Source of the DNA: Candidatus Bathyarchaeota archaeon
Lineage (GTDB): Archaea; Thermoproteota; Bathyarchaeia; Bathyarchaeales; DTEX01
Reading direction: 5' to 3'
Assembly (NCBI GenBank): GCA_963714275.1
Contig: CAVQNT010000007.1
Span: forward strand, 32,001 to 96,000
DNA: 64,000 nucleotides
Shown: piece after piece, positions 1 through 64,000 of the stretch
Layout of the letters: the number at the start of each line of letters is the position of its first letter
Numbering within the stretch: position 1 is the stretch's first letter
Made by a program: the position numbers and the translations under genes
Notes under the pieces: generated by a model
Told to the model about the DNA's origin: nothing
The model's input: only the letters and a program-made list of their open reading frames with translations
Databases searched by the model: none

Positions 1-333
1 GACTAGTCCAAAACGCGCGCGTACTAGTTCAAAACGAAAACGACCAACGAAGAAGAAAAGAAGCAACGATTGGTCTGTGTGGACGATTTAAAAATTTTAC
101 TAGTTAGCTAACTACAAAGTTGAAAAAAACGAATTGAGAATTTCTTCAGACTTTTTTTGGCTCTAAATTATGGCAACTTGTGGCTTGCAAATGAACTCTT
201 AGAGGATTTTTCCATTGACTAACCGTCTTTGTTTTTCCTTATTTAGAATGGAATTTCTTATGGCATAAGTGACTAAAGGAGTAGATGGGATAGCAAGCGA
301 CAAATCTGACATACTGAAAGTTGAATGAAGCAA

Positions 334-1185
334 CTAACATTTCTGACAAAATATAGGTTCGATGCCCTTGCTATTTTTGGCTAAGAGAGCGGTTTCCTTC
401 TTGGAAAGCGGTTTAAATTTTACTGCAGCATCGCAGGCCATCCACAACAGTTCCGCGTGGCTTGGGCTCACCGCAGCTGTAACAGGCAGCGAAAGAGTGA
501 ACCGGAGGGCTAAGGAGACCTCTTCTGGCGTATCCAACGGTTTGTACCAGCATTTGGGCCATATCTGTTCTTTTCCTTTTGTCTTCGCTAAAGACTTCAG
601 GGCTAATAGGGCAACACCTTTTTCTTGAGCCTTTTTTATGACTCGTGGACCGAAGTTGCCTTGGTGCCAGCATACCCAGTTTAAGGGGAAAAGAACACTA
701 TCAAACTTGAATTGTTCCATCAAAGTCATTGCAGCTTCTTCAGAGTGGGCGGAGAACCCAAGATATTTGGCCAATCCTTGCTCTCTGAGCTTTCACAAAA
801 GCTTCGATTGCTCCTCCTGATCCCATTATTTGGCTGACTTCTTCCATTGTTGTCACCCCGTGGAGTGGTACAAGTCAAAGTGGTCTGTCTGCAGGAGTCG
901 AAGGGATTTACGCAGTTCTAATTCAGCCTTCCCTTTAGTACGTTGTCCAGTTTTACACGCAAGGAAAACTGAGTCACGGTAAGGCTTAAGGGCGGGACCT
1001 AATCGCTCCTCAGCGTTCCCGTATGAGGGCGCAACATCAAAATAGTTGATGCCTCTTTCAACTGCTTGGGAGACTATGCGACTTGCTGATGATGGTTTCT
1101 CATCTCTAACTATGATACCACCGAAACCGACAACTGAGAGCTCTGGACCTGTTCTCCCAAGCCTTCTCTTCTTCATTTCAGTCAT
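334..1185 (-). CDS. Aldo/keto reductase (split by an indel)
   Basis: KRRLGRTG...VVGFGG, GINYFDVAPSYG, LACKT, DHFDLY in ORF 853-1233; continues in 334-774 (YLGFSAH, ALRFTLS). Confidence 0.85.
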
Positions 1186-1279
1186 GTTTATTCCTGCCGA
1201 ACAAATATTAGAACAGATTCTCCTACGCTCCAATGATTATTCAGGAAAGTACATAAAGGTTAGCTGAGCTTAGCTAGTT

Positions 1280-1308
1280 TAAAATTTAATACAAACCCAA
1301 AACCCAAA
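1280..1308 (+). repeat. TAAWWTTTAATCCCAAACCCAAAC-family repeat, copy 1 (degenerate)
   Basis: taaaatttaatacaaacccaaaacccaaa; related to copies at 2805, 13792 and 14484. Confidence 0.55.
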
Positions 1309-1361
1309 TTTTCTTTCTTTTATTCTCTCTATCTCTCTTTTAGTGAGCTTTGAGGAACATT

Positions 1362-2067
1362 TCACACCGACCTTGTTCGACAAGTAACCTCATGAAGAAA
1401 TCTCGCTAAGAGTGGTTCAGGTTTCCTAACGGCAAAATTAAGCTGAGGAAGAAATGCTACTCCCAAATAGAAAGGATGATTGACGAGCTTAAACCCGAAT
1501 ATTCGCTCCCTGTCAACACTGGTAGCAAGAAGTTCCAAGCCAACCTGCTCAAGCCGAGACCAGTATTCTCGGTTCACAAACCGTCCACAGCGAACTATAC
1601 CCTCTATTTTTTCAGATCCATACAGATCTGCAAGGAATCTTCCAGGGATAAGCCGGATAGACTTGAGAGGTGCGAACACATAATTGCCCATCTTCATGAA
1701 CAATAGGAACAGGGGTTGTTGGCACATATTCCACACTGTTCGCTTCCGGAAGGCCGGCGAGATGGCGTGCTACATCAACCGCTGCTGCCTGAAGTCCGCC
1801 ACAGATTCCGAGAAGAGGAATCTTTGATTCACGGGCTACCTTACAGCACACAACTTGCCCCTCGAAAGATGGAGTGGGACCATTAGGAACAATGACACCT
1901 TTTACATTAGTAATCTCGCTTACAGCTTCCATGGGATGCTTCCACAAGACATTAATCGAAACATCCATGAGGCTGGAAATCTCCTCAAGATGCTCACTGA
2001 GTGCTACATGCCCATCATTTCTTGGGTTGCGTTCGAGACAAATTAATAAGTTCATTGGATAAGTCAT
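1362..2067 (-). CDS. Stand-alone CTP synthase C-terminal-like class I glutamine amidotransferase (split by an indel)
   Basis: ARESKIPLLGICGGLQ nucleophile elbow, A+S+EY.P.T..P, NHPFYLGVAFLPQ. Confidence 0.7.
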
Positions 2068-2384
2068 AATCTCGCCTCATTCATTGCGAAATGCTGCACA
2101 ACTCATTCATATTCGACATTAATGTCGTATATCCTTCTACATTAGTAGAATATCCGAAATTACATCTCTTTTGTTGATTTTAGTTATCCATTACCCTATT
2201 TGAAGATTAAGTCCAAGGGGCTTTTTATTTTTTCCGATATTCCTGTTGCTCACATAGGTTTGAGATAAAAAATTAATCTTTTTTCTCTGACTAACTAACT
2301 AGGAACGTATTCCGTAATAAAAATTTGATGAAAATGTTAAACGGGCTCTTTGAGTTAGTTAACTTATAAATTTGAATACGTAAA

Positions 2385-2771
2385 TTGAAAAAAAATTATG
2401 GTTTATCCGTATGGGATGAAGAACGATTGACTAAGAATAATAAGAAACAAAAAGGTCTCGCCAAGGCGCAAAGCACAGTTTTAGCTGATCTAATTAACTA
2501 TCAAGAAGGCTCTATTGTCAGCCGCACATTGATTGATAAGAAAGCTGGAACCGTAACGGTTTTCGCTTTTGATGAAGGACAAGGTCTAAGTGAACATACT
2601 GCACCTTACGATGCCATTGTTTACATAATCGACGGGGAAGCTGAAATCGTCATTTCAGGCAAAATCATAACTGCAAAAGAGGGTGAAATGGTCATCATGC
2701 CAGCACACCGACCGCACGCTTTAAAGGCAGTAAAAAAATATAAAATGCTCTTGATAATGATACGGTCTTGA
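2385..2771 (+). CDS. Cupin domain protein
   Basis: FAFDEGQGLSEHTAPYDA...GEMVIMPAHRPHAL cupin motifs. Confidence 0.9.
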   Translation: MKKNYGLSVWDEERLTKNNKKQKGLAKAQSTVLADLINYQEGSIVSRTLIDKKAGTVTVFAFDEGQGLSEHTAPYDAIVYIIDGEAEIVISGKIITAKEGEMVIMPAHRPHALKAVKKYKMLLIMIRS

Positions 2772-2804
2772 AGTTAACATCTTAGACCCAAAAAAACTTT
2801 TAAT

Positions 2805-2826
2805 TAGGTTTGGGGATTAAAAATTA
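2805..2826 (-). repeat. TAAWWTTTAATCCCAAACC-family repeat, copy 2 (inverted relative to copy 1)
   Basis: taggtttggggattaaaaatta; reverse complement taatttttaatccccaaaccta. Confidence 0.6.
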
Positions 2827-3314
2827 TTTTTTCTTCTTATTGTATTTTCCTTCCTAACTCCTTAGATTCACTACATAGAGATCGACAGATAGTGAGCTTG
2901 CTGCAACAATGAACAAAATTCATCAAGCTACTATGATGAAAATTCAGAGATTTGGTTTAGAAGAAGAAGGAAACTGCAAAACACAAAATTCTTCTTCTTC
3001 TTGTTTAGTTGTTCCAGATGTGCTTCCGAGCGTTGAGAAAGCCCTTAAGGTGTCAGGTTTTAACCAGGTTTACTGTCAAATCAAAACGGTGAAAAATATA
3101 GGATTCTACAAATTCCGTAATATCAATGTATCAATTTTTCAGTTTTGTATTCAAATGTCTTATAAACTCATACGATATGAACCGGCTGTCCAGACCGATG
3201 GTTGTGATAGTTAAAATGAATAAACCTGAATACGAAAAATATTTAGTTAAAATATATAACCATGTTTCATCGTTTTTTATTAATCCATATGAATATTAAG
3301 AGAGAGATACAAAA

Positions 3315-3554
3315 ATGACTAAAAAACCAGAAAAACAAACCAACTACACATATATGGATTTACTGACAGAAGCCATTACGAACCATGAAAGAAAGTTAAA
3401 TGAGATAATTATAAGGCTAAACAAAGTGGTCAATGAATTTACAGGAATAACGAACCCAGAATCTTCACAACAAACGGAACAACAACCTGTGGAAGATGAT
3501 GAACCAGAAGAGGATCTATCTGCTCTACTTAAAACAGCACATGGTATGTTATAA
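3315..3554 (+). CDS. Small hypothetical coiled-coil protein with acidic tail
   Basis: ATG start, heptad pattern DLLTEAITNHERKLNEIIIRL. Confidence 0.55.
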   Translation: MTKKPEKQTNYTYMDLLTEAITNHERKLNEIIIRLNKVVNEFTGITNPESSQQTEQQPVEDDEPEEDLSALLKTAHGML

Positions 3555-4094
3555 AGCAAACAATTAGAAACAAATTTTCTTTTAATATTCTATTTCTTAT
3601 TGGTTGGTTTAGATTAAGATTATTCTTCGTTAAGAATATGATGAGCCTTTTGGACTTGTTCATCAGGAAAGTCAGATATGAGTTCATTCGGCACCTTTGT
3701 AACTATTTGTAGATTCATCTGAATTTTTGGCTGTCTTATATTTTATATTACTAAAGTATAACCACATATAGATGCTGAAATGGATAAGTAAACTATTGTG
3801 ACAATAAAGTTGTTTTCGCTCAGATAAGGAATAATTTCATCTATAAGAAGAAACTCGCCAAACACAGCAGTAAAAAAAAGAAAATCTTTTTCATGTTTTC
3901 TCCTTTAAAGTGAGCCCTCAGTGACAGGGCTATTAAGACAAAAAGGTTAGTCAAGACAATAATCTGTAGAGGACCCATTTCTTACCCCATAAAAGTTATG
4001 GATGATATACTTTTAAAAGGTATTGAACTGCTGATCCAGACTACTATTTATAGTTGAGAACAGGCAAAGAAGGTAGAAAAATTTTGATTGAAAG

Positions 4095-4742
4095 TTAAAC
4101 CTTGCTTTTCTTTGTTGCATACATTAGTGTACTTAATAGATCTATTCCATATTTTTGAATATCATGTATCTGCCCAATTTGTTCTTCAACCTTGGATAAT
4201 TCTTCACGCCTTTCATTCAAAACTGCATGTATCTTTTTCCTATTACGTTCTAGCTTAGGAATTAGTTGATTTATCTCCTCAGATTTTACTTGCTTTTCTT
4301 GGATTTCTTTTTCGAGTAGTTCTATTTCTTCTTTCTTACTTAGAATGTAGCTGTCTAAATCTTGTTTTTTCACGTTAAGTTTTGGTATTAATTCCTCAAT
4401 TTCGGCAATTTGTTTTTCTTTTTCATTAATTTGCTTTGTTAAAAGTTCCATTTTTTCATTAAGTTGAGGAATCAACGAGGATGTTGTTTCAATTTTTGCG
4501 GTTATTCCCTTCTTTATTTTTTCGAATTCTGCAAGTTCATCTCTTAAATTGTTTAGGATATTGAATATGTCTCCATTATCAGATTCATCTTTCTGGAGAA
4601 GAGTAAGAGTTCCGTGTTCTTCTTCAACATTTACTTCATTCGATTTTACTTGTTCTTCCTGTTTGTCATAATTTCCCACTTCTTTTTCAGTAGTGAGGTC
4701 TGATGCTGTTTTCTCTGATTTTCCTTTCTTGAATATACCCAT
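4095..4742 (-). CDS. Coiled-coil protein with LIP(K/Q)L repeats and basic N-terminus (MGIFKKGK)
   Basis: Long heptad repeat; SSLIPQL, EELIPKL, NQLIPKL; ends QKYGIDLLSTL; paralog of 6209-6955. Confidence 0.75.
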   Translation of the reverse strand: MGIFKKGKSEKTASDLTTEKEVGNYDKQEEQVKSNEVNVEEEHGTLTLLQKDESDNGDIFNILNNLRDELAEFEKIKKGITAKIETTSSLIPQLNEKMELLTKQINEKEKQIAEIEELIPKLNVKKQDLDSYILSKKEEIELLEKEIQEKQVKSEEINQLIPKLERNRKKIHAVLNERREELSKVEEQIGQIHDIQKYGIDLLSTLMYATKKSKV

Positions 4743-4785
4743 CCATATCACCAATGCAGTATGTTTCTTGTTGGTCACGAACTAC

Positions 4786-4854
4786 ATGGAAAACTAATTA
4801 ATATTAGAATTATGAATTTGGTATCTGAACTGTGAGTCCATTAGTTTTTCCATG
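4786..4854. promoter_or_regulatory. Inverted repeat enclosing a 17-bp motif shared with 6142-6158
   Basis: catggaaaactaat (4786-4799) versus attagtttttccatg (4840-4854); atattagaattatgaat at 4801-4817. Confidence 0.55.
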
Positions 4855-4961
4855 AAGGTTCTAAATATTGTCAATATTATGCTTCACCAGCACATTTTAT
4901 ATATAAAAATGATTCACTAGATGGAAAAGCTTATAAAAGGACTCTAAATATAAATCAACAA

Positions 4962-5789
4962 TTGGTTATCAATTTGAGCAGCAAAGGTCAAAGGTCAATT
5001 GTCTTAGGTTTCGCATTCTTTTGTATATGGTTATCGTTCTTTGTCTTAGTGTATCTTATACTTTTCATAAATCAGCAGCAAATACTCAGTATTCAAATAG
5101 ATTTTGACATGCAATTAATTGAAAGTTTTATTGGATGGGAGTTGACAAAGCAAATCACGTGGGCTGTTTTAATATTTCCATGTCTTGTAGGGTTTTTTTT
5201 CGTAGTTAACCGGCTAAAGGAAAAAAATTCCAACTACATGATTTTTCTTCTAACTATTTTATACTTGGGATTCGTTCTAACCTTCGAGTACTGCGTCTTG
5301 AAACTAATTTGGTCTTTTCAGCTCATTAAAAAATATGAAACTCTGTTAGGAACAGCATTTGTTGAAACCGATCCTATTCAAAGCTTCCTGTTCATTCATA
5401 CTGGTGCCATGACCCCTCAAGGCATTGTTATTGTTGCAGCGTTACTGGGAATTACGGCAGTTCTATTCTTCCAGCTCCCGCAATTTGGCGCTCTAAGAAA
5501 AGCAAGGCCAGAAGAGGAAGTAGAACTAGTAGGGAAAGCGCATGAACTGGTCGAAGAAAAACCGAGAAATAATAATGAAGATTTAAAAAAAGTTAAAGGT
5601 ATTGGTCCGATGATAGCTGAAAAGCTTATAAAAGTGGGCATTAAGAGCTTGGCAGATTTAGCGAATTCCAACTCCCAGAAAGTTGCAGGAGCACTCGATA
5701 TTTCTAATGAGAGTGCCATCGTCTTTATCAATGTGGCTAGTTCTCTGATAAAGGCCAAAAAAACCTCCAAAAAACTTAAAATAGAATAA
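4962..5789 (+). CDS. Membrane protein (about 4 TM) with C-terminal helix-hairpin-helix domain
   Basis: Four hydrophobic segments followed by EDLKKVKGIGPMIAEKLIKVGIKSLADLA. Confidence 0.8.
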   Translation: MVINLSSKGQRSIVLGFAFFCIWLSFFVLVYLILFINQQQILSIQIDFDMQLIESFIGWELTKQITWAVLIFPCLVGFFFVVNRLKEKNSNYMIFLLTILYLGFVLTFEYCVLKLIWSFQLIKKYETLLGTAFVETDPIQSFLFIHTGAMTPQGIVIVAALLGITAVLFFQLPQFGALRKARPEEEVELVGKAHELVEEKPRNNNEDLKKVKGIGPMIAEKLIKVGIKSLADLANSNSQKVAGALDISNESAIVFINVASSLIKAKKTSKKLKIE

Positions 5790-6141
5790 ACCCCCAACAG
5801 GGTAATTTTTTTGCCAAGAGATTGTTCTATGAAAAAGGAGTTAGAATTAAAATTTTTATGATATTTCCCTATTTAGAAGGATTCCGAATCCATATTTTCT
5901 ATTCATAACCTTAATGTACAATAAATATTTAGATTCATTCTGCCAACCATACCAGTCTGCAAGAGGTGAAGCTTTAGTACCGACGGTTAATTAAAAGAAC
6001 ATTCTAAAACTGCCCACGTACCCGTCGGTGCTAATCATCCCTTAAAGAAAATAATGCTTGCAGTTCAGTATCCTAAAGCTAGCTCAGCTAATATTTCATA
6101 TCATATTCTTGCCCGAAATGAAGTGTTGATACTTACTCTAT

Positions 6142-6158
6142 ATTCATAATTCTAATAT
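6142..6158 (+). promoter_or_regulatory. 17-bp motif ATTCATAATTCTAATAT upstream of the SAP/coiled-coil gene
   Basis: Exact reverse complement of 4801-4817; both copies lie 50-60 bp upstream of paralogous ATGs. Confidence 0.6.
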
Positions 6159-6208
6159 CTTCTATGCGTTTTCAATTTTCCAAATATCGGTCAGCGTAGG
6201 CGATATAG

Positions 6209-6955
6209 ATGGGTCTATTTAGGAAAAAAAGTCTGAAGCACAGATTGATACTACTGCTGAAATAAAAAAGGAGAGATTTTTAAAGGAAGTGAAGCAACAG
6301 GAAGATGAAGAACAGTTACAACTATCCTATGAACCTTCTGAAGATGATGGATTGTGGCAGATGTCGATGCCTGAACTGTGGAAGATGGCTTCTAGCCTCG
6401 GAATTTCCAAGAAGGGGCGAAAAGAGGAGCTGATAAAAAGGATTCTTGATGCTCAGAAATCCGAGGTGCAGGTAATTCATGATGATAAGAACTTAAATGG
6501 CACACTAGATCAGTTAAGAAACGAATTACGTGAGTATGAGAGAATTAGAGAGGAAATAAAGACAAAGATCGCGTCAACATCGGAGTTAATTCCAAAACTC
6601 GATGAAAGAAAAGAATTTCTAGAGAAAGATATTAACCAGATGCAGCAAAGAATTACTGAGGTAACCGAGCTTTTTCCGAAGCTCGAAGATGAAAATGAAA
6701 GCCTTCAAAAAGACATACAAGAAAAACTTAGAATAAAGATACTTCTGGAAAAAAGAGATTACTGAAAGAAGAGGGAAGATTGAAGAGATAGCCAATCTCC
6801 TCCCGAAGCTTAAAAGAAACAAAGAAGATACTCAGAAAAGCATGCAACACAACCAGGAAGAAATTTCAAAAATCGATGTACAAATCAAGCAGATTCAGAA
6901 TTTCCAAAAGTATGGCTTGAATTTACTTAACACATCTTTATATATGATAGAGTAG
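6209..6955 (+). CDS. SAP-domain coiled-coil protein (split by indels)
   Basis: ATG at 6209 (MGLFRKK); SAP-like LWQMSMPELWKMASSLGISKKGRKEELIKRI; SELIPKL, TELFPKL, ANLLPKL; ends QKYGLNLLNTSL. Confidence 0.7.
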
Positions 6956-7200
6956 AGCAAGAAATAAAACTCGCTGTTCTCTACGCATTCTTGCGATGCG
7001 AAAACCCGAAAAATGACTTATAATAAATAAGAACGAAGTACAATTCCTATGGATTATAATAAAAATGAGTTGCATTGAAACTAGCTGACTGCAGTTGGCT
7101 AAAAGCCACAGGCTGGCTCTGTCAAAATTGGGCGACCAAAGATGCTTGCTCTTTATATTGCCATATTGTCACACAATTTTCTGCCTAAACGTTGGCTTCA

Positions 7201-8220
7201 TTAAAGAAACATGGGATTTGTCCACGCTGTTTTGCCACGTTTGTCCGAGGCTTCCACACGCAAGTATCTCCTAAAGATGCTGCCTTCGACCTTTAACTGT
7301 TCAATGCCTTTTTTGCTGAAGATTATTTTGGCTTTCCATGCCCTTCCATCCAGATATGCCGTGGTTATTTCGCCTTCCACGTTTGCTTCAACATGATTGT
7401 ACATACGCGTCATTCCCTTTCTTTCAGCAGGCTCCTTCCATGCTTTCAGCAGCACTCGGAGATTGTTCATGTCGATGCAGAATCCTCTGCCATCGTGCGA
7501 GACCATGTTTACCCTAAAAACGGGAGTAGACTTCAGACGGACTACACGGTCAGACATCTCAAGTGCCTTTATTTCAGGTCCCGTGGAAGAATAGAATTGT
7601 CCCGTTTTTAGCAATTTAATTGTTGTCGCGGAGTCATCAGCGTTTTTTACCCACACCCATCCTCCGTCGGCATCAATTGGTGGAACGGAATATCGGTGAG
7701 CATCGTCCACAGCGCAGCCCCAACACTTAACGCCTGATGACAAGAGCGAGTCCCAGTGGGTCACAGCGTAGCCCTTCGCCACTTCGACATCGCATCCTGT
7801 GTTGTAAACTTCGATTCCAGCGTAACCCTTCAAGCATTCAAGGTCTTCGTGCACTAGACTGGACCATGACGGGTGAGCGATGATTGCTAAGCCTCCTGCA
7901 CTGTTAATCTCATCAATAACTTCTTGTGGACTACTGAGATTGTTACATCTTGGGTTATCGACACCTAATCCTACGATGTGGTAGGGTTCTTTCATTCGGC
8001 TTTCTCCCTTCGCCACTTCTAAGCCTGTCAGAAACGTGCCTTCTCGGCTATTATTGTGATCTTTAGTTACCTTGCCATGGTCCGTTATCACTAATAAACC
8101 ATATTTTTTTGAATGGTAAAAGTCAGCGACCTCTTTTGGCGAAAGAAACCCATCTGAGGACGTGGTGTGACAGTGCAGCGAACCTTTAACCCACGATTTG
8201 TCAACTTCCAGCCTGTACAT
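7201..8220 (-). CDS. PHP-family (CehA/McbA-like) metallohydrolase
   Basis: KGSLHCHTTSSDG, ITDH, IIAHP, IEVYN, DDAH, AWTNP. Confidence 0.85.
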   Translation of the reverse strand: MYRLEVDKSWVKGSLHCHTTSSDGFLSPKEVADFYHSKKYGLLVITDHGKVTKDHNNSREGTFLTGLEVAKGESRMKEPYHIVGLGVDNPRCNNLSSPQEVIDEINSAGGLAIIAHPSWSSLVHEDLECLKGYAGIEVYNTGCDVEVAKGYAVTHWDSLLSSGVKCWGCAVDDAHRYSVPPIDADGGWVWVKNADDSATTIKLLKTGQFYSSTGPEIKALEMSDRVVRLKSTPVFRVNMVSHDGRGFCIDMNNLRVLLKAWKEPAERKGMTRMYNHVEANVEGEITTAYLDGRAWKAKIIFSKKGIEQLKVEGSIFRRYLRVEASDKRGKTAWTNPMFL

Positions 8221-8354
8221 GCTACCACCTTATATCCGCAAACGCAGTACGCACATTAAATGCTTTATCAAAACATCTAACAAAATTAATAGTGCCGACT
8301 ACGAAAGATTCTTAAAGTTAAAAAAAATGAAAAAAGGAAAAAGGGAACGGTAAC

Positions 8355-10005
8355 CTAGTATCCTCCAGGCATGCCAGGGGGCATACCAGAAGGAGGCATC
8401 TCTGGTCCTTTAGGCTTAGACGCAGCGATTACGTCGTCTATTCTTAGAATCATGCATGCTGTTTCGGAAGTCTGATTTTATGGCGTGTTCTTTGACGATT
8501 GCTGGTTCGATGACGCCCTTCTTTCGCATATCCATGATTTTTCCGCTGAACACGTCGACGCCTATCGTTGCTCCTTTAGGTTTCTCGTGAGCTGCTCTCA
8601 ATTCAGAGATTATGTCGATGGGTTCAAGCCCAGCGTTCTCAGAAAGTGTCCACGGAATAACCTCTAGGCTTTCCGCGAAAGCGTTCACTGCGAGCTGTTC
8701 TCTGCCCCCAACTTTGGGTGCGTAGTCTCGTAGTTGCTTGGCTAACTCAGCTTCAATTGCTCCGCCGCCTGAAACGATTTTACCGTGTTCAACGACGTCG
8801 CGGACGACCGAAAGCGCGTCATTAAGTGCACGTTCAGCTTCGTCGACCATTCTTTCCAGTCCAGCTCGAACGAGGATTGTGACTGACTGTGGGTCTTTGC
8901 AATCCTCAACGAAGATCATCTTGTCGTTGCCTATCTTACGTTCCTCAACAAGCCCTGCTTCCCCAAGGTCTTCATGTCTCAGATCGTCAAGGTTCACCAC
9001 AATCTTAGCTTTAGTGGCTCTAGAAAGTTTTTCCATGTCAGACTCTTTAACCCTCGTCGCAGCCATTATTCCTTCTTTTGCTAGGAAGTGTTGGGCCATA
9101 TCGTCAATGCCTTTCTGGCAGAGAACGATGTTAGCTCCAGACTTCTTGATTTTGTTAATCATATCCTGTAACATGTGGGTTTCCTGGTCTAAGAAAGCTT
9201 TGACTTGGGATGGGTCCTTAATCCTTACCTCAGCGCTGAACTCTGTCTTCTCAACCTCTAAAGCAGCGTTAACTAGGCATACCTTTGCTTTCTCTATTCT
9301 CTTAGGCATTCCTGCGTGTGCGGCTTCTTTGTCTATGATGACACCTTTTATGAGGCTGGTTTCAAAGAGGCTTTTACCAACTTTTTTCACGATTTGAATC
9401 TGGTCGATGTCTGCGACTTTTCTGTCCCCGCGCTGTTCAGTTATCTGCTTCACTGCCTCTATAGCGACTTCTGACAAATGACTTTTCTCGTAACCAACAA
9501 TTTTACTCGACATAGAGGTTTCAGCAATCTTCCTCAGTATTTCGGCGTCATCAAACGCAACATCTTCAGCGACCTTGTTTAGTATCTTAACCGTCATGTC
9601 TGCAGCTTTCCTGTACCCGCTTACAATGGAGATTGGGTGAATGTCCTGTTCCAGCAGACTTTCAGCTTTCCTTAACAGTTCACCTGACAGTACTACTACT
9701 GTTGTTGTGCCGTCTCCGACCATGTCGTCCTGGGTTTTTGCAATTTCAGCCATCATTTTTGCAGCTGGGTGTTCGATGTCCATGTCTTTCAGGATTGATG
9801 CTCCATCGTTTGTGATCGTTATGTCTCCAAGGTTATCAATCAACATCTTGTCCATTCCACGTGGACCAAGCGTTGTCTTCAGAACCTCAGCGACTGCCTT
9901 TGCTGCAGTAATGTTTGATTTTTGTGCTTCCTTCTTTCTTGTTCGTCCGGTACCTTCCTTCAAAATTAAAACTGGCTGTCCGCCTTGCATAGTTAAATAT
10001 GCCAT
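8355..10005 (-). CDS. Thermosome subunit (group II chaperonin), indel near C-terminus
   Basis: [23 protein letters not shown]; [10 protein letters not shown] tail ending at 8355. Confidence 0.95.
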
Positions 10006-10120
10006 TCTGATTTCCTCATATCTTCTTAAGTATGTCCTTTAAACATTCAATGTCTTAAATATAAGTTTTTCATTTTACGCTAAAAGAAAACAAAGAAAAA
10101 CAGAGAATTATGCCCTAATT

Positions 10121-10336
10121 TTACCTTCCCAATATTTTTTCTGAAGCACGTCTGATGTCTTCGGATTTGATTGTTTTCCTGCCTGCGTGCATGGACCAGT
10201 CTATGGCTTCTTTTCCGATTTTTACGCCAATTTCTTCAAGAACCTTGCCCATCTCCTTGGCAGCTGGTTCACTTACTCTTTCTGCGCCTGCTTTTTTGCA
10301 GATTCTGTGCATAGCTGCTAATGCTAATTCGCCCAT
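10121..10336 (-). CDS. Archaeal histone (HMf family), chromosomal
   Basis: ELALAAMHRICKKAGAERVS...HAGRKTIKSEDI. Confidence 0.93.
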   Translation of the reverse strand: MGELALAAMHRICKKAGAERVSEPAAKEMGKVLEEIGVKIGKEAIDWSMHAGRKTIKSEDIRRASEKILGR

Positions 10337-10532
10337 AACAATTCCTCTATCCGTTATGGATAAGTAGGCTTATTTAACCCTTTTTCTGCGAAAAGGAAAA
10401 GAATTCCTTTTTCTGGCTTTATCGAATCATTATTCTTATATATTAGGTTTGGAAAGATTCCAGAAAAGGTAGGCTGCGTAAAGACGCTGCAAGATGAAGT
10501 TTAAATCGATTAAAGAAAAAAAGAAAGGATGA

Positions 10533-10757
10533 GTGAACTTGGGAAACGTACGCCCAGAAAAAGTGAAAAGGATTGCTCGTGAACTCTTCGAAAAGCATCC
10601 CACCATGTTTACTACTGATTTTGAACAAAACAAGAATCTCTTGAAGACAATGATGAGCACACCGTCGAAGAGTCTGAGGAACATGATAATAGGTTACGTA
10701 ACCCGATTGGTCATTCTATCTCAACCAGAAGACTCCTCAGAAACCGAAGAACCTTAA
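10533..10757 (+). CDS. rps17e: 30S ribosomal protein S17e
   Basis: GNVRPEKVKRIARELF...FTTDFEQNK...SKSLRNMIIGYVT. Confidence 0.93.
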   Translation: MNLGNVRPEKVKRIARELFEKHPTMFTTDFEQNKNLLKTMMSTPSKSLRNMIIGYVTRLVILSQPEDSSETEEP

Positions 10758-10829
10758 ATAACTAGTCCAAATAAGAAACAAATAACCTTATTTCAATAAC
10801 AGAAATAAATAAAAAGGTTAATTGGGCAA

Positions 10830-11203
10830 GTGGCAAAAAGGATGATCGACGATTTCCGTAAAGGTTGGGCTTTACGCTACATGAGGGAGGCTGAAGACGA
10901 AATAAGAGCAAGCCAGAAGTCCGCCCAGTCATTCGGTCTCATTCTTGACGCAGCAAGGAAAGCTCAGCTGCAGTGTACTATAGCCTCGGAGACCCGTTCT
11001 ACATTGAGAGTCTTGTCCACGAAGTCTTCCACAACAACCAAAATGTTCAAGACCCCATCCTCCGTTGTTTGGTCGACATCGAAAACACGCTGCAGAGGAT
11101 AGAAAACCTTCCAGAGTCGTCCGGCGAAGAAGCCTTCAAGGACGCTGACGAAGTCGTAAAAACCGCGGCTGGAATAGTAAATCTATTGGTCTCCGAAGAC
11201 TAA
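10830..11203 (+). CDS. Hypothetical alpha-helical protein (split by an indel)
   Basis: Overlapping ORFs 10830-11102 and 10973-11203 join at AARKAQ/YYSLGDP. Confidence 0.6.
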
Positions 11204-11226
11204 TCAAGGATTATCAATACGACTTT

Positions 11227-12006
11227 TTACAAAAAGAAATCTTCCAGTTTCCTGGTTTCAGTTTCTCTGACGATTTCAGCGCATTTTCTTGGGTCAAGCT
11301 GCCTAAAATCCAGCCCCAATGTCACCAAGAGTTTCTGCACGCCCTTCGCTAATTGGGGAGCAACGAGGATGCCTCTAACTTCGCGATTCACCATGTTCTT
11401 CACAGAGTCAACGTATTTTGCCAGTTGCAGCGTAGACTTCCTTTCCTGCTGTTTTCCGTTTAATCTCGATTATGACCATTCTGCCCTTGTCGTCGACGCC
11501 ATAGACGTCGATGAAGCCCGGCTTTACTTTTTTCTCATACGTGATCAGCCTTAACCCTTCTTCCACAATCGAGGGGTGAAGCAATATCGCCTTCTGCATG
11601 TCCTCCTCGCTTGCGTACAGGGAAAATTCGCCTTTGTCGACAAGGCTCAGGACAGACACCAGATATACATGGTTAAAATGTGCTGCGATAGATTCGTTGG
11701 GCTTTTTCCTAACAGCCTTGATGGTGAGTATGCCCTTTCTACTGCTTGTGTAAAAAACTGAACCCGGTGGCTGCCAGTTTACGGGCTCATAGCCTTTTGG
11801 CCTATGGACCAGAACTGACCCATCTTCTTTCATGATGAGGATTCTTTCGCCCAGTTCCAGCTTTGAGTTGCTCTGCCTTGATATTCGACCCAGCAGCTGC
11901 CGACAACAATGAGCGCCTTATGCCCAGAGGTCGCCACCCTAACAGCCTTCACAGCTTCCTCTAGGCTTGGGTTCTCGTAAACAACAGCGGGTCTTCGTGG
12001 CAGCAA
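11227..12006 (-). CDS. nucS: Endonuclease NucS/EndoMS (split by indels)
   Basis: CWVEYQGRA, KEDGSVLVH...PVNWQPPG, GFIDVYGVD...IIEIKR, VRGILVAP. Confidence 0.9.
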
Positions 12007-12063
12007 CTTTCTTCGACAACCTTTTAGAACAACTAAAATAAATAAGTCTTCTCGGGAACAAAT

Positions 12064-12648
12064 TTGCCGACAACGTGGTTCGAGAAACTCGGAATCATCC
12101 GCCACTACGACAAAATGGCAAACATCTACGATTCCTTATACCGAGAAGAACAAGAACTAAAGATTAAACAAATACTAAGGCATATGGCTGTCCACGATTC
12201 GGACTTAACTTTGGATGAAGGTTGTGGTACAGGTTTCCTTTTTGAACACATCTACAAACAAGGTGCTCACCTCGTCGGGGTAGATTTATCTAAAGGGCTC
12301 TTGAGGATTGCATTAGCCCACGTTAGGCAAGCTGGAACAAGGAATGTTTCGCTGGTTCGGGCGGATGTTGACCATTTGCCCTTCAAAGAACGTGTGTTTG
12401 ACAAGGTCTTTGCGTTGACTCTTCTCCAAGACTCTTCGGACCTAGACGTGACACTAAAAGAAATAATAAGGACGACAAAAGTGGATTCGATGCTTGCGGT
12501 TACGGGGCTCAAGAAAGTTTTCACGGAAGAGCGGTTCAAACAGGCTTTAACGAAAGAAGGCTTGGAAATCAATATTTTGTTGACGCCCGAACAAGTGAAA
12601 GATTTTATCGCTGTTTGTCGGATGCACGTAGAAGCAAAGATTAAATAA
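12064..12648 (+). CDS. Class I SAM-dependent methyltransferase
   Basis: LDEGCGTG motif I, VGVDLS, ADVDHLPF. Confidence 0.85.
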   Translation: MPTTWFEKLGIIRHYDKMANIYDSLYREEQELKIKQILRHMAVHDSDLTLDEGCGTGFLFEHIYKQGAHLVGVDLSKGLLRIALAHVRQAGTRNVSLVRADVDHLPFKERVFDKVFALTLLQDSSDLDVTLKEIIRTTKVDSMLAVTGLKKVFTEERFKQALTKEGLEINILLTPEQVKDFIAVCRMHVEAKIK

Positions 12649-13325
12649 TGGCTTGGCGAAGTAGTAACTCTGGTGAAATACAGTGCCGACTCACGGAAGC
12701 CTGTCTAAAGCAGGAAAAGTCCGTTCGCAGACTCCGAAAATAGAGGCTACTCCGAAAACTAGGAAATCGCCAAAAATAAAGTATCGGAGAAATTTCGAAA
12801 AAAGAATCATGCTGCAAAGAAAACTGGGACAAAACTGGGGCGCGCGCGCGCGCTAGCAAAACCCAAAACAAGACGTCATTGCAAAATTTTTAGTTCAAAA
12901 TCAAAAATATTACTATTTAACCAACTAAAAGTATTAAAAAATACACTTTTATGAAAGATACATCACTTGAGGTTTCTTTTTCTTTGCTTTCTGGATTTTT
13001 ATCGCCAAATATAAAGGACGCTCACAAAAACTCTTCTGGTTACCACCTTCATCATTATTAGCGTCTTTCTCTTTTTGGGGCAAAAGTCTCACTATCTTGA
13101 TTTAGATACTGAGGCTATTTATATTTGTTTAATTCATGGAAAGAGAGCGAGGAATCCCGACTTCTAATAATGTTTGCCCAACCCCAAACCATTGCTCATA
13201 AGGCTTTTCTAGGGGCAGTTAATCGAGCGAGAAGTGTAGGTGACAACAAGGGCTGAGTAAGTGAAGGTATTAGAGGAATAAATTTAAGTTTCTTGTTACT
13301 ATTCAAGATTATGGGGAGTAATTAA

Positions 13326-13794
13326 TTGTTTAGGAAAAAGAAAACAAGAAGCCCATTCAAAGCCTCAATGCCTATAGATAATCCAGACATTAAATTAGTG
13401 GAAGCTCGATACAAAGGTAAACCATTTTTCTTAGCAGTGGGAGTATCTAAACAGAGAGAAGTAAAGGGTTCAGGGCAACTTAGTATGAACGAAGGAGTAA
13501 AAGGAGGTTACCAGACCCAGAAGGATTTAGATTGGGAGGTTCACTATAATATGGGTGCTCTGCCTTCAGGCTTCATGTCAGCTCAGAAGACTTAAAGGCT
13601 TAATGGCTGGAACGGTTTCTGTTGTAAGTGGAAGCACAGGCGTCTATTCTGGAAAATTTTCAGAAACAAACTCAGAAAGTCTTAGTAATATTGAAAATAA
13701 ATTTTCCAACTTTAGAGTTGAGGACATCAATAGCCTTCTTGAATATTTAGGTAGTATTAGTTTGGCAATAAAGAAGAAGAAGAAAAAAGATTAA
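13326..13794 (+). CDS. Hypothetical protein (probably split by an indel)
   Basis: Overlapping ORFs 13326-13595 and 13555-13794, preceded by GGGAG. Confidence 0.45.
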
Positions 13795-14510
13795 AATTTA
13801 ATCCCCAAACCCAAACCGACCTAGTCTTATACGCTAGTGAACCAAAAAAAAATTCTTTACCACCACAACCAGGACAAATTAATGTATCAACTATTTCTGA
13901 CATTCTTTTCTACCATAATCTCCCTTCTTGCTCAGGAATTATCACACCACCGATTGAAGCGTTTACGTCAATACCTTGTGGAATATTCGGTCCACCCTCT
14001 CCAAAGATTACAGCAAAATCTATGATAATGGCTTTATTTGCTGAATTATGAATTGTTATGTTTTGGATTTTCGTTTCACCAGCGTATGCAGTAATTGAAA
14101 ACGTGGATGGTCTTACAGAGATTGGTTCATTAATTGTGAGTGTTCCTTGAACCTGAAAAATGTCCCATGCTCTTACACCCCAATACTGAACAATGATACA
14201 AGTAGTGCTACCAAGATTACTTTCTTATTTGTTTGCATTTTTCATTTCTCCTATTTTTTCCGTGTACTCTTTCTTCCCTTCAATTAGGGACAGGCGGTTT
14301 CACGCCTCCAACAGAGTTTACTGCTAATGCTATAAACCTTTATTATAATTGAACGTATAAGGGGTTATGAAAGATAATTAAGAAAGACAAATCTATTAAA
14401 TAATATCAGTTAAATTTTGTGTGTGAGTAGTATGTAGTGTGTAGTGTAGAGAACACATATAACAGAACATAACGTAACGGCATTAGGTTTGGGTTTGGGA
14501 TTAAAATTTA
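13792..14510. repeat. Segment bounded by about 25-bp imperfect inverted repeats
   Basis: taaaatttaatccccaaacccaaacc (13792-13817) and taggtttgggtttgggattaaaattta (14484-14510). Confidence 0.7.
13909..14245 (-). CDS. Small secreted beta-rich protein (frameshifted, not in the ORF track; coordinates approximate)
   Basis: Read by hand: hydrophobic leader (VILVALLVSLFSIG), then RAWDIFQVQGTLTINEPISVRPSTFSITAYAGETKIQNITIHNSAN. Confidence 0.45.
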
Positions 14511-14622
14511 ATGCACACATAATTTAGGCAAATTAGGCAATTTAGGTGATTTTTTAGGAAGAATCTTAGAATAAACTAAAATTTATATACTGAATGATAT
14601 AATAATATTAAATTGAGGATAA

Positions 14623-15438
14623 TTGCCAAAAGCAGAGAAAAATCTCAAACAAATCTATCATCTGATGGTCGAAAAGTTGAGGCAGTTGAGTAAAGGCGAT
14701 GCTTTTGATAAAACGATGGAAGAAAATAAGAGTTTTAACTACTTAGAAAGGAAGGATAGTTATTTCTTTGAGAAGATGACGCAAGCAGTTTTTGAGAGTG
14801 GTTTGCGTGCTTGGGCATGGGAACCTCACACAAGAGGCATAAAAAAAGCGTTTTGTTATTTCGATGTAAGAAAGGTCGCTGGTTTTGATGATAAGGATGT
14901 AGATAGAATTCTTGTTAGTAATAACATGATTCGTAGGAAACCAAAGATTGAGGCAGTCGTCTATAATGCGGGAAAGATAGTTGAGATAAGCGAGAAGCAT
15001 AATGGTTTTTGGAAATGGATAGACAGCAAAGTGATTAGAAAAGGAGATTTGATCTTTCCAAAGCCTGATTTAATTGAAGAGATCCAGAAAACGTTCAAAT
15101 GGCTGACAGGCATAAACGCTTACTATTTCCTAAAGCTTTGCGGTGTTGATGTTGTTAAGCCAGACTTGAATGTTCGCAGGATATTGTTTAGGCTTGGATT
15201 GATAGAAAGTGACAAAAACAATAAGAAAACGTGGAATCAGATACAAGAGGTTGGAAGAAAGATTTCAAAAGCAACTGGAGAGAGGATAATAAACATTGAT
15301 TATGTCATCTATCTCTATGGTAGTGGTGGAGATCAGTTTTTTGATCACCCAATCTGCACTAAAAAGCCGAAGTGCGAAGAGTGCCCTTTAACAAGTTTTT
15401 GTTATTGGTATAGGAAGGGAAGATTGAAAGTAGGCTAG
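14623..15438 (+). CDS. DNA glycosylase-like protein: 3-methyladenine glycosylase I-like N-terminus plus C-terminal HhH-GPD/Fe-S segment
   Basis: FEKMTQAVFESGL.W, FDVRKVA, MIRRKPKIEAVVYNA; KPDLNVRRILFRLG; CTKKPKCEECPLTSFC. Confidence 0.75.
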   Translation: MPKAEKNLKQIYHLMVEKLRQLSKGDAFDKTMEENKSFNYLERKDSYFFEKMTQAVFESGLRAWAWEPHTRGIKKAFCYFDVRKVAGFDDKDVDRILVSNNMIRRKPKIEAVVYNAGKIVEISEKHNGFWKWIDSKVIRKGDLIFPKPDLIEEIQKTFKWLTGINAYYFLKLCGVDVVKPDLNVRRILFRLGLIESDKNNKKTWNQIQEVGRKISKATGERIINIDYVIYLYGSGGDQFFDHPICTKKPKCEECPLTSFCYWYRKGRLKVG

Positions 15439-15547
15439 CCAGTCAAGTAATATAACTCGAATTTAAATCCATTTTATAAAAAATTAGTAGCGAAGCCTTT
15501 CTAAATTCGTGCTACCACGGTTATTATAGGGGTCTGAGCAGCTTTTT

Positions 15548-17363
15548 TCAGGCTGGATATAAGCTTGCTAAACACAATGCAGCGATTAATACTGAAAGCA
15601 ATATTGTGATTGCCACGATTGCGTTCTGGGATATAACCAGTTCAGGAATTAAGAATATTAAAACAAATGCCAACCCAATCGGTAGCCCAAACAGCGCACC
15701 AGTGAAGACAAGCAGGAACGTCTGAAATAATAGAATCTTTAATATGGTTCCGGGTTTTGTTCCTAACGCACGCATGATGCCCAAGTCTCTCTGCTGACCT
15801 GACACTGAAAGCATAAGGAAACCCATAAGCGAAGTGACAGCGCTTATGAAAGACAAAAGCGAAAGAGAAAGAAGCAGAGACCAAATTTGGCTTATGAAGG
15901 TTATCTGTCTATTTAAAGACTGATCTAAATCAACCATAATCAAGCCTGAGTTAGAAATTACAGCTTCTATTCCTTGAAGTATGCTTGAACGGTTTGAATG
16001 TTCAACCTGCACTAGAAGAATATTATAACCTGAGTGATGAACGATGGAGGACAATCCCTCATAGGGCATGTAGACTACCATCCCGTTATTAAGAGGGTCC
16101 AAACAAACCCCAACAGTATGAAACTCGTGATCGAAGGCTTTGAAGTTTTTGTTGAAAAGGGTCTTCAAAAAATGTTGCAGTGAAAGGGGTCTCCCAATAA
16201 CACGTTGTTCAAGTCTTTATCTTGGATTTTCTCACCGAGAAGCAACCAATCATTTACAAGATCCCCAACATGAACACCCATGATAATAGCGTCACCTTGT
16301 CTTTGGTCTCCAATTACTATGTATTGGCCGGGATTATTAGGATCTGGGGCAATATATTGAGCCTCTTTAACAGAGGTCTCTAAAATCAACCGGGGCGGCT
16401 TCTGATGACTCCGCTGATTTCTTGAATCGCAGAGATAACAGAATCCGGAATCGCATAACTATCATTAAGGTAGTTAAAAGACTCAGATTGGCTTGGCTGA
16501 AGGAACCTATCAAGTAATTGTTCATAATGTTCAGCCATTTCAGTCTTAGTCACAAGAACCACATCTGTACCAACCGCCCTCTGAACGTAGCTAGCGTGGT
16601 TTCTTCAGCAACTATTCCGCCGACGACGATTACAGTCATCAAAGCAATGACTACACCAAGACAGGTAATTGATTGAATAGTCATAGACCATCTTCTACGT
16701 AGAGTCCTAGAAGCAATGCGTACAGTAAGACTCTTGCCAAACAAGAAAGGCAATTTAAAAGTTGACTGTTGAGCAGCCATCACATCTGAAACTTGAGACA
16801 ACGCCTCAGCAGGTTTAATACGAGCTACCCGTCCAGTCAGCCGCAAGCCTAGAATAAAAGAAAATCCAGCGAACATAATAAAAATCAGCAAAATCATCTG
16901 TACATTGAGAGGACCAACTAAGAGATGAAAACCTAAAAGGTTCATCACGCCTGTCGAGACAAAACTTAAGGCAATCCCAACAAAAGTCCCGATCAGGCAG
17001 CCTGCAAGGACGAGAATCAAAAACTCCGATGCGAAATGCTGAAAAACAGCATCAGTTAGGCATCCGACGGCTTTCATGATGCCAATGTCACGAGTCCGAT
17101 TCTGAAGTAGCCACAGACATTAGGAAATAAACAACAAGAACCCCAGTAACACAGTCAAGTATGACCACAAGCAGGATGAACCTGGAAAAAATTACTGAAA
17201 ATCCAACTGTTAACCCACTCGTTGAAAAACCTGCAACCTCAACGCCGAGGTTTTCACCGAAAAGAACAAGTGAAATAGTCACCGAAACGCAGACAGCAAG
17301 GCTAACGATTGTTAATGTTGTCTGAAACTTTCTTCTCGCCAACTCTTTAAGTGGAAACCCCAA
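15548..17363 (-). CDS. ABC transporter permease, FtsX/MacB family (split by several indels)
   Basis: RDIGIMKAVG and RDLGIMRALG FtsX motifs, multiple TM segments. Confidence 0.8.
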
Positions 17364-17372
17364 CCATCCCGC

Positions 17373-18052
17373 CTACTCCTCGGAAACAATTTTTCCGTCT
17401 GACATGACAAGCGTCCGGTCCGCTAACTTCAGGACCCTTTCATCATGCGTGACAACAACCACTGTCTTCTTCTCTTTCAATCCCCTCAAAATGTCAATAA
17501 CCTTCAAGCCTGTGTCCAAATCAAGGTTTCCCGTAGGCTCATCCGCTAACAAAATAAGCGGATCATTAGCAAGCGCCCGAGCGAAAGCTGCCCGTTGCTG
17601 TTCGCCTCCGCTGAGTGGGACGGAAAATGGTCAACTCTACCAGTTAAGCCCACAAGTTTCAGCAGTTCATCTGATTTTTGCTCAATCTGGCTGTCGTCCC
17701 ACCCGGTGAAATGCATGGGAAACGCGAGATTCTCCTTTGCAGTAAGGGTCGAAATTAGGTTGTACGACTGAAAAACGTATCCGATGTTGGTGCACCGGAA
17801 AGTCGCAAGAAAATACTCATCATACTTAACCAGATCATGCCCGAGGACAGAGATCTCGCCTGATGTTAGTTTGTCTAAACCGCCAATAATGTTTAGAAGA
17901 GTCGTTTTTCCCGCCCCAGATGGACCTTGGACAACAATGAATTCGCGAGTCAAAATGGTCAGGTCGACGTCTTTGAGCGCCTCAACTACGGTTCCGCCAA
18001 TATTGTACTCTTTCCGCATGGATAAGGCAACAACAACCTTTTCATTTTCCAT
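17373..18052 (-). CDS. ABC transporter ATP-binding protein, LolD/MacB type (split by an indel)
   Basis: GPSGAGKT, LSGGEQQR, ADEPTGNLD, VVTHD. Confidence 0.9.
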
Positions 18053-18151
18053 AGTCAGTAACGCTTCGAAGCGATTTAACTAGTTATCTAGCGCGCGCGT
18101 AGATCTCTTTGCAATGACTTCTATTAATTCGAATTCGTCTGAGTTAGTGAG

Positions 18152-18814
18152 TTACCTAAGATTAACAAGAGAAATGCAACGACTCAATAAAAATATATTC
18201 TTCCCCGTTACAAAGTATTCCACAGTCATTCGTTCTCTCACGGTATCAACTACTCCCATTTTCTTGAAACGACTCATCTGCCAACTTAAAAGTCTGAGAA
18301 GATATGCCAAGTTCAGAAGTTAACGATTTATGCGAAATTGATTGGTTCTTGGATAAAACTAAAAGAATCCTTCCCAGCGTTTTGTGTCTAAGGAGAGAAA
18401 TCAATCTCATTTCAGACTCTTTAAACCTTCCTGACTGGAAAAATCTCTTGTATCTATTGTCATCATAGACCGAAATCAATTCAGATTTTGTGAGAAGTTT
18501 AAGATGATATTGCACAACGCCGACAGAAAAATCTCAGTTTTCCGCATATGTCCCTGAAGCAGGTCCCAGGATTATCTTCAATGAAGGTGTAGATTTCTAA
18601 CCTCGTTGACTGGTTAAGTAATGACTGATTTTGATAGAAACTTGTGCGGGCTATATCCTGTGTGAAAAAAGTGTATTGGCTGAATACTCTCTGTGAGTGC
18701 AATGGGTGTAGGAAGCGAATGTTTCGAGTCGCTCTGAGAGCAAACCATTTCAGTGAGAAATAGAAATAGGACTAGGGTGCCAAGGGACACTGACAAAATT
18801 TGTCTTCGCTTCAA
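18152..18814 (-). CDS. Double winged-helix transcriptional regulator with hydrophobic N-terminus (split by indels)
   Basis: RLEIYTFIEDNPGTCFRDI, VQYHL, ILLVLSKNQSISHKSLTSELGIS. Confidence 0.7.
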
Positions 18815-18870
18815 ATCACTTCTGCCCCTATCGAAAAATCTAATTAGATTTCCCAGTATTTATCATCTTT

Positions 18871-18903
18871 TGTAAACGATTGTACTAGTGTAAACGATTG
18901 TAC
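18871..18903. promoter_or_regulatory. Tandem 15-bp direct repeat in a divergent promoter (putative operator)
   Basis: tgtaaacgattgtac at 18871-18885 and 18889-18903. Confidence 0.65.
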
Positions 18904-18965
18904 CATAAAATTTATTCTTCTTCCCCATTAACATGATTTAAAGGTATATTTAACAAGGGTTAAAT

Positions 18966-19895
18966 ATGGAAAGTCATTTCCGTCGTCCTATTTTTGAAGG
19001 ATGGAAAAAAGGGAAACTGCTTGTTCCCTTCATCGTTGTTGCCCTTTCTTGGTCCTTATCGTTAATCGTACGGTTTGTTTTTGGTCTTGATGGGATAGGG
19101 CTTTCTGTCGGCGAAGGAATCGATGAGATTGCCAAGGTATGTTTGGCGATTGGGTTAATCTGGCTGTTTCTAAGAAACGTTCCGCCCTCTCCTTACAAAA
19201 AGGGATTCTCCAAGAGGTCCGCCTTAATTGATCTGTCAATTGCAGGAATAGACTGTGCGATCACGGTTCTCTATGGTTTTTTCTTTTATTCTTCTCTTGA
19301 TTATCATTATTATAGTCTTGGTTTTTTCCTCCTTGGAATGGAATATGCGATCATATTATTGTTCACAATCAGACATTACGGAAAGAAAGAGTTAAAGCCC
19401 TTTTTGAAGGACTTAGGACTGCGCACGCCATCAGTAAGAATCATAGTGTGCTGGGTTGCAACAATTGTCATCTTTTTTTCCCCTTATCTACTTAAGTGCA
19501 GGTGCAAACTTTCAGGCGTTTCTTAATGATTATCATAACACTCTCTTCTGGATGCCGAATATTCTGTATATGATCTTTGCCTGGCTTGGTGCTGAAGAGT
19601 TTTTTTCAGAGTCTATTTGCAGACAAGACTTGAGAAGATAATGCCAGTTGGATTGGCAATCATAATTCAATCATTTCTATTCAGTATAATCCATATTCCT
19701 GGCAACGCAGCAGTTTTGGGTTGGGGATGGCGTGTTGTTCCCCATTTGGCGAACACGTTACTCCTAACTAATGGCTTGATTGGAGGATACTTGTGGCATA
19801 GAACGAAGAGTCTGCCAATTCTAATCCTTTACCATTGGGCAATATATCCTCTCATGCCACTCATCTTCTTTCCATCCTATTATTTGCCTAGTTAA
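18966..19895 (+). CDS. CPBP (CAAX/Abi) intramembrane metalloprotease (split by indels)
   Basis: AEEFFFR, FSIIH, RTKSL...H motifs; multiple TM segments. Confidence 0.8.
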
Positions 19896-19968
19896 CATAA
19901 TTATTTGAATCCTTGACATTTATTGATGACAATAGTAGCTAGATAGTGAGCTGGCTTTTCAATTTAAC

Positions 19969-20265
19969 TCATAAAACTTCTCTAAATTCTAACCAGGATT
20001 TTATTACTCTAACTGGGAATTCTCCATTTAAAACATACATGGTTCCTTCTTTTTTTATAAAATCACTTTCTTTCAATAGGTTTAGGACAGCGTAGTATTG
20101 ATTTAGTGAGCAGTTGAGTCTGGAGAAGGTCTGTTCCCTAACCTCTTTACTTGTTTCTAAGCCTCCATCTTTAATCTCATTTGCCAACGTCCTTCCTATG
20201 CGTATGTAGTCTGAGGACTTTAACGCCATTTCTATAATTTTCGGTAATTCCCTCATATTCACCAC
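19969..20265 (-). CDS. Small winged-helix-like protein
   Basis: CSLNQYYAVLNLLKESDFIKKEGTMYVL wHTH pattern; upstream GAGGTG. Confidence 0.6.
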   Translation of the reverse strand: MVNMRELPKIIEMALKSSDYIRIGRTLANEIKDGGLETSKEVREQTFSRLNCSLNQYYAVLNLLKESDFIKKEGTMYVLNGEFPVRVIKSWLEFREVL

Positions 20266-20558
20266 CTCAATTTTGGTTATAGCAAAAATGCATCATCTAT
20301 ACCCTAATTTTCCATTTTTCATTTTTGACTTAGGAACAAAATGAGGACTATTCCGTCAAAGAAATTATATCAAACGACCCTTTAGATTCCTGAATAACAG
20401 CATTTGAGTTTATACCAAAATAGTCGCTTTTGTCGTTTTTGGTTCTACCTTTTAGCCTCCGTATAGTAGTTTACGATTTTAATGGTTGTATAGGACAGTA
20501 AAAGAGTCTAAAAGAGCGGTTGAGTAAATGATTAATTCATTTGTCATGTGGTCACCAG

Positions 20559-20869
20559 TTACTTTTGTCTCTTAGGGTGGGGAATTTCTGGTTCAGGCTT
20601 TGCTTCTTTTTCGCTTTCTGCTTGTGAACTGCTCATTTGCTCTGCCACTGGTGCTACTTCACCGAAATAGTCTTCCTTAGCCTCAACTATATCAGAAGGC
20701 ATCTCTTCTTTAGAAAGTTTAACATTTTCTGCTTCACCTTCCGCCTCTAATCTCTTTGCCTTTCTTTGTTCTGCCTGTTTTTCATTTTTTCCTGATATTC
20801 TTGCAATTCCTTAGGTGGACGTTGTTCAGTCTGTCTCTGTTTCAAAACTGACTTTCCTAACTTACCCAT
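20559..20869 (-). CDS. Charged low-complexity hypothetical protein (frameshifted)
   Basis: Read by hand: MGKLGKSVLKQRQ...EKAKRLEAEGEAE...EKEAKPEPEIPHPKRQK; upstream GGAGGTG. Confidence 0.5.
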
Positions 20870-20938
20870 AACATTCACCTCCTGCAACCTTATTCCCACT
20901 ACTCTGTTTCACATACATCACCTCAAAAGATTGGTTAG

Positions 20939-21214
20939 TTACTGTAGGGCTTGGCTCAAAACTCTTCTGGTTGCTATGGCAACGTCTTCTGCTGTAATTG
21001 TCTCCCGTTCCTTAAAGCTTGGAGCATGAGGAGAACTTTGAGCAATGAGAATAGACTCTTTTGCCACCTTCATGGATGCTTCGTTTAAAGTCCTAATCAT
21101 TTCCTCAACACCTTCTCTGCTTACTCTCTTCGCTCCTGCTTTAGTTAAAAGTCTTCGGACTGCCAAAAATGGGAAACCTTCTCTCCTATGCTTGTCTACT
21201 CTTCTAACTTCCAA
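20939..21214 (-). CDS. Element-encoded archaeal histone-fold protein
   Basis: FPFLAVRRLLTKAGAKRVSREG...KVAKESILIA...RETITAEDVAIA aligns with the host histone at 10121-10336. Confidence 0.8.
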   Translation of the reverse strand: MEVRRVDKHRREGFPFLAVRRLLTKAGAKRVSREGVEEMIRTLNEASMKVAKESILIAQSSPHAPSFKERETITAEDVAIATRRVLSQALQ

Positions 21215-22060
21215 TCAAATCCCTCGCTTCAATCTCACTAATTCTCGCACCGAAATTGTCAAACACTCTTTTTACATGAGTGATATGTTCGCCTTGTCCT
21301 TTGACACGAACAACCCCGTTCTTCAATAGCAATTGTATTGCTCTTTCAAAATCAAATCCATATTTCTTTATTACATTCCTAAAATTGTAACTGCTACTCA
21401 ACTCCTCCAACGAAATCCACTTGAACTCTGGAAGCGCTTTTAAAAATGCTTTCAAAGAGTAATACTCGTACCAAACCCTCAGTTCTTTGAGCGTCTTTTT
21501 GACTCGTCCTCTTGTCTTGCTGTCCGTCTCAAGTCGTAATGAGTGACACGTTTATTGAACGCCTCATGTTTACTTATCTGCACAACAGGAAAATCAATCT
21601 TCTTGAGTTTGTCGAATGTAAACCATAAACTCCCAACACTAATGCCTAATGCTTCGCTTAATTCAGTAAAAGCGCTATACCCATGTTCCTCAAGGTATAA
21701 AACAACCCGAGCCACAAAAGGATTTCTGGCGACATCCTTAATCACATGACTGTTAGAAAATGGAATTATGTCCTTTAGTTCTTTCGCAGGTTTAATGTCT
21801 TGAACTCGCAACTTAACGTCTTCAACTATTACTTTCTCTTCTGCCTTAGTTTCTTCTATCATTGCACCTAAATTATCTTCAGGAAGGTCAAAATCCGCCA
21901 AGTCATCTTGAGTTTCATTAGGCATTAATATTTGGTTCTCCTGTCCTTCTGCAACATCTACTACCTTATTCGTTGAAGGCTTATCGTTAATATTCTCCTT
22001 AACTTGCTTTGTTCTACTCTGCAAACCGAACTCAAACTTCAGACCTTTCACCTTTCCCAC
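21204..22060 (-). CDS. Winged-helix protein with acidic N-terminus (probably one gene split by an indel)
   Basis: VARVVLYLEEHGYSAFTELSEALGISVGSLWFTFDKL; second wHTH-like part in 21204-21455. Confidence 0.6.
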
Positions 22061-22539
22061 TCATTTACTAAAACTATAAAATATTATATTGATTGTAAGA
22101 TTGTCCTTACTTATTGTTAGTGCCTTCATCTGCTCTCAGTCCTCAAATCCACCTACCTATATTATATTATTAGAGTGTGCGAAATTACGATAGTTTTGGT
22201 ATATACCAATTATAAATTAATGGTGAGGAAGTATATAAATTTTAGGTAGCATTTGGTAGCATTGGCAACATAGTGATATTGAAAGCATAAGCCATCTTAA
22301 GGTTAAAATCAACACGTCTTAATCTACCATATTATTAATATTATTAAAACTACCACCACTGTTTCTCCGAGACAACAAAAATAGTGTAGCTGTTCCTCAG
22401 ACGGCATCAAAACTGTTTTACTTGCTCTAACTGCTATTTGCTTTAAATGCCAAAGTGCTATCTGTAAAATTAAGAATATAAATTTAATATATGAAAAAAA
22501 ACGCCACATTAAGGATTTTGTGAGATTATGTCTATAATG

Positions 22540-22880
22540 ATTATATATTTATGCAAGAGACAGCAAGACATACCCTTAGTCAAAACCTGACTAAATTAAC
22601 TAAAAAAAATAAATGGAAATTTCGAGTAAAACGTAACAAACATTAATAATCTTCACACAAATGGTCTTTTAATTTTCTCTTTCTTATAGCAGAACTGATT
22701 TATTTTTTTCATTTATTTATTTTTTTAGTTAATTTATTTTTTTTATTTGAGATTTGAAAGAGGTTTATTATTAAAAATTTATGCAGAATACCTTAGTCAG
22801 ATCTTAAATAAATTCAATAAAAAAAATAAAAAAAATAAAGGGAGATTTTAGGATTTAAGATTAATTTAATCACTTAGATC
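22540..22880. repeat. Very AT-rich region with direct and inverted repeats (candidate element origin)
   Basis: tacc(c)ttagtca at about 22571 and 22789; taaattaactaaaaaaa(a)taaat at 22592 with an inverted copy at about 22712-22735. Confidence 0.5.
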
Positions 22881-22945
22881 TGTATGATTTTCCCTTTCTA
22901 AAGTGCTTAACAGAGTTCGTAGACAATCCAGATTTCCTTTAAAGT

Positions 22946-25055
22946 CTATGAAAAGGGCGTTTTGTTCTCCTCGCCTTGTAACAGAAAGCCAAAGTGTTGT
23001 AAGCTTTGATTGAGTCTTCTTTGCCCGCTTGGAGTTTCTGGAATATTTTGTAGAACGCTAGAGAAGTAAGTTATAGGCTTTAGATGTTCGTTAAGTCCAT
23101 TGTAAGTCGTTGTTAATTCTGAAAGAGGCATGATATTTTTGGCATCATTGGATTATTGTTGGTGAAAGCACATGCTCCTAGAACAATGGCTTTCCACTTT
23201 CCGCTAGGCAAATTCTTATACTGATTCAAAAGCCACAATTCATGAGGAACACTGCTAATAGTGGTTAACATTTGCGTAATGGAGTTTATGATTAAATTGC
23301 AGATATGTGTAACATCTTCCTCCGCATCCTGAAGAATTTTGTTGATGTCATAGTCTCCTAAGTAAACTTCTTTCAGATTGTCTAATATAGCATGCTTCAA
23401 TGCTTTTCCTCTTATGTGCCTGAAAGCACCCTTGAAACTTAAACAATATTCTCTGATGTCAGGGAAAGAGGCAGTAGCAGAGTGGAGTCGATGTAAGATT
23501 TGATTACATCGGAAAAAGTTTCAGGAGGAATGTCCTTATCTAACCACGTTTGCACTTGTCTATTAGGAAAGATTGTACTTTGTACTCTAGTATTTACAAC
23601 TGATATTATATGGGTGTAGACAAGCTCATTTTTGTCTATAGTTTCATCGTTCAATGGCTCTATGTCTGTGCCTTGACTGTCTTTTTCTTTCTTAGCAATG
23701 TCTAGTTTTAGTAAGATTAGAAGTAGTCCTAATCTTGAAGATACGGGTCCTGATACAATTGCATGCCGTGATATATATTCAGCAAAGTATTGAGCAAGTT
23801 GGTTACGGTCAACAGCGACAGGATTATCTGCATCAGAAATTTCTGTCTGAGGAAGGTTAAGCAAGCAAGTTACAGAAGCAGTTGTCCTTGCTACCACTGG
23901 TCCTTTGCCCTTCCCTGCTCTTTGAACTCCTTTCTCTTTTATCTCTAATAGATTTCTTATAGCTTCTAGTATATAGTCTTGTACACTGTCTAACATCGAG
24001 AGTTCCGTATTGTCCGTCAAAATTCCTATATTTTCAGCATCAGCAGTCGCAAACCCGACTAATCCTGCTCTTGAAGCATCACTGAACCACACTCCACCGC
24101 TAATTCTTGCTATTTTCATCGCAAAAGTAGTTTTTCCCAATTTTGTAGGAGAAAGCAAGTCTGTATGGTCTTGATACTTCATTATTATCTCAGGAGTTTT
24201 TTCGTCCTCATAGGGATTGTCGTGAAAATTTATCACTTGAGATTCTAAGGCATAAATCATGTCAGCATTTTTGTACCACCCTTCGTAACAAAAGTCATGT
24301 CTGATTCTTTCAAAGTCCCAGCTCTGTATATTGTTGATTTCTTGGGGAGTCAATGGTTCAACAATTTTGAAGAGAAAAGGTGTGTTTAAGTGTTTATTAA
24401 GTATGTTTGTCCATATTTCATAAGGTTCAAGTGAGCGAGACTGAAACTTTCCATTTTCATCTGGTTCCTTTACCGTTGTTACTATGTTGCGTTCCTTAGT
24501 TATCTCAAAGATTACTTTTGATTCAGGTTCGGGAGTAGGAAATGCCAATGCATTTTCGGGTCCAAGAAAAAGTTCGTCTCGTGTAAGTGGCATTATTCTA
24601 TGCCAGTCACCAGTTAGCCTATACGTAGACTTCGTTAATATATAGTTTAAGGGAGTTCCAACGTCACATCTATATTTGTAAATGCTGTACTGATAGACAT
24701 AATTGTTAGAGTTCCAAGGTTTGTGGTTGTAGTATAGAGTGAAGTCTCTCAAGTTTACTTTTTTCTTTGCTGTTATACCAGAATAGTCAGGAGGCAGGTC
24801 TTGCAGACCAGGTCGTTCAGGAGGCAAACTAAGTCCTGACACTTTTTTCAGCCTCCTTTTGAGAGAGTACGTCAGGTTTTTGTCTACTATCCACAACATG
24901 CTTGAGCAGGGTTTTTGATAGATAATGTGTACATTCTTGTTTCTTTGGATGAGTTTCTTTAAATCCAGAAAATCCCTATATTTGCCTTTTAGTACTAATG
25001 CAAAGAATATTGGTTCGTCTAGGAAATTTTCTATCTCTTTATCCAATGTTATCAC
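22946..25055 (-). CDS. Divergent MCM-like AAA+ helicase (C-terminus split by indels)
   Basis: SPTKLGKT, ASRAGLVG, GIL...MLDSVQD, LLEIKEKG...AGKG, TASVTCLLN and SSRLGLL occur in MCM motif order. Confidence 0.7.
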
Positions 25056-25698
25056 TCTCTGATTTATTTAATTCTGAAATCTCACAGGGACACCTACTTG
25101 CGTAGGCGTTAACGTGGCGTTAAGCCACAATTTTCAGATTATTAATTTTTTGGTTTCTGACTCTTCACCTTTTAAAGGTGGATTTTAAATCCCTCTACAT
25201 ATGGGGCATTCAGAGGTCTTTAATCACAATTTAAATTTGTGACCGTGATTTCTATTTCCTTATTTATATAATAACAGTGATCCTATATTTAAATTTTATT
25301 TTTTTTTACTAAAAGTTGTGAATATAACAAAAAATTTATATATCTTAACATCATATAAAACTCAGCTAGGATGTGGTAATCTCTTGAGACAAAGACCAAA
25401 AAGGAAGCGTAAGACAAGGCTTGAAAAACTAGCAGAAAAATACCCAGCCAAGAAATGGGGAAACTTGGAGAAGTTCGTTCATCCTGAGGAATAGAAGCGC
25501 ACGCGCTAATTCAAATTGGAACCCGCATAAAATGGAGAAGTATGTGCTATCGCAGAATTTTTAGATGAGAATTTGAAAGGAATCAATCTCAATGGATTGA
25601 AGTTAGACAGCAATGTCCTCGAGTTCAGTTTTAGAAGGCATTTCAAAGAGAAAGAAGATGATTCTCTTAATCTGGAATGATAAATCCTAAATCTTCAA

Positions 25699-26974
25699 TC
25701 AATCGTTCTGCCTTATTTGCTTCTTTTTTGTAGACTTTGGTAGTTTGAACTTTCCTCTTTCTTCAGGTGTCATTTCTCTTGTGCCTTCAAGTATCTTCTT
25801 TAGACCTTCTTCAGTATGTAACCTCACGAATCTTTCGAAGTCTGCTCTTAAATCTGCATAATTCTTCTTTTGCTCTTCTAGGTCCGTCTTAAGGGTTGTA
25901 ATCTGTTCTGTGACTTCAGAGGGAATAACTGCCTTTTCAATTACTTTCTCAATTAACGGAGTTAGGTAGTTTTCCACATTAGCATATATCTGCCTCAAAT
26001 TATCTTTCTGAACCTGTCCTTGAAAATAAGTTTCCTCCATCCCTTCCAATGTATGTCCCATCATCCAGTAGACAATGTTTTTGTTGGCGTTATGTCCTTG
26101 CAATTGACTATCAAAATACTTTCTAAAACAGTGTACTCTAACCCTGCCATGTTCCCCGTCTAATCTGAGGCTTGTCTTTTTCGCTAAATCTTTCATCATA
26201 CTATTCCATTGCTGTTCAGATAACTTATTCCCTTCTTGACCTGTAAAGATATATTGCTCTCTTAACCCATCATCTTTTACTCTAGCTCTCAGATCAGCTT
26301 TTAACAACTCCACGCCATATTTGCCGAGAAACGTAAAACGCCATCCTATCTCCCTGCCCTCTGTCTTTTCTGGAAGGTAGTCAATAGCCATAGGAACTTT
26401 TAAGGCATCTAACTTCCCTAAATCAAACTCCTTTAAATCCTTCACCTTCAGCTTTTGAACGTCACCTATCCTCATGCCTGTTTGTGCTAACCAAACAATT
26501 CTTCAGCTTCTCTTTCATATCACCTGCGTCAACTATCGCTTTATAATCACTTTCAGATAACTCGACATCATGAAATTTCCTTTGTTTCGACTTTCTATAC
26601 TTTGTATCTTCTTTGCAAAGTGGGTATCCCCAATAGCTATAAAATGACTTGACTATCAGTCTTGAAGTTGCAATAGTTTTGGGTGCAAGTCTTTTCTCCT
26701 CTTCTATTTGCTGAAACACACGCTGAAATAACCTTTCTGATTCTTTCTTTCTTTGAGCAAAATCCATTAATAATTCGCCGTCAATCTGCTTATACTCAGA
26801 CATTCTATCTTCAATCAATTGTCTTGGAGCCTTACCAGCATATTTACAAAACTGTTTTATCTCTCTGAGATACAATGGTCTGCTTTCATTAGACTTCCCT
26901 AGTAGCCATTGAATAACTGCATCTTGGTCTGCTTTTTCTGTAAATGCCTCTTTTACCTTTTCTTCATGACTCAT
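25699..26974 (-). CDS. Tyrosine recombinase/integrase with C-terminal coiled coil (split by an indel)
   Basis: GMRIGD, HCFRK, MGH, ETY catalytic residues; SAM-like N-terminal domain in 26462-26974. Confidence 0.9.
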
Positions 26975-27099
26975 TTACTTCTTTTCCTCAAAAATATAAT
27001 CTTAGAGGTCTTATTTAAATTTTTTTATTATAAAAGATGGGAAAATTACTATTTTCATTCACCTGAAAGCCAAAAATCTAGATAAGTCCATGACGGTTG

Positions 27100-27180
27100 C
27101 GGTATGTCACACAAATCAGATAGCCTCCCGTAAACAGCGTTTATTGTTCAAAATTGAAACTCGGTTGTTGAACAAATCAT
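27100..27180 (-). repeat. 60-bp-period repeat, locus A (2 units)
   Basis: Reverse complement: tgatttgttcaacaaccgagtttcaattttgaacaa...ggctatctgatttgtgtgaca; period 61. Confidence 0.75.
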
Positions 27181-27232
27181 ACTAAGTAGAAACACTTGAA
27201 TCCACATATAAAAAGAAAAAAGTGTTGGGACT

Positions 27233-28432
27233 CTAAGCGGGAATTGTCACCCACTTGCTCTTTTCTGACGATTCCTCGATTGCGGACAGTATTTCTTGGC
27301 ATTTCAGCCCGTCGTAGAAGGTTGCACCCAGCGGAGCCACTGACTTGTCGTTCACTATGCAATCTACCAAGTGGTGGATTTCGTGCGCGAAAGTATGTTC
27401 CCAGCCGATAATGTGCCCCTGCGGCCACCAGTGCTCCATGAACGGGTGAACGCTTTCGGTGACCAGAATGTTGCGGAAGCCCATTCTGTCATCCTGGTCC
27501 TTCTTTGAGTAAACTTCCAGTTCGTTCAGCCGTTCAAGGTTGAAGCTGATTGACCCTTCTGTCCCGTGAACCTCAACCCTCTGATAGTTCTTTCTTCCTG
27601 CACAGAAGCGGGAACTTTCAAGGCTACCGACCGCGTTGTTCCTGAACTTGACCATGGCGATGAACATGTCGTCCACGTCAACCTTGCCCTTCTTTTCTGG
27701 ATTATCCTGCAACTGGCGTTCCTTGATGAAGGTCTCAGTTAATCCGCAAATTGAGGCGAAGTCTCCCACGAGAAACCTAGACAAGTCCACGATGTGTGCT
27801 CCTAGGTCGCCTAATGCTCCTGATCCAGCGACGCTTTTCCTCAGCCTCCAAACCAAAGGAAACGAGGGATCCATAATCCACTCCTGAAGGTAAACGGCTC
27901 TGAACTGAAGGACTTTGCCGATGTAGCCTTCGTCAATGAGGTTCCTCGCCAGCCTCAACGCGGGAACAAAACGGTAATTAAAAGCTGTCATGTGCTTTAC
28001 GCCCGCCTTCTCAGCAGCCTCATACATCGCCCTCGCTTCCCTGAGGGTTCCAGCAAGTGGCTTCTCGCAAATCACGTTCTTTCCAGCTTCGACTGCCGCT
28101 ATGCAGGGTTCAGAATGCAAGTTGTTTGGCAAACAGTTGTCGACAAGCTGAATCCTCTTGTCTTTGACGACATCCTTCCAGTTAGTGTAGTAGGTTTCAA
28201 ACCCATATCTTTTTGCCAGCTTCACTAAAGCCTCCTCCGTTCTTCCGCAGAGAGCTATCAAGCGCGGTCTCGCAGGAGGCGGATAGAAGAACACTGGCAT
28301 CTTTTTGTAACCGTTTGTATGAGCTTTGCCCATGAAGGCGTAGCCTAACACGCCGACGCTGATGTCTTTAACTTCTTTAGGTTCCTTCGAAACCTTGCCC
28401 ATCGTCACAAATCCGACTTCTTTCTTCGACAC
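27233..28432 (-). CDS. Gfo/Idh/MocA family oxidoreductase
   Basis: GVLGYAFMGKAH, CEKP, GALGDLGAH, WWPQGHIIGWEH. Confidence 0.92.
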   Translation of the reverse strand: MSKKEVGFVTMGKVSKEPKEVKDISVGVLGYAFMGKAHTNGYKKMPVFFYPPPARPRLIALCGRTEEALVKLAKRYGFETYYTNWKDVVKDKRIQLVDNCLPNNLHSEPCIAAVEAGKNVICEKPLAGTLREARAMYEAAEKAGVKHMTAFNYRFVPALRLARNLIDEGYIGKVLQFRAVYLQEWIMDPSFPLVWRLRKSVAGSGALGDLGAHIVDLSRFLVGDFASICGLTETFIKERQLQDNPEKKGKVDVDDMFIAMVKFRNNAVGSLESSRFCAGRKNYQRVEVHGTEGSISFNLERLNELEVYSKKDQDDRMGFRNILVTESVHPFMEHWWPQGHIIGWEHTFAHEIHHLVDCIVNDKSVAPLGATFYDGLKCQEILSAIEESSEKSKWVTIPA

Positions 28433-28435
28433 TTT

Positions 28436-29406
28436 TCACCACCACACCTGCTTAAGGGGAGCCTTGATTATTAATGACTTTAGGAAAGCTATGCATTTTT
28501 CGCACCCGTCTTCGCGGCTCATCACGGGGTCTTCGTGCTCGTAACTCAGGACAAAATCATAGTGGACCTCAAGCAGCGCGGTTATTACCCTTTTCCATTC
28601 AACATCGCCCCAGCCTACGACCCTGAACCTGAACCCTCTGCCCTGCCTCATCCACCCGCCCGTTGGTATAACGCCTGACGTTGCGACGTTCTCCTTCACG
28701 ATCTCTGCATCCTTGGCATGCGCATGATAGATTCTATCCCCGAACTTCTTGATGAAAACAACAGGGTCAATTCCCTGCCAGACGAAGTGACTCGGGTCGA
28801 AGTTAACCCCGAACTCTTTTCTACCATCAACCGCCTTTATCGCCTGCTCCGTCGTTTCAACGTTGTACGCCTGTTCCTGCGGGTGAACCTCGTGGGCAAA
28901 CTTAATCCCATGCGCAGCAAACACGTCGAAAATGGGGTTCCAACGCTCAGCGAACATCTTGAAACCTTCCTCGTAAATCTTCTCGTAGGCGGGTGGAAAA
29001 ATGTACCATGCTCCCCAATACGGTGCTCCGATGAACCCGTTCACGACGCTAACATCAAGCGCAGCTGCAGTTCAGCAGTTTTCTTCATGCGTTCCGTGCC
29101 ATATTTTACTTTTTCTTCCGGTGTGCCTTTGAAAAAGTCGTCTGTTGAAGCGCCGTGAGGCCCGAGCACAAGTTGCCCTTCAAGGTGGTTGCTGATTCCA
29201 GAAATTGAAAGCCCATATTTTTCGACTGTTTTTTTAAGTTTCGTGGCACCGCCGCTTAGGACGTTGTCGAGGTCGAGGTGAGTGCTTCCCTTCCATGCTG
29301 CGAGTTCAACGCTTTCGTAGCCGAGCTTTGAAACATATTCTAACACTTTTTCCAGTTTAAGTTCATTGTACAGAACGGTGAAGATACCTATCTTCAAACG
29401 AGTCAA
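28436..29406 (-). CDS. Sugar phosphate isomerase/epimerase, xylose isomerase-like TIM barrel (split by an indel)
   Basis: HEVHP, NFDPSH, HAHAKD, SYEHED. Confidence 0.88.
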
Positions 29407-29532
29407 TCTCCTATATGTTTTTTGTGAAGTCTAGTATCACCATATTGTCTTAAATAATTTACACTTACCAATGAATTACAGAAAAATTGTTATATGAAGA
29501 AATAAGCTCTGTTTGGTCAAAAAACGGTCTTG

Positions 29533-29724
29533 TCACTCAACTTTCTTGGCAACAGAATATTTGCGGATCTTCAGGTCGTTAATTATTTCATTGCTCTCGA
29601 AAAGTCTCCTCAAAGAGCTGAAAACGGCTTTTGGTTTTTTGTCCAATTTCCCAGCAATCTCGACGAGAGTAAGAGGCCCAGATTCGCTTAGCAGCTTAAG
29701 AACCTGTTCGTCCAGCTTGTTCAA
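29533..29724 (-). CDS. Small winged-helix DNA-binding protein
   Basis: LDEQVLKLLSESGPLTLVEIAGKLDKKPKAVFSSLRRL. Confidence 0.7.
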   Translation of the reverse strand: MNKLDEQVLKLLSESGPLTLVEIAGKLDKKPKAVFSSLRRLFESNEIINDLKIRKYSVAKKVE

Positions 29725-30005
29725 CCTCGAAGCACCTCAACATTTTCCAATATTTTCCAGCCTTCAGTATTTATCATCTTCGCTGAAAACCAAAAATCCT
29801 CTTATTGAATAAACTTTTAAAGACATTTTATTTTCTTGGTCATGTTCACAAAAAATCATGTATTATTGACCTTCATAATGGATAATACTAACCAAAATTG
29901 TGAATAGGTAGAACCGTTGATACGCAATTAAGCTTATAAAACGGATTTCGCAAAGTATCTGAAGACATAATACATTTAAGCGCGGAACGTATTGAAGGCG
30001 GTATC

Positions 30006-32089
30006 ATGTATGAGCTGTGGCTTGTCGCGCCATTATCTGCTCTAGTCTCAATCGTAGTTGGACTCTACTTCTACAATTATGTTAACAAACAGGACCCAGG
30101 AACCGAAAAAATGCAGGAAATCGCCTCTGCAATTAGGGAAGGGGCAAGAACATTTCTAAACAGGGAATACAAAACATTGGCAGTGTTCGTGTCCATAGTC
30201 GCTGTTTTCATGTTCATTTTTCTTCCTTCACCCATATGGTCAAATCCTGACCCCTTAAAAAATATAGCAATAGTTACAGCGTATGTTTTCGGATCAGTCT
30301 GTTCAGCAACAGCTGGCTTCCTCGGAATGAACATATCAACAAAAGCGAACACAAGGGCAGCCAGCGCAGCGAGAGAAGGACTGAACAAAGCCTTCACAAT
30401 AGGTTTCCGCGGTGGAGCAGTCATGGGAATGGCAGTCGTAGGTCTCGGCTTGCTCGGAGTAAGCGTCGTGTATTGGGCAACAGGCGACCCCGAAGTCATA
30501 TTGGGATTCAGCTTCGGCGCAAGTTCCCTTGCCCTTTTCGCTAAGGCTGGCGGTGGCATATACACAAAGACTGCTGACATAAGCGCAGACTTGGTTGGAA
30601 AGGTGGAGCTGAACATTCCTGAGGACGACCCGAGAAACCCAGCTGTAATTGCTGACAACGTTGGCGACAATGTGGGCGATGTTGCAGGCATGGGAGCAGA
30701 CCTTTTCGACTCATACGTGGCAAGTATCGTCGCAGTCATGATTCTTGGACAAGCCTTGAACCTGTTGCCGGGCTCCCAAGGAATATACCTTCAAATCCCC
30801 CTAGTGTTCGCTGGCCAAGGCATCCTGTCAGCTGATTGTAGGAGCTTTGACAGTAAGGGTAGGAAGCGGGGGCAACCCAGGCAAAGCTTTGAACACAGGA
30901 ACATACGTTACATGCATAATTTTTGTGGGCTTAACATACGTGACATCGGTCTTCATCCAGTATAACCTCAGAATTTGGGGAGCCTCAACAGTCGGTCTAA
31001 TTGCGGGAGTCATCATAGGCGTAACCTCGGACTACTTTACCTCAGAGGACAAGGCGCCAGTCCAAAAAACAGCGGAAGCAGCACAAACAGGAGCAGCCAT
31101 AAACATCATAACAGGATTCTCCTACGGTCTACGCAGCGTTCTACCACCACTAGTGGGAATTGCAGGCGCAGCAGTCGTAGCATACAGACTATGTGAGCCA
31201 TTAGGCACCCAATATGCACTCTACGGTATATCTATGGCAGCATTGGGAATGCTGTCAATCGTAGGCTTAGTGGTTTCAAACGACGCCTATGGTCCCATAG
31301 TTGACAACTCCAAGGGAATAGCAGAGCAGGGAGGACTCGGTGAAGAAGTCATAAACGTAACAGACGAGCTGGACGCAGCAGGAAACACTGCAAAGGCAAT
31401 AACGAAAGGATTCGCTATAGGTGCAGCGGGATTAACCGTGATTGCCCTTTTCAGCTGCATTCCAAGAAATAATCAGAAACGAAACAGGCATAACAGTCAG
31501 CTTCGACCTGATGAACCCACTCGTTCTGTTAGGCGCCTTTATAGGAACTGCCATACCCGCTGTTTTTTCAGCGATGCTTATGCTTGGAGTTGGAAGAAAC
31601 GCTTTCAGAATGATTGAGGAAATCAGAAGGCAATTTAGGGAAATTCCGGGACTCAGAGAAGGAAAAGAAGGAGTAAAACCTGAGTATAGCCGGTGCGTTG
31701 ACATCGCAACCAAAGGCGCATTACAAGAGCTTCTACCAGCAAGCGTCATGGCCATCGCTGCAACATTGATTGTTGGGTTTGTCGGCGGAGTCGAAGCGTT
31801 AGGTGGATACCTCGCTGGCAGCATTTTCTCAGGACTACTATTCGCGTTGCTTATGGCTAACGCTGGTGGCTTATGGGACAACGCCAAGAAACTGATAGAG
31901 TCCGGAGCGTATGGCGGAAAAGGGTCAGAAGCTCACAAAGCAGCAGTCATAGGCGACACTGTTGGCGACCCATTCAAGGATACTGCTGGTCCATCGCTTA
32001 ACACGCTGATTACTGTGATGTCGCTTGTATCTTCATTAATTGCCATGTTGGTTTTCAGGTATAACCTACTAACGCTTTTAGGCTGGTAA
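30006..32089 (+). CDS. hppA: Membrane-bound ion-translocating pyrophosphatase (split by indels)
   Basis: GGIYTKTADISADLVGKVE, EDDPRNP, DNVGDNVGD, DAYGPIVDN, GDTVGDPFKD. Confidence 0.95.
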
Positions 32090-32202
32090 AAAGCGAGTAA
32101 CATTTCAAACATTCACCATCCCAATACTTTTTAGAAAACCTTATCTAAGTCACACTCGCATATTCTTCGAGAACAAAAAATCTAGATTCCCAAAGATTCC
32201 AC

Positions 32203-33053
32203 ATGACACAAGCTGGGATAACAAGACGAAAATTGCTGCTGGATTAATCGGTTGTGGCGCCATCGGAACCGTTATAGCTGAAGCGATCGATGCAGGGAAA
32301 GCTGGAGACATCGAACTTACAGCTGTATACGATCTTGTCAAAGAACACGCAGAGAAACTGATTAGCGGACTGAAGAAGAAGCCAAAAATAGCCCATGAAG
32401 CGGACGACCTTATTTCAGATAGTAAAATTCAGATAGTCATAGAAGCTGCCTCGCCTGAAGCAGTAAAACAGTATTCCGTGAGACTGCTGTCTGAAAACAA
32501 GGACCTGATGGTTATGAGCGCAGCAGCCCTCATTGACGAAAAACTTTTTGCTGAAATATCGAGTTTAGCCAAGAAAAAGAGGCGCAAGGTTTACGTGCCT
32601 TCAGGGGCAATTGTGGGTTTGGACAACATTAAATCCGCTGCCATAGGCAAGATCGACGAGGTTACACTTACAACCAGAAAGCCGCCTCAAAGCTTCGAGG
32701 GTGCTCCGCTTGTCGAAAAAAACCACATCGACCTCCACTCATTAAAAAAACCTCTTGTACTATACGAGGGGTCAGCAAAAGAGGCTGTGAAACTTTTCCC
32801 TCAGAACGTCAATGTTTCAGCCACGTTAAGCCTTGCTGGTATTGGACCTGAAAAGACGAAGGTTAGAATCATAACAGACCCGGAGACAAAAGTTATTTCG
32901 CACGAAATACACGTGAAGGGCGATTTCGGAGAGTTCGAAACCAAAACCATTAACCGACCTTTCCCAACAAACCCGAAGACGAGCTTCATTGCTGCCTTGT
33001 CAGCTATAGCGACTTTGAAAAAGATTAGCGAAAATATCATTATCGGAACCTAA
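32203..33053 (+). CDS. nadX: L-aspartate dehydrogenase (start approximate)
   Basis: GLIGCGAIG, EAASPEAV, PSGAIVGLD, FPQNVNV, NPKTS; next to nadC. Confidence 0.9.
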
Positions 33054-33124
33054 AAAGACAAGTCTCTTCAATGTGGCTTTTCATTATACTTGCAAATTTA
33101 TATCAAGTCCGCATCTAATTCATT

Positions 33125-34000
33125 ATGAAAGGGGTCACAATTATGACGATACCCAAAAAAGCCTTGCAGGATGAATTGAAAAGATTTTTGGATGAGGATG
33201 TGGGTCAAGGCGACATTACGACAAACGCGATTGTTCCAAAAGACACACACGTATACGCTCAGATAATCGTTAAGGAACCCGCCGTAATCTGCGGCATCTA
33301 CGAAGCAAAAGTTTTCTTCGAAATACTCGGAGTTAGCTTTTCAGAAAAAGTGAATGATGGAGACGAAGTTGCTGCAGGCACAGTTGTTGCTGAGGTAGAG
33401 GGCAATGGACGCCCGATTCTTACAGCAGAAAGAACAATTCTAAACATTCTCATGAGGATGAGCGGAATAGCAACCGAAACCCGAAGGTTGGTGAATGAGG
33501 TAAAGAAAACAAGCCCCAAAGTTCGGATTGCTGCAACTAGGAAGACGGCTCCCGGTCTTCGTTATTTTGATAAACGGGCTGTTATTGTCGGCGGAGGAGA
33601 CCCGCATCGGATGAGGCTTGACGACGCTGTCCTGATTAAAGACAACCACATTGTGATCACAGGCGGAATAGATGAAGCAGTAAAGAGGGCACGGGTTTTT
33701 GTGGGTTCATCCAAAAAAATCGAGGTTGAAGCCAAAACTTTGGAACAAGCAGTCCAAGCGGCGGAGATAGGAGCCAACATAGTGATGCTTGATAACATGA
33801 CCTTAAAAGAAGCTGAAGACACGATGAAGGAACTGGCTGCCAGGAACCTGAGACAGAAAGTTATAATCGAGATATCAGGCGGCATAACGCCGAAAAACCT
33901 TGTTTCCTATGCCAAGCTTGAACCTGACATTATTTCTTTGGGTTCGCTGACGCATTCAGTGAAAGCCATCGACATGAGTCTGGAAGTAGTCGAAGCATAA
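33125..34000 (+). CDS. nadC: Nicotinate-nucleotide pyrophosphorylase (carboxylating)
   Basis: EDVGQGDIT, TRKTAPGLR, HRMRLDDAVLIKDNH, EVE, MLDN, SGGI. Confidence 0.95.
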   Translation: MKGVTIMTIPKKALQDELKRFLDEDVGQGDITTNAIVPKDTHVYAQIIVKEPAVICGIYEAKVFFEILGVSFSEKVNDGDEVAAGTVVAEVEGNGRPILTAERTILNILMRMSGIATETRRLVNEVKKTSPKVRIAATRKTAPGLRYFDKRAVIVGGGDPHRMRLDDAVLIKDNHIVITGGIDEAVKRARVFVGSSKKIEVEAKTLEQAVQAAEIGANIVMLDNMTLKEAEDTMKELAARNLRQKVIIEISGGITPKNLVSYAKLEPDIISLGSLTHSVKAIDMSLEVVEA

Positions 34001-34008
34001 ACTCTGTG

Positions 34009-35236
34009 TCAATTTTTTAACGCTTCTTTGACTGCTTCCAAAACTGTTTTTGCAGGTGCGTCAGTTTTTAGTCCGCGCGTGTGGAAATGTGTAGGGCACG
34101 TTTTGAAGCCTTCTTTTTCAAGAATTTTGATAACTTTTGATACCGGAGGAATCGTGATGTTCAGTTTGTCGCTGATGTGGTCAATGACAAAAAAGGTTGG
34201 AGGAGCGTCAGATTCCGCCTTGACGAGAGTGAGGGTTTTCTTGATTCGGTCTTCTTCTCCTGTTCTCTTTTTGGAGGCTTCGTTTTCGACCAGTTCACAG
34301 AAATCCTTATCCACTATTTTACCAAGCCACAATGGTCCAGCGATTTTTAAGGGCGAACCGCATTCGTCGCATAACACCTTAACAGGTGGGATTATGCCTG
34401 AAACTGTTTCTCTGTGAAAACACGAAAAACAGTGCATGATGAAACCCATTTTTTGTAGGCTTAGACTGGCTTTTTTAGCTCCCTGATTGAGTAAAGCATA
34501 GGCACGGATGTAGTGGCTGTTTTTGTGGCTGAATATGATGTTGACTCCGATGTCGTGTTTTGCAGCTGCCGATGCGAGACAGCCTGAAAGCAACCTTATG
34601 GCAATCTCGTGCGAATATTCGGTTCTTAAAGCCAACCCGCCATATTTTCTGAGAGCCACTTTCGGATACACACCGCATAGAGGAGCAAGGTCCGTCGCCG
34701 TCAAAGCCAATAATCCACCACTTCTTAAGGCTCTTATTGCCGAGTCCAAGTATGGAATAGGCGTTCCGAAGGGGTCCAAATCGATGTAATTAAACCTTTT
34801 ATGTGGCGCGTCGTGTTGGCTGAGAAACAAGTTTGCATCCATGTTGAATAGTTTAATGACTTTATCAACCGCATTGATCTCAACATTGTGTTGCGCCATT
34901 TTGTATGCTTCTGGGTTGATGTCGTTAAGGCTAACCTCGCAGATGCCTTCCACTTCTTTAGCGAACCGTATGCCCCTTACTCCACAGCCAGCTGAAGGGC
35001 TCAGAAATTATGAGCTCTCCGTTGATCGTTCTTTGATAGGCTTGAAGAACTAGGACTGCAAGGTCTCGGTTCAGCTTCATCGCTGGGTTAAAAAAAACCG
35101 GAGCCTTCGAAGGAGCATAGTCCCAAACGTCTTTCCTGAATTTTTCAAGGTTCGGCACAACAACCTCTGCCTTTCCTTCTTTAATTCTCGAAACAGGAAA
35201 ACTGAACTCCATTTCGTAATCTACCAGCCTAAGCAA
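34009..35236 (-). CDS. trm1: tRNA (guanine-26-N2)-dimethyltransferase (split by an indel)
   Basis: VFFNPAMKLNRD, IDLDPFGTP, TATD, GPLWLG, THF..GLKTDA. Confidence 0.93.
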
Positions 35237-35346
35237 ATGATAATAGTTACTTTAATAAAAAAGGCATTTTGGAGCCAATTTATGAGGTCCTCCACTTTCT
35301 TTCATGAAAATGGTTTTATTAGCCTGTTCATATTCTTTACTGGAAC

Positions 35347-36354
35347 ATGCAGACTCATAGGAGAAATCAAGGATTGGATTTCATGGAGTTCGGATGGAAC
35401 GGTCTCCTCTTTGAGGTTCCCGAGGAAGTCCGCTTCACACGTTATGGTGGCAATGCGAAAAGGGGATCTTTCATGCTTGAAGCCGAAAATTACCTTATCG
35501 AAGGGAAATGGGAGCCCATTCCCAAAAGGCGTAGACCTATTTCAGTAATTGCAGCTACCCTTATCGATAAAATGGGAGAGCAATACGGTAAGAAAAAGAG
35601 ACGTATTAGGAAACAGAATGTGACGATTTTAGAAAAGAATGACGCCCGCGTTTTTTCGCACGAAGCCCTTTACATGGTTGTGAAGGCGCAGTCTGAGGAA
35701 AGGTTGTACCTATGGTATTGTGACGAAAGCAACCGTGTAGTCATTGTTCGGTTCATCTTTAAGACCTTCGATGATTCGTCAAAGAAAATAATTAAGCAGG
35801 TGCTCGAAAGCTTCGAATGCCATGGAAAAGATTCCAACGTTTGGTCGCTTCTTAACTTCCGTTTTGAGACGCCGATGGATTTTCTTTTAACTGACACCAA
35901 GATTGCGGTTGGCAGAGCTCGGTTTATTCTTTCTGGCAAAAAAGTTTCTTCTTTTACTGAAAAAACCTCAACCCTCATCGTTGAGTATTATTCTATGGCA
36001 AACGTTGTTTTTCAAGACGCACTTAACAACCTAGATGAATGGTTTAAGAAAAATTACGAGAAAGATCTCTGTAAGCAATTAAAAAAACGGCGCATAAAGT
36101 TCGTTCTTGCTGAACCAAGGAAGCTGCTGAAACATGAGTTGGTCATGAAGGAATCCAAAAGTAAATCTGGTCTGACATGGAGGGAGACAACTCGTTTCAC
36201 AAACGCAACATGGTACTGTCCAGAATCAAACCGCATTTACATAGTCACGTTTACACACAACCTTTCCCGACCGATAATCTTTAAACGGCAAATCCCAGAA
36301 TCAGAATACACGGATCCTGTGGATAACCTGCTGTCTTCGTTTAAGTGCCATTAG
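35347..36354 (+). CDS. Hypothetical protein with two similar halves
   Basis: 335-aa ORF; repeated W..L.FE.P and WYC.ESNR motifs. Confidence 0.7.
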   Translation: MQTHRRNQGLDFMEFGWNGLLFEVPEEVRFTRYGGNAKRGSFMLEAENYLIEGKWEPIPKRRRPISVIAATLIDKMGEQYGKKKRRIRKQNVTILEKNDARVFSHEALYMVVKAQSEERLYLWYCDESNRVVIVRFIFKTFDDSSKKIIKQVLESFECHGKDSNVWSLLNFRFETPMDFLLTDTKIAVGRARFILSGKKVSSFTEKTSTLIVEYYSMANVVFQDALNNLDEWFKKNYEKDLCKQLKKRRIKFVLAEPRKLLKHELVMKESKSKSGLTWRETTRFTNATWYCPESNRIYIVTFTHNLSRPIIFKRQIPESEYTDPVDNLLSSFKCH

Positions 36355-36397
36355 GACCAGCAGTGATTACAGAAAATACATTGAGACTTGGAGCAGA

Positions 36398-37216
36398 CTA
36401 GAGAACATAGTGTTTGGGTAACTTCACCTTTGTCCTAGTAAAGGATTCCCTTGGCCTTGCGAATGACCTAAGATTTTTCCTAATTTTACGCCAAGATAGG
36501 TATTTTGGGACGAGGTGCGAAACTGTTTCACCGTGCGAATGGTAGACATCAAACCTCGGTTCAACGATTAATCTGTATCCTCTGGCAAGCATTTCGAGGC
36601 TCCAATCGTAATCTTCGCCGCCGAACTTGCTTGTTTCATGAATTAGGTCTGGCAATTTCTCGTCGAACGGATACTTTTCCCACAGTGGTCTTCTGAAAAT
36701 GCAGTTGGTTGTCGAAAAATACGTGTCTCTTCTGTAGGCTTTGCTTGTTTCGTTAAGTTTCCTCCAACCCCAATCGAAGGCAAGTTTCTCCCAGACAGTT
36801 CCCTGTTTATGCGGAAGTGTGTACCCAGCGACTCCAGCAACTTTTTCGTCCTTAAAATGGGCGACAGCGCTTTCAAGCCACTCTCTCGAGGAGGGAAGGC
36901 AATGACCATTAATTACGCAGACAAGTTTCCCCGAAGCCACAGAAATGCCTGCGTTTGCTGAGTATGCATAAGAAAACTCGTCGTCGGTTAACGGCACAAT
37001 AACTACCTTTGTTTTATTACTGAAGAATTCGCTTTTTGCCATTCGTAAAAGGTCTGTCATCTCTTCCAGTTTGTTAATGCTGGAATAATTGTCTACGACG
37101 ACAAGTTCAGAGGGACACAAAGTTTGACATGAAAGGCTCTGCAAAAGCTCATGAAAATAACTTTCTATGTCTCTTGTCCGAATCAAAACTGAAACGTCGT
37201 TTGTAACTGTTGGCAT
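36398..37216 (-). CDS. Glycosyltransferase family 2
   Basis: VSVLIRT, VVVDNYS, N.G, GEDYDW, VYHSH. Confidence 0.85.
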   Translation of the reverse strand: MPTVTNDVSVLIRTRDIESYFHELLQSLSCQTLCPSELVVVDNYSSINKLEEMTDLLRMAKSEFFSNKTKVVIVPLTDDEFSYAYSANAGISVASGKLVCVINGHCLPSSREWLESAVAHFKDEKVAGVAGYTLPHKQGTVWEKLAFDWGWRKLNETSKAYRRDTYFSTTNCIFRRPLWEKYPFDEKLPDLIHETSKFGGEDYDWSLEMLARGYRLIVEPRFDVYHSHGETVSHLVPKYLSWRKIRKNLRSFARPRESFTRTKVKLPKHYVL

Positions 37217-37311
37217 TCTAAACTCTGAAATGATGCTGTTGACTTAAAAAACTAACCGTGAAGGCTTACATAGGTTGACTAGGATTTCGTAAATGATTAT
37301 TCAAAAATATA

Positions 37312-37857
37312 TTATTGTTGTTGGACTGGTTGTTTCTTTCCTTCTTCCTTACTTTCTTTTTTGGTTAATCGGGAAGCTACGTCGTCAGGAACAAGGAACG
37401 CTATTAGTCCACGTTTGGCGAGCTCGTTGAAGTAGGAATTCAGCGATATTTCGGCTTCGCTTGGAAGCATCTTGTACATTTCATGCAGCTGTTGAACCAA
37501 ATCCTTAACGGACTTTTCGCCATCGCACATTTCCCAGACGATCGAGCCGATAATGTCAAGGTGAAACTTTCTCTGTTTAACCGGAGGAGAACTGGTTGGC
37601 ATTATGCCTCTTCGCCGTTGTCTTCTTCCTTCTTCTTCTTTTTTTGGTTCTTTCTTCTCTTCTTTAGGTTTTTCGAACTGTAGAATTAAGGTGATTTTTC
37701 CGCTTTCGTCCTTTTCAATCTTTGCAGCTGGGTTGCGGACTGGTCTAATGTTGAGGAAGTCGCCTCGTGCAATCGGTGAAGATTCCTCTTTCTTTTTTCC
37801 TCTAAGCCTGTTGAGTATCATTTTTATTTCTTCCAAGATAACAAAATAAACGATCAC
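37312..37857 (-). CDS. PqqD-family (RiPP recognition element-like) protein
   Basis: PVRNP...FHLDIIGSIVWEMCDGEKSVKDLVQQL...YFNELAKRGLI. Confidence 0.8.
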   Translation of the reverse strand: MIVYFVILEEIKMILNRLRGKKKEESSPIARGDFLNIRPVRNPAAKIEKDESGKITLILQFEKPKEEKKEPKKEEEGRRQRRRGIMPTSSPPVKQRKFHLDIIGSIVWEMCDGEKSVKDLVQQLHEMYKMLPSEAEISLNSYFNELAKRGLIAFLVPDDVASRLTKKESKEEGKKQPVQQQ

Positions 37858-38015
37858 CTTAAAAAATTAATCCGAACGTCCACGAAAAATCGTGAAATAA
37901 GCCACAAAAAACACATACAAAACTCGAGGTTGAAGTATCGAAAAAGGGTTCCACAAAGACTTTTTATGCAGCTGAGTATATTTCGGTTGAGTCAACGTTT
38001 CGGCGGAGAGACAAA

Positions 38016-38818
38016 TTGTCGAATTTAGGTCCCTACTCACTAAAGTTTGATTATGAAAAAACATTGAAAGAAATCTTACAATTCATACAAAAAACTATTG
38101 CTGACGCTGGGGCTTCCGGAGTGGTTGTCGGGTTAAGCGGGGGCGTAGACAGCACCTTGACAGCTACCCTTTGCACTCGGGCGTTGGGAAAAGAAAAAGT
38201 TCTAGGCGTTTTGATGCCGACTTCGTTTACGCCTCCACAGGACATTGCTGATGCTCTTGAGTTGGCTGGATTGCTTGGAACACGAACAGAAAGAGTGAAC
38301 ATCGACGGCATCTGCAAGTCCTTTATGGAAGAATTACGGGTCAAAGAAGACTCTTCGACGCACAAAATCCCACTAGCCAACATACGGGCAAGGGTACGTA
38401 TGGCAATTCTTTACTATTATGCGAACGCCAACAGCATGCTTGTGGCTGGAACAGGAGACCGAAGTGAGGCTCTGATTGGCTTCTACACAAAATTTGGAGA
38501 CGGAGCGGCAGACTTCTTTCCAATAAGGCACCTCTATAAGACCCAAGTTAGGGAACTGACGAAGTATCTCGAAATGCCTGAAAAAATGGCGTTGAAACCC
38601 AGTAGTCCCCACTTTACCCTGGGCATAAACTGTCCGATGAGGTGCCTCTCGATTACGAAAAATTAGACCCAGTTCTCGTCGGACTCTTCGACTTGGGGTT
38701 ACGTCCCAAAAAGGTCAGCGAGATGACGGAGGTTCCTTTCGATATCGTAACGGAAATTGTTAGGCGACACAAAAAATCTGAGCATAAACGAAAGCCTCCT
38801 CCTGCGATAGAGAAGTGA
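38016..38818 (+). CDS. nadE: NH3-dependent NAD+ synthetase (split by an indel)
   Basis: GLSGGVDS, NIRARVRM, GTGDRSE, TKFGDG, HKR. Confidence 0.93.
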
Positions 38819-40727
38819 TGCACAAAATGTCGAAACCGAGAATAATTTTTCAGCCATACGGGAAAAGGTTGGAAGCGTCCACTGGCTCAACCATTCTTGA
38901 AGTAGCCAGGGATACAGGCGTAAACTTAAGTTCAGTCTGCGGGGGAGAAGGGCGCTGCGGCAAATGCAGGATCATAATACGTTCGGGAAATGAACTTTTG
39001 TCACCGCCCTCTGAATTCGAAAAACACGTGTTCTCCGAGGAAGACCTAAGCAACGGATTCAGGTTAGCCTGTCAGACAACAACACAACACGAAGGCACAG
39101 TGACCGTGGAGGTTCCAGCCGAAAGCCAAATTGACCAGCATAGACTGTTGCTTATGGGTTCAGAAAAGAAGGTGAAGCTAGCACCCGCCGTAAGGAAAGT
39201 TGTGGTCGCTCTTGAAAAGCCTTCGCTGTCGGACACCCGATCAGACGTCGATAGGCTTCTGGACGCTTTGGAGTCCAAGATTGGCTTAAGACCCATTGTT
39301 GATTATGAAACCTTAAAAATGGTGCCGCGCGTCGTTCGGAAAAAAGACTGGGTCGTTACTGTTACGCTCTGGAACGATCAGGAAATAATTGCGGTTCAGC
39401 CCGGACAAGTTTCTGGCTGTTACGGATTTGCGGTCGATATTGGGACAACTAAGCTTGCTGGATACTTACTGGATTTAAGCAATGGTAAAATTGTTGCGAC
39501 CGCTTCAGCTACGAATCCTCAAATCCCATATGGAGAAGACGTGATTTCTAGGATACGGTTCGCAACGGAAAACCCGGAGAATCTCGTGAAACTTCAGCAA
39601 ACAGTGATTGAAGGAATAAACCAACTGGTCAAACAAACCTGCAAAGACTCCGGAGTCTCACCTGATGACGTTTACGAAATGACTGTCTCAGGGAACACTG
39701 CGATGCATCACATTTTTCTCGGGATTCCCCGGACAATGTGGCTTTGTTACCTTACCCAGCAGCTTTGCAGTCGTCTATGAATGTAAAAGCAAAAGAATTG
39801 TCATTGAATTTGAATCGTGGAGCCTACGTTCACGTTTTACCTACGATTGCAGGTTTCGTGGGAGGAGACGCTGTGGCTGACGTCCTCGCAACGGGCATTC
39901 ACGAAGCAGACAAGCTTTCGATGCTGATTGACATTGGTACAAACACCGAAATAGTCCTCGGCAACAAAGACAGGCTTGCATCGTGCTCTTGCGCTTCTGG
40001 TCCCGCCTTTGAGGGAGCGCACATTAAGCATGGAATGAGGGCATCGACCGGTGCCATCGAGCAGGTTTGGATAGAACCAGAAACTTACGAGGTTGGTTAT
40101 AAGACAGTTGATGATAGTAAACCGCGTGGGCTTTGCGGGTCAGCAATTGTTGATGTGGTAGCGGAACTTTTTAAGGTTAGGTTGATTGACAAAAGCGGAA
40201 AATTCAACCGAACTCTTAAGACACCGCGATTAAGGATAAACGAAAAGTCTACCGAGTTCGTGATCGTGTGGAAAAACGAAAGACTCGACTGATACGGACA
40301 TTGTTGTAACGCAGGGGGACATCCGAGTGATTCAATTGGCTAAAGCCGCAATCTTCACTGGTGCTTCTATCTTGATGAAGCATTTGGACGTTAAGTTCCA
40401 CGAAATCCAGAAAGTCTTCTTCAGCTGGCGCTTTCGGGACATACGTTGATCCGTTAAACGCGAAGGTTATTGGCATGTACCCGGATGTGTCTCTCGAAAA
40501 GGTTCAGTTCGTGGGCAACACGTCTGGTTCAGGCGCAAGAATGACGCTTTTGTCAGTCGAAGCTCGCGAAGTCAGCTGAAAAGATTGCTAAGTTCGTTGA
40601 GTATGTTGAGTTGGGCGCTGATTCGAGTTTCCAAAACGAATTTCTGAAGGCAACCTACCTTCCGCATCAAGAGGTAAACCGATTTCCAAGCGTAGCCAAA
40701 TTATTGGGTAATAAAAACATAGGATAA
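38815..40727 (+). CDS. 2Fe-2S/ASKHA (DUF4445) reductive activator of corrinoid proteins, RACo-like (split by indels)
   Basis: CGGEGRCGKC...RLACQ, DIGTT, GFVGGD, DIGTN, GPAFEG, QLAKAA. Confidence 0.88.
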
Positions 40728-40801
40728 CCTAATTTAAAGTATCCTTTTTTATAGGCTTCCTGAATATACTTAGCCTATTATATTGGCGAGAGTAAAGTGT
40801 T

Positions 40802-41971
40802 ATGAAGATTGCGAAGAGAATGCAGACGATTGAGCCTTCTGGCACGATAGTTATGGCTGAGAAGGCTCGTGAAATGCAGCAGGCAGGTCGAAAAATCCTT
40901 AATTTGGACGTTGGGGAGCCGGATTTTGACACGCCTGAACACATTAAGCAGGCAGCCATCGACGCGATAAAAAACGGGTTCACCCACTACACCTCAAGCA
41001 AGGGAACACTTGAGTCTAGACAAGCCATCGCCGATGACCTTGCGATCAGAAATATTATGACCAATCCCGAGAAGGAGTTAATTGTTACTCCGGGAGGCAA
41101 ACACGCCCTTTACTGCGCTTGCCTAGCGACCCTTGATCCCGAGGATGAGGTTCTGATTTTGGCTCCAACTTGGCCAACCCATTTCCAATGCGCCGAGGTT
41201 GCGGAAGCACATACAATAGAGGTTCCTTGTGGACCGTCGTATAACCTTGACGAGGAAGCTTTGAAAAAAGGGATTACACGCAAGTCTAAGATGATTCTGG
41301 TGGGTTCGCCGAACAATCCGACTGGAGGAGTCATGGATGCGGATGATATTAAGGCGATTGTTGACCTTGCGGTTGACCATGGTCTCCTTATTATGTCTGA
41401 CGAGATTTATGACCGCATAGTCTTTGACGACTTTAAGATTCGGAGTCCAGCCTCTTTTGATGACATTAGAGAAAGGTGCATCATCTTAAATGGGTTCAGC
41501 AAAGCCTACGCGATGACTGGTTGGAGAATAGGTTACGCGTTCGCAAACGAGGAAATTGTCGAAGCCATGGTTCGGATTCAGCAGTCAACGACGACTTGTC
41601 CAGCCAGCTTCGTCCAGAAGGCAGGCGTCGCGGCACTTAAAGGACCGCAGGACTCGATCCAAAAGATGGTTCAGGAATACGACCGCAGAAGAAAGATCAT
41701 CGTTGAGCAACTCAACAACATAGATGGAATAAGATGTAACATGCCGAAAGGCGCGTTCTACGTTTTTCCCGAAATCAAAACCCTCGGAACTTCGAGCCTT
41801 GAGTTCTGCAGCAGACTGCTTGAGGAAGAAGGTGTCTCGACCACGCCTGGTAGCGTCTTCGGAGAAAGCGGAGAAGGATACGTCCGCATGTCCTATGCGA
41901 CGAGTCTTGAAACTATTGGTGAAGCCGTAAAAAAGATTAAGGCATTCGTCAATAATTACTCCGTAAATTGA
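40802..41971 (+). CDS. Class I/II PLP aminotransferase (aspartate aminotransferase-like)
   Basis: GEPDFDTP, SPNNPTG, DEIY, SKAYAMTGWRIG. Confidence 0.92.
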   Translation: MKIAKRMQTIEPSGTIVMAEKAREMQQAGRKILNLDVGEPDFDTPEHIKQAAIDAIKNGFTHYTSSKGTLESRQAIADDLAIRNIMTNPEKELIVTPGGKHALYCACLATLDPEDEVLILAPTWPTHFQCAEVAEAHTIEVPCGPSYNLDEEALKKGITRKSKMILVGSPNNPTGGVMDADDIKAIVDLAVDHGLLIMSDEIYDRIVFDDFKIRSPASFDDIRERCIILNGFSKAYAMTGWRIGYAFANEEIVEAMVRIQQSTTTCPASFVQKAGVAALKGPQDSIQKMVQEYDRRRKIIVEQLNNIDGIRCNMPKGAFYVFPEIKTLGTSSLEFCSRLLEEEGVSTTPGSVFGESGEGYVRMSYATSLETIGEAVKKIKAFVNNYSVN

Positions 41972-43077
41972 AAGGTGAACAACCCATGTTTGATAATAAG
42001 GCAATCGAATTCCTCAAAAACTTAACAGAGTCCTTCGGACCATCCGGGTTCGAAAGGGAGCCCTCACGTATAATAAAAGAATACATGCAATCCTATTCTG
42101 ATAAGGTAATCACGGACAAGCTTGGTTCAGTAGTCTTCGTGGCTAAGGGTCAAGCTGAGAAACCGCGTGTCTTGTTAGCTGGGCATATTGACGAAGTTGG
42201 CTTCGTAATCTCAGGAATAGACGAAAACTCCGGTTTTCTTTCGTTCAATCCAGTGGGCGGGTGGTGGGACCAAGTTCTACTTTCCCAAAAGGTTATTGTG
42301 AGAACGGTTAAAGGCGACCTTCAAGGGGTCATCGCGTCTAAGCCTCCCCACCTTTTGACTGATGAGGAACGCACAAAAGTTTTCACGCAAGACAAGATGT
42401 TCATCGACATCGGTGCTACGTCCAAAAAAGAGACAGAAGAGACAGGAGTGAAGGTTGGCGACCCAGTTGTGCCTTTGTCTCCGTTCAGTCTGATTCGCGA
42501 TGGAAAAGTAGCCATGGGAAAAGCCTTCGACGACAGGTTAGGCGCCTTCGTAATCATGGAGGCAATCCGATGCATCAAAGAAAATGGCATATCTCATCCC
42601 AACACGGTTTATGGGGCTGCCACAGTTCAAGAGGAAATTGGCTTAAGAGGCGCACAAACCGTTGCCCACCTTGTTGACCCAGACGTCGGCATCGTTCTGG
42701 AGGTTGACATTTCAGGCGACATTCCAGGCATAAAGCCTTTCGAGGCCCCTGCGAAGATGGGGAAAGGTCCAAGCCTGTTGACTTATGACCGAAGTATGAT
42801 TCCTAATCAGCCTTTGAAGGATTTTGTTTGGAAGACGGCTAAGGAGGCGAATATTCCGCTTCAGCTTTCCCAGGTGGCTAAGGGAGGAACGGACGCTGGC
42901 AGAATTCACCTTGACAGAGCTGGGTGCCCAAGCGTCGTCATAAGCGTTCCAACAAGGCACATTCACAGCCACGTTGGCCTGTTTAATCTTGAGGACGCGG
43001 AAAACGCGGTGAAACTTGTCATTGAACTCTTGAAGAGTCTTGACGGGAAGACTGTGAAAGGCTTCACGAAAATCTAG
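41968..43077 (+). CDS. M42 family aminopeptidase (TET-like)
   Basis: GPSGFE, GHIDEVG, KAFDDR, QEEIGLRGA, GGTDAG, RHIHS. Confidence 0.93.
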   Translation: MKGEQPMFDNKAIEFLKNLTESFGPSGFEREPSRIIKEYMQSYSDKVITDKLGSVVFVAKGQAEKPRVLLAGHIDEVGFVISGIDENSGFLSFNPVGGWWDQVLLSQKVIVRTVKGDLQGVIASKPPHLLTDEERTKVFTQDKMFIDIGATSKKETEETGVKVGDPVVPLSPFSLIRDGKVAMGKAFDDRLGAFVIMEAIRCIKENGISHPNTVYGAATVQEEIGLRGAQTVAHLVDPDVGIVLEVDISGDIPGIKPFEAPAKMGKGPSLLTYDRSMIPNQPLKDFVWKTAKEANIPLQLSQVAKGGTDAGRIHLDRAGCPSVVISVPTRHIHSHVGLFNLEDAENAVKLVIELLKSLDGKTVKGFTKI

Positions 43078-43108
43078 ACGAATGTATTGAGCTGACAAAA
43101 GTCCAAGT

Positions 43109-44578
43109 TCATCCTACCCTTTCATTTTGTTTAAAGAAGTATCGGGTCTGCCCCATCGTTTGGACGTTCATTGGCTTAACCTTAACTACGATGGGGAAGT
43201 CTTTAACCACCTTTCCAAGAACAAGACAGTGGTGCGGCGGCAGGTCTCGAACAATCGATGTTGCGGTTTCAGCGTCAACCCTTGCAGCTCGAGACACTAT
43301 TTCAAGGTCATGCTCGTTGACGAAATTGAGGAGAAAAATGTTGTCAGCTTGGCGGTAAATGTTCTCGTTGATTGTGTTCGGCTGGTTAGTCACGAAGGTC
43401 GTGAACAGTCCGAAGTGCCTCATCCTCGTGACAGCGTCGTCCCAGTAGGTTTCTCTAAGGTACAAATGCGCCTCCTCAGCGAACAGGAAAACCGCCCTAA
43501 TCTTCCATTCGGAAAGGACATCCTGAAGTTTAGCCAAAACAAACTCGACGACCATTTGCCTGTCAGCGGGGGATGTGTCGCTCAAGTTGATGACTATTGC
43601 TCCGCCACCGCTGCTTTCAGATTTCTTTAGAAGAGCCTCCAAGTCCATGGCTTCAGCCATGTTGTCTGTGAAAAACCCCGAATGAACGAGCGAGTAATAA
43701 CGCGAGTACAACGCGTCTCGAACGTGCTGGTTGCATTTCCACCTGTTGATGGCTCCGCCTAGCTCGTGCAAGGTTACTGTTCCGCTCTCTTCCAGAGCTC
43801 GCCAAATGTGACGGAATTCCCGAGTCGAGGTTCCCGGCAAACTCAACGCATAAGTCAGAATTCTCATGACAACGTACAGGTTTGTCTGGTATAGGGTTAC
43901 CTTAAAGTTTTGGCCAGGAGACAGAACGTGGATTTTTTCGTGATGTTCGTTTTTGGTTCCATCCTCTGTTAGACCAAGGTTTGTGTATTCGCCATTGATG
44001 TCCAGGACTACAATTGTGGCTCCGTGTTGAACAAGACCGAGAACGAGTAGCTTCGAAAGATGCGACTTTCCTGTGCCCTTCTTGCCCGTGATTATGTTCA
44101 GCCGTCCATCCATCTCGCACGCGTCTATGCTTAGGGGCGTCATGTCTTGGGTTGTGCCGAGGTCTATGCGTAGCCCCTTTGTTATGTTTGCCAGTTTGAG
44201 AAGAGCTGATGTTTGTAGCTTATGTATACTTGATTGCGTGCGTGAGGGAAGCCAATTGTTCTCTGGGTCGATTTTTCCATCGAACACTGTGCCGTATATT
44301 TTGCAGACAAGCAACCTTGCGTCCTGAATGTAGAGTATGTGTGACATGATGTCCATGGGATCAGCGTCTTCGCCTTTGGCTGAATCGTCAGTATCAGGGG
44401 AACGTAGAAGCTCCTCCATCACTCCTGGCACATTGGCGAACTGAACGTCGATGACTTGGGCAATCATCGCTTTTCCAGGTTTTTTGTCCTCGATGAGAAG
44501 ATATTCTCCTTTTTCGACGTCTTCACCTGGGAAACTTAACACATTCAACGTGTTGCCTACTTTTTTGAAGAGCCGCAT
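43109..44578 (-). CDS. herA: HerA-like ATPase (DUF87)
   Basis: HAS-barrel-like N-terminus, GKKGTGKS, LDINGEY, AEEAH, RMRHFG, TNQP. Confidence 0.8.
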   Translation of the reverse strand: MRLFKKVGNTLNVLSFPGEDVEKGEYLLIEDKKPGKAMIAQVIDVQFANVPGVMEELLRSPDTDDSAKGEDADPMDIMSHILYIQDARLLVCKIYGTVFDGKIDPENNWLPSRTQSSIHKLQTSALLKLANITKGLRIDLGTTQDMTPLSIDACEMDGRLNIITGKKGTGKSHLSKLLVLGLVQHGATIVVLDINGEYTNLGLTEDGTKNEHHEKIHVLSPGQNFKVTLYQTNLYVVMRILTYALSLPGTSTREFRHIWRALEESGTVTLHELGGAINRWKCNQHVRDALYSRYYSLVHSGFFTDNMAEAMDLEALLKKSESSGGGAIVINLSDTSPADRQMVVEFVLAKLQDVLSEWKIRAVFLFAEEAHLYLRETYWDDAVTRMRHFGLFTTFVTNQPNTINENIYRQADNIFLLNFVNEHDLEIVSRAARVDAETATSIVRDLPPHHCLVLGKVVKDFPIVVKVKPMNVQTMGQTRYFFKQNERVG

Positions 44579-44582
44579 TTTC

Positions 44583-45677
44583 TTAATCCTCAAATCCAGT
44601 TCCATACGGTCCAAACAGAGCCTTCCGCATGCTATAGCGTGGCATAATCCTAAGTCCATACTCGTGTGTCAGGAAACTTTGGATGCCTATAACGTCGTTT
44701 GCCGTAAAAGTCGAGTAGATGTGTGCTAGGCGGAGGGATTCGGGGTATCCTTGATACAATAGTTCGTTACCGAGAAGCTTCTGAACCGACTTCATACCGT
44801 CTTCCCTCATGAGTGCTCTGTCAATATCCAGACGGAAGGCAGAACCATTGACTGCCAGCTTAGCCACGTACATCCTACCGAGTAGATGCGAGTTTTTCGA
44901 TATCGACAACGGAAGGTCCTCGACCTCGAAAAGGCACGGTCCCTCCCGTTTCGCAACCAAATCGGTGATTCGCCAACCTAAAAATCTGATTGACGTAACC
45001 TTGGAGAAGGCAAGAACCGAGTTATGCTGGCTTCTCGCTGTTTTAAGAACGTAAGAAACATCGTTTAATGTGCTTCCAGGGAAACCTGCTGTTAAGGAGC
45101 CGTCCCAAAGAATGATGCTATCGTTCGCGGAATACGAGATGCTTGCTTGAATCCACCTTTCAACCAGACTGCAAAGTCTGCCGATGGTTTCAGATAAAGG
45201 CAAAGGACGATAATTCGTTTCTGGGAAAAAACTGCTGTTGAGGTTGCTGAAGAGTTCACGTTTGTTTTCTTCCGTTATGTGGAAGGGAAAGGGACCTATT
45301 CTAAGGTGCCTGTAACGACGGTTCAGGTTCCACACAACAGCCCCTCTGACTGCGCAAAGGATGCCTGTTTCTGTTTCCCCAATCTTGATGCCGGACACGT
45401 CTATGCCGACAACGGGTGTGCCATCTTGAATAGGCTTTAATGGCGTTAAAAGTGTTGAAAGCGTTTTTCCCTCTAGGTCTAGTGGGGTGTTCGTCTGTGG
45501 CTTTTGTGCCATGTTCACTAGTAGTTCTGTGTCGAACGGTTGAAACGTTTTCTCTTTTATCGTGTGCATTGTTCTGAGGCTTGCTTCCAGCAGTTTTTTG
45601 TGAAGTTCCGCGTCGTGTTCGATTTGTGGAAAGTTATATCTTGATGTTGTTGCATACTGTAATTGTTCAATCAACAA
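44583..45677 (-). CDS. nurA: NurA-family nuclease
   Basis: VGIDVS, WDGSL, FSK, GYPESLRLAH; directly upstream of herA. Confidence 0.8.
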   Translation of the reverse strand: MLIEQLQYATTSRYNFPQIEHDAELHKKLLEASLRTMHTIKEKTFQPFDTELLVNMAQKPQTNTPLDLEGKTLSTLLTPLKPIQDGTPVVGIDVSGIKIGETETGILCAVRGAVVWNLNRRYRHLRIGPFPFHITEENKRELFSNLNSSFFPETNYRPLPLSETIGRLCSLVERWIQASISYSANDSIILWDGSLTAGFPGSTLNDVSYVLKTARSQHNSVLAFSKVTSIRFLGWRITDLVAKREGPCLFEVEDLPLSISKNSHLLGRMYVAKLAVNGSAFRLDIDRALMREDGMKSVQKLLGNELLYQGYPESLRLAHIYSTFTANDVIGIQSFLTHEYGLRIMPRYSMRKALFGPYGTGFED

Positions 45678-45803
45678 TATTCACCAATTTACAATTAATG
45701 CTTCATGTTGGTATATAAATATTGCGCATGTTCAACTTGAACAATACAATAAACAATATAAGTATCGGCGACCAAGGCAAAGAACAATGTACGTGAGCGA
45801 CAA

Positions 45804-46241
45804 ATGACCAGCGAAATAGGAGAAAAAACGGAAGCAAACAAGCCTTTAGTCCACATAAAGATGAAGGTCGGAAGCATAGAGTTCGAGCTGGATTGCAGAG
45901 AGGACCAAGTTCAAGAAATGGTGCAAAAAGTCCTTGCTAGCGTGACAGAATACGCAAGTAAAACCGTGAACATTCCGGTTGAAAGACCTTCGCTTCCGGC
46001 AAGAGCTGACACATGCAGGGACATTGCGGAAAGGCTTTGGAAGGACGACTTCTTTGCTGAGCCCAAGTTACTGGGGGACGTCCACGAGGAGATGACGAGA
46101 ATCGGTTACCACTTCGACCGGACAGCTGTTTCGCACGTTCTCCGCGACATGGTCAGGGACGGCATCATCACCAGAGAAGGGAAACCCCGAGGCTACCTTT
46201 ACGTGCAGAAACGTCCCCCAAGCCCAACTCCCAACAGTTAA
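45804..46241 (+). CDS. Winged-helix protein with N-terminal beta-beta-alpha module
   Basis: IKMKVGSIEFEL...; FFAEPKLLGDV...AVSHVLRDMVRDGIITREGKPRGYLY. Confidence 0.75.
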   Translation: MTSEIGEKTEANKPLVHIKMKVGSIEFELDCREDQVQEMVQKVLASVTEYASKTVNIPVERPSLPARADTCRDIAERLWKDDFFAEPKLLGDVHEEMTRIGYHFDRTAVSHVLRDMVRDGIITREGKPRGYLYVQKRPPSPTPNS

Positions 46242-46310
46242 CGATTACTACTTTTTCTGAGATTTTAAAAGGAAACAGAAGCCCTCAGACTAACAATTCT
46301 CGCGCTCGAG

Positions 46311-46410
46311 CTCTGATTTGTTTAACAACCGAAAAAACATTTTGAACAACACATCGGAATAGACCTATCTGATTTGTGTAACAACAGATTTTCAATTTTG
46401 TGTAACAAAT
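46311..46410 (+). repeat. 60-bp-period repeat, locus B (2 units)
   Basis: tctgatttgtttaacaaccga...ttttgaacaa and tatctgatttgtgtaacaacaga...ttttgtgtaacaa; period 56. Confidence 0.8.
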
Positions 46411-46471
46411 GCTTGTTAGGGGATATTGTGTAAGTTCCTTTTTAACCTGAGACCAGAAGGAAAACCTTTTT

Positions 46472-46966
46472 TTATGTTGGCTGCTTTTCGCTAAACATGT
46501 CTTCGGTTTTTTTTATGCCCAGAATTGTTAGTTTGTATTCGCCTTCGATTGTTCTTTCCGTAAGTCCGTCAGCAACTAGCCTCGGTACTTCGTTTGATAT
46601 GGTTTTCCGCGCTTTTCCAGTAATCTTAGCAAGGTCGCTCGAAGACAATGACTCTACAGGTAGCTTACCAAGTTTGTATCCAACATAAGCTCCCAATAGG
46701 GTAATGCAGACTGCGTCCCTTGCTGACAAGTCAGACCCGGAAACAAGGATTGGTCCTTCAGCCGTAATTTCCACGCGTCCGACAAGTTTCGCAGCAAGGT
46801 TGGTCACATCAGGAGTGTAGACGAGTTTTCGGAGAATCTCCAAGTTGGGGTACACTTCAGACAAGAATCGAACCATGAACTCGAACGCTTGATTTACGTC
46901 GCCATCGCAGTCAACCTTAACCTCGCCAAACTCAAGGTGAACCCTAAGATAGTGCTGTTCATTCAT
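46472..46966 (-). CDS. Winged-helix protein (paralog of 46969-47488)
   Basis: LSSSDLAKITGKARKTISNEVPRLVADGL...EGEYKLT. Confidence 0.75.
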   Translation of the reverse strand: MNEQHYLRVHLEFGEVKVDCDGDVNQAFEFMVRFLSEVYPNLEILRKLVYTPDVTNLAAKLVGRVEITAEGPILVSGSDLSARDAVCITLLGAYVGYKLGKLPVESLSSSDLAKITGKARKTISNEVPRLVADGLTERTIEGEYKLTILGIKKTEDMFSEKQPT

Positions 46967-46968
46967 GC

Positions 46969-47488
46969 CTAGGCGTCCTCCCTTGGTTTGAGTTTTGGAA
47001 CAATCTCATCCAGAAAGGCTTTCGTGCCAAAGGTTGTTATGCGGTATTCGCCGCGTCCGACACGCTCAACCCACCCTAAGCTTGTCAGCCTCGCTTAACC
47101 GAGCTCCGACGGTTCCGGATTTTCCTCCAGTCAAAGCCAATATTTCAGCCATCGTTAGAGAGTCTTTTTCGATTCTTCCAGTCTTGTAACCTACGTAGGA
47201 CTTGACAAGGTGCAAAAGAATGATGTCCCTTTCTCCACCTAGTTTGTCCTTAGAAACTGTAACGACAATTCCCTCGGGCGTAAAGGCGATCAATCCTTTA
47301 ATTTCCTTTAACAAGTTCTCCAAGTCAACTGTCAGGGTCAGACCTGAAACAATCTCATAACCTGGCAGAACCTGTCTAACATAATTCAGCATGGTCCTGA
47401 TAACTTGGTCTGGCTTTCCAGTGAACTTGGTTTCAATGCCCTTGTATTTTACGACGACTTCAAGGTCGCTTTCTTCTTTACTCAACAT
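46969..47488 (-). CDS. Winged-helix protein (indel near C-terminus)
   Basis: LTMAEILALTGGKSGTVGARLSE...GWVERVGRGEYRIT. Confidence 0.75.
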
Positions 47489-47671
47489 AATACTCTCCGC
47501 CCGATTAATCAGATGTCAAAGCAAACATGTTGCTTAAGACATATTTGTGTCTCAATATGAAGTGCATGGTTTAAAAGATTTACCGCACAGCTGAATATTG
47601 TCGTGAAATCCTTTCTTTATAGTCATGTGCGCATTTTCGTCGTGTCATGTTTTTATGTTAGAAGATAGAAG

Positions 47672-48389
47672 ATGGTGATGAGTGAGCCAATTTTGAGCGA
47701 AGCTAAAGTGTTTCCGAGACGGCTGAGTTTCCCAAAGATATGCGACATTCTGATAGGCTACCTGAACTCTGATGCCGACAGCCAGTACGTGGGCGTAAGC
47801 GAAGTCGTCGAAAAATCCAGTGTCACACTTCACAACATCAGCCGAAACAACAACTTCCTGAAAAGCTGGAACTTCGTTGAAGAAAACGAACATGAACCCG
47901 GAAAATATAAGCCTGCGCCGCGAAGCCGCTGAATTCGCTTATGCGTATCGAATTGATCCGAACAGCGAACAGACAAGGCAGATGCTTAACAGGTTTCTAT
48001 CTAAAAACCCGGTTCTGACAGCCTTCGTTGAACGGGTTCAGCGGGAAAACCTTAGCCGAGAAACAATTCTGATTGAACTTCCTCGTGTCGTTGGCGACCT
48101 TAGAGCCGACAAGGTTGGACTCACAGCATTTCTTGACATGATTGCGTACGCTTTTCAGATTGGCGAGATATCTGCGCCAATTAAAGCCTTGAGACAGCCG
48201 AGAGAAACCAGAAGAATATCACGACAAACAACAAAGGCTAAGATTGTAACACCAAATATTGTTACACAGTCTCCGACACCGAATATTGCAATAAATATAA
48301 CGGTGAGTCCCGAGATGCCCCCTGAAAAGCTCAAAGCATACGTAAAAGCGATGCTGGAAGCCTACGACGAGTACTACAAAAAAGAATAG
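47672..48389 (+). CDS. Hypothetical winged-helix protein, DUF5343-like architecture (split by an indel)
   Basis: VSEVVEKSSVTLHNISRNNNFLKSWNFVEE...GKY; C-terminal NIAINITVSPE. Confidence 0.6.
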
Positions 48390-48484
48390 AAGAATTTGCG
48401 AACTGGTCGTTTATAGTTTTCCTCTTGCGTTTCAGCCATATCTAGAATCTCTTTTGGTGCCATGCTTTTTAATGGGGTGCTCCT

Positions 48485-50383
48485 TTACTTGTTTTTGGGC
48501 AATTTCTCCTTAAGGGCTCTACTAACTTGTTCAGGCTGAACTTTACCCCTGTATTCCCGCATCACGAGACCCATAAGAAACCCGAAAGCATCCGCACCCC
48601 TTTCTCCTACAACCTCATCATTCTTGCTCACAATGTCATCGATTATACGTGCCAATTCCTGTTCAGAAATCATTGACAAGCCCAAAGCCTTGACAGCTTC
48701 AGAAGGGATGCTGCCTTCGTGTTGAGCAAGCCACGAAATGATGTTCGGGACTGCTTCTTTTGGCGTCTTCCCCGCGTCCACGAGCTGAAAAACCTCCATT
48801 AACTGGTCATCAGAAACCTTGCCAACCTCGACTCCGTCTCTCTTTAGGGCTTTAAAAGTCTCCGTGAACGCAGCGGCAATAAAAGTGGATGATACGCTAG
48901 TCTTTCCCGCAATCTCCTCGAAAAGGTTCAGATACTCGGAGTCTTGAATCTGTCGAGCTATTTTCTCGTTTAAACCGTAATTCTTGATGATTCTTTGAGC
49001 CATCTTCTCAGGTGGTTCAGGAAGCCTGGAACGTAACTGCTTAATGTAATCGTCAGTGATTCCGATGGGCGGGACATCCGTCTCAGGATACATCCGAGCT
49101 GCGCCGGGTCTTGGTCTCATGTAACGCGTTGTTCCATCGGGATTCGCTGCACGGGTCTCCTCTGGAACGCCCTTTAGAGCTTCTCGGGCTCTTTCAACCG
49201 CTGCACGCAATGCGTCAACTGCGTTCTCTTTAGTATCAGCAACCAAAACAATGGCATCAACCATTTCAGCGTTCAACGTTTGCCTGAGTTTACGTATCTC
49301 GTCGTCAGATACTCCATACGAGGGAAGTTCGTCCGTGTGGAGGATGCCGCCTACGCGCCCCCAGAACCTCGCCCGATCCGCAATTTCGGTTCCTAACCTC
49401 AAGTTTGGCACGAGTTCGGTTCCCAGCAGACCCGCGAATTTGGGCAGCTTAACAGCAAAAACCCGTTTTCCTTGACCTAAGGCTTTTTGTATGATGTGGC
49501 AGTCAGTTTTTATGAAGGCTGAAGTTACATCGACAAGGTCCTCCGAAAAACCATCTTGCTGCAGTCCACGTTTCTTCAATTCATCCCTTATTTCGAGAAG
49601 CTTGATCTGGCGTTGGACCTCAAGTTTAACAACAAGCGCAATGATCTCCAGCTCTTGGACTCCCTTTATTTCGATCAATGTGCCGTCTCTGATTGACACG
49701 TTAAGGTCTTGCCTTATCGTCCCGAGACCCCGCTTTACTTTTCGGGTAGTCCGTAAAATCCGTCCTACTGCCAGAGCCACATTTTCCGCTTCTTCAGGCG
49801 TGTATATGACTGGACCCGTCGTTATCTCGATTAAGGGCACGCAAAGCCTGTCGATGCGGTAACGAACCGTTAAACCTTCTGCTCCCGTCTTCCGCGCAGC
49901 ATCTTCCTCAAGGCTTACGTGCTGTATCGGAATCTTTTTTCCGTTAACCGTTATGGCTCCGTCCAATCCGACGACGCACGTCCGCTGGAAGCCCGTTGTG
50001 TTTGAGCCGTCGATTACAACTTTCCGCATCACGTGAACCTCGTCGACTGGTTTCACGTCCATCATCAAAGCTGTCACAAGCGCGGTTTCAAGGGCTTCGC
50101 GGTTCAGCTCGTGCGGAGGCTCCTCGTCCATCTCCACGAGGCACGACGTTCCGCTGTCCGCTTCGTACAATATTTTTAAGCCCTTCTGAAACTCGAAGAA
50201 GGCAGCTGGGTCGGTTTGCCCCAGTTCGCTTTGGGTCGGTCTGAGTCTCCGCAGAAACGTGATTTCGGGTTCTCCCTTGAAAAGGTTAGGTTTGCAGGCG
50301 CAAAAGAGCTTCTCGCGCGTGGCGAGCTGCTGGTGACATTCCAAGCCAACCTTCAAGCCGACAGCGGAAAAGTCGACGTTCAA
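48485..50383 (-). CDS. gatE: Glu-tRNA(Gln) amidotransferase subunit E
   Basis: GLKVGLECHQQL, MRKVVIDGSNTTGFQRT, RPRPGAARMYPETD. Confidence 0.97.
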   Translation of the reverse strand: MNVDFSAVGLKVGLECHQQLATREKLFCACKPNLFKGEPEITFLRRLRPTQSELGQTDPAAFFEFQKGLKILYEADSGTSCLVEMDEEPPHELNREALETALVTALMMDVKPVDEVHVMRKVVIDGSNTTGFQRTCVVGLDGAITVNGKKIPIQHVSLEEDAARKTGAEGLTVRYRIDRLCVPLIEITTGPVIYTPEEAENVALAVGRILRTTRKVKRGLGTIRQDLNVSIRDGTLIEIKGVQELEIIALVVKLEVQRQIKLLEIRDELKKRGLQQDGFSEDLVDVTSAFIKTDCHIIQKALGQGKRVFAVKLPKFAGLLGTELVPNLRLGTEIADRARFWGRVGGILHTDELPSYGVSDDEIRKLRQTLNAEMVDAIVLVADTKENAVDALRAAVERAREALKGVPEETRAANPDGTTRYMRPRPGAARMYPETDVPPIGITDDYIKQLRSRLPEPPEKMAQRIIKNYGLNEKIARQIQDSEYLNLFEEIAGKTSVSSTFIAAAFTETFKALKRDGVEVGKVSDDQLMEVFQLVDAGKTPKEAVPNIISWLAQHEGSIPSEAVKALGLSMISEQELARIIDDIVSKNDEVVGERGADAFGFLMGLVMREYRGKVQPEQVSRALKEKLPKNK

Positions 50384-50388
50384 CCTTA

Positions 50389-51748
50389 TTATGTCTCCTT
50401 CTGTGTTTGTTTCGTGTCTGGCGACTTCGACTGTTCAATTGATCTTTCGGAAATTTCGTGGACCAAGTTTGTTGTGAGAAGCTTCTTGGCTTCATCAATG
50501 TCCTGTTTTTGCCCTAGGCTCCACATGAGCTTGACAAGAGCTGTCTCCGTCAGCATGTCCTGAAGCGGGATGACGCCCATCGCGACTAGGTCTCGACCGT
50601 TAGTGTAGACATTCATGTTCACCCTTCCCCAAATGCACTGCGAAGTCATGGCAACTATCACATTGTTGCCAATGGCTCTTTTGATAGAGGAAAAACATTC
50701 TTGGCGAACGTGTCCAAGCCCTGTTCCTTCTATAATGATGCCTTTGTAGCCAGCCTTCGACGTGCCAATCGATCACCTTCGGGTTCATGCCGGGGTAAAA
50801 TTTGATTAACGCAACTTTCTCTTCGAATTCAGGCTTCAAAACGAGCTTTCGTTCTTTGCTTCTCGGCTGGTAATCCTCAGTTAACATCACGATTTGACCG
50901 TTTGAGACTTTGGCGACTGGCTGAGCGTTCACGGTTTTGAAGGCATCACGTCGGCTTGTGTGAAGCTTCCTCACTTTTGTCCCACGATGCAACACAACAG
51001 CCTCGTCGGAGACGGACTCGTGCATGGCAACAGCGACCTCAGCAAATGGTGCCTTGGAAGCAGCTAAGACGGCGCCGACGAGGTTTAGGGCTGCGTCTGA
51101 GCTCGGTCGGTCCTCGGACCTCTGTGCGCCAACAAGAATAACGGGTACAGGAAGGTTCTGAAGCGCAAAGCTTAGGGCTGCTGAGGTGTAGCCCATAGTG
51201 TCGGTGCCGTGGGTCACCACTACCCCGTCTGTCCCGTTGCGGATGTGTTTTGCCACTGTTTCAGCGGTTTTTATCCAATGCTTTGGCGTCAGGTCTTCGC
51301 TGAAGACGCTGAAAAGTATCTCTGTGTCTACCACCGCCAAGTTTGACAGTTCGGGCACTATGCTGTAGAGGTCTCTCGCTGAGATTGCGGGTCTAACGGC
51401 GCCTGTCCTGTAATCCACCCTGCTGGCTATGGTTCCCCCCGTGCTGACGATTGTTACTTTAGGAAGGCTTCGGTTCTGTTCAGGCAAATCTGGCGGCGTG
51501 AAGGATGGTCTTCTTTCGGCGCCAATCTTCGTAATTTTTGTTATAGACGTTACTTCGACTCCGACATTGTATCCCGATTTTATCTTGATCACGACGTGTT
51601 TGTCGTCTCCAAGTTCCGACCTTGGAATCAGGATGCCTTCATACGTGGACTTATCTTTGGTTACGCGTATGAGGTCTCCTACCTCAGCTTTGGAGTCAAG
51701 GAGAACATCTAGCGCCCTTCCTTTATAACCTAGAAGTTTTTCGCTCAA
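50389..51748 (-). CDS. gatD: Glu-tRNA(Gln) amidotransferase subunit D (split by an indel)
   Basis: STGGTIASRVDY, HGTDT, KLHTSRRDAF, MTSQC. Confidence 0.95.
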
Positions 51749-51913
51749 ACTTCATTCTTCCGTAAAGGTTCAAACGTTGCGTTTCATGATATATTGGATG
51801 GTTTATTCTTATATGGATAAGCTTAAAAATATCCAATAGAGTTTTGCGACTTCCAAGAATGCCATAATTTATTATTGAATGACGCTGAGCCTTAATGTTG
51901 TCGAAGCAAGGAC

Positions 51914-52180
51914 TTAGGCTTGTATGACTTTGTAGACTGCGTCACCTTCTCTGACCCTATTTGCCACTTTAAGTCCTATACTTTGACCCGCCTGAGCTGA
52001 GGGCATGTTCGTGTGTTCTATTTGCATGGAGGACACTGTTTGTTCGAAGTCGGTTGTTGAGCCCTGTAACACAATTCTGTCACCAACCGTTAATGTTCCG
52101 CTTAACTCTATCACTGCGACTCCGATTTTCGTGAAGAAATGACCAACCTTGCCGATTTTCTTTAACTGCCTTTCAGACAT
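51914..52180 (-). CDS. Translation elongation factor-like beta-barrel protein
   Basis: IGKVGHFFTKIGVA...SMQIEH...GLKV..RVREGDAVY. Confidence 0.8.
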   Translation of the reverse strand: MSERQLKKIGKVGHFFTKIGVAVIELSGTLTVGDRIVLQGSTTDFEQTVSSMQIEHTNMPSAQAGQSIGLKVANRVREGDAVYKVIQA

Positions 52181-52352
52181 GTCATCTACCCTACGTTTCT
52201 GATTATCTTGAATTGTGCTTAAATGATTTACCATTCCTAAACTTTGTTTTATTGGCTATGTTTGTTTGCTGTTGAGTAATTTTATTGTTAAGCTAATATC
52301 GATAACCTTAAAGCCAAATATAATAAAATTTAATGAATGTAAGTGACCATTT

Positions 52353-52601
52353 ATGTCCGCAGAAAAGGATGTTCTCCCAAAAATGAATGAGGAATGCGCC
52401 AATGTACTGAAATCCATAGTTTTGGCTCTTGACAGTCCCCTTTCGTACCAGCAGACTCAGGCACGGGCACTATTGGATGTTCTGTACGAAAAGAAATGCA
52501 AAGAAGCTTTAGGCTGGATACACGAAAAATACGGTAATCACCCAGCGGTTCATGTGCAAAAAATCGCTAAACGGGCTCAAGAATTCTATAACCGCCTATG
52601 A
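52353..52601 (+). CDS. Hypothetical protein
   Basis: 82-aa ATG ORF with AT-rich upstream region. Confidence 0.55.
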   Translation: MSAEKDVLPKMNEECANVLKSIVLALDSPLSYQQTQARALLDVLYEKKCKEALGWIHEKYGNHPAVHVQKIAKRAQEFYNRL

Positions 52602-52901
52602 AAAACAAACGGTACAAACGATGCTGGTTCCTGTTCTCCGAATTTTGTTACTATAGGGACTAGACAAATTTTTTAAAATATAATAAAGCTAAAAAAAGTG
52701 ATGGCGTATAATATTTTTTTTGTTATAAAGGATGCTACTGCCTGAAGGTTTGTGTATCGTTCGACGAACTGGTTGCCTTTATCGGTCGTCTGTATCCTTC
52801 TTTCCACTCACCATATTTTGGAAATAGTAAAACCGTTTTTCCATGCTTCGCAACGCCATTATTTTGATTCACATTCCTAGGTATTTTCATTTGTGCTCTT
52901 G

Positions 52902-54278
52902 TCATGTTGTTATTCGTAATGCTATATCCTCCTTGTAATCTGGTGAGACAAGGGTCTTGTTCCCACTAGGGTGGTCGAACTCTTCGGTCTTCTCCATTCT
53001 TCCAGTTTTCGTGTTTACCCATTCCGCGCAGTAGTGACCTTTGGGGAGACTTATTTTCAACTCGACCTTGGTGCCACCATTGACGTAGATCGCATACTTT
53101 TTACCTACCTCAACTAGGGCACGAGCCGTGATGTTGGCTTGGGCAGGAGTTCCCGACAACGGACTGCTGATCTGCCCGCCTTTGATGATGGAGTTATCAG
53201 GCATCATCCTGACGAAATTGAAGCTGTCGATGAAGTCTTTCAGAATTTTCAGTTGTTGACGCAGGCTTGGGCTGCCACCACCAGGAGAGTTGTATTCTAG
53301 GAATGTTCCTCTCGGATGCTTGTACGTGAAGGAGTAATCCAGATTATTGTAAAGTGCGCCGCTTGCGATGATGAAATCCCAGCCTTCGGTGCGGTAAAAC
53401 ACATCCTCTTTACCGCAGAAGCCTGTCTCATTTTCGCCTATTACTTTATTCAAGCCATAATTCATTTCGACCGTGTCAGGCGGATGGCAATAGTGGAAAT
53501 TAAAGATAGATACTGTGGGGTGAGGATTCTGAACCTTCGCCTTTCCGTTGGCGATATTCATTGAAATCAGGTGTTTGGCTGCGAAATCCTTTTCCTCATT
53601 AACGATTGTGTTAATGATGTGGTGCTGCCACGCCATCGTCACTGCGCTGGCATAGGGCTCGTTGCAGACCTCGTAGTAAAGGTTATCGAATTTTTCGAGT
53701 TCCTTCACGATTTTGCGGGTGACGGCTTCCTGCACCGTGGTTAAGTCTTTATGCTTAAGGGTGTAAACCTCTGTGCCGTCGCAGAAGCCTATACCGTTAA
53801 TGTTGTTAGCTGTGTTCATGGGGTTGGCTTTCCAAAGATCTTTAGTGTAGAAGGGGCAGAACAGGTTCATTTCCACAATAATGCTCAGCTGGCTTGCCTG
53901 AGTCATAAAATTTTTTAGGCGTTCAAAGTATGAATCGTCCCATTTGGTTAGGTCGAATTTGTTACCGCCATCGTAATAGCCTGGCTTATCGCTTCGCGTC
54001 CAAGGGCAAATGTAGCGGTTTGGGTGGGGTGCAAGCGTGTTATCTACGATGCCAAACGAGTCCGGGACTTCGCGATAGACTCCAGAAAAAAGGCGCGTGT
54101 GATTAAGGTGATGGACTTGTAGTTCCTTAAGATAAGCAACATAATCAAAATCGAGGTTTAACACTGCGCCATAATGCTCGCCTGAGGTGATGAGGACAGC
54201 AGGTTTCCCTCGAAACAGGAAATAATGGGGATTTTCGGGATGAAGTTGTAAAGGCTTGAAGTTCCGTTTATTCATCAT
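52902..54278 (-). CDS. Putative glycoside hydrolase (GH5-like TIM barrel, C-terminal beta domain)
   Basis: NPHYF, FDLTKWDDSYFERL, YEVCNEP, NETG. Confidence 0.7.
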   Translation of the reverse strand: MMNKRNFKPLQLHPENPHYFLFRGKPAVLITSGEHYGAVLNLDFDYVAYLKELQVHHLNHTRLFSGVYREVPDSFGIVDNTLAPHPNRYICPWTRSDKPGYYDGGNKFDLTKWDDSYFERLKNFMTQASQLSIIVEMNLFCPFYTKDLWKANPMNTANNINGIGFCDGTEVYTLKHKDLTTVQEAVTRKIVKELEKFDNLYYEVCNEPYASAVTMAWQHHIINTIVNEEKDFAAKHLISMNIANGKAKVQNPHPTVSIFNFHYCHPPDTVEMNYGLNKVIGENETGFCGKEDVFYRTEGWDFIIASGALYNNLDYSFTYKHPRGTFLEYNSPGGGSPSLRQQLKILKDFIDSFNFVRMMPDNSIIKGGQISSPLSGTPAQANITARALVEVGKKYAIYVNGGTKVELKISLPKGHYCAEWVNTKTGRMEKTEEFDHPSGNKTLVSPDYKEDIALRITT

Positions 54279-54383
54279 TCTTTCTCCTCATTTTATGATA
54301 TAATACGTTTCATCAATTATCAGGCTAAGTTTAGATTAAAGAATATTAGCGCGCGCGCTCAGTCAGTTTCAGCTGACTAGCTT

Positions 54384-56516
54384 TCACGGATTAGGTTCGA
54401 AGGTTATTTTGTAAGGCGTTCCCTGTTCAGCAGTGAAACTTATGAGTCCTTTGTTGAGCTGAAAACTTATCGGCTCCGTTTTGCTGTCTTCGCCGAGCTT
54501 AAGAACCTTGATGCCTTGTTGTTTTTCCCAGTGTCTAGGAATGGGATATCTGAAAAGACCACCATCTCTGCTGTATCCCAGACAAACATTGTCTCCTTTT
54601 GGGATGAAGCACGTGAAGTCCTTTGAGATTATCTCACCGTTCACTTGCACAACATATTTTTCCGCTTCAGAATCGATTTCGACGTAGCTTCCGTCTTCAT
54701 ATGTAACTTTCTCAACGGTTCCTTCCTTGAGATAAGAGGCCATGTTCTTCCCGTAAAGCTTATTCCAAGGCAAAATTACGAGGTAGTACCTGTCAGTTAT
54801 ATTGTGCATGTTTATGAAAGGCGCCCTCAAAGACCGAAAAGTTGCGGCGCCATAAAGCAAGCTCTTCATGATACCTGATTTACCGTCTCCGCCTAGCCCG
54901 CCGTAGCCTGCCTTGCTGTGGTATATGAATGGGATGAGAGGTATTTCCTCCTCATTTCGGTAGTACACGTTGTCGCGCACGCAAAGGTTCAGGAACCAGC
55001 TTACCTGCCCTATGAAAAGGCTGCTGAAGTCTTCCGTGGTAATGTCTACCCCATGTTTGTTGAACTCTTTTATTATCATGAATTTGCCTTCTAAGTTCTT
55101 TTTGGCGGCAGCTGGGCTTTCAGGGTTGAAATCGTACCTTCTTCCTCCTTTGAAGCTCCCAGATAGCACATCGATGTGGTACGAAACTCTTATCGGATAC
55201 CGTTTCAGCGTGTCACGCACTCTTTGCAGACCGCTTTTTACGGCATACTTGTAGTTGCTGATTAAGTAGGATTGGCCTGAGTTCCAAACACCCGCCGCCA
55301 TTAGGTGCCCTTCTGAGTCCCTAGAGATGGTTTCGGGGTCCCATCCTGGATTTGACATGTAGGCATCGTCGTAATTGTCGTGAAAACTTACTACGACATT
55401 GAATTTGCTTGCTTCCTCCATCAGCTTGACAAGACTTTTATATCCTCCGAGTTTTTCATTGACTTTGTCAACAGCTGGATAGCCTGTATCGTGGCCAGTG
55501 TACTGCCATCCGACAAGATACACGATTTGTGGCGCAAAGTCAGTAAGGTATGCGATTTTCGTGAACAATTCCAGGGCTTCGAGAAACGTGGTGATGTCCT
55601 TTTGTCCCGGTTCATCCAGAAAAATCTTGTACATTAATTTGTCAGTGTACAACGGATTAATTGAAACATTGATTTTGTCTCTAATGAACTTGGCAGCGTC
55701 CACCCACGAGGTTTCGCCGTCATTGTCGTAGTCGCCTATGATGGAAATCGACGCTTCAGAGGATTCTTGAACCAAAAGGTGATATTTAGGTTCACGGGCT
55801 GGAATTAGATGACCGTATTCTACTAGATCATATTCTCGTAATCTATAGATAAAATCCAAAGACAATGAACAGTACCGTTTATCGTCCGATCCATAAATGC
55901 TATTTCTCATCTGGTTCTCCAAAGAATCGGTTTCAAGTACACCTATAACCTTATCGTTGTAAACAAACTCAGCAAGCAACGGGTTAAGCCAATCAATCTT
56001 GAACTTCACGCTCCCGTTTGGAGCCGTAGTGACTTCAACAAGCCGCCCAGCCTCAGCAGGAAAACCGAGTTTCGACTGTTTTCCCTCAGCCTTAACCGTG
56101 ATGAGGTTTGGCATACTGATGTTGATGAGGTGGAAATCCCCGTTTTCGACGACGTTGCCGAATTTGACGGATAAACCGTTGTCTGTCAGTTCATAAAAGA
56201 GGTCAAGCTCTACCGCCTTGTCTTTTTCGTGGGTTACAGTGACGTGATAGTTAGCTGTGTCTTTAGTGAATTTGGGCTTAAAAGAAACCTCCATGAGATT
56301 AGTCGGAATAAGGTCTGCTTGTTTACATACTGAAAGTCCGATAGAGGATCTTCGGGGTAAGTAAACTTCGCCTAGGAGTTTGCCACGTGATGGTTTATGA
56401 AGGTATTCATGTATTATTGGTTCTTTTTTTCCTACTGTTATCCTTACTTGAGAGTTTTCTAAGAAAACTACCTCGCTATTTTCTATAGTCATTTCAAGTG
56501 TCACTGGACTTTCCAA
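54384..56516 (-). CDS. Endo-alpha-N-acetylgalactosaminidase-like (GH101-related) glycoside hydrolase
   Basis: YLVGWQYTGHDTGYP, SFHDNYDDAY, YHIDV. Confidence 0.7.
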   Translation of the reverse strand: MESPVTLEMTIENSEVVFLENSQVRITVGKKEPIIHEYLHKPSRGKLLGEVYLPRRSSIGLSVCKQADLIPTNLMEVSFKPKFTKDTANYHVTVTHEKDKAVELDLFYELTDNGLSVKFGNVVENGDFHLINISMPNLITVKAEGKQSKLGFPAEAGRLVEVTTAPNGSVKFKIDWLNPLLAEFVYNDKVIGVLETDSLENQMRNSIYGSDDKRYCSLSLDFIYRLREYDLVEYGHLIPAREPKYHLLVQESSEASISIIGDYDNDGETSWVDAAKFIRDKINVSINPLYTDKLMYKIFLDEPGQKDITTFLEALELFTKIAYLTDFAPQIVYLVGWQYTGHDTGYPAVDKVNEKLGGYKSLVKLMEEASKFNVVVSFHDNYDDAYMSNPGWDPETISRDSEGHLMAAGVWNSGQSYLISNYKYAVKSGLQRVRDTLKRYPIRVSYHIDVLSGSFKGGRRYDFNPESPAAAKKNLEGKFMIIKEFNKHGVDITTEDFSSLFIGQVSWFLNLCVRDNVYYRNEEEIPLIPFIYHSKAGYGGLGGDGKSGIMKSLLYGAATFRSLRAPFINMHNITDRYYLVILPWNKLYGKNMASYLKEGTVEKVTYEDGSYVEIDSEAEKYVVQVNGEIISKDFTCFIPKGDNVCLGYSRDGGLFRYPIPRHWEKQQGIKVLKLGEDSKTEPISFQLNKGLISFTAEQGTPYKITFEPNP

Positions 56517-56660
56517 TGCTTTTTAGATATAAAAGCTTCTTCGTGAAAAAAAAGATTCTTTTTCCTAAATCTGACACTAAATTAGTTTATTAACATAAAT
56601 TAAAGCCACCAAAAACCTTAATTTTTAGACTTAAATAAACGGTTAATCTCAGTACAACAA

Positions 56661-56743
56661 GCGGGGGTGTCCGAGTGGTCAAAGGAGGCAGGCTTAGGAC
56701 CTGCTGGCGAAGGCCTGCGCGGGTTCAAACCCCGTCCTCCGCA
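56661..56743 (+). tRNA. tRNA-Leu(TAG), no intron, CCA not encoded
   Basis: GCGGGGG/CCTCCGC acceptor stem, GCAGG-CTTAGGA-CCTGC anticodon arm, long variable arm, GGTTCAAA T-loop. Confidence 0.95.
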
Positions 56744-56844
56744 CTATAACGAATTATATATAAGTTCATGAGGAAAAGTTGAAACCATCATCCAATAATG
56801 CGACTTCTTTTTTCTCGTTGTCTTAATAGTGTGCAATTAGTCAA

Positions 56845-57678
56845 TTAACGGAGCGAGCTGAACTTCCCATGGTACACGGGATAGTCGTGCTCTCTTACGA
56901 ATCCGACTTTCTCCGCGACACGTTTGGACGCCGAGTTTTCAGCGTTGCATTCCCAGTTCGGTTTTATGCTTCTTGCTTTACAATGTTCCACGAATGTTGA
57001 GGCAGCAGATATGGCGAGTCCCTTGTTCTGGTAATCTTGCACGGTCTCAATTCCTATGCCGCATTTGTCCTTACTCATGTACTCGGCTGTGCACCAACAG
57101 ACCACTTGTCTTCCGGTTACAAGGCTGAACCCAAACCCGAAATTGATGAATCTATCAATTGTGGGCCACATCTGTTGAATCTCGTCCAAAACAAACTCCG
57201 TATTTTCATATTGCGCTTTGTAAAGGAAATGTTCATCAATCTGCTTAAGACATAAACCTTCTGGCATGTTGCTTCGCCAGTCTTGCTCGGTAGGCTTTTT
57301 GTGGGTGTGAAAAATATATTGTCCCCGCGATAGATCAATATCCGCAAAGATTGAAGGCAGCATTTTTTCCCAAGGTTCGGAAGTGGAACGTAATCTAAAA
57401 TGTAACCTGCGCTGAAGTTGGAGTTTAGGAGCAATCTTTCGACCTAATAGGGCACGAAGCTCACGGTTAAACTGAATATTGCTTTCCTCACCAGCCAAAT
57501 AGAACACGTTGTTTGCTTTGTCCCACAGAAAAACCGATTTTGGCTCAAACTTATCGTCTACCCACACTTGTGCAAGGCTGTTGCCTTCTAGGATGGAGGA
57601 TAATAGCAAATCGAACTCTAAGCCCTCGAAAAATGGCTTCACCATGTAATACTCTTCAAACAGTAGTTCGCTGACCAT
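56845..57678 (-). CDS. GNAT family N-acetyltransferase
   Basis: GIGIET..DYQNKGLA, W.C..EN.AS.RVAEKVGF. Confidence 0.88.
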   Translation of the reverse strand: MVSELLFEEYYMVKPFFEGLEFDLLLSSILEGNSLAQVWVDDKFEPKSVFLWDKANNVFYLAGEESNIQFNRELRALLGRKIAPKLQLQRRLHFRLRSTSEPWEKMLPSIFADIDLSRGQYIFHTHKKPTEQDWRSNMPEGLCLKQIDEHFLYKAQYENTEFVLDEIQQMWPTIDRFINFGFGFSLVTGRQVVCWCTAEYMSKDKCGIGIETVQDYQNKGLAISAASTFVEHCKARSIKPNWECNAENSASKRVAEKVGFVREHDYPVYHGKFSSLR

Positions 57679-57936
57679 ATTCGCAGATACCTCACTCTAG
57701 AACATAAGTTTCGTAACACTCAATAGTATTTTCGGAAAAAAAATATTAGTAATAGAAAGGGCAGTCCCAGAAACCCATTTACTAGCCAAGGTAATCCCCA
57801 GTAATAGAATTCTTAAAGGAAAACAATGATGAAGGCAAAAAATACCATAAAAAGAGGATTCGTGAGAGATGTCACTAGATTTGGTGGATTTCGAGTCCCG
57901 TCATTCCAATAATTTTTTTAGGTGGAATTCGATTTT

Positions 57937-59682
57937 TCACTCAAACTTGTAGACGCGGTACGAGTTGGGAAATGTAAACGTTGGGAACACCGTTTGTTCT
58001 CCTCGTGCGATGCTGCTGGGTTCTCTGCCGAAGAACCATTCTCTTGTTGAAAGCAGGTCGTTTAGTTTAGCTTGCTTTTTGTTGACGACGATGTTGCATC
58101 TTACCATGTGCGGGAGGAAGGACTCAACAACGAAGGCGTCATTATCGTACATAAACAGGCAAATCTGGGCTGGACTTTCCACGTAAACCTTGGAATCCTT
58201 CATCAAGAAACGTTTCATGTTAGAAAGCGTTTCCTGTGGCAAATGGTACAAGTCGCCAAAATTGTCTGGTATTGTAAGAACGAACAGTGCTCCTTGGCCA
58301 TAACGGGCTTGAAGGAGGAAGGGGTAGCCTGTGGCTTCGTCTAGACATGTGATGGGGTCTAAAACGTCGTTTGTGGCGCATTGAATCTGCGGAACCAGAA
58401 TGTCCTTGTCAGAGTGATAAACGTCCATGAAGTGCATGAACTTGTTCACCAAGGCTTTTCTGCCCGTGCATCTGATTTCAGCGATGTCTTCGATGCCTTT
58501 ATCCTGCAACGCCTTCAGCAGCCCCGAGGTTATGATGACGGTCTTGCCTTTGATTAGCTGCCCTCGGATTTTTTCGACGATTTCTTTATCGAACTTTGCG
58601 CTTTCAGCCAGAAAGACGGTGCTGCTTTCGTACGGGAATTCAGGAACCATTTCGATGGGAATGCCCAACATTCCGATGTAGTTGTGCAGGAAATCTTCGC
58701 CTGAAGAGTTGTACGGTTTGTAACTTGGTATCCCGCATGGTTCACCGAGTTTGTCAAAGAATGAGTCAGCCTCTTCGAACACGTTTTCGAGTACTGGGGC
58801 AACGTTACCTATCGTTTTTTCTGACCCACCAGGCTGCTTAATGGATTCCACCAAATCAGCGTAACAGAACAACGTTACCTCTTTGGATTTAGCGAACAAG
58901 GTCAGCCTGACTTGTTCCGCGAACCGGTCCAGATACCGACGACCATAGGGATCAATCCAGCCTCCGCCATTCTTTCCAGGTTTAACGTTTTCCAAATACC
59001 TCATAATTGAGTAGCTTTGGTACTGCTGCAGATGCTGCGTAGTGTATTCAGGGTCTCTCGTTTCTGTCCCGGTGTAGATCATGTTGAACAGTTTTGATTC
59101 AACATCCAAATTATACCCCAGAAACTGGTAGTACTCGTACCAATTTGGATATTTGATAATCAAGTTCACATCAGGATTGATACTTTTGGCGGGTTCGATG
59201 ACCAATTTTTCAGCTACTTCCTTCATGAGCTCTAAACGGAAGTCCGTCCAGCTCCTGCTGCCTTTGGCTTTAATGCACGCTTCGCATTTGCAGTTCGTGA
59301 AGAACCAGTCGTCTAAAATGATTTCGTCGAACAGTTCAGCCGTGAATTGGACGATGTCTTTGGTTTTTTGGCGGTGTTCAGGCTTAGTGTAACACAAAGT
59401 CTGGAGTTGGCGTTCAGTGCTTGTGGGAGCGATAGCGCCTGAAGTTTTCACTCCTTTGCTTTCGAAGAAAGCCTTGATTTTTTGCACGGACTCTTTGTCG
59501 ACTAAAATCATGTCTCGATACGTTTCGAGGTAAATTTTGTTGACCTTCAAGTATCTTTGTATCGCGGTGAAACTTTGTTCAAGCCATTTCAGGTCTCCCA
59601 TTTTTTGCACATCGTATACTCGGCAGTAAACTGCGACCCCAAAATTTCTATAACTGACATTGGTAGGATTCATTTTGACCAT
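57937..59682 (-). CDS. Uncharacterised GH42-like TIM-barrel protein
   Basis: ILDDWFFTNCKCEAC, IKYPNWYE, YTGTETRDP; C-terminal trimerisation-like domain. Confidence 0.55.
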   Translation of the reverse strand: MVKMNPTNVSYRNFGVAVYCRVYDVQKMGDLKWLEQSFTAIQRYLKVNKIYLETYRDMILVDKESVQKIKAFFESKGVKTSGAIAPTSTERQLQTLCYTKPEHRQKTKDIVQFTAELFDEIILDDWFFTNCKCEACIKAKGSRSWTDFRLELMKEVAEKLVIEPAKSINPDVNLIIKYPNWYEYYQFLGYNLDVESKLFNMIYTGTETRDPEYTTQHLQQYQSYSIMRYLENVKPGKNGGGWIDPYGRRYLDRFAEQVRLTLFAKSKEVTLFCYADLVESIKQPGGSEKTIGNVAPVLENVFEEADSFFDKLGEPCGIPSYKPYNSSGEDFLHNYIGMLGIPIEMVPEFPYESSTVFLAESAKFDKEIVEKIRGQLIKGKTVIITSGLLKALQDKGIEDIAEIRCTGRKALVNKFMHFMDVYHSDKDILVPQIQCATNDVLDPITCLDEATGYPFLLQARYGQGALFVLTIPDNFGDLYHLPQETLSNMKRFLMKDSKVYVESPAQICLFMYDNDAFVVESFLPHMVRCNIVVNKKQAKLNDLLSTREWFFGREPSSIARGEQTVFPTFTFPNSYRVYKFE

Positions 59683-59813
59683 ACCCTTTTATTGTTTCTT
59701 TTTTTATTATTACAAATTTTAAAATATAATACTATTGATTAAAACGTCCCAAAAAAGTAAAAAGCATCTTATAAAAAAGTGTTTAAAAAAGGAAGGTTGA
59801 TTGATTATCAGCG

Positions 59814-60599
59814 TCATTTGGTCATATTAAGGCTAGCCTTGTAAACATACGTTCCTTTGTATGGTATGACGACGGGCTTGATGTCCGTGGTTTCTTTAAA
59901 CAGTTCGATGAATCTTTGCGGGTCTATGGTTCTGTCGCTGAAGCAGTCGTAATGGCATGGTATGACGACCTTGGGTTTCACAACCAAAGCAAACTTGAAA
60001 GCGTCCTCGGGCTTCCGTTGAGGAGTGTCCCCAATGATCGGGAACATGGCGATGTCGGGTGAAGCCTCAGCAACTTCGCGCAGCAGAGACTTTGGGTCGT
60101 CTGCGACGCTTTGGAAGGTGTCTCCCATGTTGTAGATTCTTGTGCCTTCAGTTTCGAAAACATAGCCAAAATGGGTCGTGTCAGCCTCTTCTGGCGGAAC
60201 AGAATAATACGACGTGACCATGAAGCCTTGAAACTTATAGACAGCCTTGGTTTTTAACGGCTTTAACTGAACCTTTTCCACGCCTAGTTCTGCGAGGCGG
60301 CGGCACGTTTCTTGAGGACCCAAGATGACCGTGTCTGGAAAATTTTCTGCTATGATGGGAAGAGCAATCGGGTCCGTGTGGTCCCAGTGGTCGTGTGTGC
60401 AAAAAACGTAATCTACCTTGAAATCTTCAGGTTTAACGGGTGACTCTTGGCGGATGTGGCGGATTCGTTTGTCCCTTGAAAGATAAGGATCAATGGCAAC
60501 GGTTTTTCCTTTGGACGTTTTTAGGACATAGGAGTTTTGTCCTAGCCAGAGGATTCCGATTTCGCCCTTTTTAAGTTTAAGATTGTGTATGGCTTCCAT
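59814..60599 (-). CDS. MBL-fold metallohydrolase (UlaG-like)
   Basis: WLGQNS, IDPYLS, THDHWDHTD, GDT, PCHY. Confidence 0.88.
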   Translation of the reverse strand: MEAIHNLKLKKGEIGILWLGQNSYVLKTSKGKTVAIDPYLSRDKRIRHIRQESPVKPEDFKVDYVFCTHDHWDHTDPIALPIIAENFPDTVILGPQETCRRLAELGVEKVQLKPLKTKAVYKFQGFMVTSYYSVPPEEADTTHFGYVFETEGTRIYNMGDTFQSVADDPKSLLREVAEASPDIAMFPIIGDTPQRKPEDAFKFALVVKPKVVIPCHYDCFSDRTIDPQRFIELFKETTDIKPVVIPYKGTYVYKASLNMTK

Positions 60600-60928
60600 A
60601 GAATTAATTCACCTTATAAAAATTATGTTATTCCTAATTATAGATTAATCTTATGTTCGGTTTCGAAGAAAAAGCACCGTAAGTAAAGAATTTTTGATTC
60701 TTTCATCAATGCATGTGTGGGTATAAGGAAAACATGATATGATTCCGTTTATTCAATAAAGTTTGATGTAAATTTGTTATTGAAACATGTTTGTGGCGAG
60801 ACACCGCTGCCTTTTTGTTGTGGTGAATAACCTTGACTGGAAAATTGCAGTCTGTGATCTTTAAACCATCTTTTGATGTAGGTACAGCATGGGTAAGACT
60901 TAAGTTTAGATAGTGTATTTCTATAACC

Positions 60929-61228
60929 ATGTCTTCGCTTTCAGAAGATGAGATTCGGCTGCGCATTCTGCATCTACTTGACAAACCGCCCAGAAAAGGA
61001 TCTACAGTTTGGGGAACCCACAAAAGCATCGTCCAAGAGGCAATACCCGTGTCAGAACGAGCCATAGACGTCAGCATCGCCTATCTCGCAAGGAACGGGC
61101 TGGTAAAGCTTGTTCAAGTCCACGGTGCCGATTGGCTATGGGCAAAAATAACGCCGGTAGGTTTGGATGTGCTTCAAAACCCGGCGCGGTACGAAGAACG
61201 ATACCCGTTTCTCACGTCTAGCAAGTGA
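60929..61228 (+). CDS. Small winged-helix-like protein
   Basis: IRLRILHLL...IAYLARNGLVK...AKITPVGLD. Confidence 0.6.
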   Translation: MSSLSEDEIRLRILHLLDKPPRKGSTVWGTHKSIVQEAIPVSERAIDVSIAYLARNGLVKLVQVHGADWLWAKITPVGLDVLQNPARYEERYPFLTSSK

Positions 61229-61362
61229 TAGAAACAGCTGAAGTTTCTAGGGAACCGCATGACAGTTAAGAAGTGGGTTTTATCAAGGTTTACTTGAATG
61301 CACCGTTTCAGCTAACTAGCTATAATAATTCAAAGAAACATAATACTTGAACGTGACTAAAA

Positions 61363-61686
61363 ATGGGAAAAGAACTGTTGGGACCCTGCGGCGAACTATG
61401 CGGTTTATGCCCATACTATAAAAGCGAGAAAACCCCGCACTGTAACGGCTGTGGCTACCAGAAGGGGCACCTGTTCCACGGCGAATGCCGAGTGTATTTT
61501 TGTGCAGAAAAACATGACGTTGAACATTGTGGACTCTGCCCTGAATTCCCATGCGACCTTTTTGTTGGACAATTTGACACCGAGGATGGACCGAAAAGCG
61601 CCTTTTTCAGAGCTGGGCTTCTGGCATACAGGAAAAAACACGGAACAACTAAATACGTCGAAATAGTCAAAAAACTAAAAAAATAA
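61363..61686 (+). CDS. DUF3795-like Cys-rich protein
   Basis: CGELCGLCPY, CNGC, C..YFC, CGLCPEFPC. Confidence 0.8.
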   Translation: MGKELLGPCGELCGLCPYYKSEKTPHCNGCGYQKGHLFHGECRVYFCAEKHDVEHCGLCPEFPCDLFVGQFDTEDGPKSAFFRAGLLAYRKKHGTTKYVEIVKKLKK

Positions 61687-61737
61687 TAAACCTCGCATAA
61701 AAAAACTGTCACACTTTACAGAACAGACAATGTTTGC

Positions 61738-61873
61738 GCTGTAAATCAGACAGGTCTTCACGGGCAATGGCCATTGTTATGCAAACGGATAATCCTATTG
61801 TCAAACAAAACAGGCAGCCTCTAAGACGACAATATTTGTTATTTAAAACGTAGATTCGGTTGTTGAACGAATC
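61738..61873 (-). repeat. 60-bp-period repeat, locus C (3 degenerate units)
   Basis: Reverse complement: gattcgttcaacaaccga...taacaa / gaggctgcctgttttgtttgacaa...taacaa / gacctgtctgattt; periods 62 and 64. Confidence 0.7.
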
Positions 61874-61925
61874 CCGTTGACTCAACGGTTTTTCGCTTCA
61901 TAAACAATAAAAGGAGAGTGAAAGA

Positions 61926-63122
61926 ATGTTGAAGTTGAACGGGAAAAGTATGAGTCATCAAAAAGATAAAGCATTCATTCAATGGCTTGAAAGTATAAGT
62001 TCAGAAGAATATAAACGAAGTTGTCAGAAATCGTTTTTAACCTTCTTGGATTTCTTGAATGAACAAGGATGGGAAAACATAAGTGGAGACATGATTCTTG
62101 AAAGACACAAGCAGAACCGAAAATCTGACGATAATAAAATCAAGTATGAAATAGATGATTTTGTTCCTAAGTTTGTTCAATGGCTTAAAGAACAGAGAGG
62201 ACTAAAACATAATTCCGCAATAAACACAAGCGTCCCAATCAGAGGGTTTTTCAAGTATCATAGAGAATCTTTAAGGATTCAGAAATCATCAAACACAATT
62301 TACAAAGAAACAAAGAAGAAGTTTCACATCTTCACGCAAGAAGAATTATCAAGAATGGTAAAACTTGGAGATGTAGAAGAAAAAGCTATCATCCTTCTTG
62401 GAAAAGACTTAGGAATCCGTGTTGGTGACTTCATTGAGTTAAAGCGTTCTCCAATATTGGAAGCCTATAAAGACCAAAAAGGAGAGTTTCCAATCGAGTT
62501 TGAAATAGAGACCACCAAGGAAGGTGTTGTCTCAATCGGTCATGTCACTCAAGAAACCTATGAAGCCTTAAACGATTATTGGTCTAACATGCCACAATCA
62601 GAATACGCATTTCCTTCCAACGGTTCACACATTTCGGAAGACCGAGCCAATTATGTCATCAAAAATACTTGGTCAAGAGCCTATCCAGACCGTCAAGATG
62701 TTCAAACAAGATTCCATGAACTAAGAAGTTTCAAGATGGCCGTTTTAAGCGATTGCGGAATCAACGAATGGCACATTAAACGAATGGTTGGAAAGAAACT
62801 TAGTTCAGACATTTCAACATATTTGAGAGGGATAAACCTTAAAGAAGACTTCAGGAAAGCCATGCCCAAAATTCAACTTTCTGGCTTAATAACCACTAAT
62901 CACGAAAAAATTGAAGGACTAACATTAGCCTTGAAGCAAATTGAAAGAGAAAACCATACCTTCAAAACCAGAATCGAAGCCATGCAGAATACCATTGAAA
63001 GGCATGAACAGTTGTTAAGAGATAACAATATTGAATTTCAACGCATGTTCACCAACTTCAACGATAGACTGAATTGGTTTGAAAACAGGGCAAAAAAGAA
63101 AGAAAAAGTTATATTTGATTAA
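61926..63122 (+). CDS. Tyrosine recombinase/integrase with C-terminal coiled coil
   Basis: GIRVGD, TTKE, HELRS, MVGK, STY; N-terminal SAM-like domain. Confidence 0.88.
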   Translation: MLKLNGKSMSHQKDKAFIQWLESISSEEYKRSCQKSFLTFLDFLNEQGWENISGDMILERHKQNRKSDDNKIKYEIDDFVPKFVQWLKEQRGLKHNSAINTSVPIRGFFKYHRESLRIQKSSNTIYKETKKKFHIFTQEELSRMVKLGDVEEKAIILLGKDLGIRVGDFIELKRSPILEAYKDQKGEFPIEFEIETTKEGVVSIGHVTQETYEALNDYWSNMPQSEYAFPSNGSHISEDRANYVIKNTWSRAYPDRQDVQTRFHELRSFKMAVLSDCGINEWHIKRMVGKKLSSDISTYLRGINLKEDFRKAMPKIQLSGLITTNHEKIEGLTLALKQIERENHTFKTRIEAMQNTIERHEQLLRDNNIEFQRMFTNFNDRLNWFENRAKKKEKVIFD

Positions 63123-63339
63123 TATCAGATTCAACATCCGAATAAACAACCACTACAACAACACTTAAACCAATAATAATACCAATAACACCATCAATAT
63201 CTGGGTAAATTAACTAAGTATAGCTAAGCTGACTTTTAACTCCTATAATGGCATGAGGGATTTTCCGAAGTGTTTTTGTAACAGAATAATGTACTCTAGA
63301 CAAGTATTCACTTCAAACAGAAAAGGAGAATGAACGCTG

Positions 63340-63690
63340 ATGGAAAAACCGCAAATTAGGACAAAGGAAGACATCATTAGACTCCTCCAGAACAAGACAG
63401 AGTTTGAAAGAACCGTTCTCGTCAAAACCTTCGAGATACCCAAAGGAAAAGTCTCCACGTACAAGAGGATAGCCGCCAAAATCGGCAAACCACGAGCATA
63501 CCGGGCAGTAGCAAACGCTTTGCACAAGAATCCGCTTACGCCAGTTGTTCCATGCCAAAGAGTGGTCAGGTCAAACGGCAATATCGTGGGCATGAAAGAA
63601 GCAATCGAAGCCCGGAGAAGTCTGCTGGAAAAGGAAGGAATCCCGCTTGAAGGCAACTGCGTCAAACTCAGCCCAGAAATCCTATACTAA
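63340..63690 (+). CDS. O6-alkylguanine alkyltransferase (MGMT/Ogt) C-terminal domain protein
   Basis: IPKGKVSTY..IA..IGKPRAYRAVANAL.KNP...PCQRVV. Confidence 0.85.
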   Translation: MEKPQIRTKEDIIRLLQNKTEFERTVLVKTFEIPKGKVSTYKRIAAKIGKPRAYRAVANALHKNPLTPVVPCQRVVRSNGNIVGMKEAIEARRSLLEKEGIPLEGNCVKLSPEILY

Positions 63691-63784
63691 CCCGACAATG
63701 TTTCATCCATGATAAAGGTTTAATAGACTGAGGACTGGTAATTAAAAACTAAGTCTAACTTACCAAATTAAGAGGAGAAAAAAA

Positions 63785-64000
63785 ATGAGCCAAGACCAAG
63801 CTGAAAACCTCTACATTCCGGGAGCCACAACCGTAGGAGTAGTCTGCAAAGACGGCGTGGTTCTAGCCTCAGAAAAAAGGGTTTCATACGGCGCATTCGT
63901 CATGAGCAAAGCAGGAAAAAAAGTGTTCAAAATCTCCGAAAAAATAGGCGTAGCCTGCGCTGGACTAGTTTCAGATATGCAAATGCTGGTCCGAGAGATG
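63785..64000 (+). CDS. psmB: Proteasome beta subunit (partial, runs off the window)
   Basis: [34 protein letters not shown]...KKVFKI...AGLVSDMQ. Confidence 0.9.

Follow-up and report, generated by a model that had tools for sequence, protein, structure and literature searches.

Archaeal cryptic integrated elements (CIE) that encode an MCM protein have been described, among them NitGar-E6 and NitEve-E3 of Thaumarchaeota (PMC6563490). Histones are also encoded outside archaeal chromosomes: MJECL29 of Methanocaldococcus jannaschii is, according to PMC10516927, a canonical paralogue of lower abundance, Caudoviricetes contigs include HMf-like histones (PMC13681535), and Borg histones have been reported (bioRxiv 10.1101/2024.11.05.622173). 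Tailed archaeal histones with a weakened dimer-dimer interface are represented by HA of Heimdallarchaeota LC_3 and the histone of Bathyarchaeota B23, and tailed histones usually also bear interface substitutions (PMC6136690). The 64,000-nucleotide stretch of DNA analysed here (the window) probably contains a site-specifically integrated, plasmid-like mobile element of approximately 14.1 kb (12919-27044) in the chromosome of an uncultivated archaeon. A first-pass annotation had called a minimal integrative replicon with a chromatin protein unusual; a chromatin protein on an archaeal mobile element has precedents in the histones of the M. jannaschii 58-kb plasmid, Borgs and Caudoviricetes contigs.

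The boundaries of the insert were located by comparison with the closest genome (G002, approximately 88% nucleotide identity), in which window position 12918 is joined directly to 27055. G002 matches the window over 30513-27165 and then over 12841-10149, the two matches being 1.36 kb apart in G002, and at base level its order is left flank, ACTATTT, right flank. The 10-mer ATTACTATTT has exactly two copies in the window, at both G002 junction points, and these are candidate att cores: a left direct repeat (12909..12918, plus strand), downstream of the rpS30e gene, where homology to G002 switches, and an exact second copy on the right (27045..27054, plus strand). Genome-wide (2.64 Mb) it has 5 copies, the expectation per 64 kb being 0.32; if one mismatch is allowed, the window has 12 copies versus 7.0 expected. 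The repeat core is short (10 bp). The 22-nt right junction occurs once, and to the right of 27054, TCATTCACCTGAAAGCC... continues the sequence that in G002 comes after the left flank. Since G002 joins 12918 to 27055 and the 10-mer is found only at these two points, approximately 14.1 kb of DNA (12919 to 27044/27054) has been inserted downstream of rpS30e. The helicase gene of the insert is present in none of 40 relatives, and the right-flank gene is present in all 7 genomes of the genus. Compared with G002, the block has thus been inserted into the spacer that follows rpS30e and is flanked by a 10-bp direct repeat; the empty-site comparison, with its precise junction, bears out the first-pass proposal of an integrated element, but not that of a compact or minimal unit of approximately 7 kb, as the insert does not begin at 19900 and contains a further 7 kb of apparent cargo. 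The empty site is offered by G002 alone, which is a different species (the other five genus genomes are rearranged here), and the 14-kb difference may therefore have arisen in more than one step. The one public sequencing run that bears on a circular or excised form gave thin 151-nt contigs with no joints.

The leftmost part of the insert (12919..14530) contains two small ORFs (13326-13595 and 13555-13794) with no convincing Pfam family, together with genome repeats: 13912-14414 has 84% identity to G000:C6:62774-63286, and near-exact repeats of 32-45 nt are found also on C7 and C2. The remaining putative cargo comprises a DNA glycosylase (14623..15438, plus strand) with a methyladenine glycosylase-like domain and an EndoIII-type iron-sulfur motif (Pfam Adenine_glyco, E 2.4e-14, and EndIII_4Fe-2S, E 4.5e-4; PADLOC OGG, E 2.4e-6); an ABC transporter with FtsX-type permease and ATPase (15548..18052, minus strand, five ORFs; Pfam FtsX and ABC_tran), which is a diverged second copy of a chromosomal transporter (nucleotide identity 79% with G000:C5:21716-24255, 68-77% with loci of four further genus genomes); a small winged-helix (wHTH) protein (18246..18515, minus strand; Pfam HTH_24, E 6.7e-5, 22.8 bits versus a cut-off of 21.9) that may be cargo or a regulator; and a CPBP/Rce1-like intramembrane protease in two ORFs (18966..19895, plus strand), of which the second matches Pfam Rce1-like (E 9.3e-8) and the first is found in 1 of 7 genus genomes, the window's own. 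The mixed gene orientation of this half, its host-like transporter paralogue (79% to C5), its GC content of up to 0.468 and its repeats, which are common to other variable sites, would fit two adjacent islands in the same hotspot, with an integrase/MCM element at 19969-27044 and an older or separate variable region at 12919-19900; the 1.36-kb segment that G002 bears at this spacer also indicates that the site is variable. This arrangement has some claim to consideration but is unlikely: there is no third repeat near 19900 (the only copies with up to one mismatch around it are at 15119, 16313, 18758, 21454, 21924 and 25248), and the G002 junction links 12918 straight to 27055.

The right half of the insert (19969-26974) is a low-GC block with all of its listed features on the minus strand; GC over 20001-27000 is 0.287-0.392, compared to 0.404-0.444 for the ten contigs. 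The integrase, MCM-like ATPase, AT-rich repeats, wHTH-like proteins, histone and charged ORFs that the first-pass annotation had listed in a co-oriented AT-rich block are all present. The tyrosine integrase (25699..26974, minus strand; overlapping ORFs 26462-26974 and 25699-26475) matches Pfam Phage_integrase (E 1.5e-10, 41.6 bits versus a cut-off of 27.1) and PHROG 216 integrase (E 1.6e-10), and its start codon is 70 bp from the right repeat.

The MCM-like AAA+ helicase gene (22861..25055, minus strand; ORFs 23439-25055, 23113-23400 and 22946-23131) really extends over approximately 2.2 kb (approximately 22860-25055) and is longer than the 538-aa ORF at 23439-25055: residues 19-453, 446-567 and 572-629 of an intact 658-aa homologue (P0001) map to three different frames, and the counterpart of the first 80 or so codons in relatives is a small gene of its own. 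The 538-aa ORF has no match in Pfam (MCM included), PHROGs, NCBIfam or PADLOC; the protein has 65 homologues among 1.84 billion representatives, and MCM4 chains were the best, non-significant, matches in a profile search of the PDB. The Walker A Lys, sensor-1 Asn and Arg are invariant. All top Foldseek matches of the AF2 model of P0001 (pLDDT 89.9, pTM 0.84) are MCM proteins (E about 1e-8); VIA-align gave Z 21.8 with an rmsd of 4.4 over 313 residues, and comparison with SsoMCM (6mii_B) gave Z 21.2 with an rmsd of 5.4 over 364 residues, covering 31-523 of the model. Judged by the predicted MCM fold of its intact homologue (Z 21-22), the window ATPase is a very divergent MCM-type helicase, in agreement with the first-pass annotation. 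In the close subfamily, the Walker B Glu is replaced by Asn or Ser (Ser in the window copy), and ATPase activity may therefore be impaired or unusual.

The integrase gene contains one frame change near 26486-26502, a junction that is spanned by the frame of a paralogue, and two integrase paralogues have frame breaks at different places; the MCM-like gene occupies at least three frames and so contains at least two frame changes. If these breaks are real, the element is dead. Split host genes are also found in the window (ABC transporter, H+-PPase and a sugar-isomerase-like gene, the last being a single 346-aa frame in G002), and with host genes interrupted here too, and the integrase paralogues broken at different points, assembly error is the most likely source of the breaks in the integrase and the helicase. 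It is improbable that the insert is an immobile, decaying remnant in which the histone alone is under selection, having been domesticated: the number of frame changes and the Ser at the second Walker B position could be signs of such decay, but conserved host genes show the same kind of break, and the frames between breaks are open and well conserved relative to homologues at 41-48% identity.

An AT-rich non-coding repeat region of approximately 800 bp (22061..22860) is a candidate replication origin and promoter region. It contains a 40-nt direct repeat (at 22574 and 22791, 83% identical), a 17-nt perfect inverted repeat (22592/22720) and A/T tracts; GC is 0.287 over 22001-23000, and there is no Rfam match. 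The first gene after this region encodes a probable winged-helix DNA-binding protein of 193 aa (21479..22060, minus strand), for which the Pfam HTH_24 match (E 0.0046) is below the cut-off and the Atlas neighbours, wHTH clusters with scores of at most 0.88, are leads only. An 83-aa protein (21204..21455, minus strand) has as its homologue a 208-aa wHTH protein of metagenome locus L032, over the C-terminal half of the latter (2243-2869; phmmer E 9.9e-6; BLASTP 37.5% identity over 48 aa). Two small, highly charged putative ORFs of 47 and 50 aa (20559-20702 and 20747-20899, minus strand), known from the ORF list only, have no family at a meaningful E-value in Pfam or PHROGs. The 98-aa protein (19969..20265, minus strand) that the first-pass annotation took for a second wHTH has no family match in Pfam, PHROGs or NCBIfam; its place after the MCM-like gene is conserved in related elements, where it aligns with ORFs of L030, L031 and L032 (hhalign probability 86%, E 5e-6, 79 columns) and with L030 6023-6355 (phmmer E 5.8e-5). 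Metagenome loci L030 and L032 have the MCM-like gene together with a homologue of the 98-aa gene (that of L031 is weak), L030 also has an integrase, and L032 has a homologue of the 83-aa protein and a weaker one of the 193-aa protein. A 61-aa ORF at 22324-22509 has two hydrophobic stretches.

Profile searches miss many archaeal capsid proteins, and several ORFs here have no family match. A provirus that is defective or cryptic, for example that of a small spindle-shaped or pleomorphic virus, with unrecognisable structural genes and a histone that packages viral DNA, would fit these observations as well as the hydrophobic 61-aa ORF and the report of HMf-like histones in tailed-virus contigs (PMC13681535). 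Such a provirus is nonetheless quite improbable: Pfam and PHROGs searches of 20 ORFs found no capsid, portal, terminase or other virion family and no conjugation family, in line with the first-pass annotation, which recognised no capsid, terminase or conjugation genes; helicase, histone and integrase patterns retrieved no relative from IMG/VR, and 50,697 phage records contain none; and the DNA around the 61-aa ORF has 29% GC and looks non-coding, so that composition alone yields hydrophobic codons. The helicase matches no deposited phage or plasmid. A satellite depending on a helper virus for spread, the other option raised at first pass, is very improbable, since the small size, the integrase and replication gene and the lack of structural genes fit an integrative plasmid equally well, and nothing in the data (packaging signal, capsid-remodelling gene, helper-derepression gene or helper link) points to a satellite.

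The 91-aa variant histone (20939..21214, minus strand), whose first 11 nt overlap the end of the upstream gene, matches Pfam CBFD_NFYB_HMF (23.9 bits versus a cut-off of 21.4) and, under the cut-off of 50, NCBIfam archaea_histone (E 1e-10, 41.9 bits). It has an 11-residue basic N-terminal extension, a 7-residue insertion in loop L2 and Ser at the position of HMfB H49. The extension and insertion are common to homologues at 65-79% identity, and the insertion is visible in the alignment of the family profile to HMfB (1a7w, E 8e-8). In the HMMER alignment to HMfB, R10, G16, R19, T54 and D59 are retained, the roles of these residues and of H49 being taken from PMC6136690. The window genome encodes one canonical histone in addition to the variant; in the other 30 family genomes a second histone is absent throughout, and 25 of them encode a single canonical one, making the variant the sole second histone found in 31 genomes. 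Structure prediction pairs the variant with the one histone of the host (heterodimer ipSAE 0.80 versus 0.00 for the best control; at least 95% of contacts agree between runs, with partner pLDDT of at least 76). Among solved complexes 58 of 80 attain this mark, and among mismatched pairs 2 of 110; resemblance to histone dimers of known structure may lie behind the pass. No relatives were found in IMG/VR with two conserved peptide patterns or in the phage records, and the sole match in 72,556 plasmid records is MJECL29 (32% identity, E 7e-3). The combination of integrase, MCM and histone was not seen again: none of the three related loci that offer sufficient context encodes a histone, and the gene is thus probably an accessory of this lineage rather than a hallmark of the element family.

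For an integrated plasmid-like element, the integrase would join a circular form to the chromosomal site by recombination within the 10-bp core, and the episomal form may replicate from the 800-bp AT-rich repeat region, with the divergent MCM-type hexameric helicase recruiting the host replisome and the wHTH proteins regulating the operon. The variant histone would form dimers, either homodimers or pairs with the single host histone; it keeps the DNA-anchoring residues but lacks the His of the His49-Asp59 dimer-dimer bond, so that histone-DNA complexes on the element's AT-rich DNA would be altered, being shorter or looser. Such complexes might package or silence the element, or spare the host chromatin disturbance.

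Among known systems, the CIE of Thaumarchaeota as described in PMC6563490 resemble this element in combining an integrase with an MCM-type replication protein, wHTH proteins and variable cargo within less than 20 kb, with att repeats at both ends and no virus or conjugation hallmarks. In contrast to those elements, this one has a helicase that the Pfam MCM model does not recognise, sits in an intergenic spacer with a core of 10 bp and carries a histone; the words "histone" and "chromatin" do not occur in the main text of that paper. Cch of staphylococcal SCCmec (Mir-Sanchis et al. 2016, cited in PMC6563490) is likewise a very divergent MCM-fold helicase borne by an integrative element, although a bacterial one; the 50 best structural matches of P0001 include no Cch chain, all being MCM2-9 or archaeal MCM. 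MJECL29, annotated as "histone family protein", is also a histone gene on an archaeal replicon (NC_001732.1, 58 kb), but it has canonical length, without the tail or loop insertion that the variant has, and its carrier is a large plasmid that is not integrated, its host having several histones, whereas the element here is small and integrated in a single-histone host lineage. The reported Caudoviricetes (PMC13681535) and Borg histones are similarly archaeal-type and encoded by mobile or viral DNA of archaea, although their carriers are tailed viruses or giant elements. LC_3 HA and the B23 histone share with the variant, by description, a basic N-terminal extension together with an H49 substitution, but are described as chromosomal, and the account in PMC6136690 does not mention a 7-residue L2 insertion. 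The suggestion of an undescribed element family is thus right for the family as such, for the family of its MCM-like protein and for the variant histone, none of which has been described before, although the kind of element is already known from MCM-bearing cryptic integrated elements and from histones on the M. jannaschii plasmid, Borgs and tailed viruses.

Alignment with the closest genome (G002, approximately 88% nucleotide identity) shows that the integrase-bearing DNA of the window is an insertion with a 10-bp direct repeat at a defined site, with an integrase gene alongside. One contig of G002 matches window positions 30513-27165 and then 12841-10149 with 1.36 kb between them, joining both flanks without the insert; at base level it tracks the left flank of the window to ACTATTT and then continues with the sequence found to the right of window position 27054 (TCATTCACCTGAAAGCC...). 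Base composition predicts 0.32 copies of the 10-mer ATTACTATTT per 64 kb; the 64-kb window has exactly two, on the plus strand at 12909 and 27045, and the 2.64-Mb genome has 5, and there is no third copy near 19900. Since the G002 junction and the 10-mer mark only these two ends, the insert extends from 12919 to 27044, approximately 14.1 kb. The first-pass annotation had correctly recognized an element here, but its borders (approximately 7 kb, from 19900 to 27000) and the label "minimal" were wrong, as the left half of the insert carries cargo. A repeat finder reported no att-like repeat of 12 nt or longer, and the 10-mer surfaced only through the comparison with G002. In the seven genomes of the genus, the oxidoreductase gene of the right flank (27233-28432) has an orthologue in every one, and an ORF to the left of the 7-kb block (18966-19526) is present in the window's own genome alone. 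The MCM-like helicase was found in one of 41 genomes, again the window's own, and in none of its 40 relatives.

The insert lies downstream of the rpS30e gene. No tRNA was found near it and there is no Rfam match in 11000-29000, so this is not a tRNA-targeting element. The integrase gene is not split in the manner of SSV-type elements: both of its parts are adjacent at the right end of the insert, and the right repeat is located 70 bp outside the start codon. Synteny across the site exists in G002 only, the flanks being apart in the other five genomes of the genus; thus, the 14-kb difference may have had a two-step origin. The element was detected in one public DNA run (0.07 share of words), which yielded only contigs of 151-217 nt at a depth of 2-3 without joints, and is uninformative on circular forms, empty sites and coverage.

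Several other differences were noted in the neighbourhood of the insert. The 1.36-kb segment that G002 has in the same spacer (locus L019, on G002 contig C88, 3294-4651) contains a 186-aa coiled-coil-like ORF and a small membrane ORF, and is flanked by similar short sequences (AAATCCAGATAG and AAATCAGATAG) which in the window are separated by approximately 30 bp. Insertions may recur in this spacer downstream of rpS30e. There is also a (GC)7 run directly 3' of the rpS30e gene (12840-12853) that is absent from G002, where the alignment has a 16-bp gap. On the other side, a segment containing the H+-pyrophosphatase gene (29755-32128) constitutes a second presence/absence difference adjoining the element: it is missing at the same position in three further genomes (G001, G003 and G005), in which synteny passes from approximately 29754 to 32129 with approximately 200 bp between, and G002 extends into it as far as the end of its contig.

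The right half of the insert is a continuous run of co-oriented ORFs on the minus strand (19969-26974), with a GC content of 0.287-0.392 compared to 0.404-0.444 across the ten contigs of the genome. From right to left, this block encodes a tyrosine integrase of approximately 425 aa in two overlapping ORFs (26462-26974 and 25699-26475), an MCM-like protein represented by three successive ORFs of 538 (23439-25055), 95 and 61 aa, approximately 800 bp of non-coding DNA (22061-22860, 29% GC) with repeats that include 40-nt copies, a 193-aa protein weakly matching HTH_24, a protein of 83 aa, a histone-fold protein of 91 aa (Pfam CBFD_NFYB_HMF), two small charged ORFs, and finally a 98-aa ORF. The genes listed by the first-pass annotation (integrase, MCM-like protein, AT-rich repeats, histone, small charged ORFs) are therefore present. 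For the 193-aa protein, an atlas look-up returned scores of at most 0.88, which are leads only. The first-pass annotation had recognized no capsid, terminase or conjugation genes, and Pfam and PHROGs likewise gave no capsid, portal, terminase or conjugation families among the 20 ORFs, a search that unknown archaeal capsids could escape. The idea that the element might be a satellite found no support.

The integrase matches Pfam Phage_integrase (PF00589; 41.6 bits, cut-off 27.1, E 1.5e-10) and the integrase family PHROG 216 (E 1.6e-10). Putative catalytic residues were picked out by eye in the motifs MRIGD, HCFRKYF, MMGH and EETYF of a gene that contains one frame change. Its C-terminal part has no relative in IMG/VR viral contigs, nor any at E <=1e-15 in 300 other genomes of the class. 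At C7:144191-149334 (locus L028, 8191-13334), outside the window, the same contig encodes another integrase, which has 50-59% identity to that of the element and is likewise frame-broken. A full-length Cas1 gene (Pfam Cas_Cas1, E 7.8e-46) lies approximately 3 kb from it, with small unassigned ORFs and a zinc-ribbon ORF in between; the integrase is the sole gene that this locus has in common with the element.

The left half of the insert is cargo. It encodes a DNA glycosylase and a CPBP/Rce1-like protease (both assigned by Pfam), a small wHTH protein, and a second copy of an ABC transporter (79% identical to the chromosomal one on contig C5), and it contains repeats common to other places in the genome. 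The single PADLOC match was a weak OGG match on the glycosylase. The repeats at 13772-14530 include approximately 500 bp that are 84% identical to C6:62774-63286, and have near-exact copies of 32-45 nt on C7, on C2 and in other genomes of the family.

Two genes of the right half are interrupted by frame changes. An intact homologue of the MCM-like protein (P0001, 658 aa) aligns with three different frames of the window through its residues 19-453, 446-567 and 572-629, and the ORFs of 538, 95 and 61 aa are thus pieces of one gene of approximately 2.2 kb, with frame changes near 23495, 23135 and 22950; the integrase has a single frame change near 26486-26502. Host genes in the window are equally split, namely an ABC transporter, the H+-pyrophosphatase (in three frames) and a sugar-isomerase-like gene that is one frame of 346 aa in G002, and the frame break of the paralogous integrase on this contig is at another position. 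Because host genes are split alike, one of them being intact in G002, and because the integrase paralogue is broken elsewhere, the frame breaks in the integrase and MCM-like genes are probably assembly errors, and for annotation of this genome they should not be taken as decay without checking at the level of reads. In relatives, the first 80 or so residues of the MCM-like ORF (23439-25055) correspond to a small protein of its own (P0028, 71 aa, 42% identical), and a separate small ORF lies directly upstream of the MCM-like gene in two related metagenome loci (L030 and L031). This N-terminal stretch is either a gene fusion in the window or a further frame artefact.

The 538-aa protein matches no family in four libraries (Pfam, PHROGs, NCBIfam and PADLOC), nothing in a word-indexed search of 5.8 billion clusters, and no PDB sequence by phmmer. 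The Pfam MCM P-loop model (PF00493) likewise does not match it, the host MCM on contig C5 being the sole match in the whole genome. Searched exhaustively with HMMER, 1.84 billion representatives yielded 65 proteins at E <=0.001, 24 at 1e-10 and 11 at 1e-30, mostly of 600-1000 aa, and none of the 10 homologues tested belongs to a Pfam family. Neither 50,697 phage records nor 72,556 plasmid records contain a relative of the MCM-like protein, so that the helicase does not tie the element to a described phage or plasmid. In an alignment of 39 sequences, K241, N333 and R373 are invariant, as are two glycines, and one aspartate is nearly so. From their motif context (TKxGKT, NP and GSR, respectively) and from an HMMER alignment to MCM4, the three invariant residues are predicted to be the Walker A lysine, the sensor-1 asparagine and the arginine finger. 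The Walker B aspartate is invariant in the 11 closest sequences and nearly so in all 39, and the residue that follows it is asparagine in 10 of the 11 and serine in the window, with DE in distant homologues; the close subfamily thus has asparagine or serine in place of the glutamate of a Walker B Asp-Glu pair. The N-terminal zinc-binding motif is absent, as there is one cysteine in the first 170 or so residues of P0001.

The structural model was decisive for this protein. A profile of the 39 sequences placed MCM4 chains at the top of the PDB list without significance (E 0.29-1.3), and AlphaFold2 with the window's protein as a single sequence gave an unusable model (pLDDT 30.8). AlphaFold2 with an alignment gave a confident model of P0001, which is 46% identical to the window's protein (pLDDT 89.9, pTM 0.84). 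The best Foldseek matches of this model are all MCM subunits (E 1.3e-8), and all 50 of the entries listed by VIA-align are MCM proteins, with a Z score of 21.8 (rmsd 4.4 over 313 residues) and, for SsoMCM (6mii_B), of 21.2 (rmsd 5.4 over 364 residues, aligning model residues 31-523 with chain residues 122-602). The model has an N-terminal OB-fold domain followed by an AAA+ domain, as in the MCM fold. On the predicted structure, with Z scores of 21-22 to MCMs, the earlier description of the window's protein as an MCM-like ATPase is right for fold and motif order. A family of 65 representatives with a confidently predicted MCM fold and no Pfam model widens the known range of mobile-element MCM helicases, and could provide a profile for detecting such elements.

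Peptide-pattern scans for relatives of the MCM-like protein found none in 185,579 species (one genome each) or in IMG/VR. In metagenome contigs, five MCM-like loci were found, three of them with context. Locus L030 encodes, in order, a tyrosine integrase, an RFC-like AAA+ protein, a small ORF, the MCM-like protein, a homologue of the 98-aa ORF and an Eco57I-type restriction-modification protein. The AAA+ protein of L030 (1703-2629) resembles the RFC small subunit (AAA, DNA_pol3_delta2 and RFC lid domains), so L030 is a mobile element that combines a helicase gene with a clamp-loader-like one. In the other two loci with context, L031 and L032, a homologue of the 98-aa ORF also follows the helicase gene (hhalign probability 86%, E 5e-6), and a 208-aa protein of L032 is related to the 83-aa protein of the window (E 9.9e-6) and more weakly to the 193-aa protein (E 0.0021). 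The proposed set of integrase, MCM-like and histone genes did not recur: neither BLAST nor a profile search of every ORF of at least 45 aa detected a histone in any of the five loci. Thus, judging by gene content, the backbone of the element consists of the MCM-like gene and genes of wHTH type, together with an integrase on contigs that extend to it; the histone is accessory to it in the window's lineage.

The 91-aa histone scores above the cut-off of Pfam CBFD_NFYB_HMF (23.9 bits, cut-off 21.4) and below that of NCBIfam archaea_histone (41.9 bits, cut-off 50; E 1e-10). Pattern scans found no relatives in one-genome-per-species contigs or IMG/VR; seven relatives, with 65-96% identity, were found in metagenomes, and all that are full-length have an extended N-terminus (MEVRRVDKYRREG-like) and seven residues inserted in loop L2. 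The profile of this variant family matches the reference histone HMfB with E 8e-8. In HMfB numbering, the variant retains R10, G16, R19, T54 and D59, has glutamate for K53, serine for H49 (asparagine or glycine in two relatives) and isoleucine for L46 and L62. According to the relevant passages of PMC6136690, R10 and R19 anchor dimers in the DNA minor groove, the H49-D59 pair together with L46 and L62 forms the dimer-dimer interface, G16 permits stacking, and interface substitutions are usual in tailed archaeal histones. The interface set L46/H49/D59/L62 is therefore not fully conserved in the variant, in an alignment that is somewhat uncertain beside the 7-residue insertion. The start of the histone gene and the stop of the gene before it overlap by 11 nt, which places the histone gene in an operon that starts after the AT-rich region.

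The window's genome encodes two histones, the canonical one (71 aa, 82.7 bits; 10121-10336) and the variant (40.8 bits). A second histone was found in none of 30 further genomes of the family, 25 of which have a single canonical one; the remaining matches are weak (17-24 bits). A 24-bit match at a contig end of G002 was rejected as a second histone, being the host histone cut by the contig break. When the variant and host histones were modelled as a handshake dimer, the ipSAE was 0.80 versus 0.00 for the best control, passing a mark that 58 of 80 solved complexes attain, as do 2 of 110 mismatched pairs; agreement between runs was at least 95% of contacts, partner pLDDT was at least 76, and approximately 150 contacts ran along all three helices. 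Histone dimers are well represented among solved structures, and the model therefore indicates compatibility rather than binding.

These features suggest how the element might function. The integrase would recombine a circular form with the spacer downstream of rpS30e, and episomal replication could begin at the AT-rich repeat region adjoining the helicase gene, where an MCM-type ring may bring in host replication proteins, a role proposed for MCM on archaeal elements in the sections of PMC6563490 on such helicases; wHTH proteins would exert control. The histone is expected to bind DNA and dimerize, with weaker dimer-dimer contacts, and histone-DNA assemblies could become shorter or looser, either on the element or, in mixtures with host histone, on the host. 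It is conceivable, if rather unlikely, that the tailed, interface-defective histone is the element's chromatin tool, pairing with the single histone of the host and capping or loosening its polymers, by which a small AT-rich replicon sets its own chromatin state or blunts silencing by host histone, and that together with the divergent MCM lineage it defines an undescribed family of Bathyarchaeia episomes. The histone is in any case one testable and potentially notable feature of the element: a second, altered histone introduced by a mobile element would be a natural experiment on histone variants in archaeal chromatin, testable with two small recombinant proteins. Bacterial plasmids carry nucleoid-protein "stealth" genes. 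If the chromatin reading is true, the element histone is an archaeal, histone-based counterpart of these genes.

In kind, the element is an archaeal cryptic integrated element or integrative plasmid. As that class is described in the pertinent sections of PMC6563490, its members are insertions that carry an integrase gene, have att repeats, are missing from a related genome and lack hallmark genes of viruses or conjugation; the same sections describe MCM-bearing cryptic integrated elements in Thaumarchaeota. A survey of Bathyarchaeia viruses includes an MCM-like helicase in a tailed virus, and the word "histone" occurs 0 times in its main text. No report of a histone on a small integrative MCM element was found in the text of open-access literature (supplements excluded). 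Histones on archaeal mobile DNA have precedents in the 58-kb plasmid of M. jannaschii and, in the published excerpts that bear on them, in Borgs and, as HMf-like histones, in Caudoviricetes contigs. Compared with these systems, what is new is the element family, an MCM-like protein family without a model, and a histone variant, tailed and with an extended loop, on a small integrating replicon whose host has one histone.
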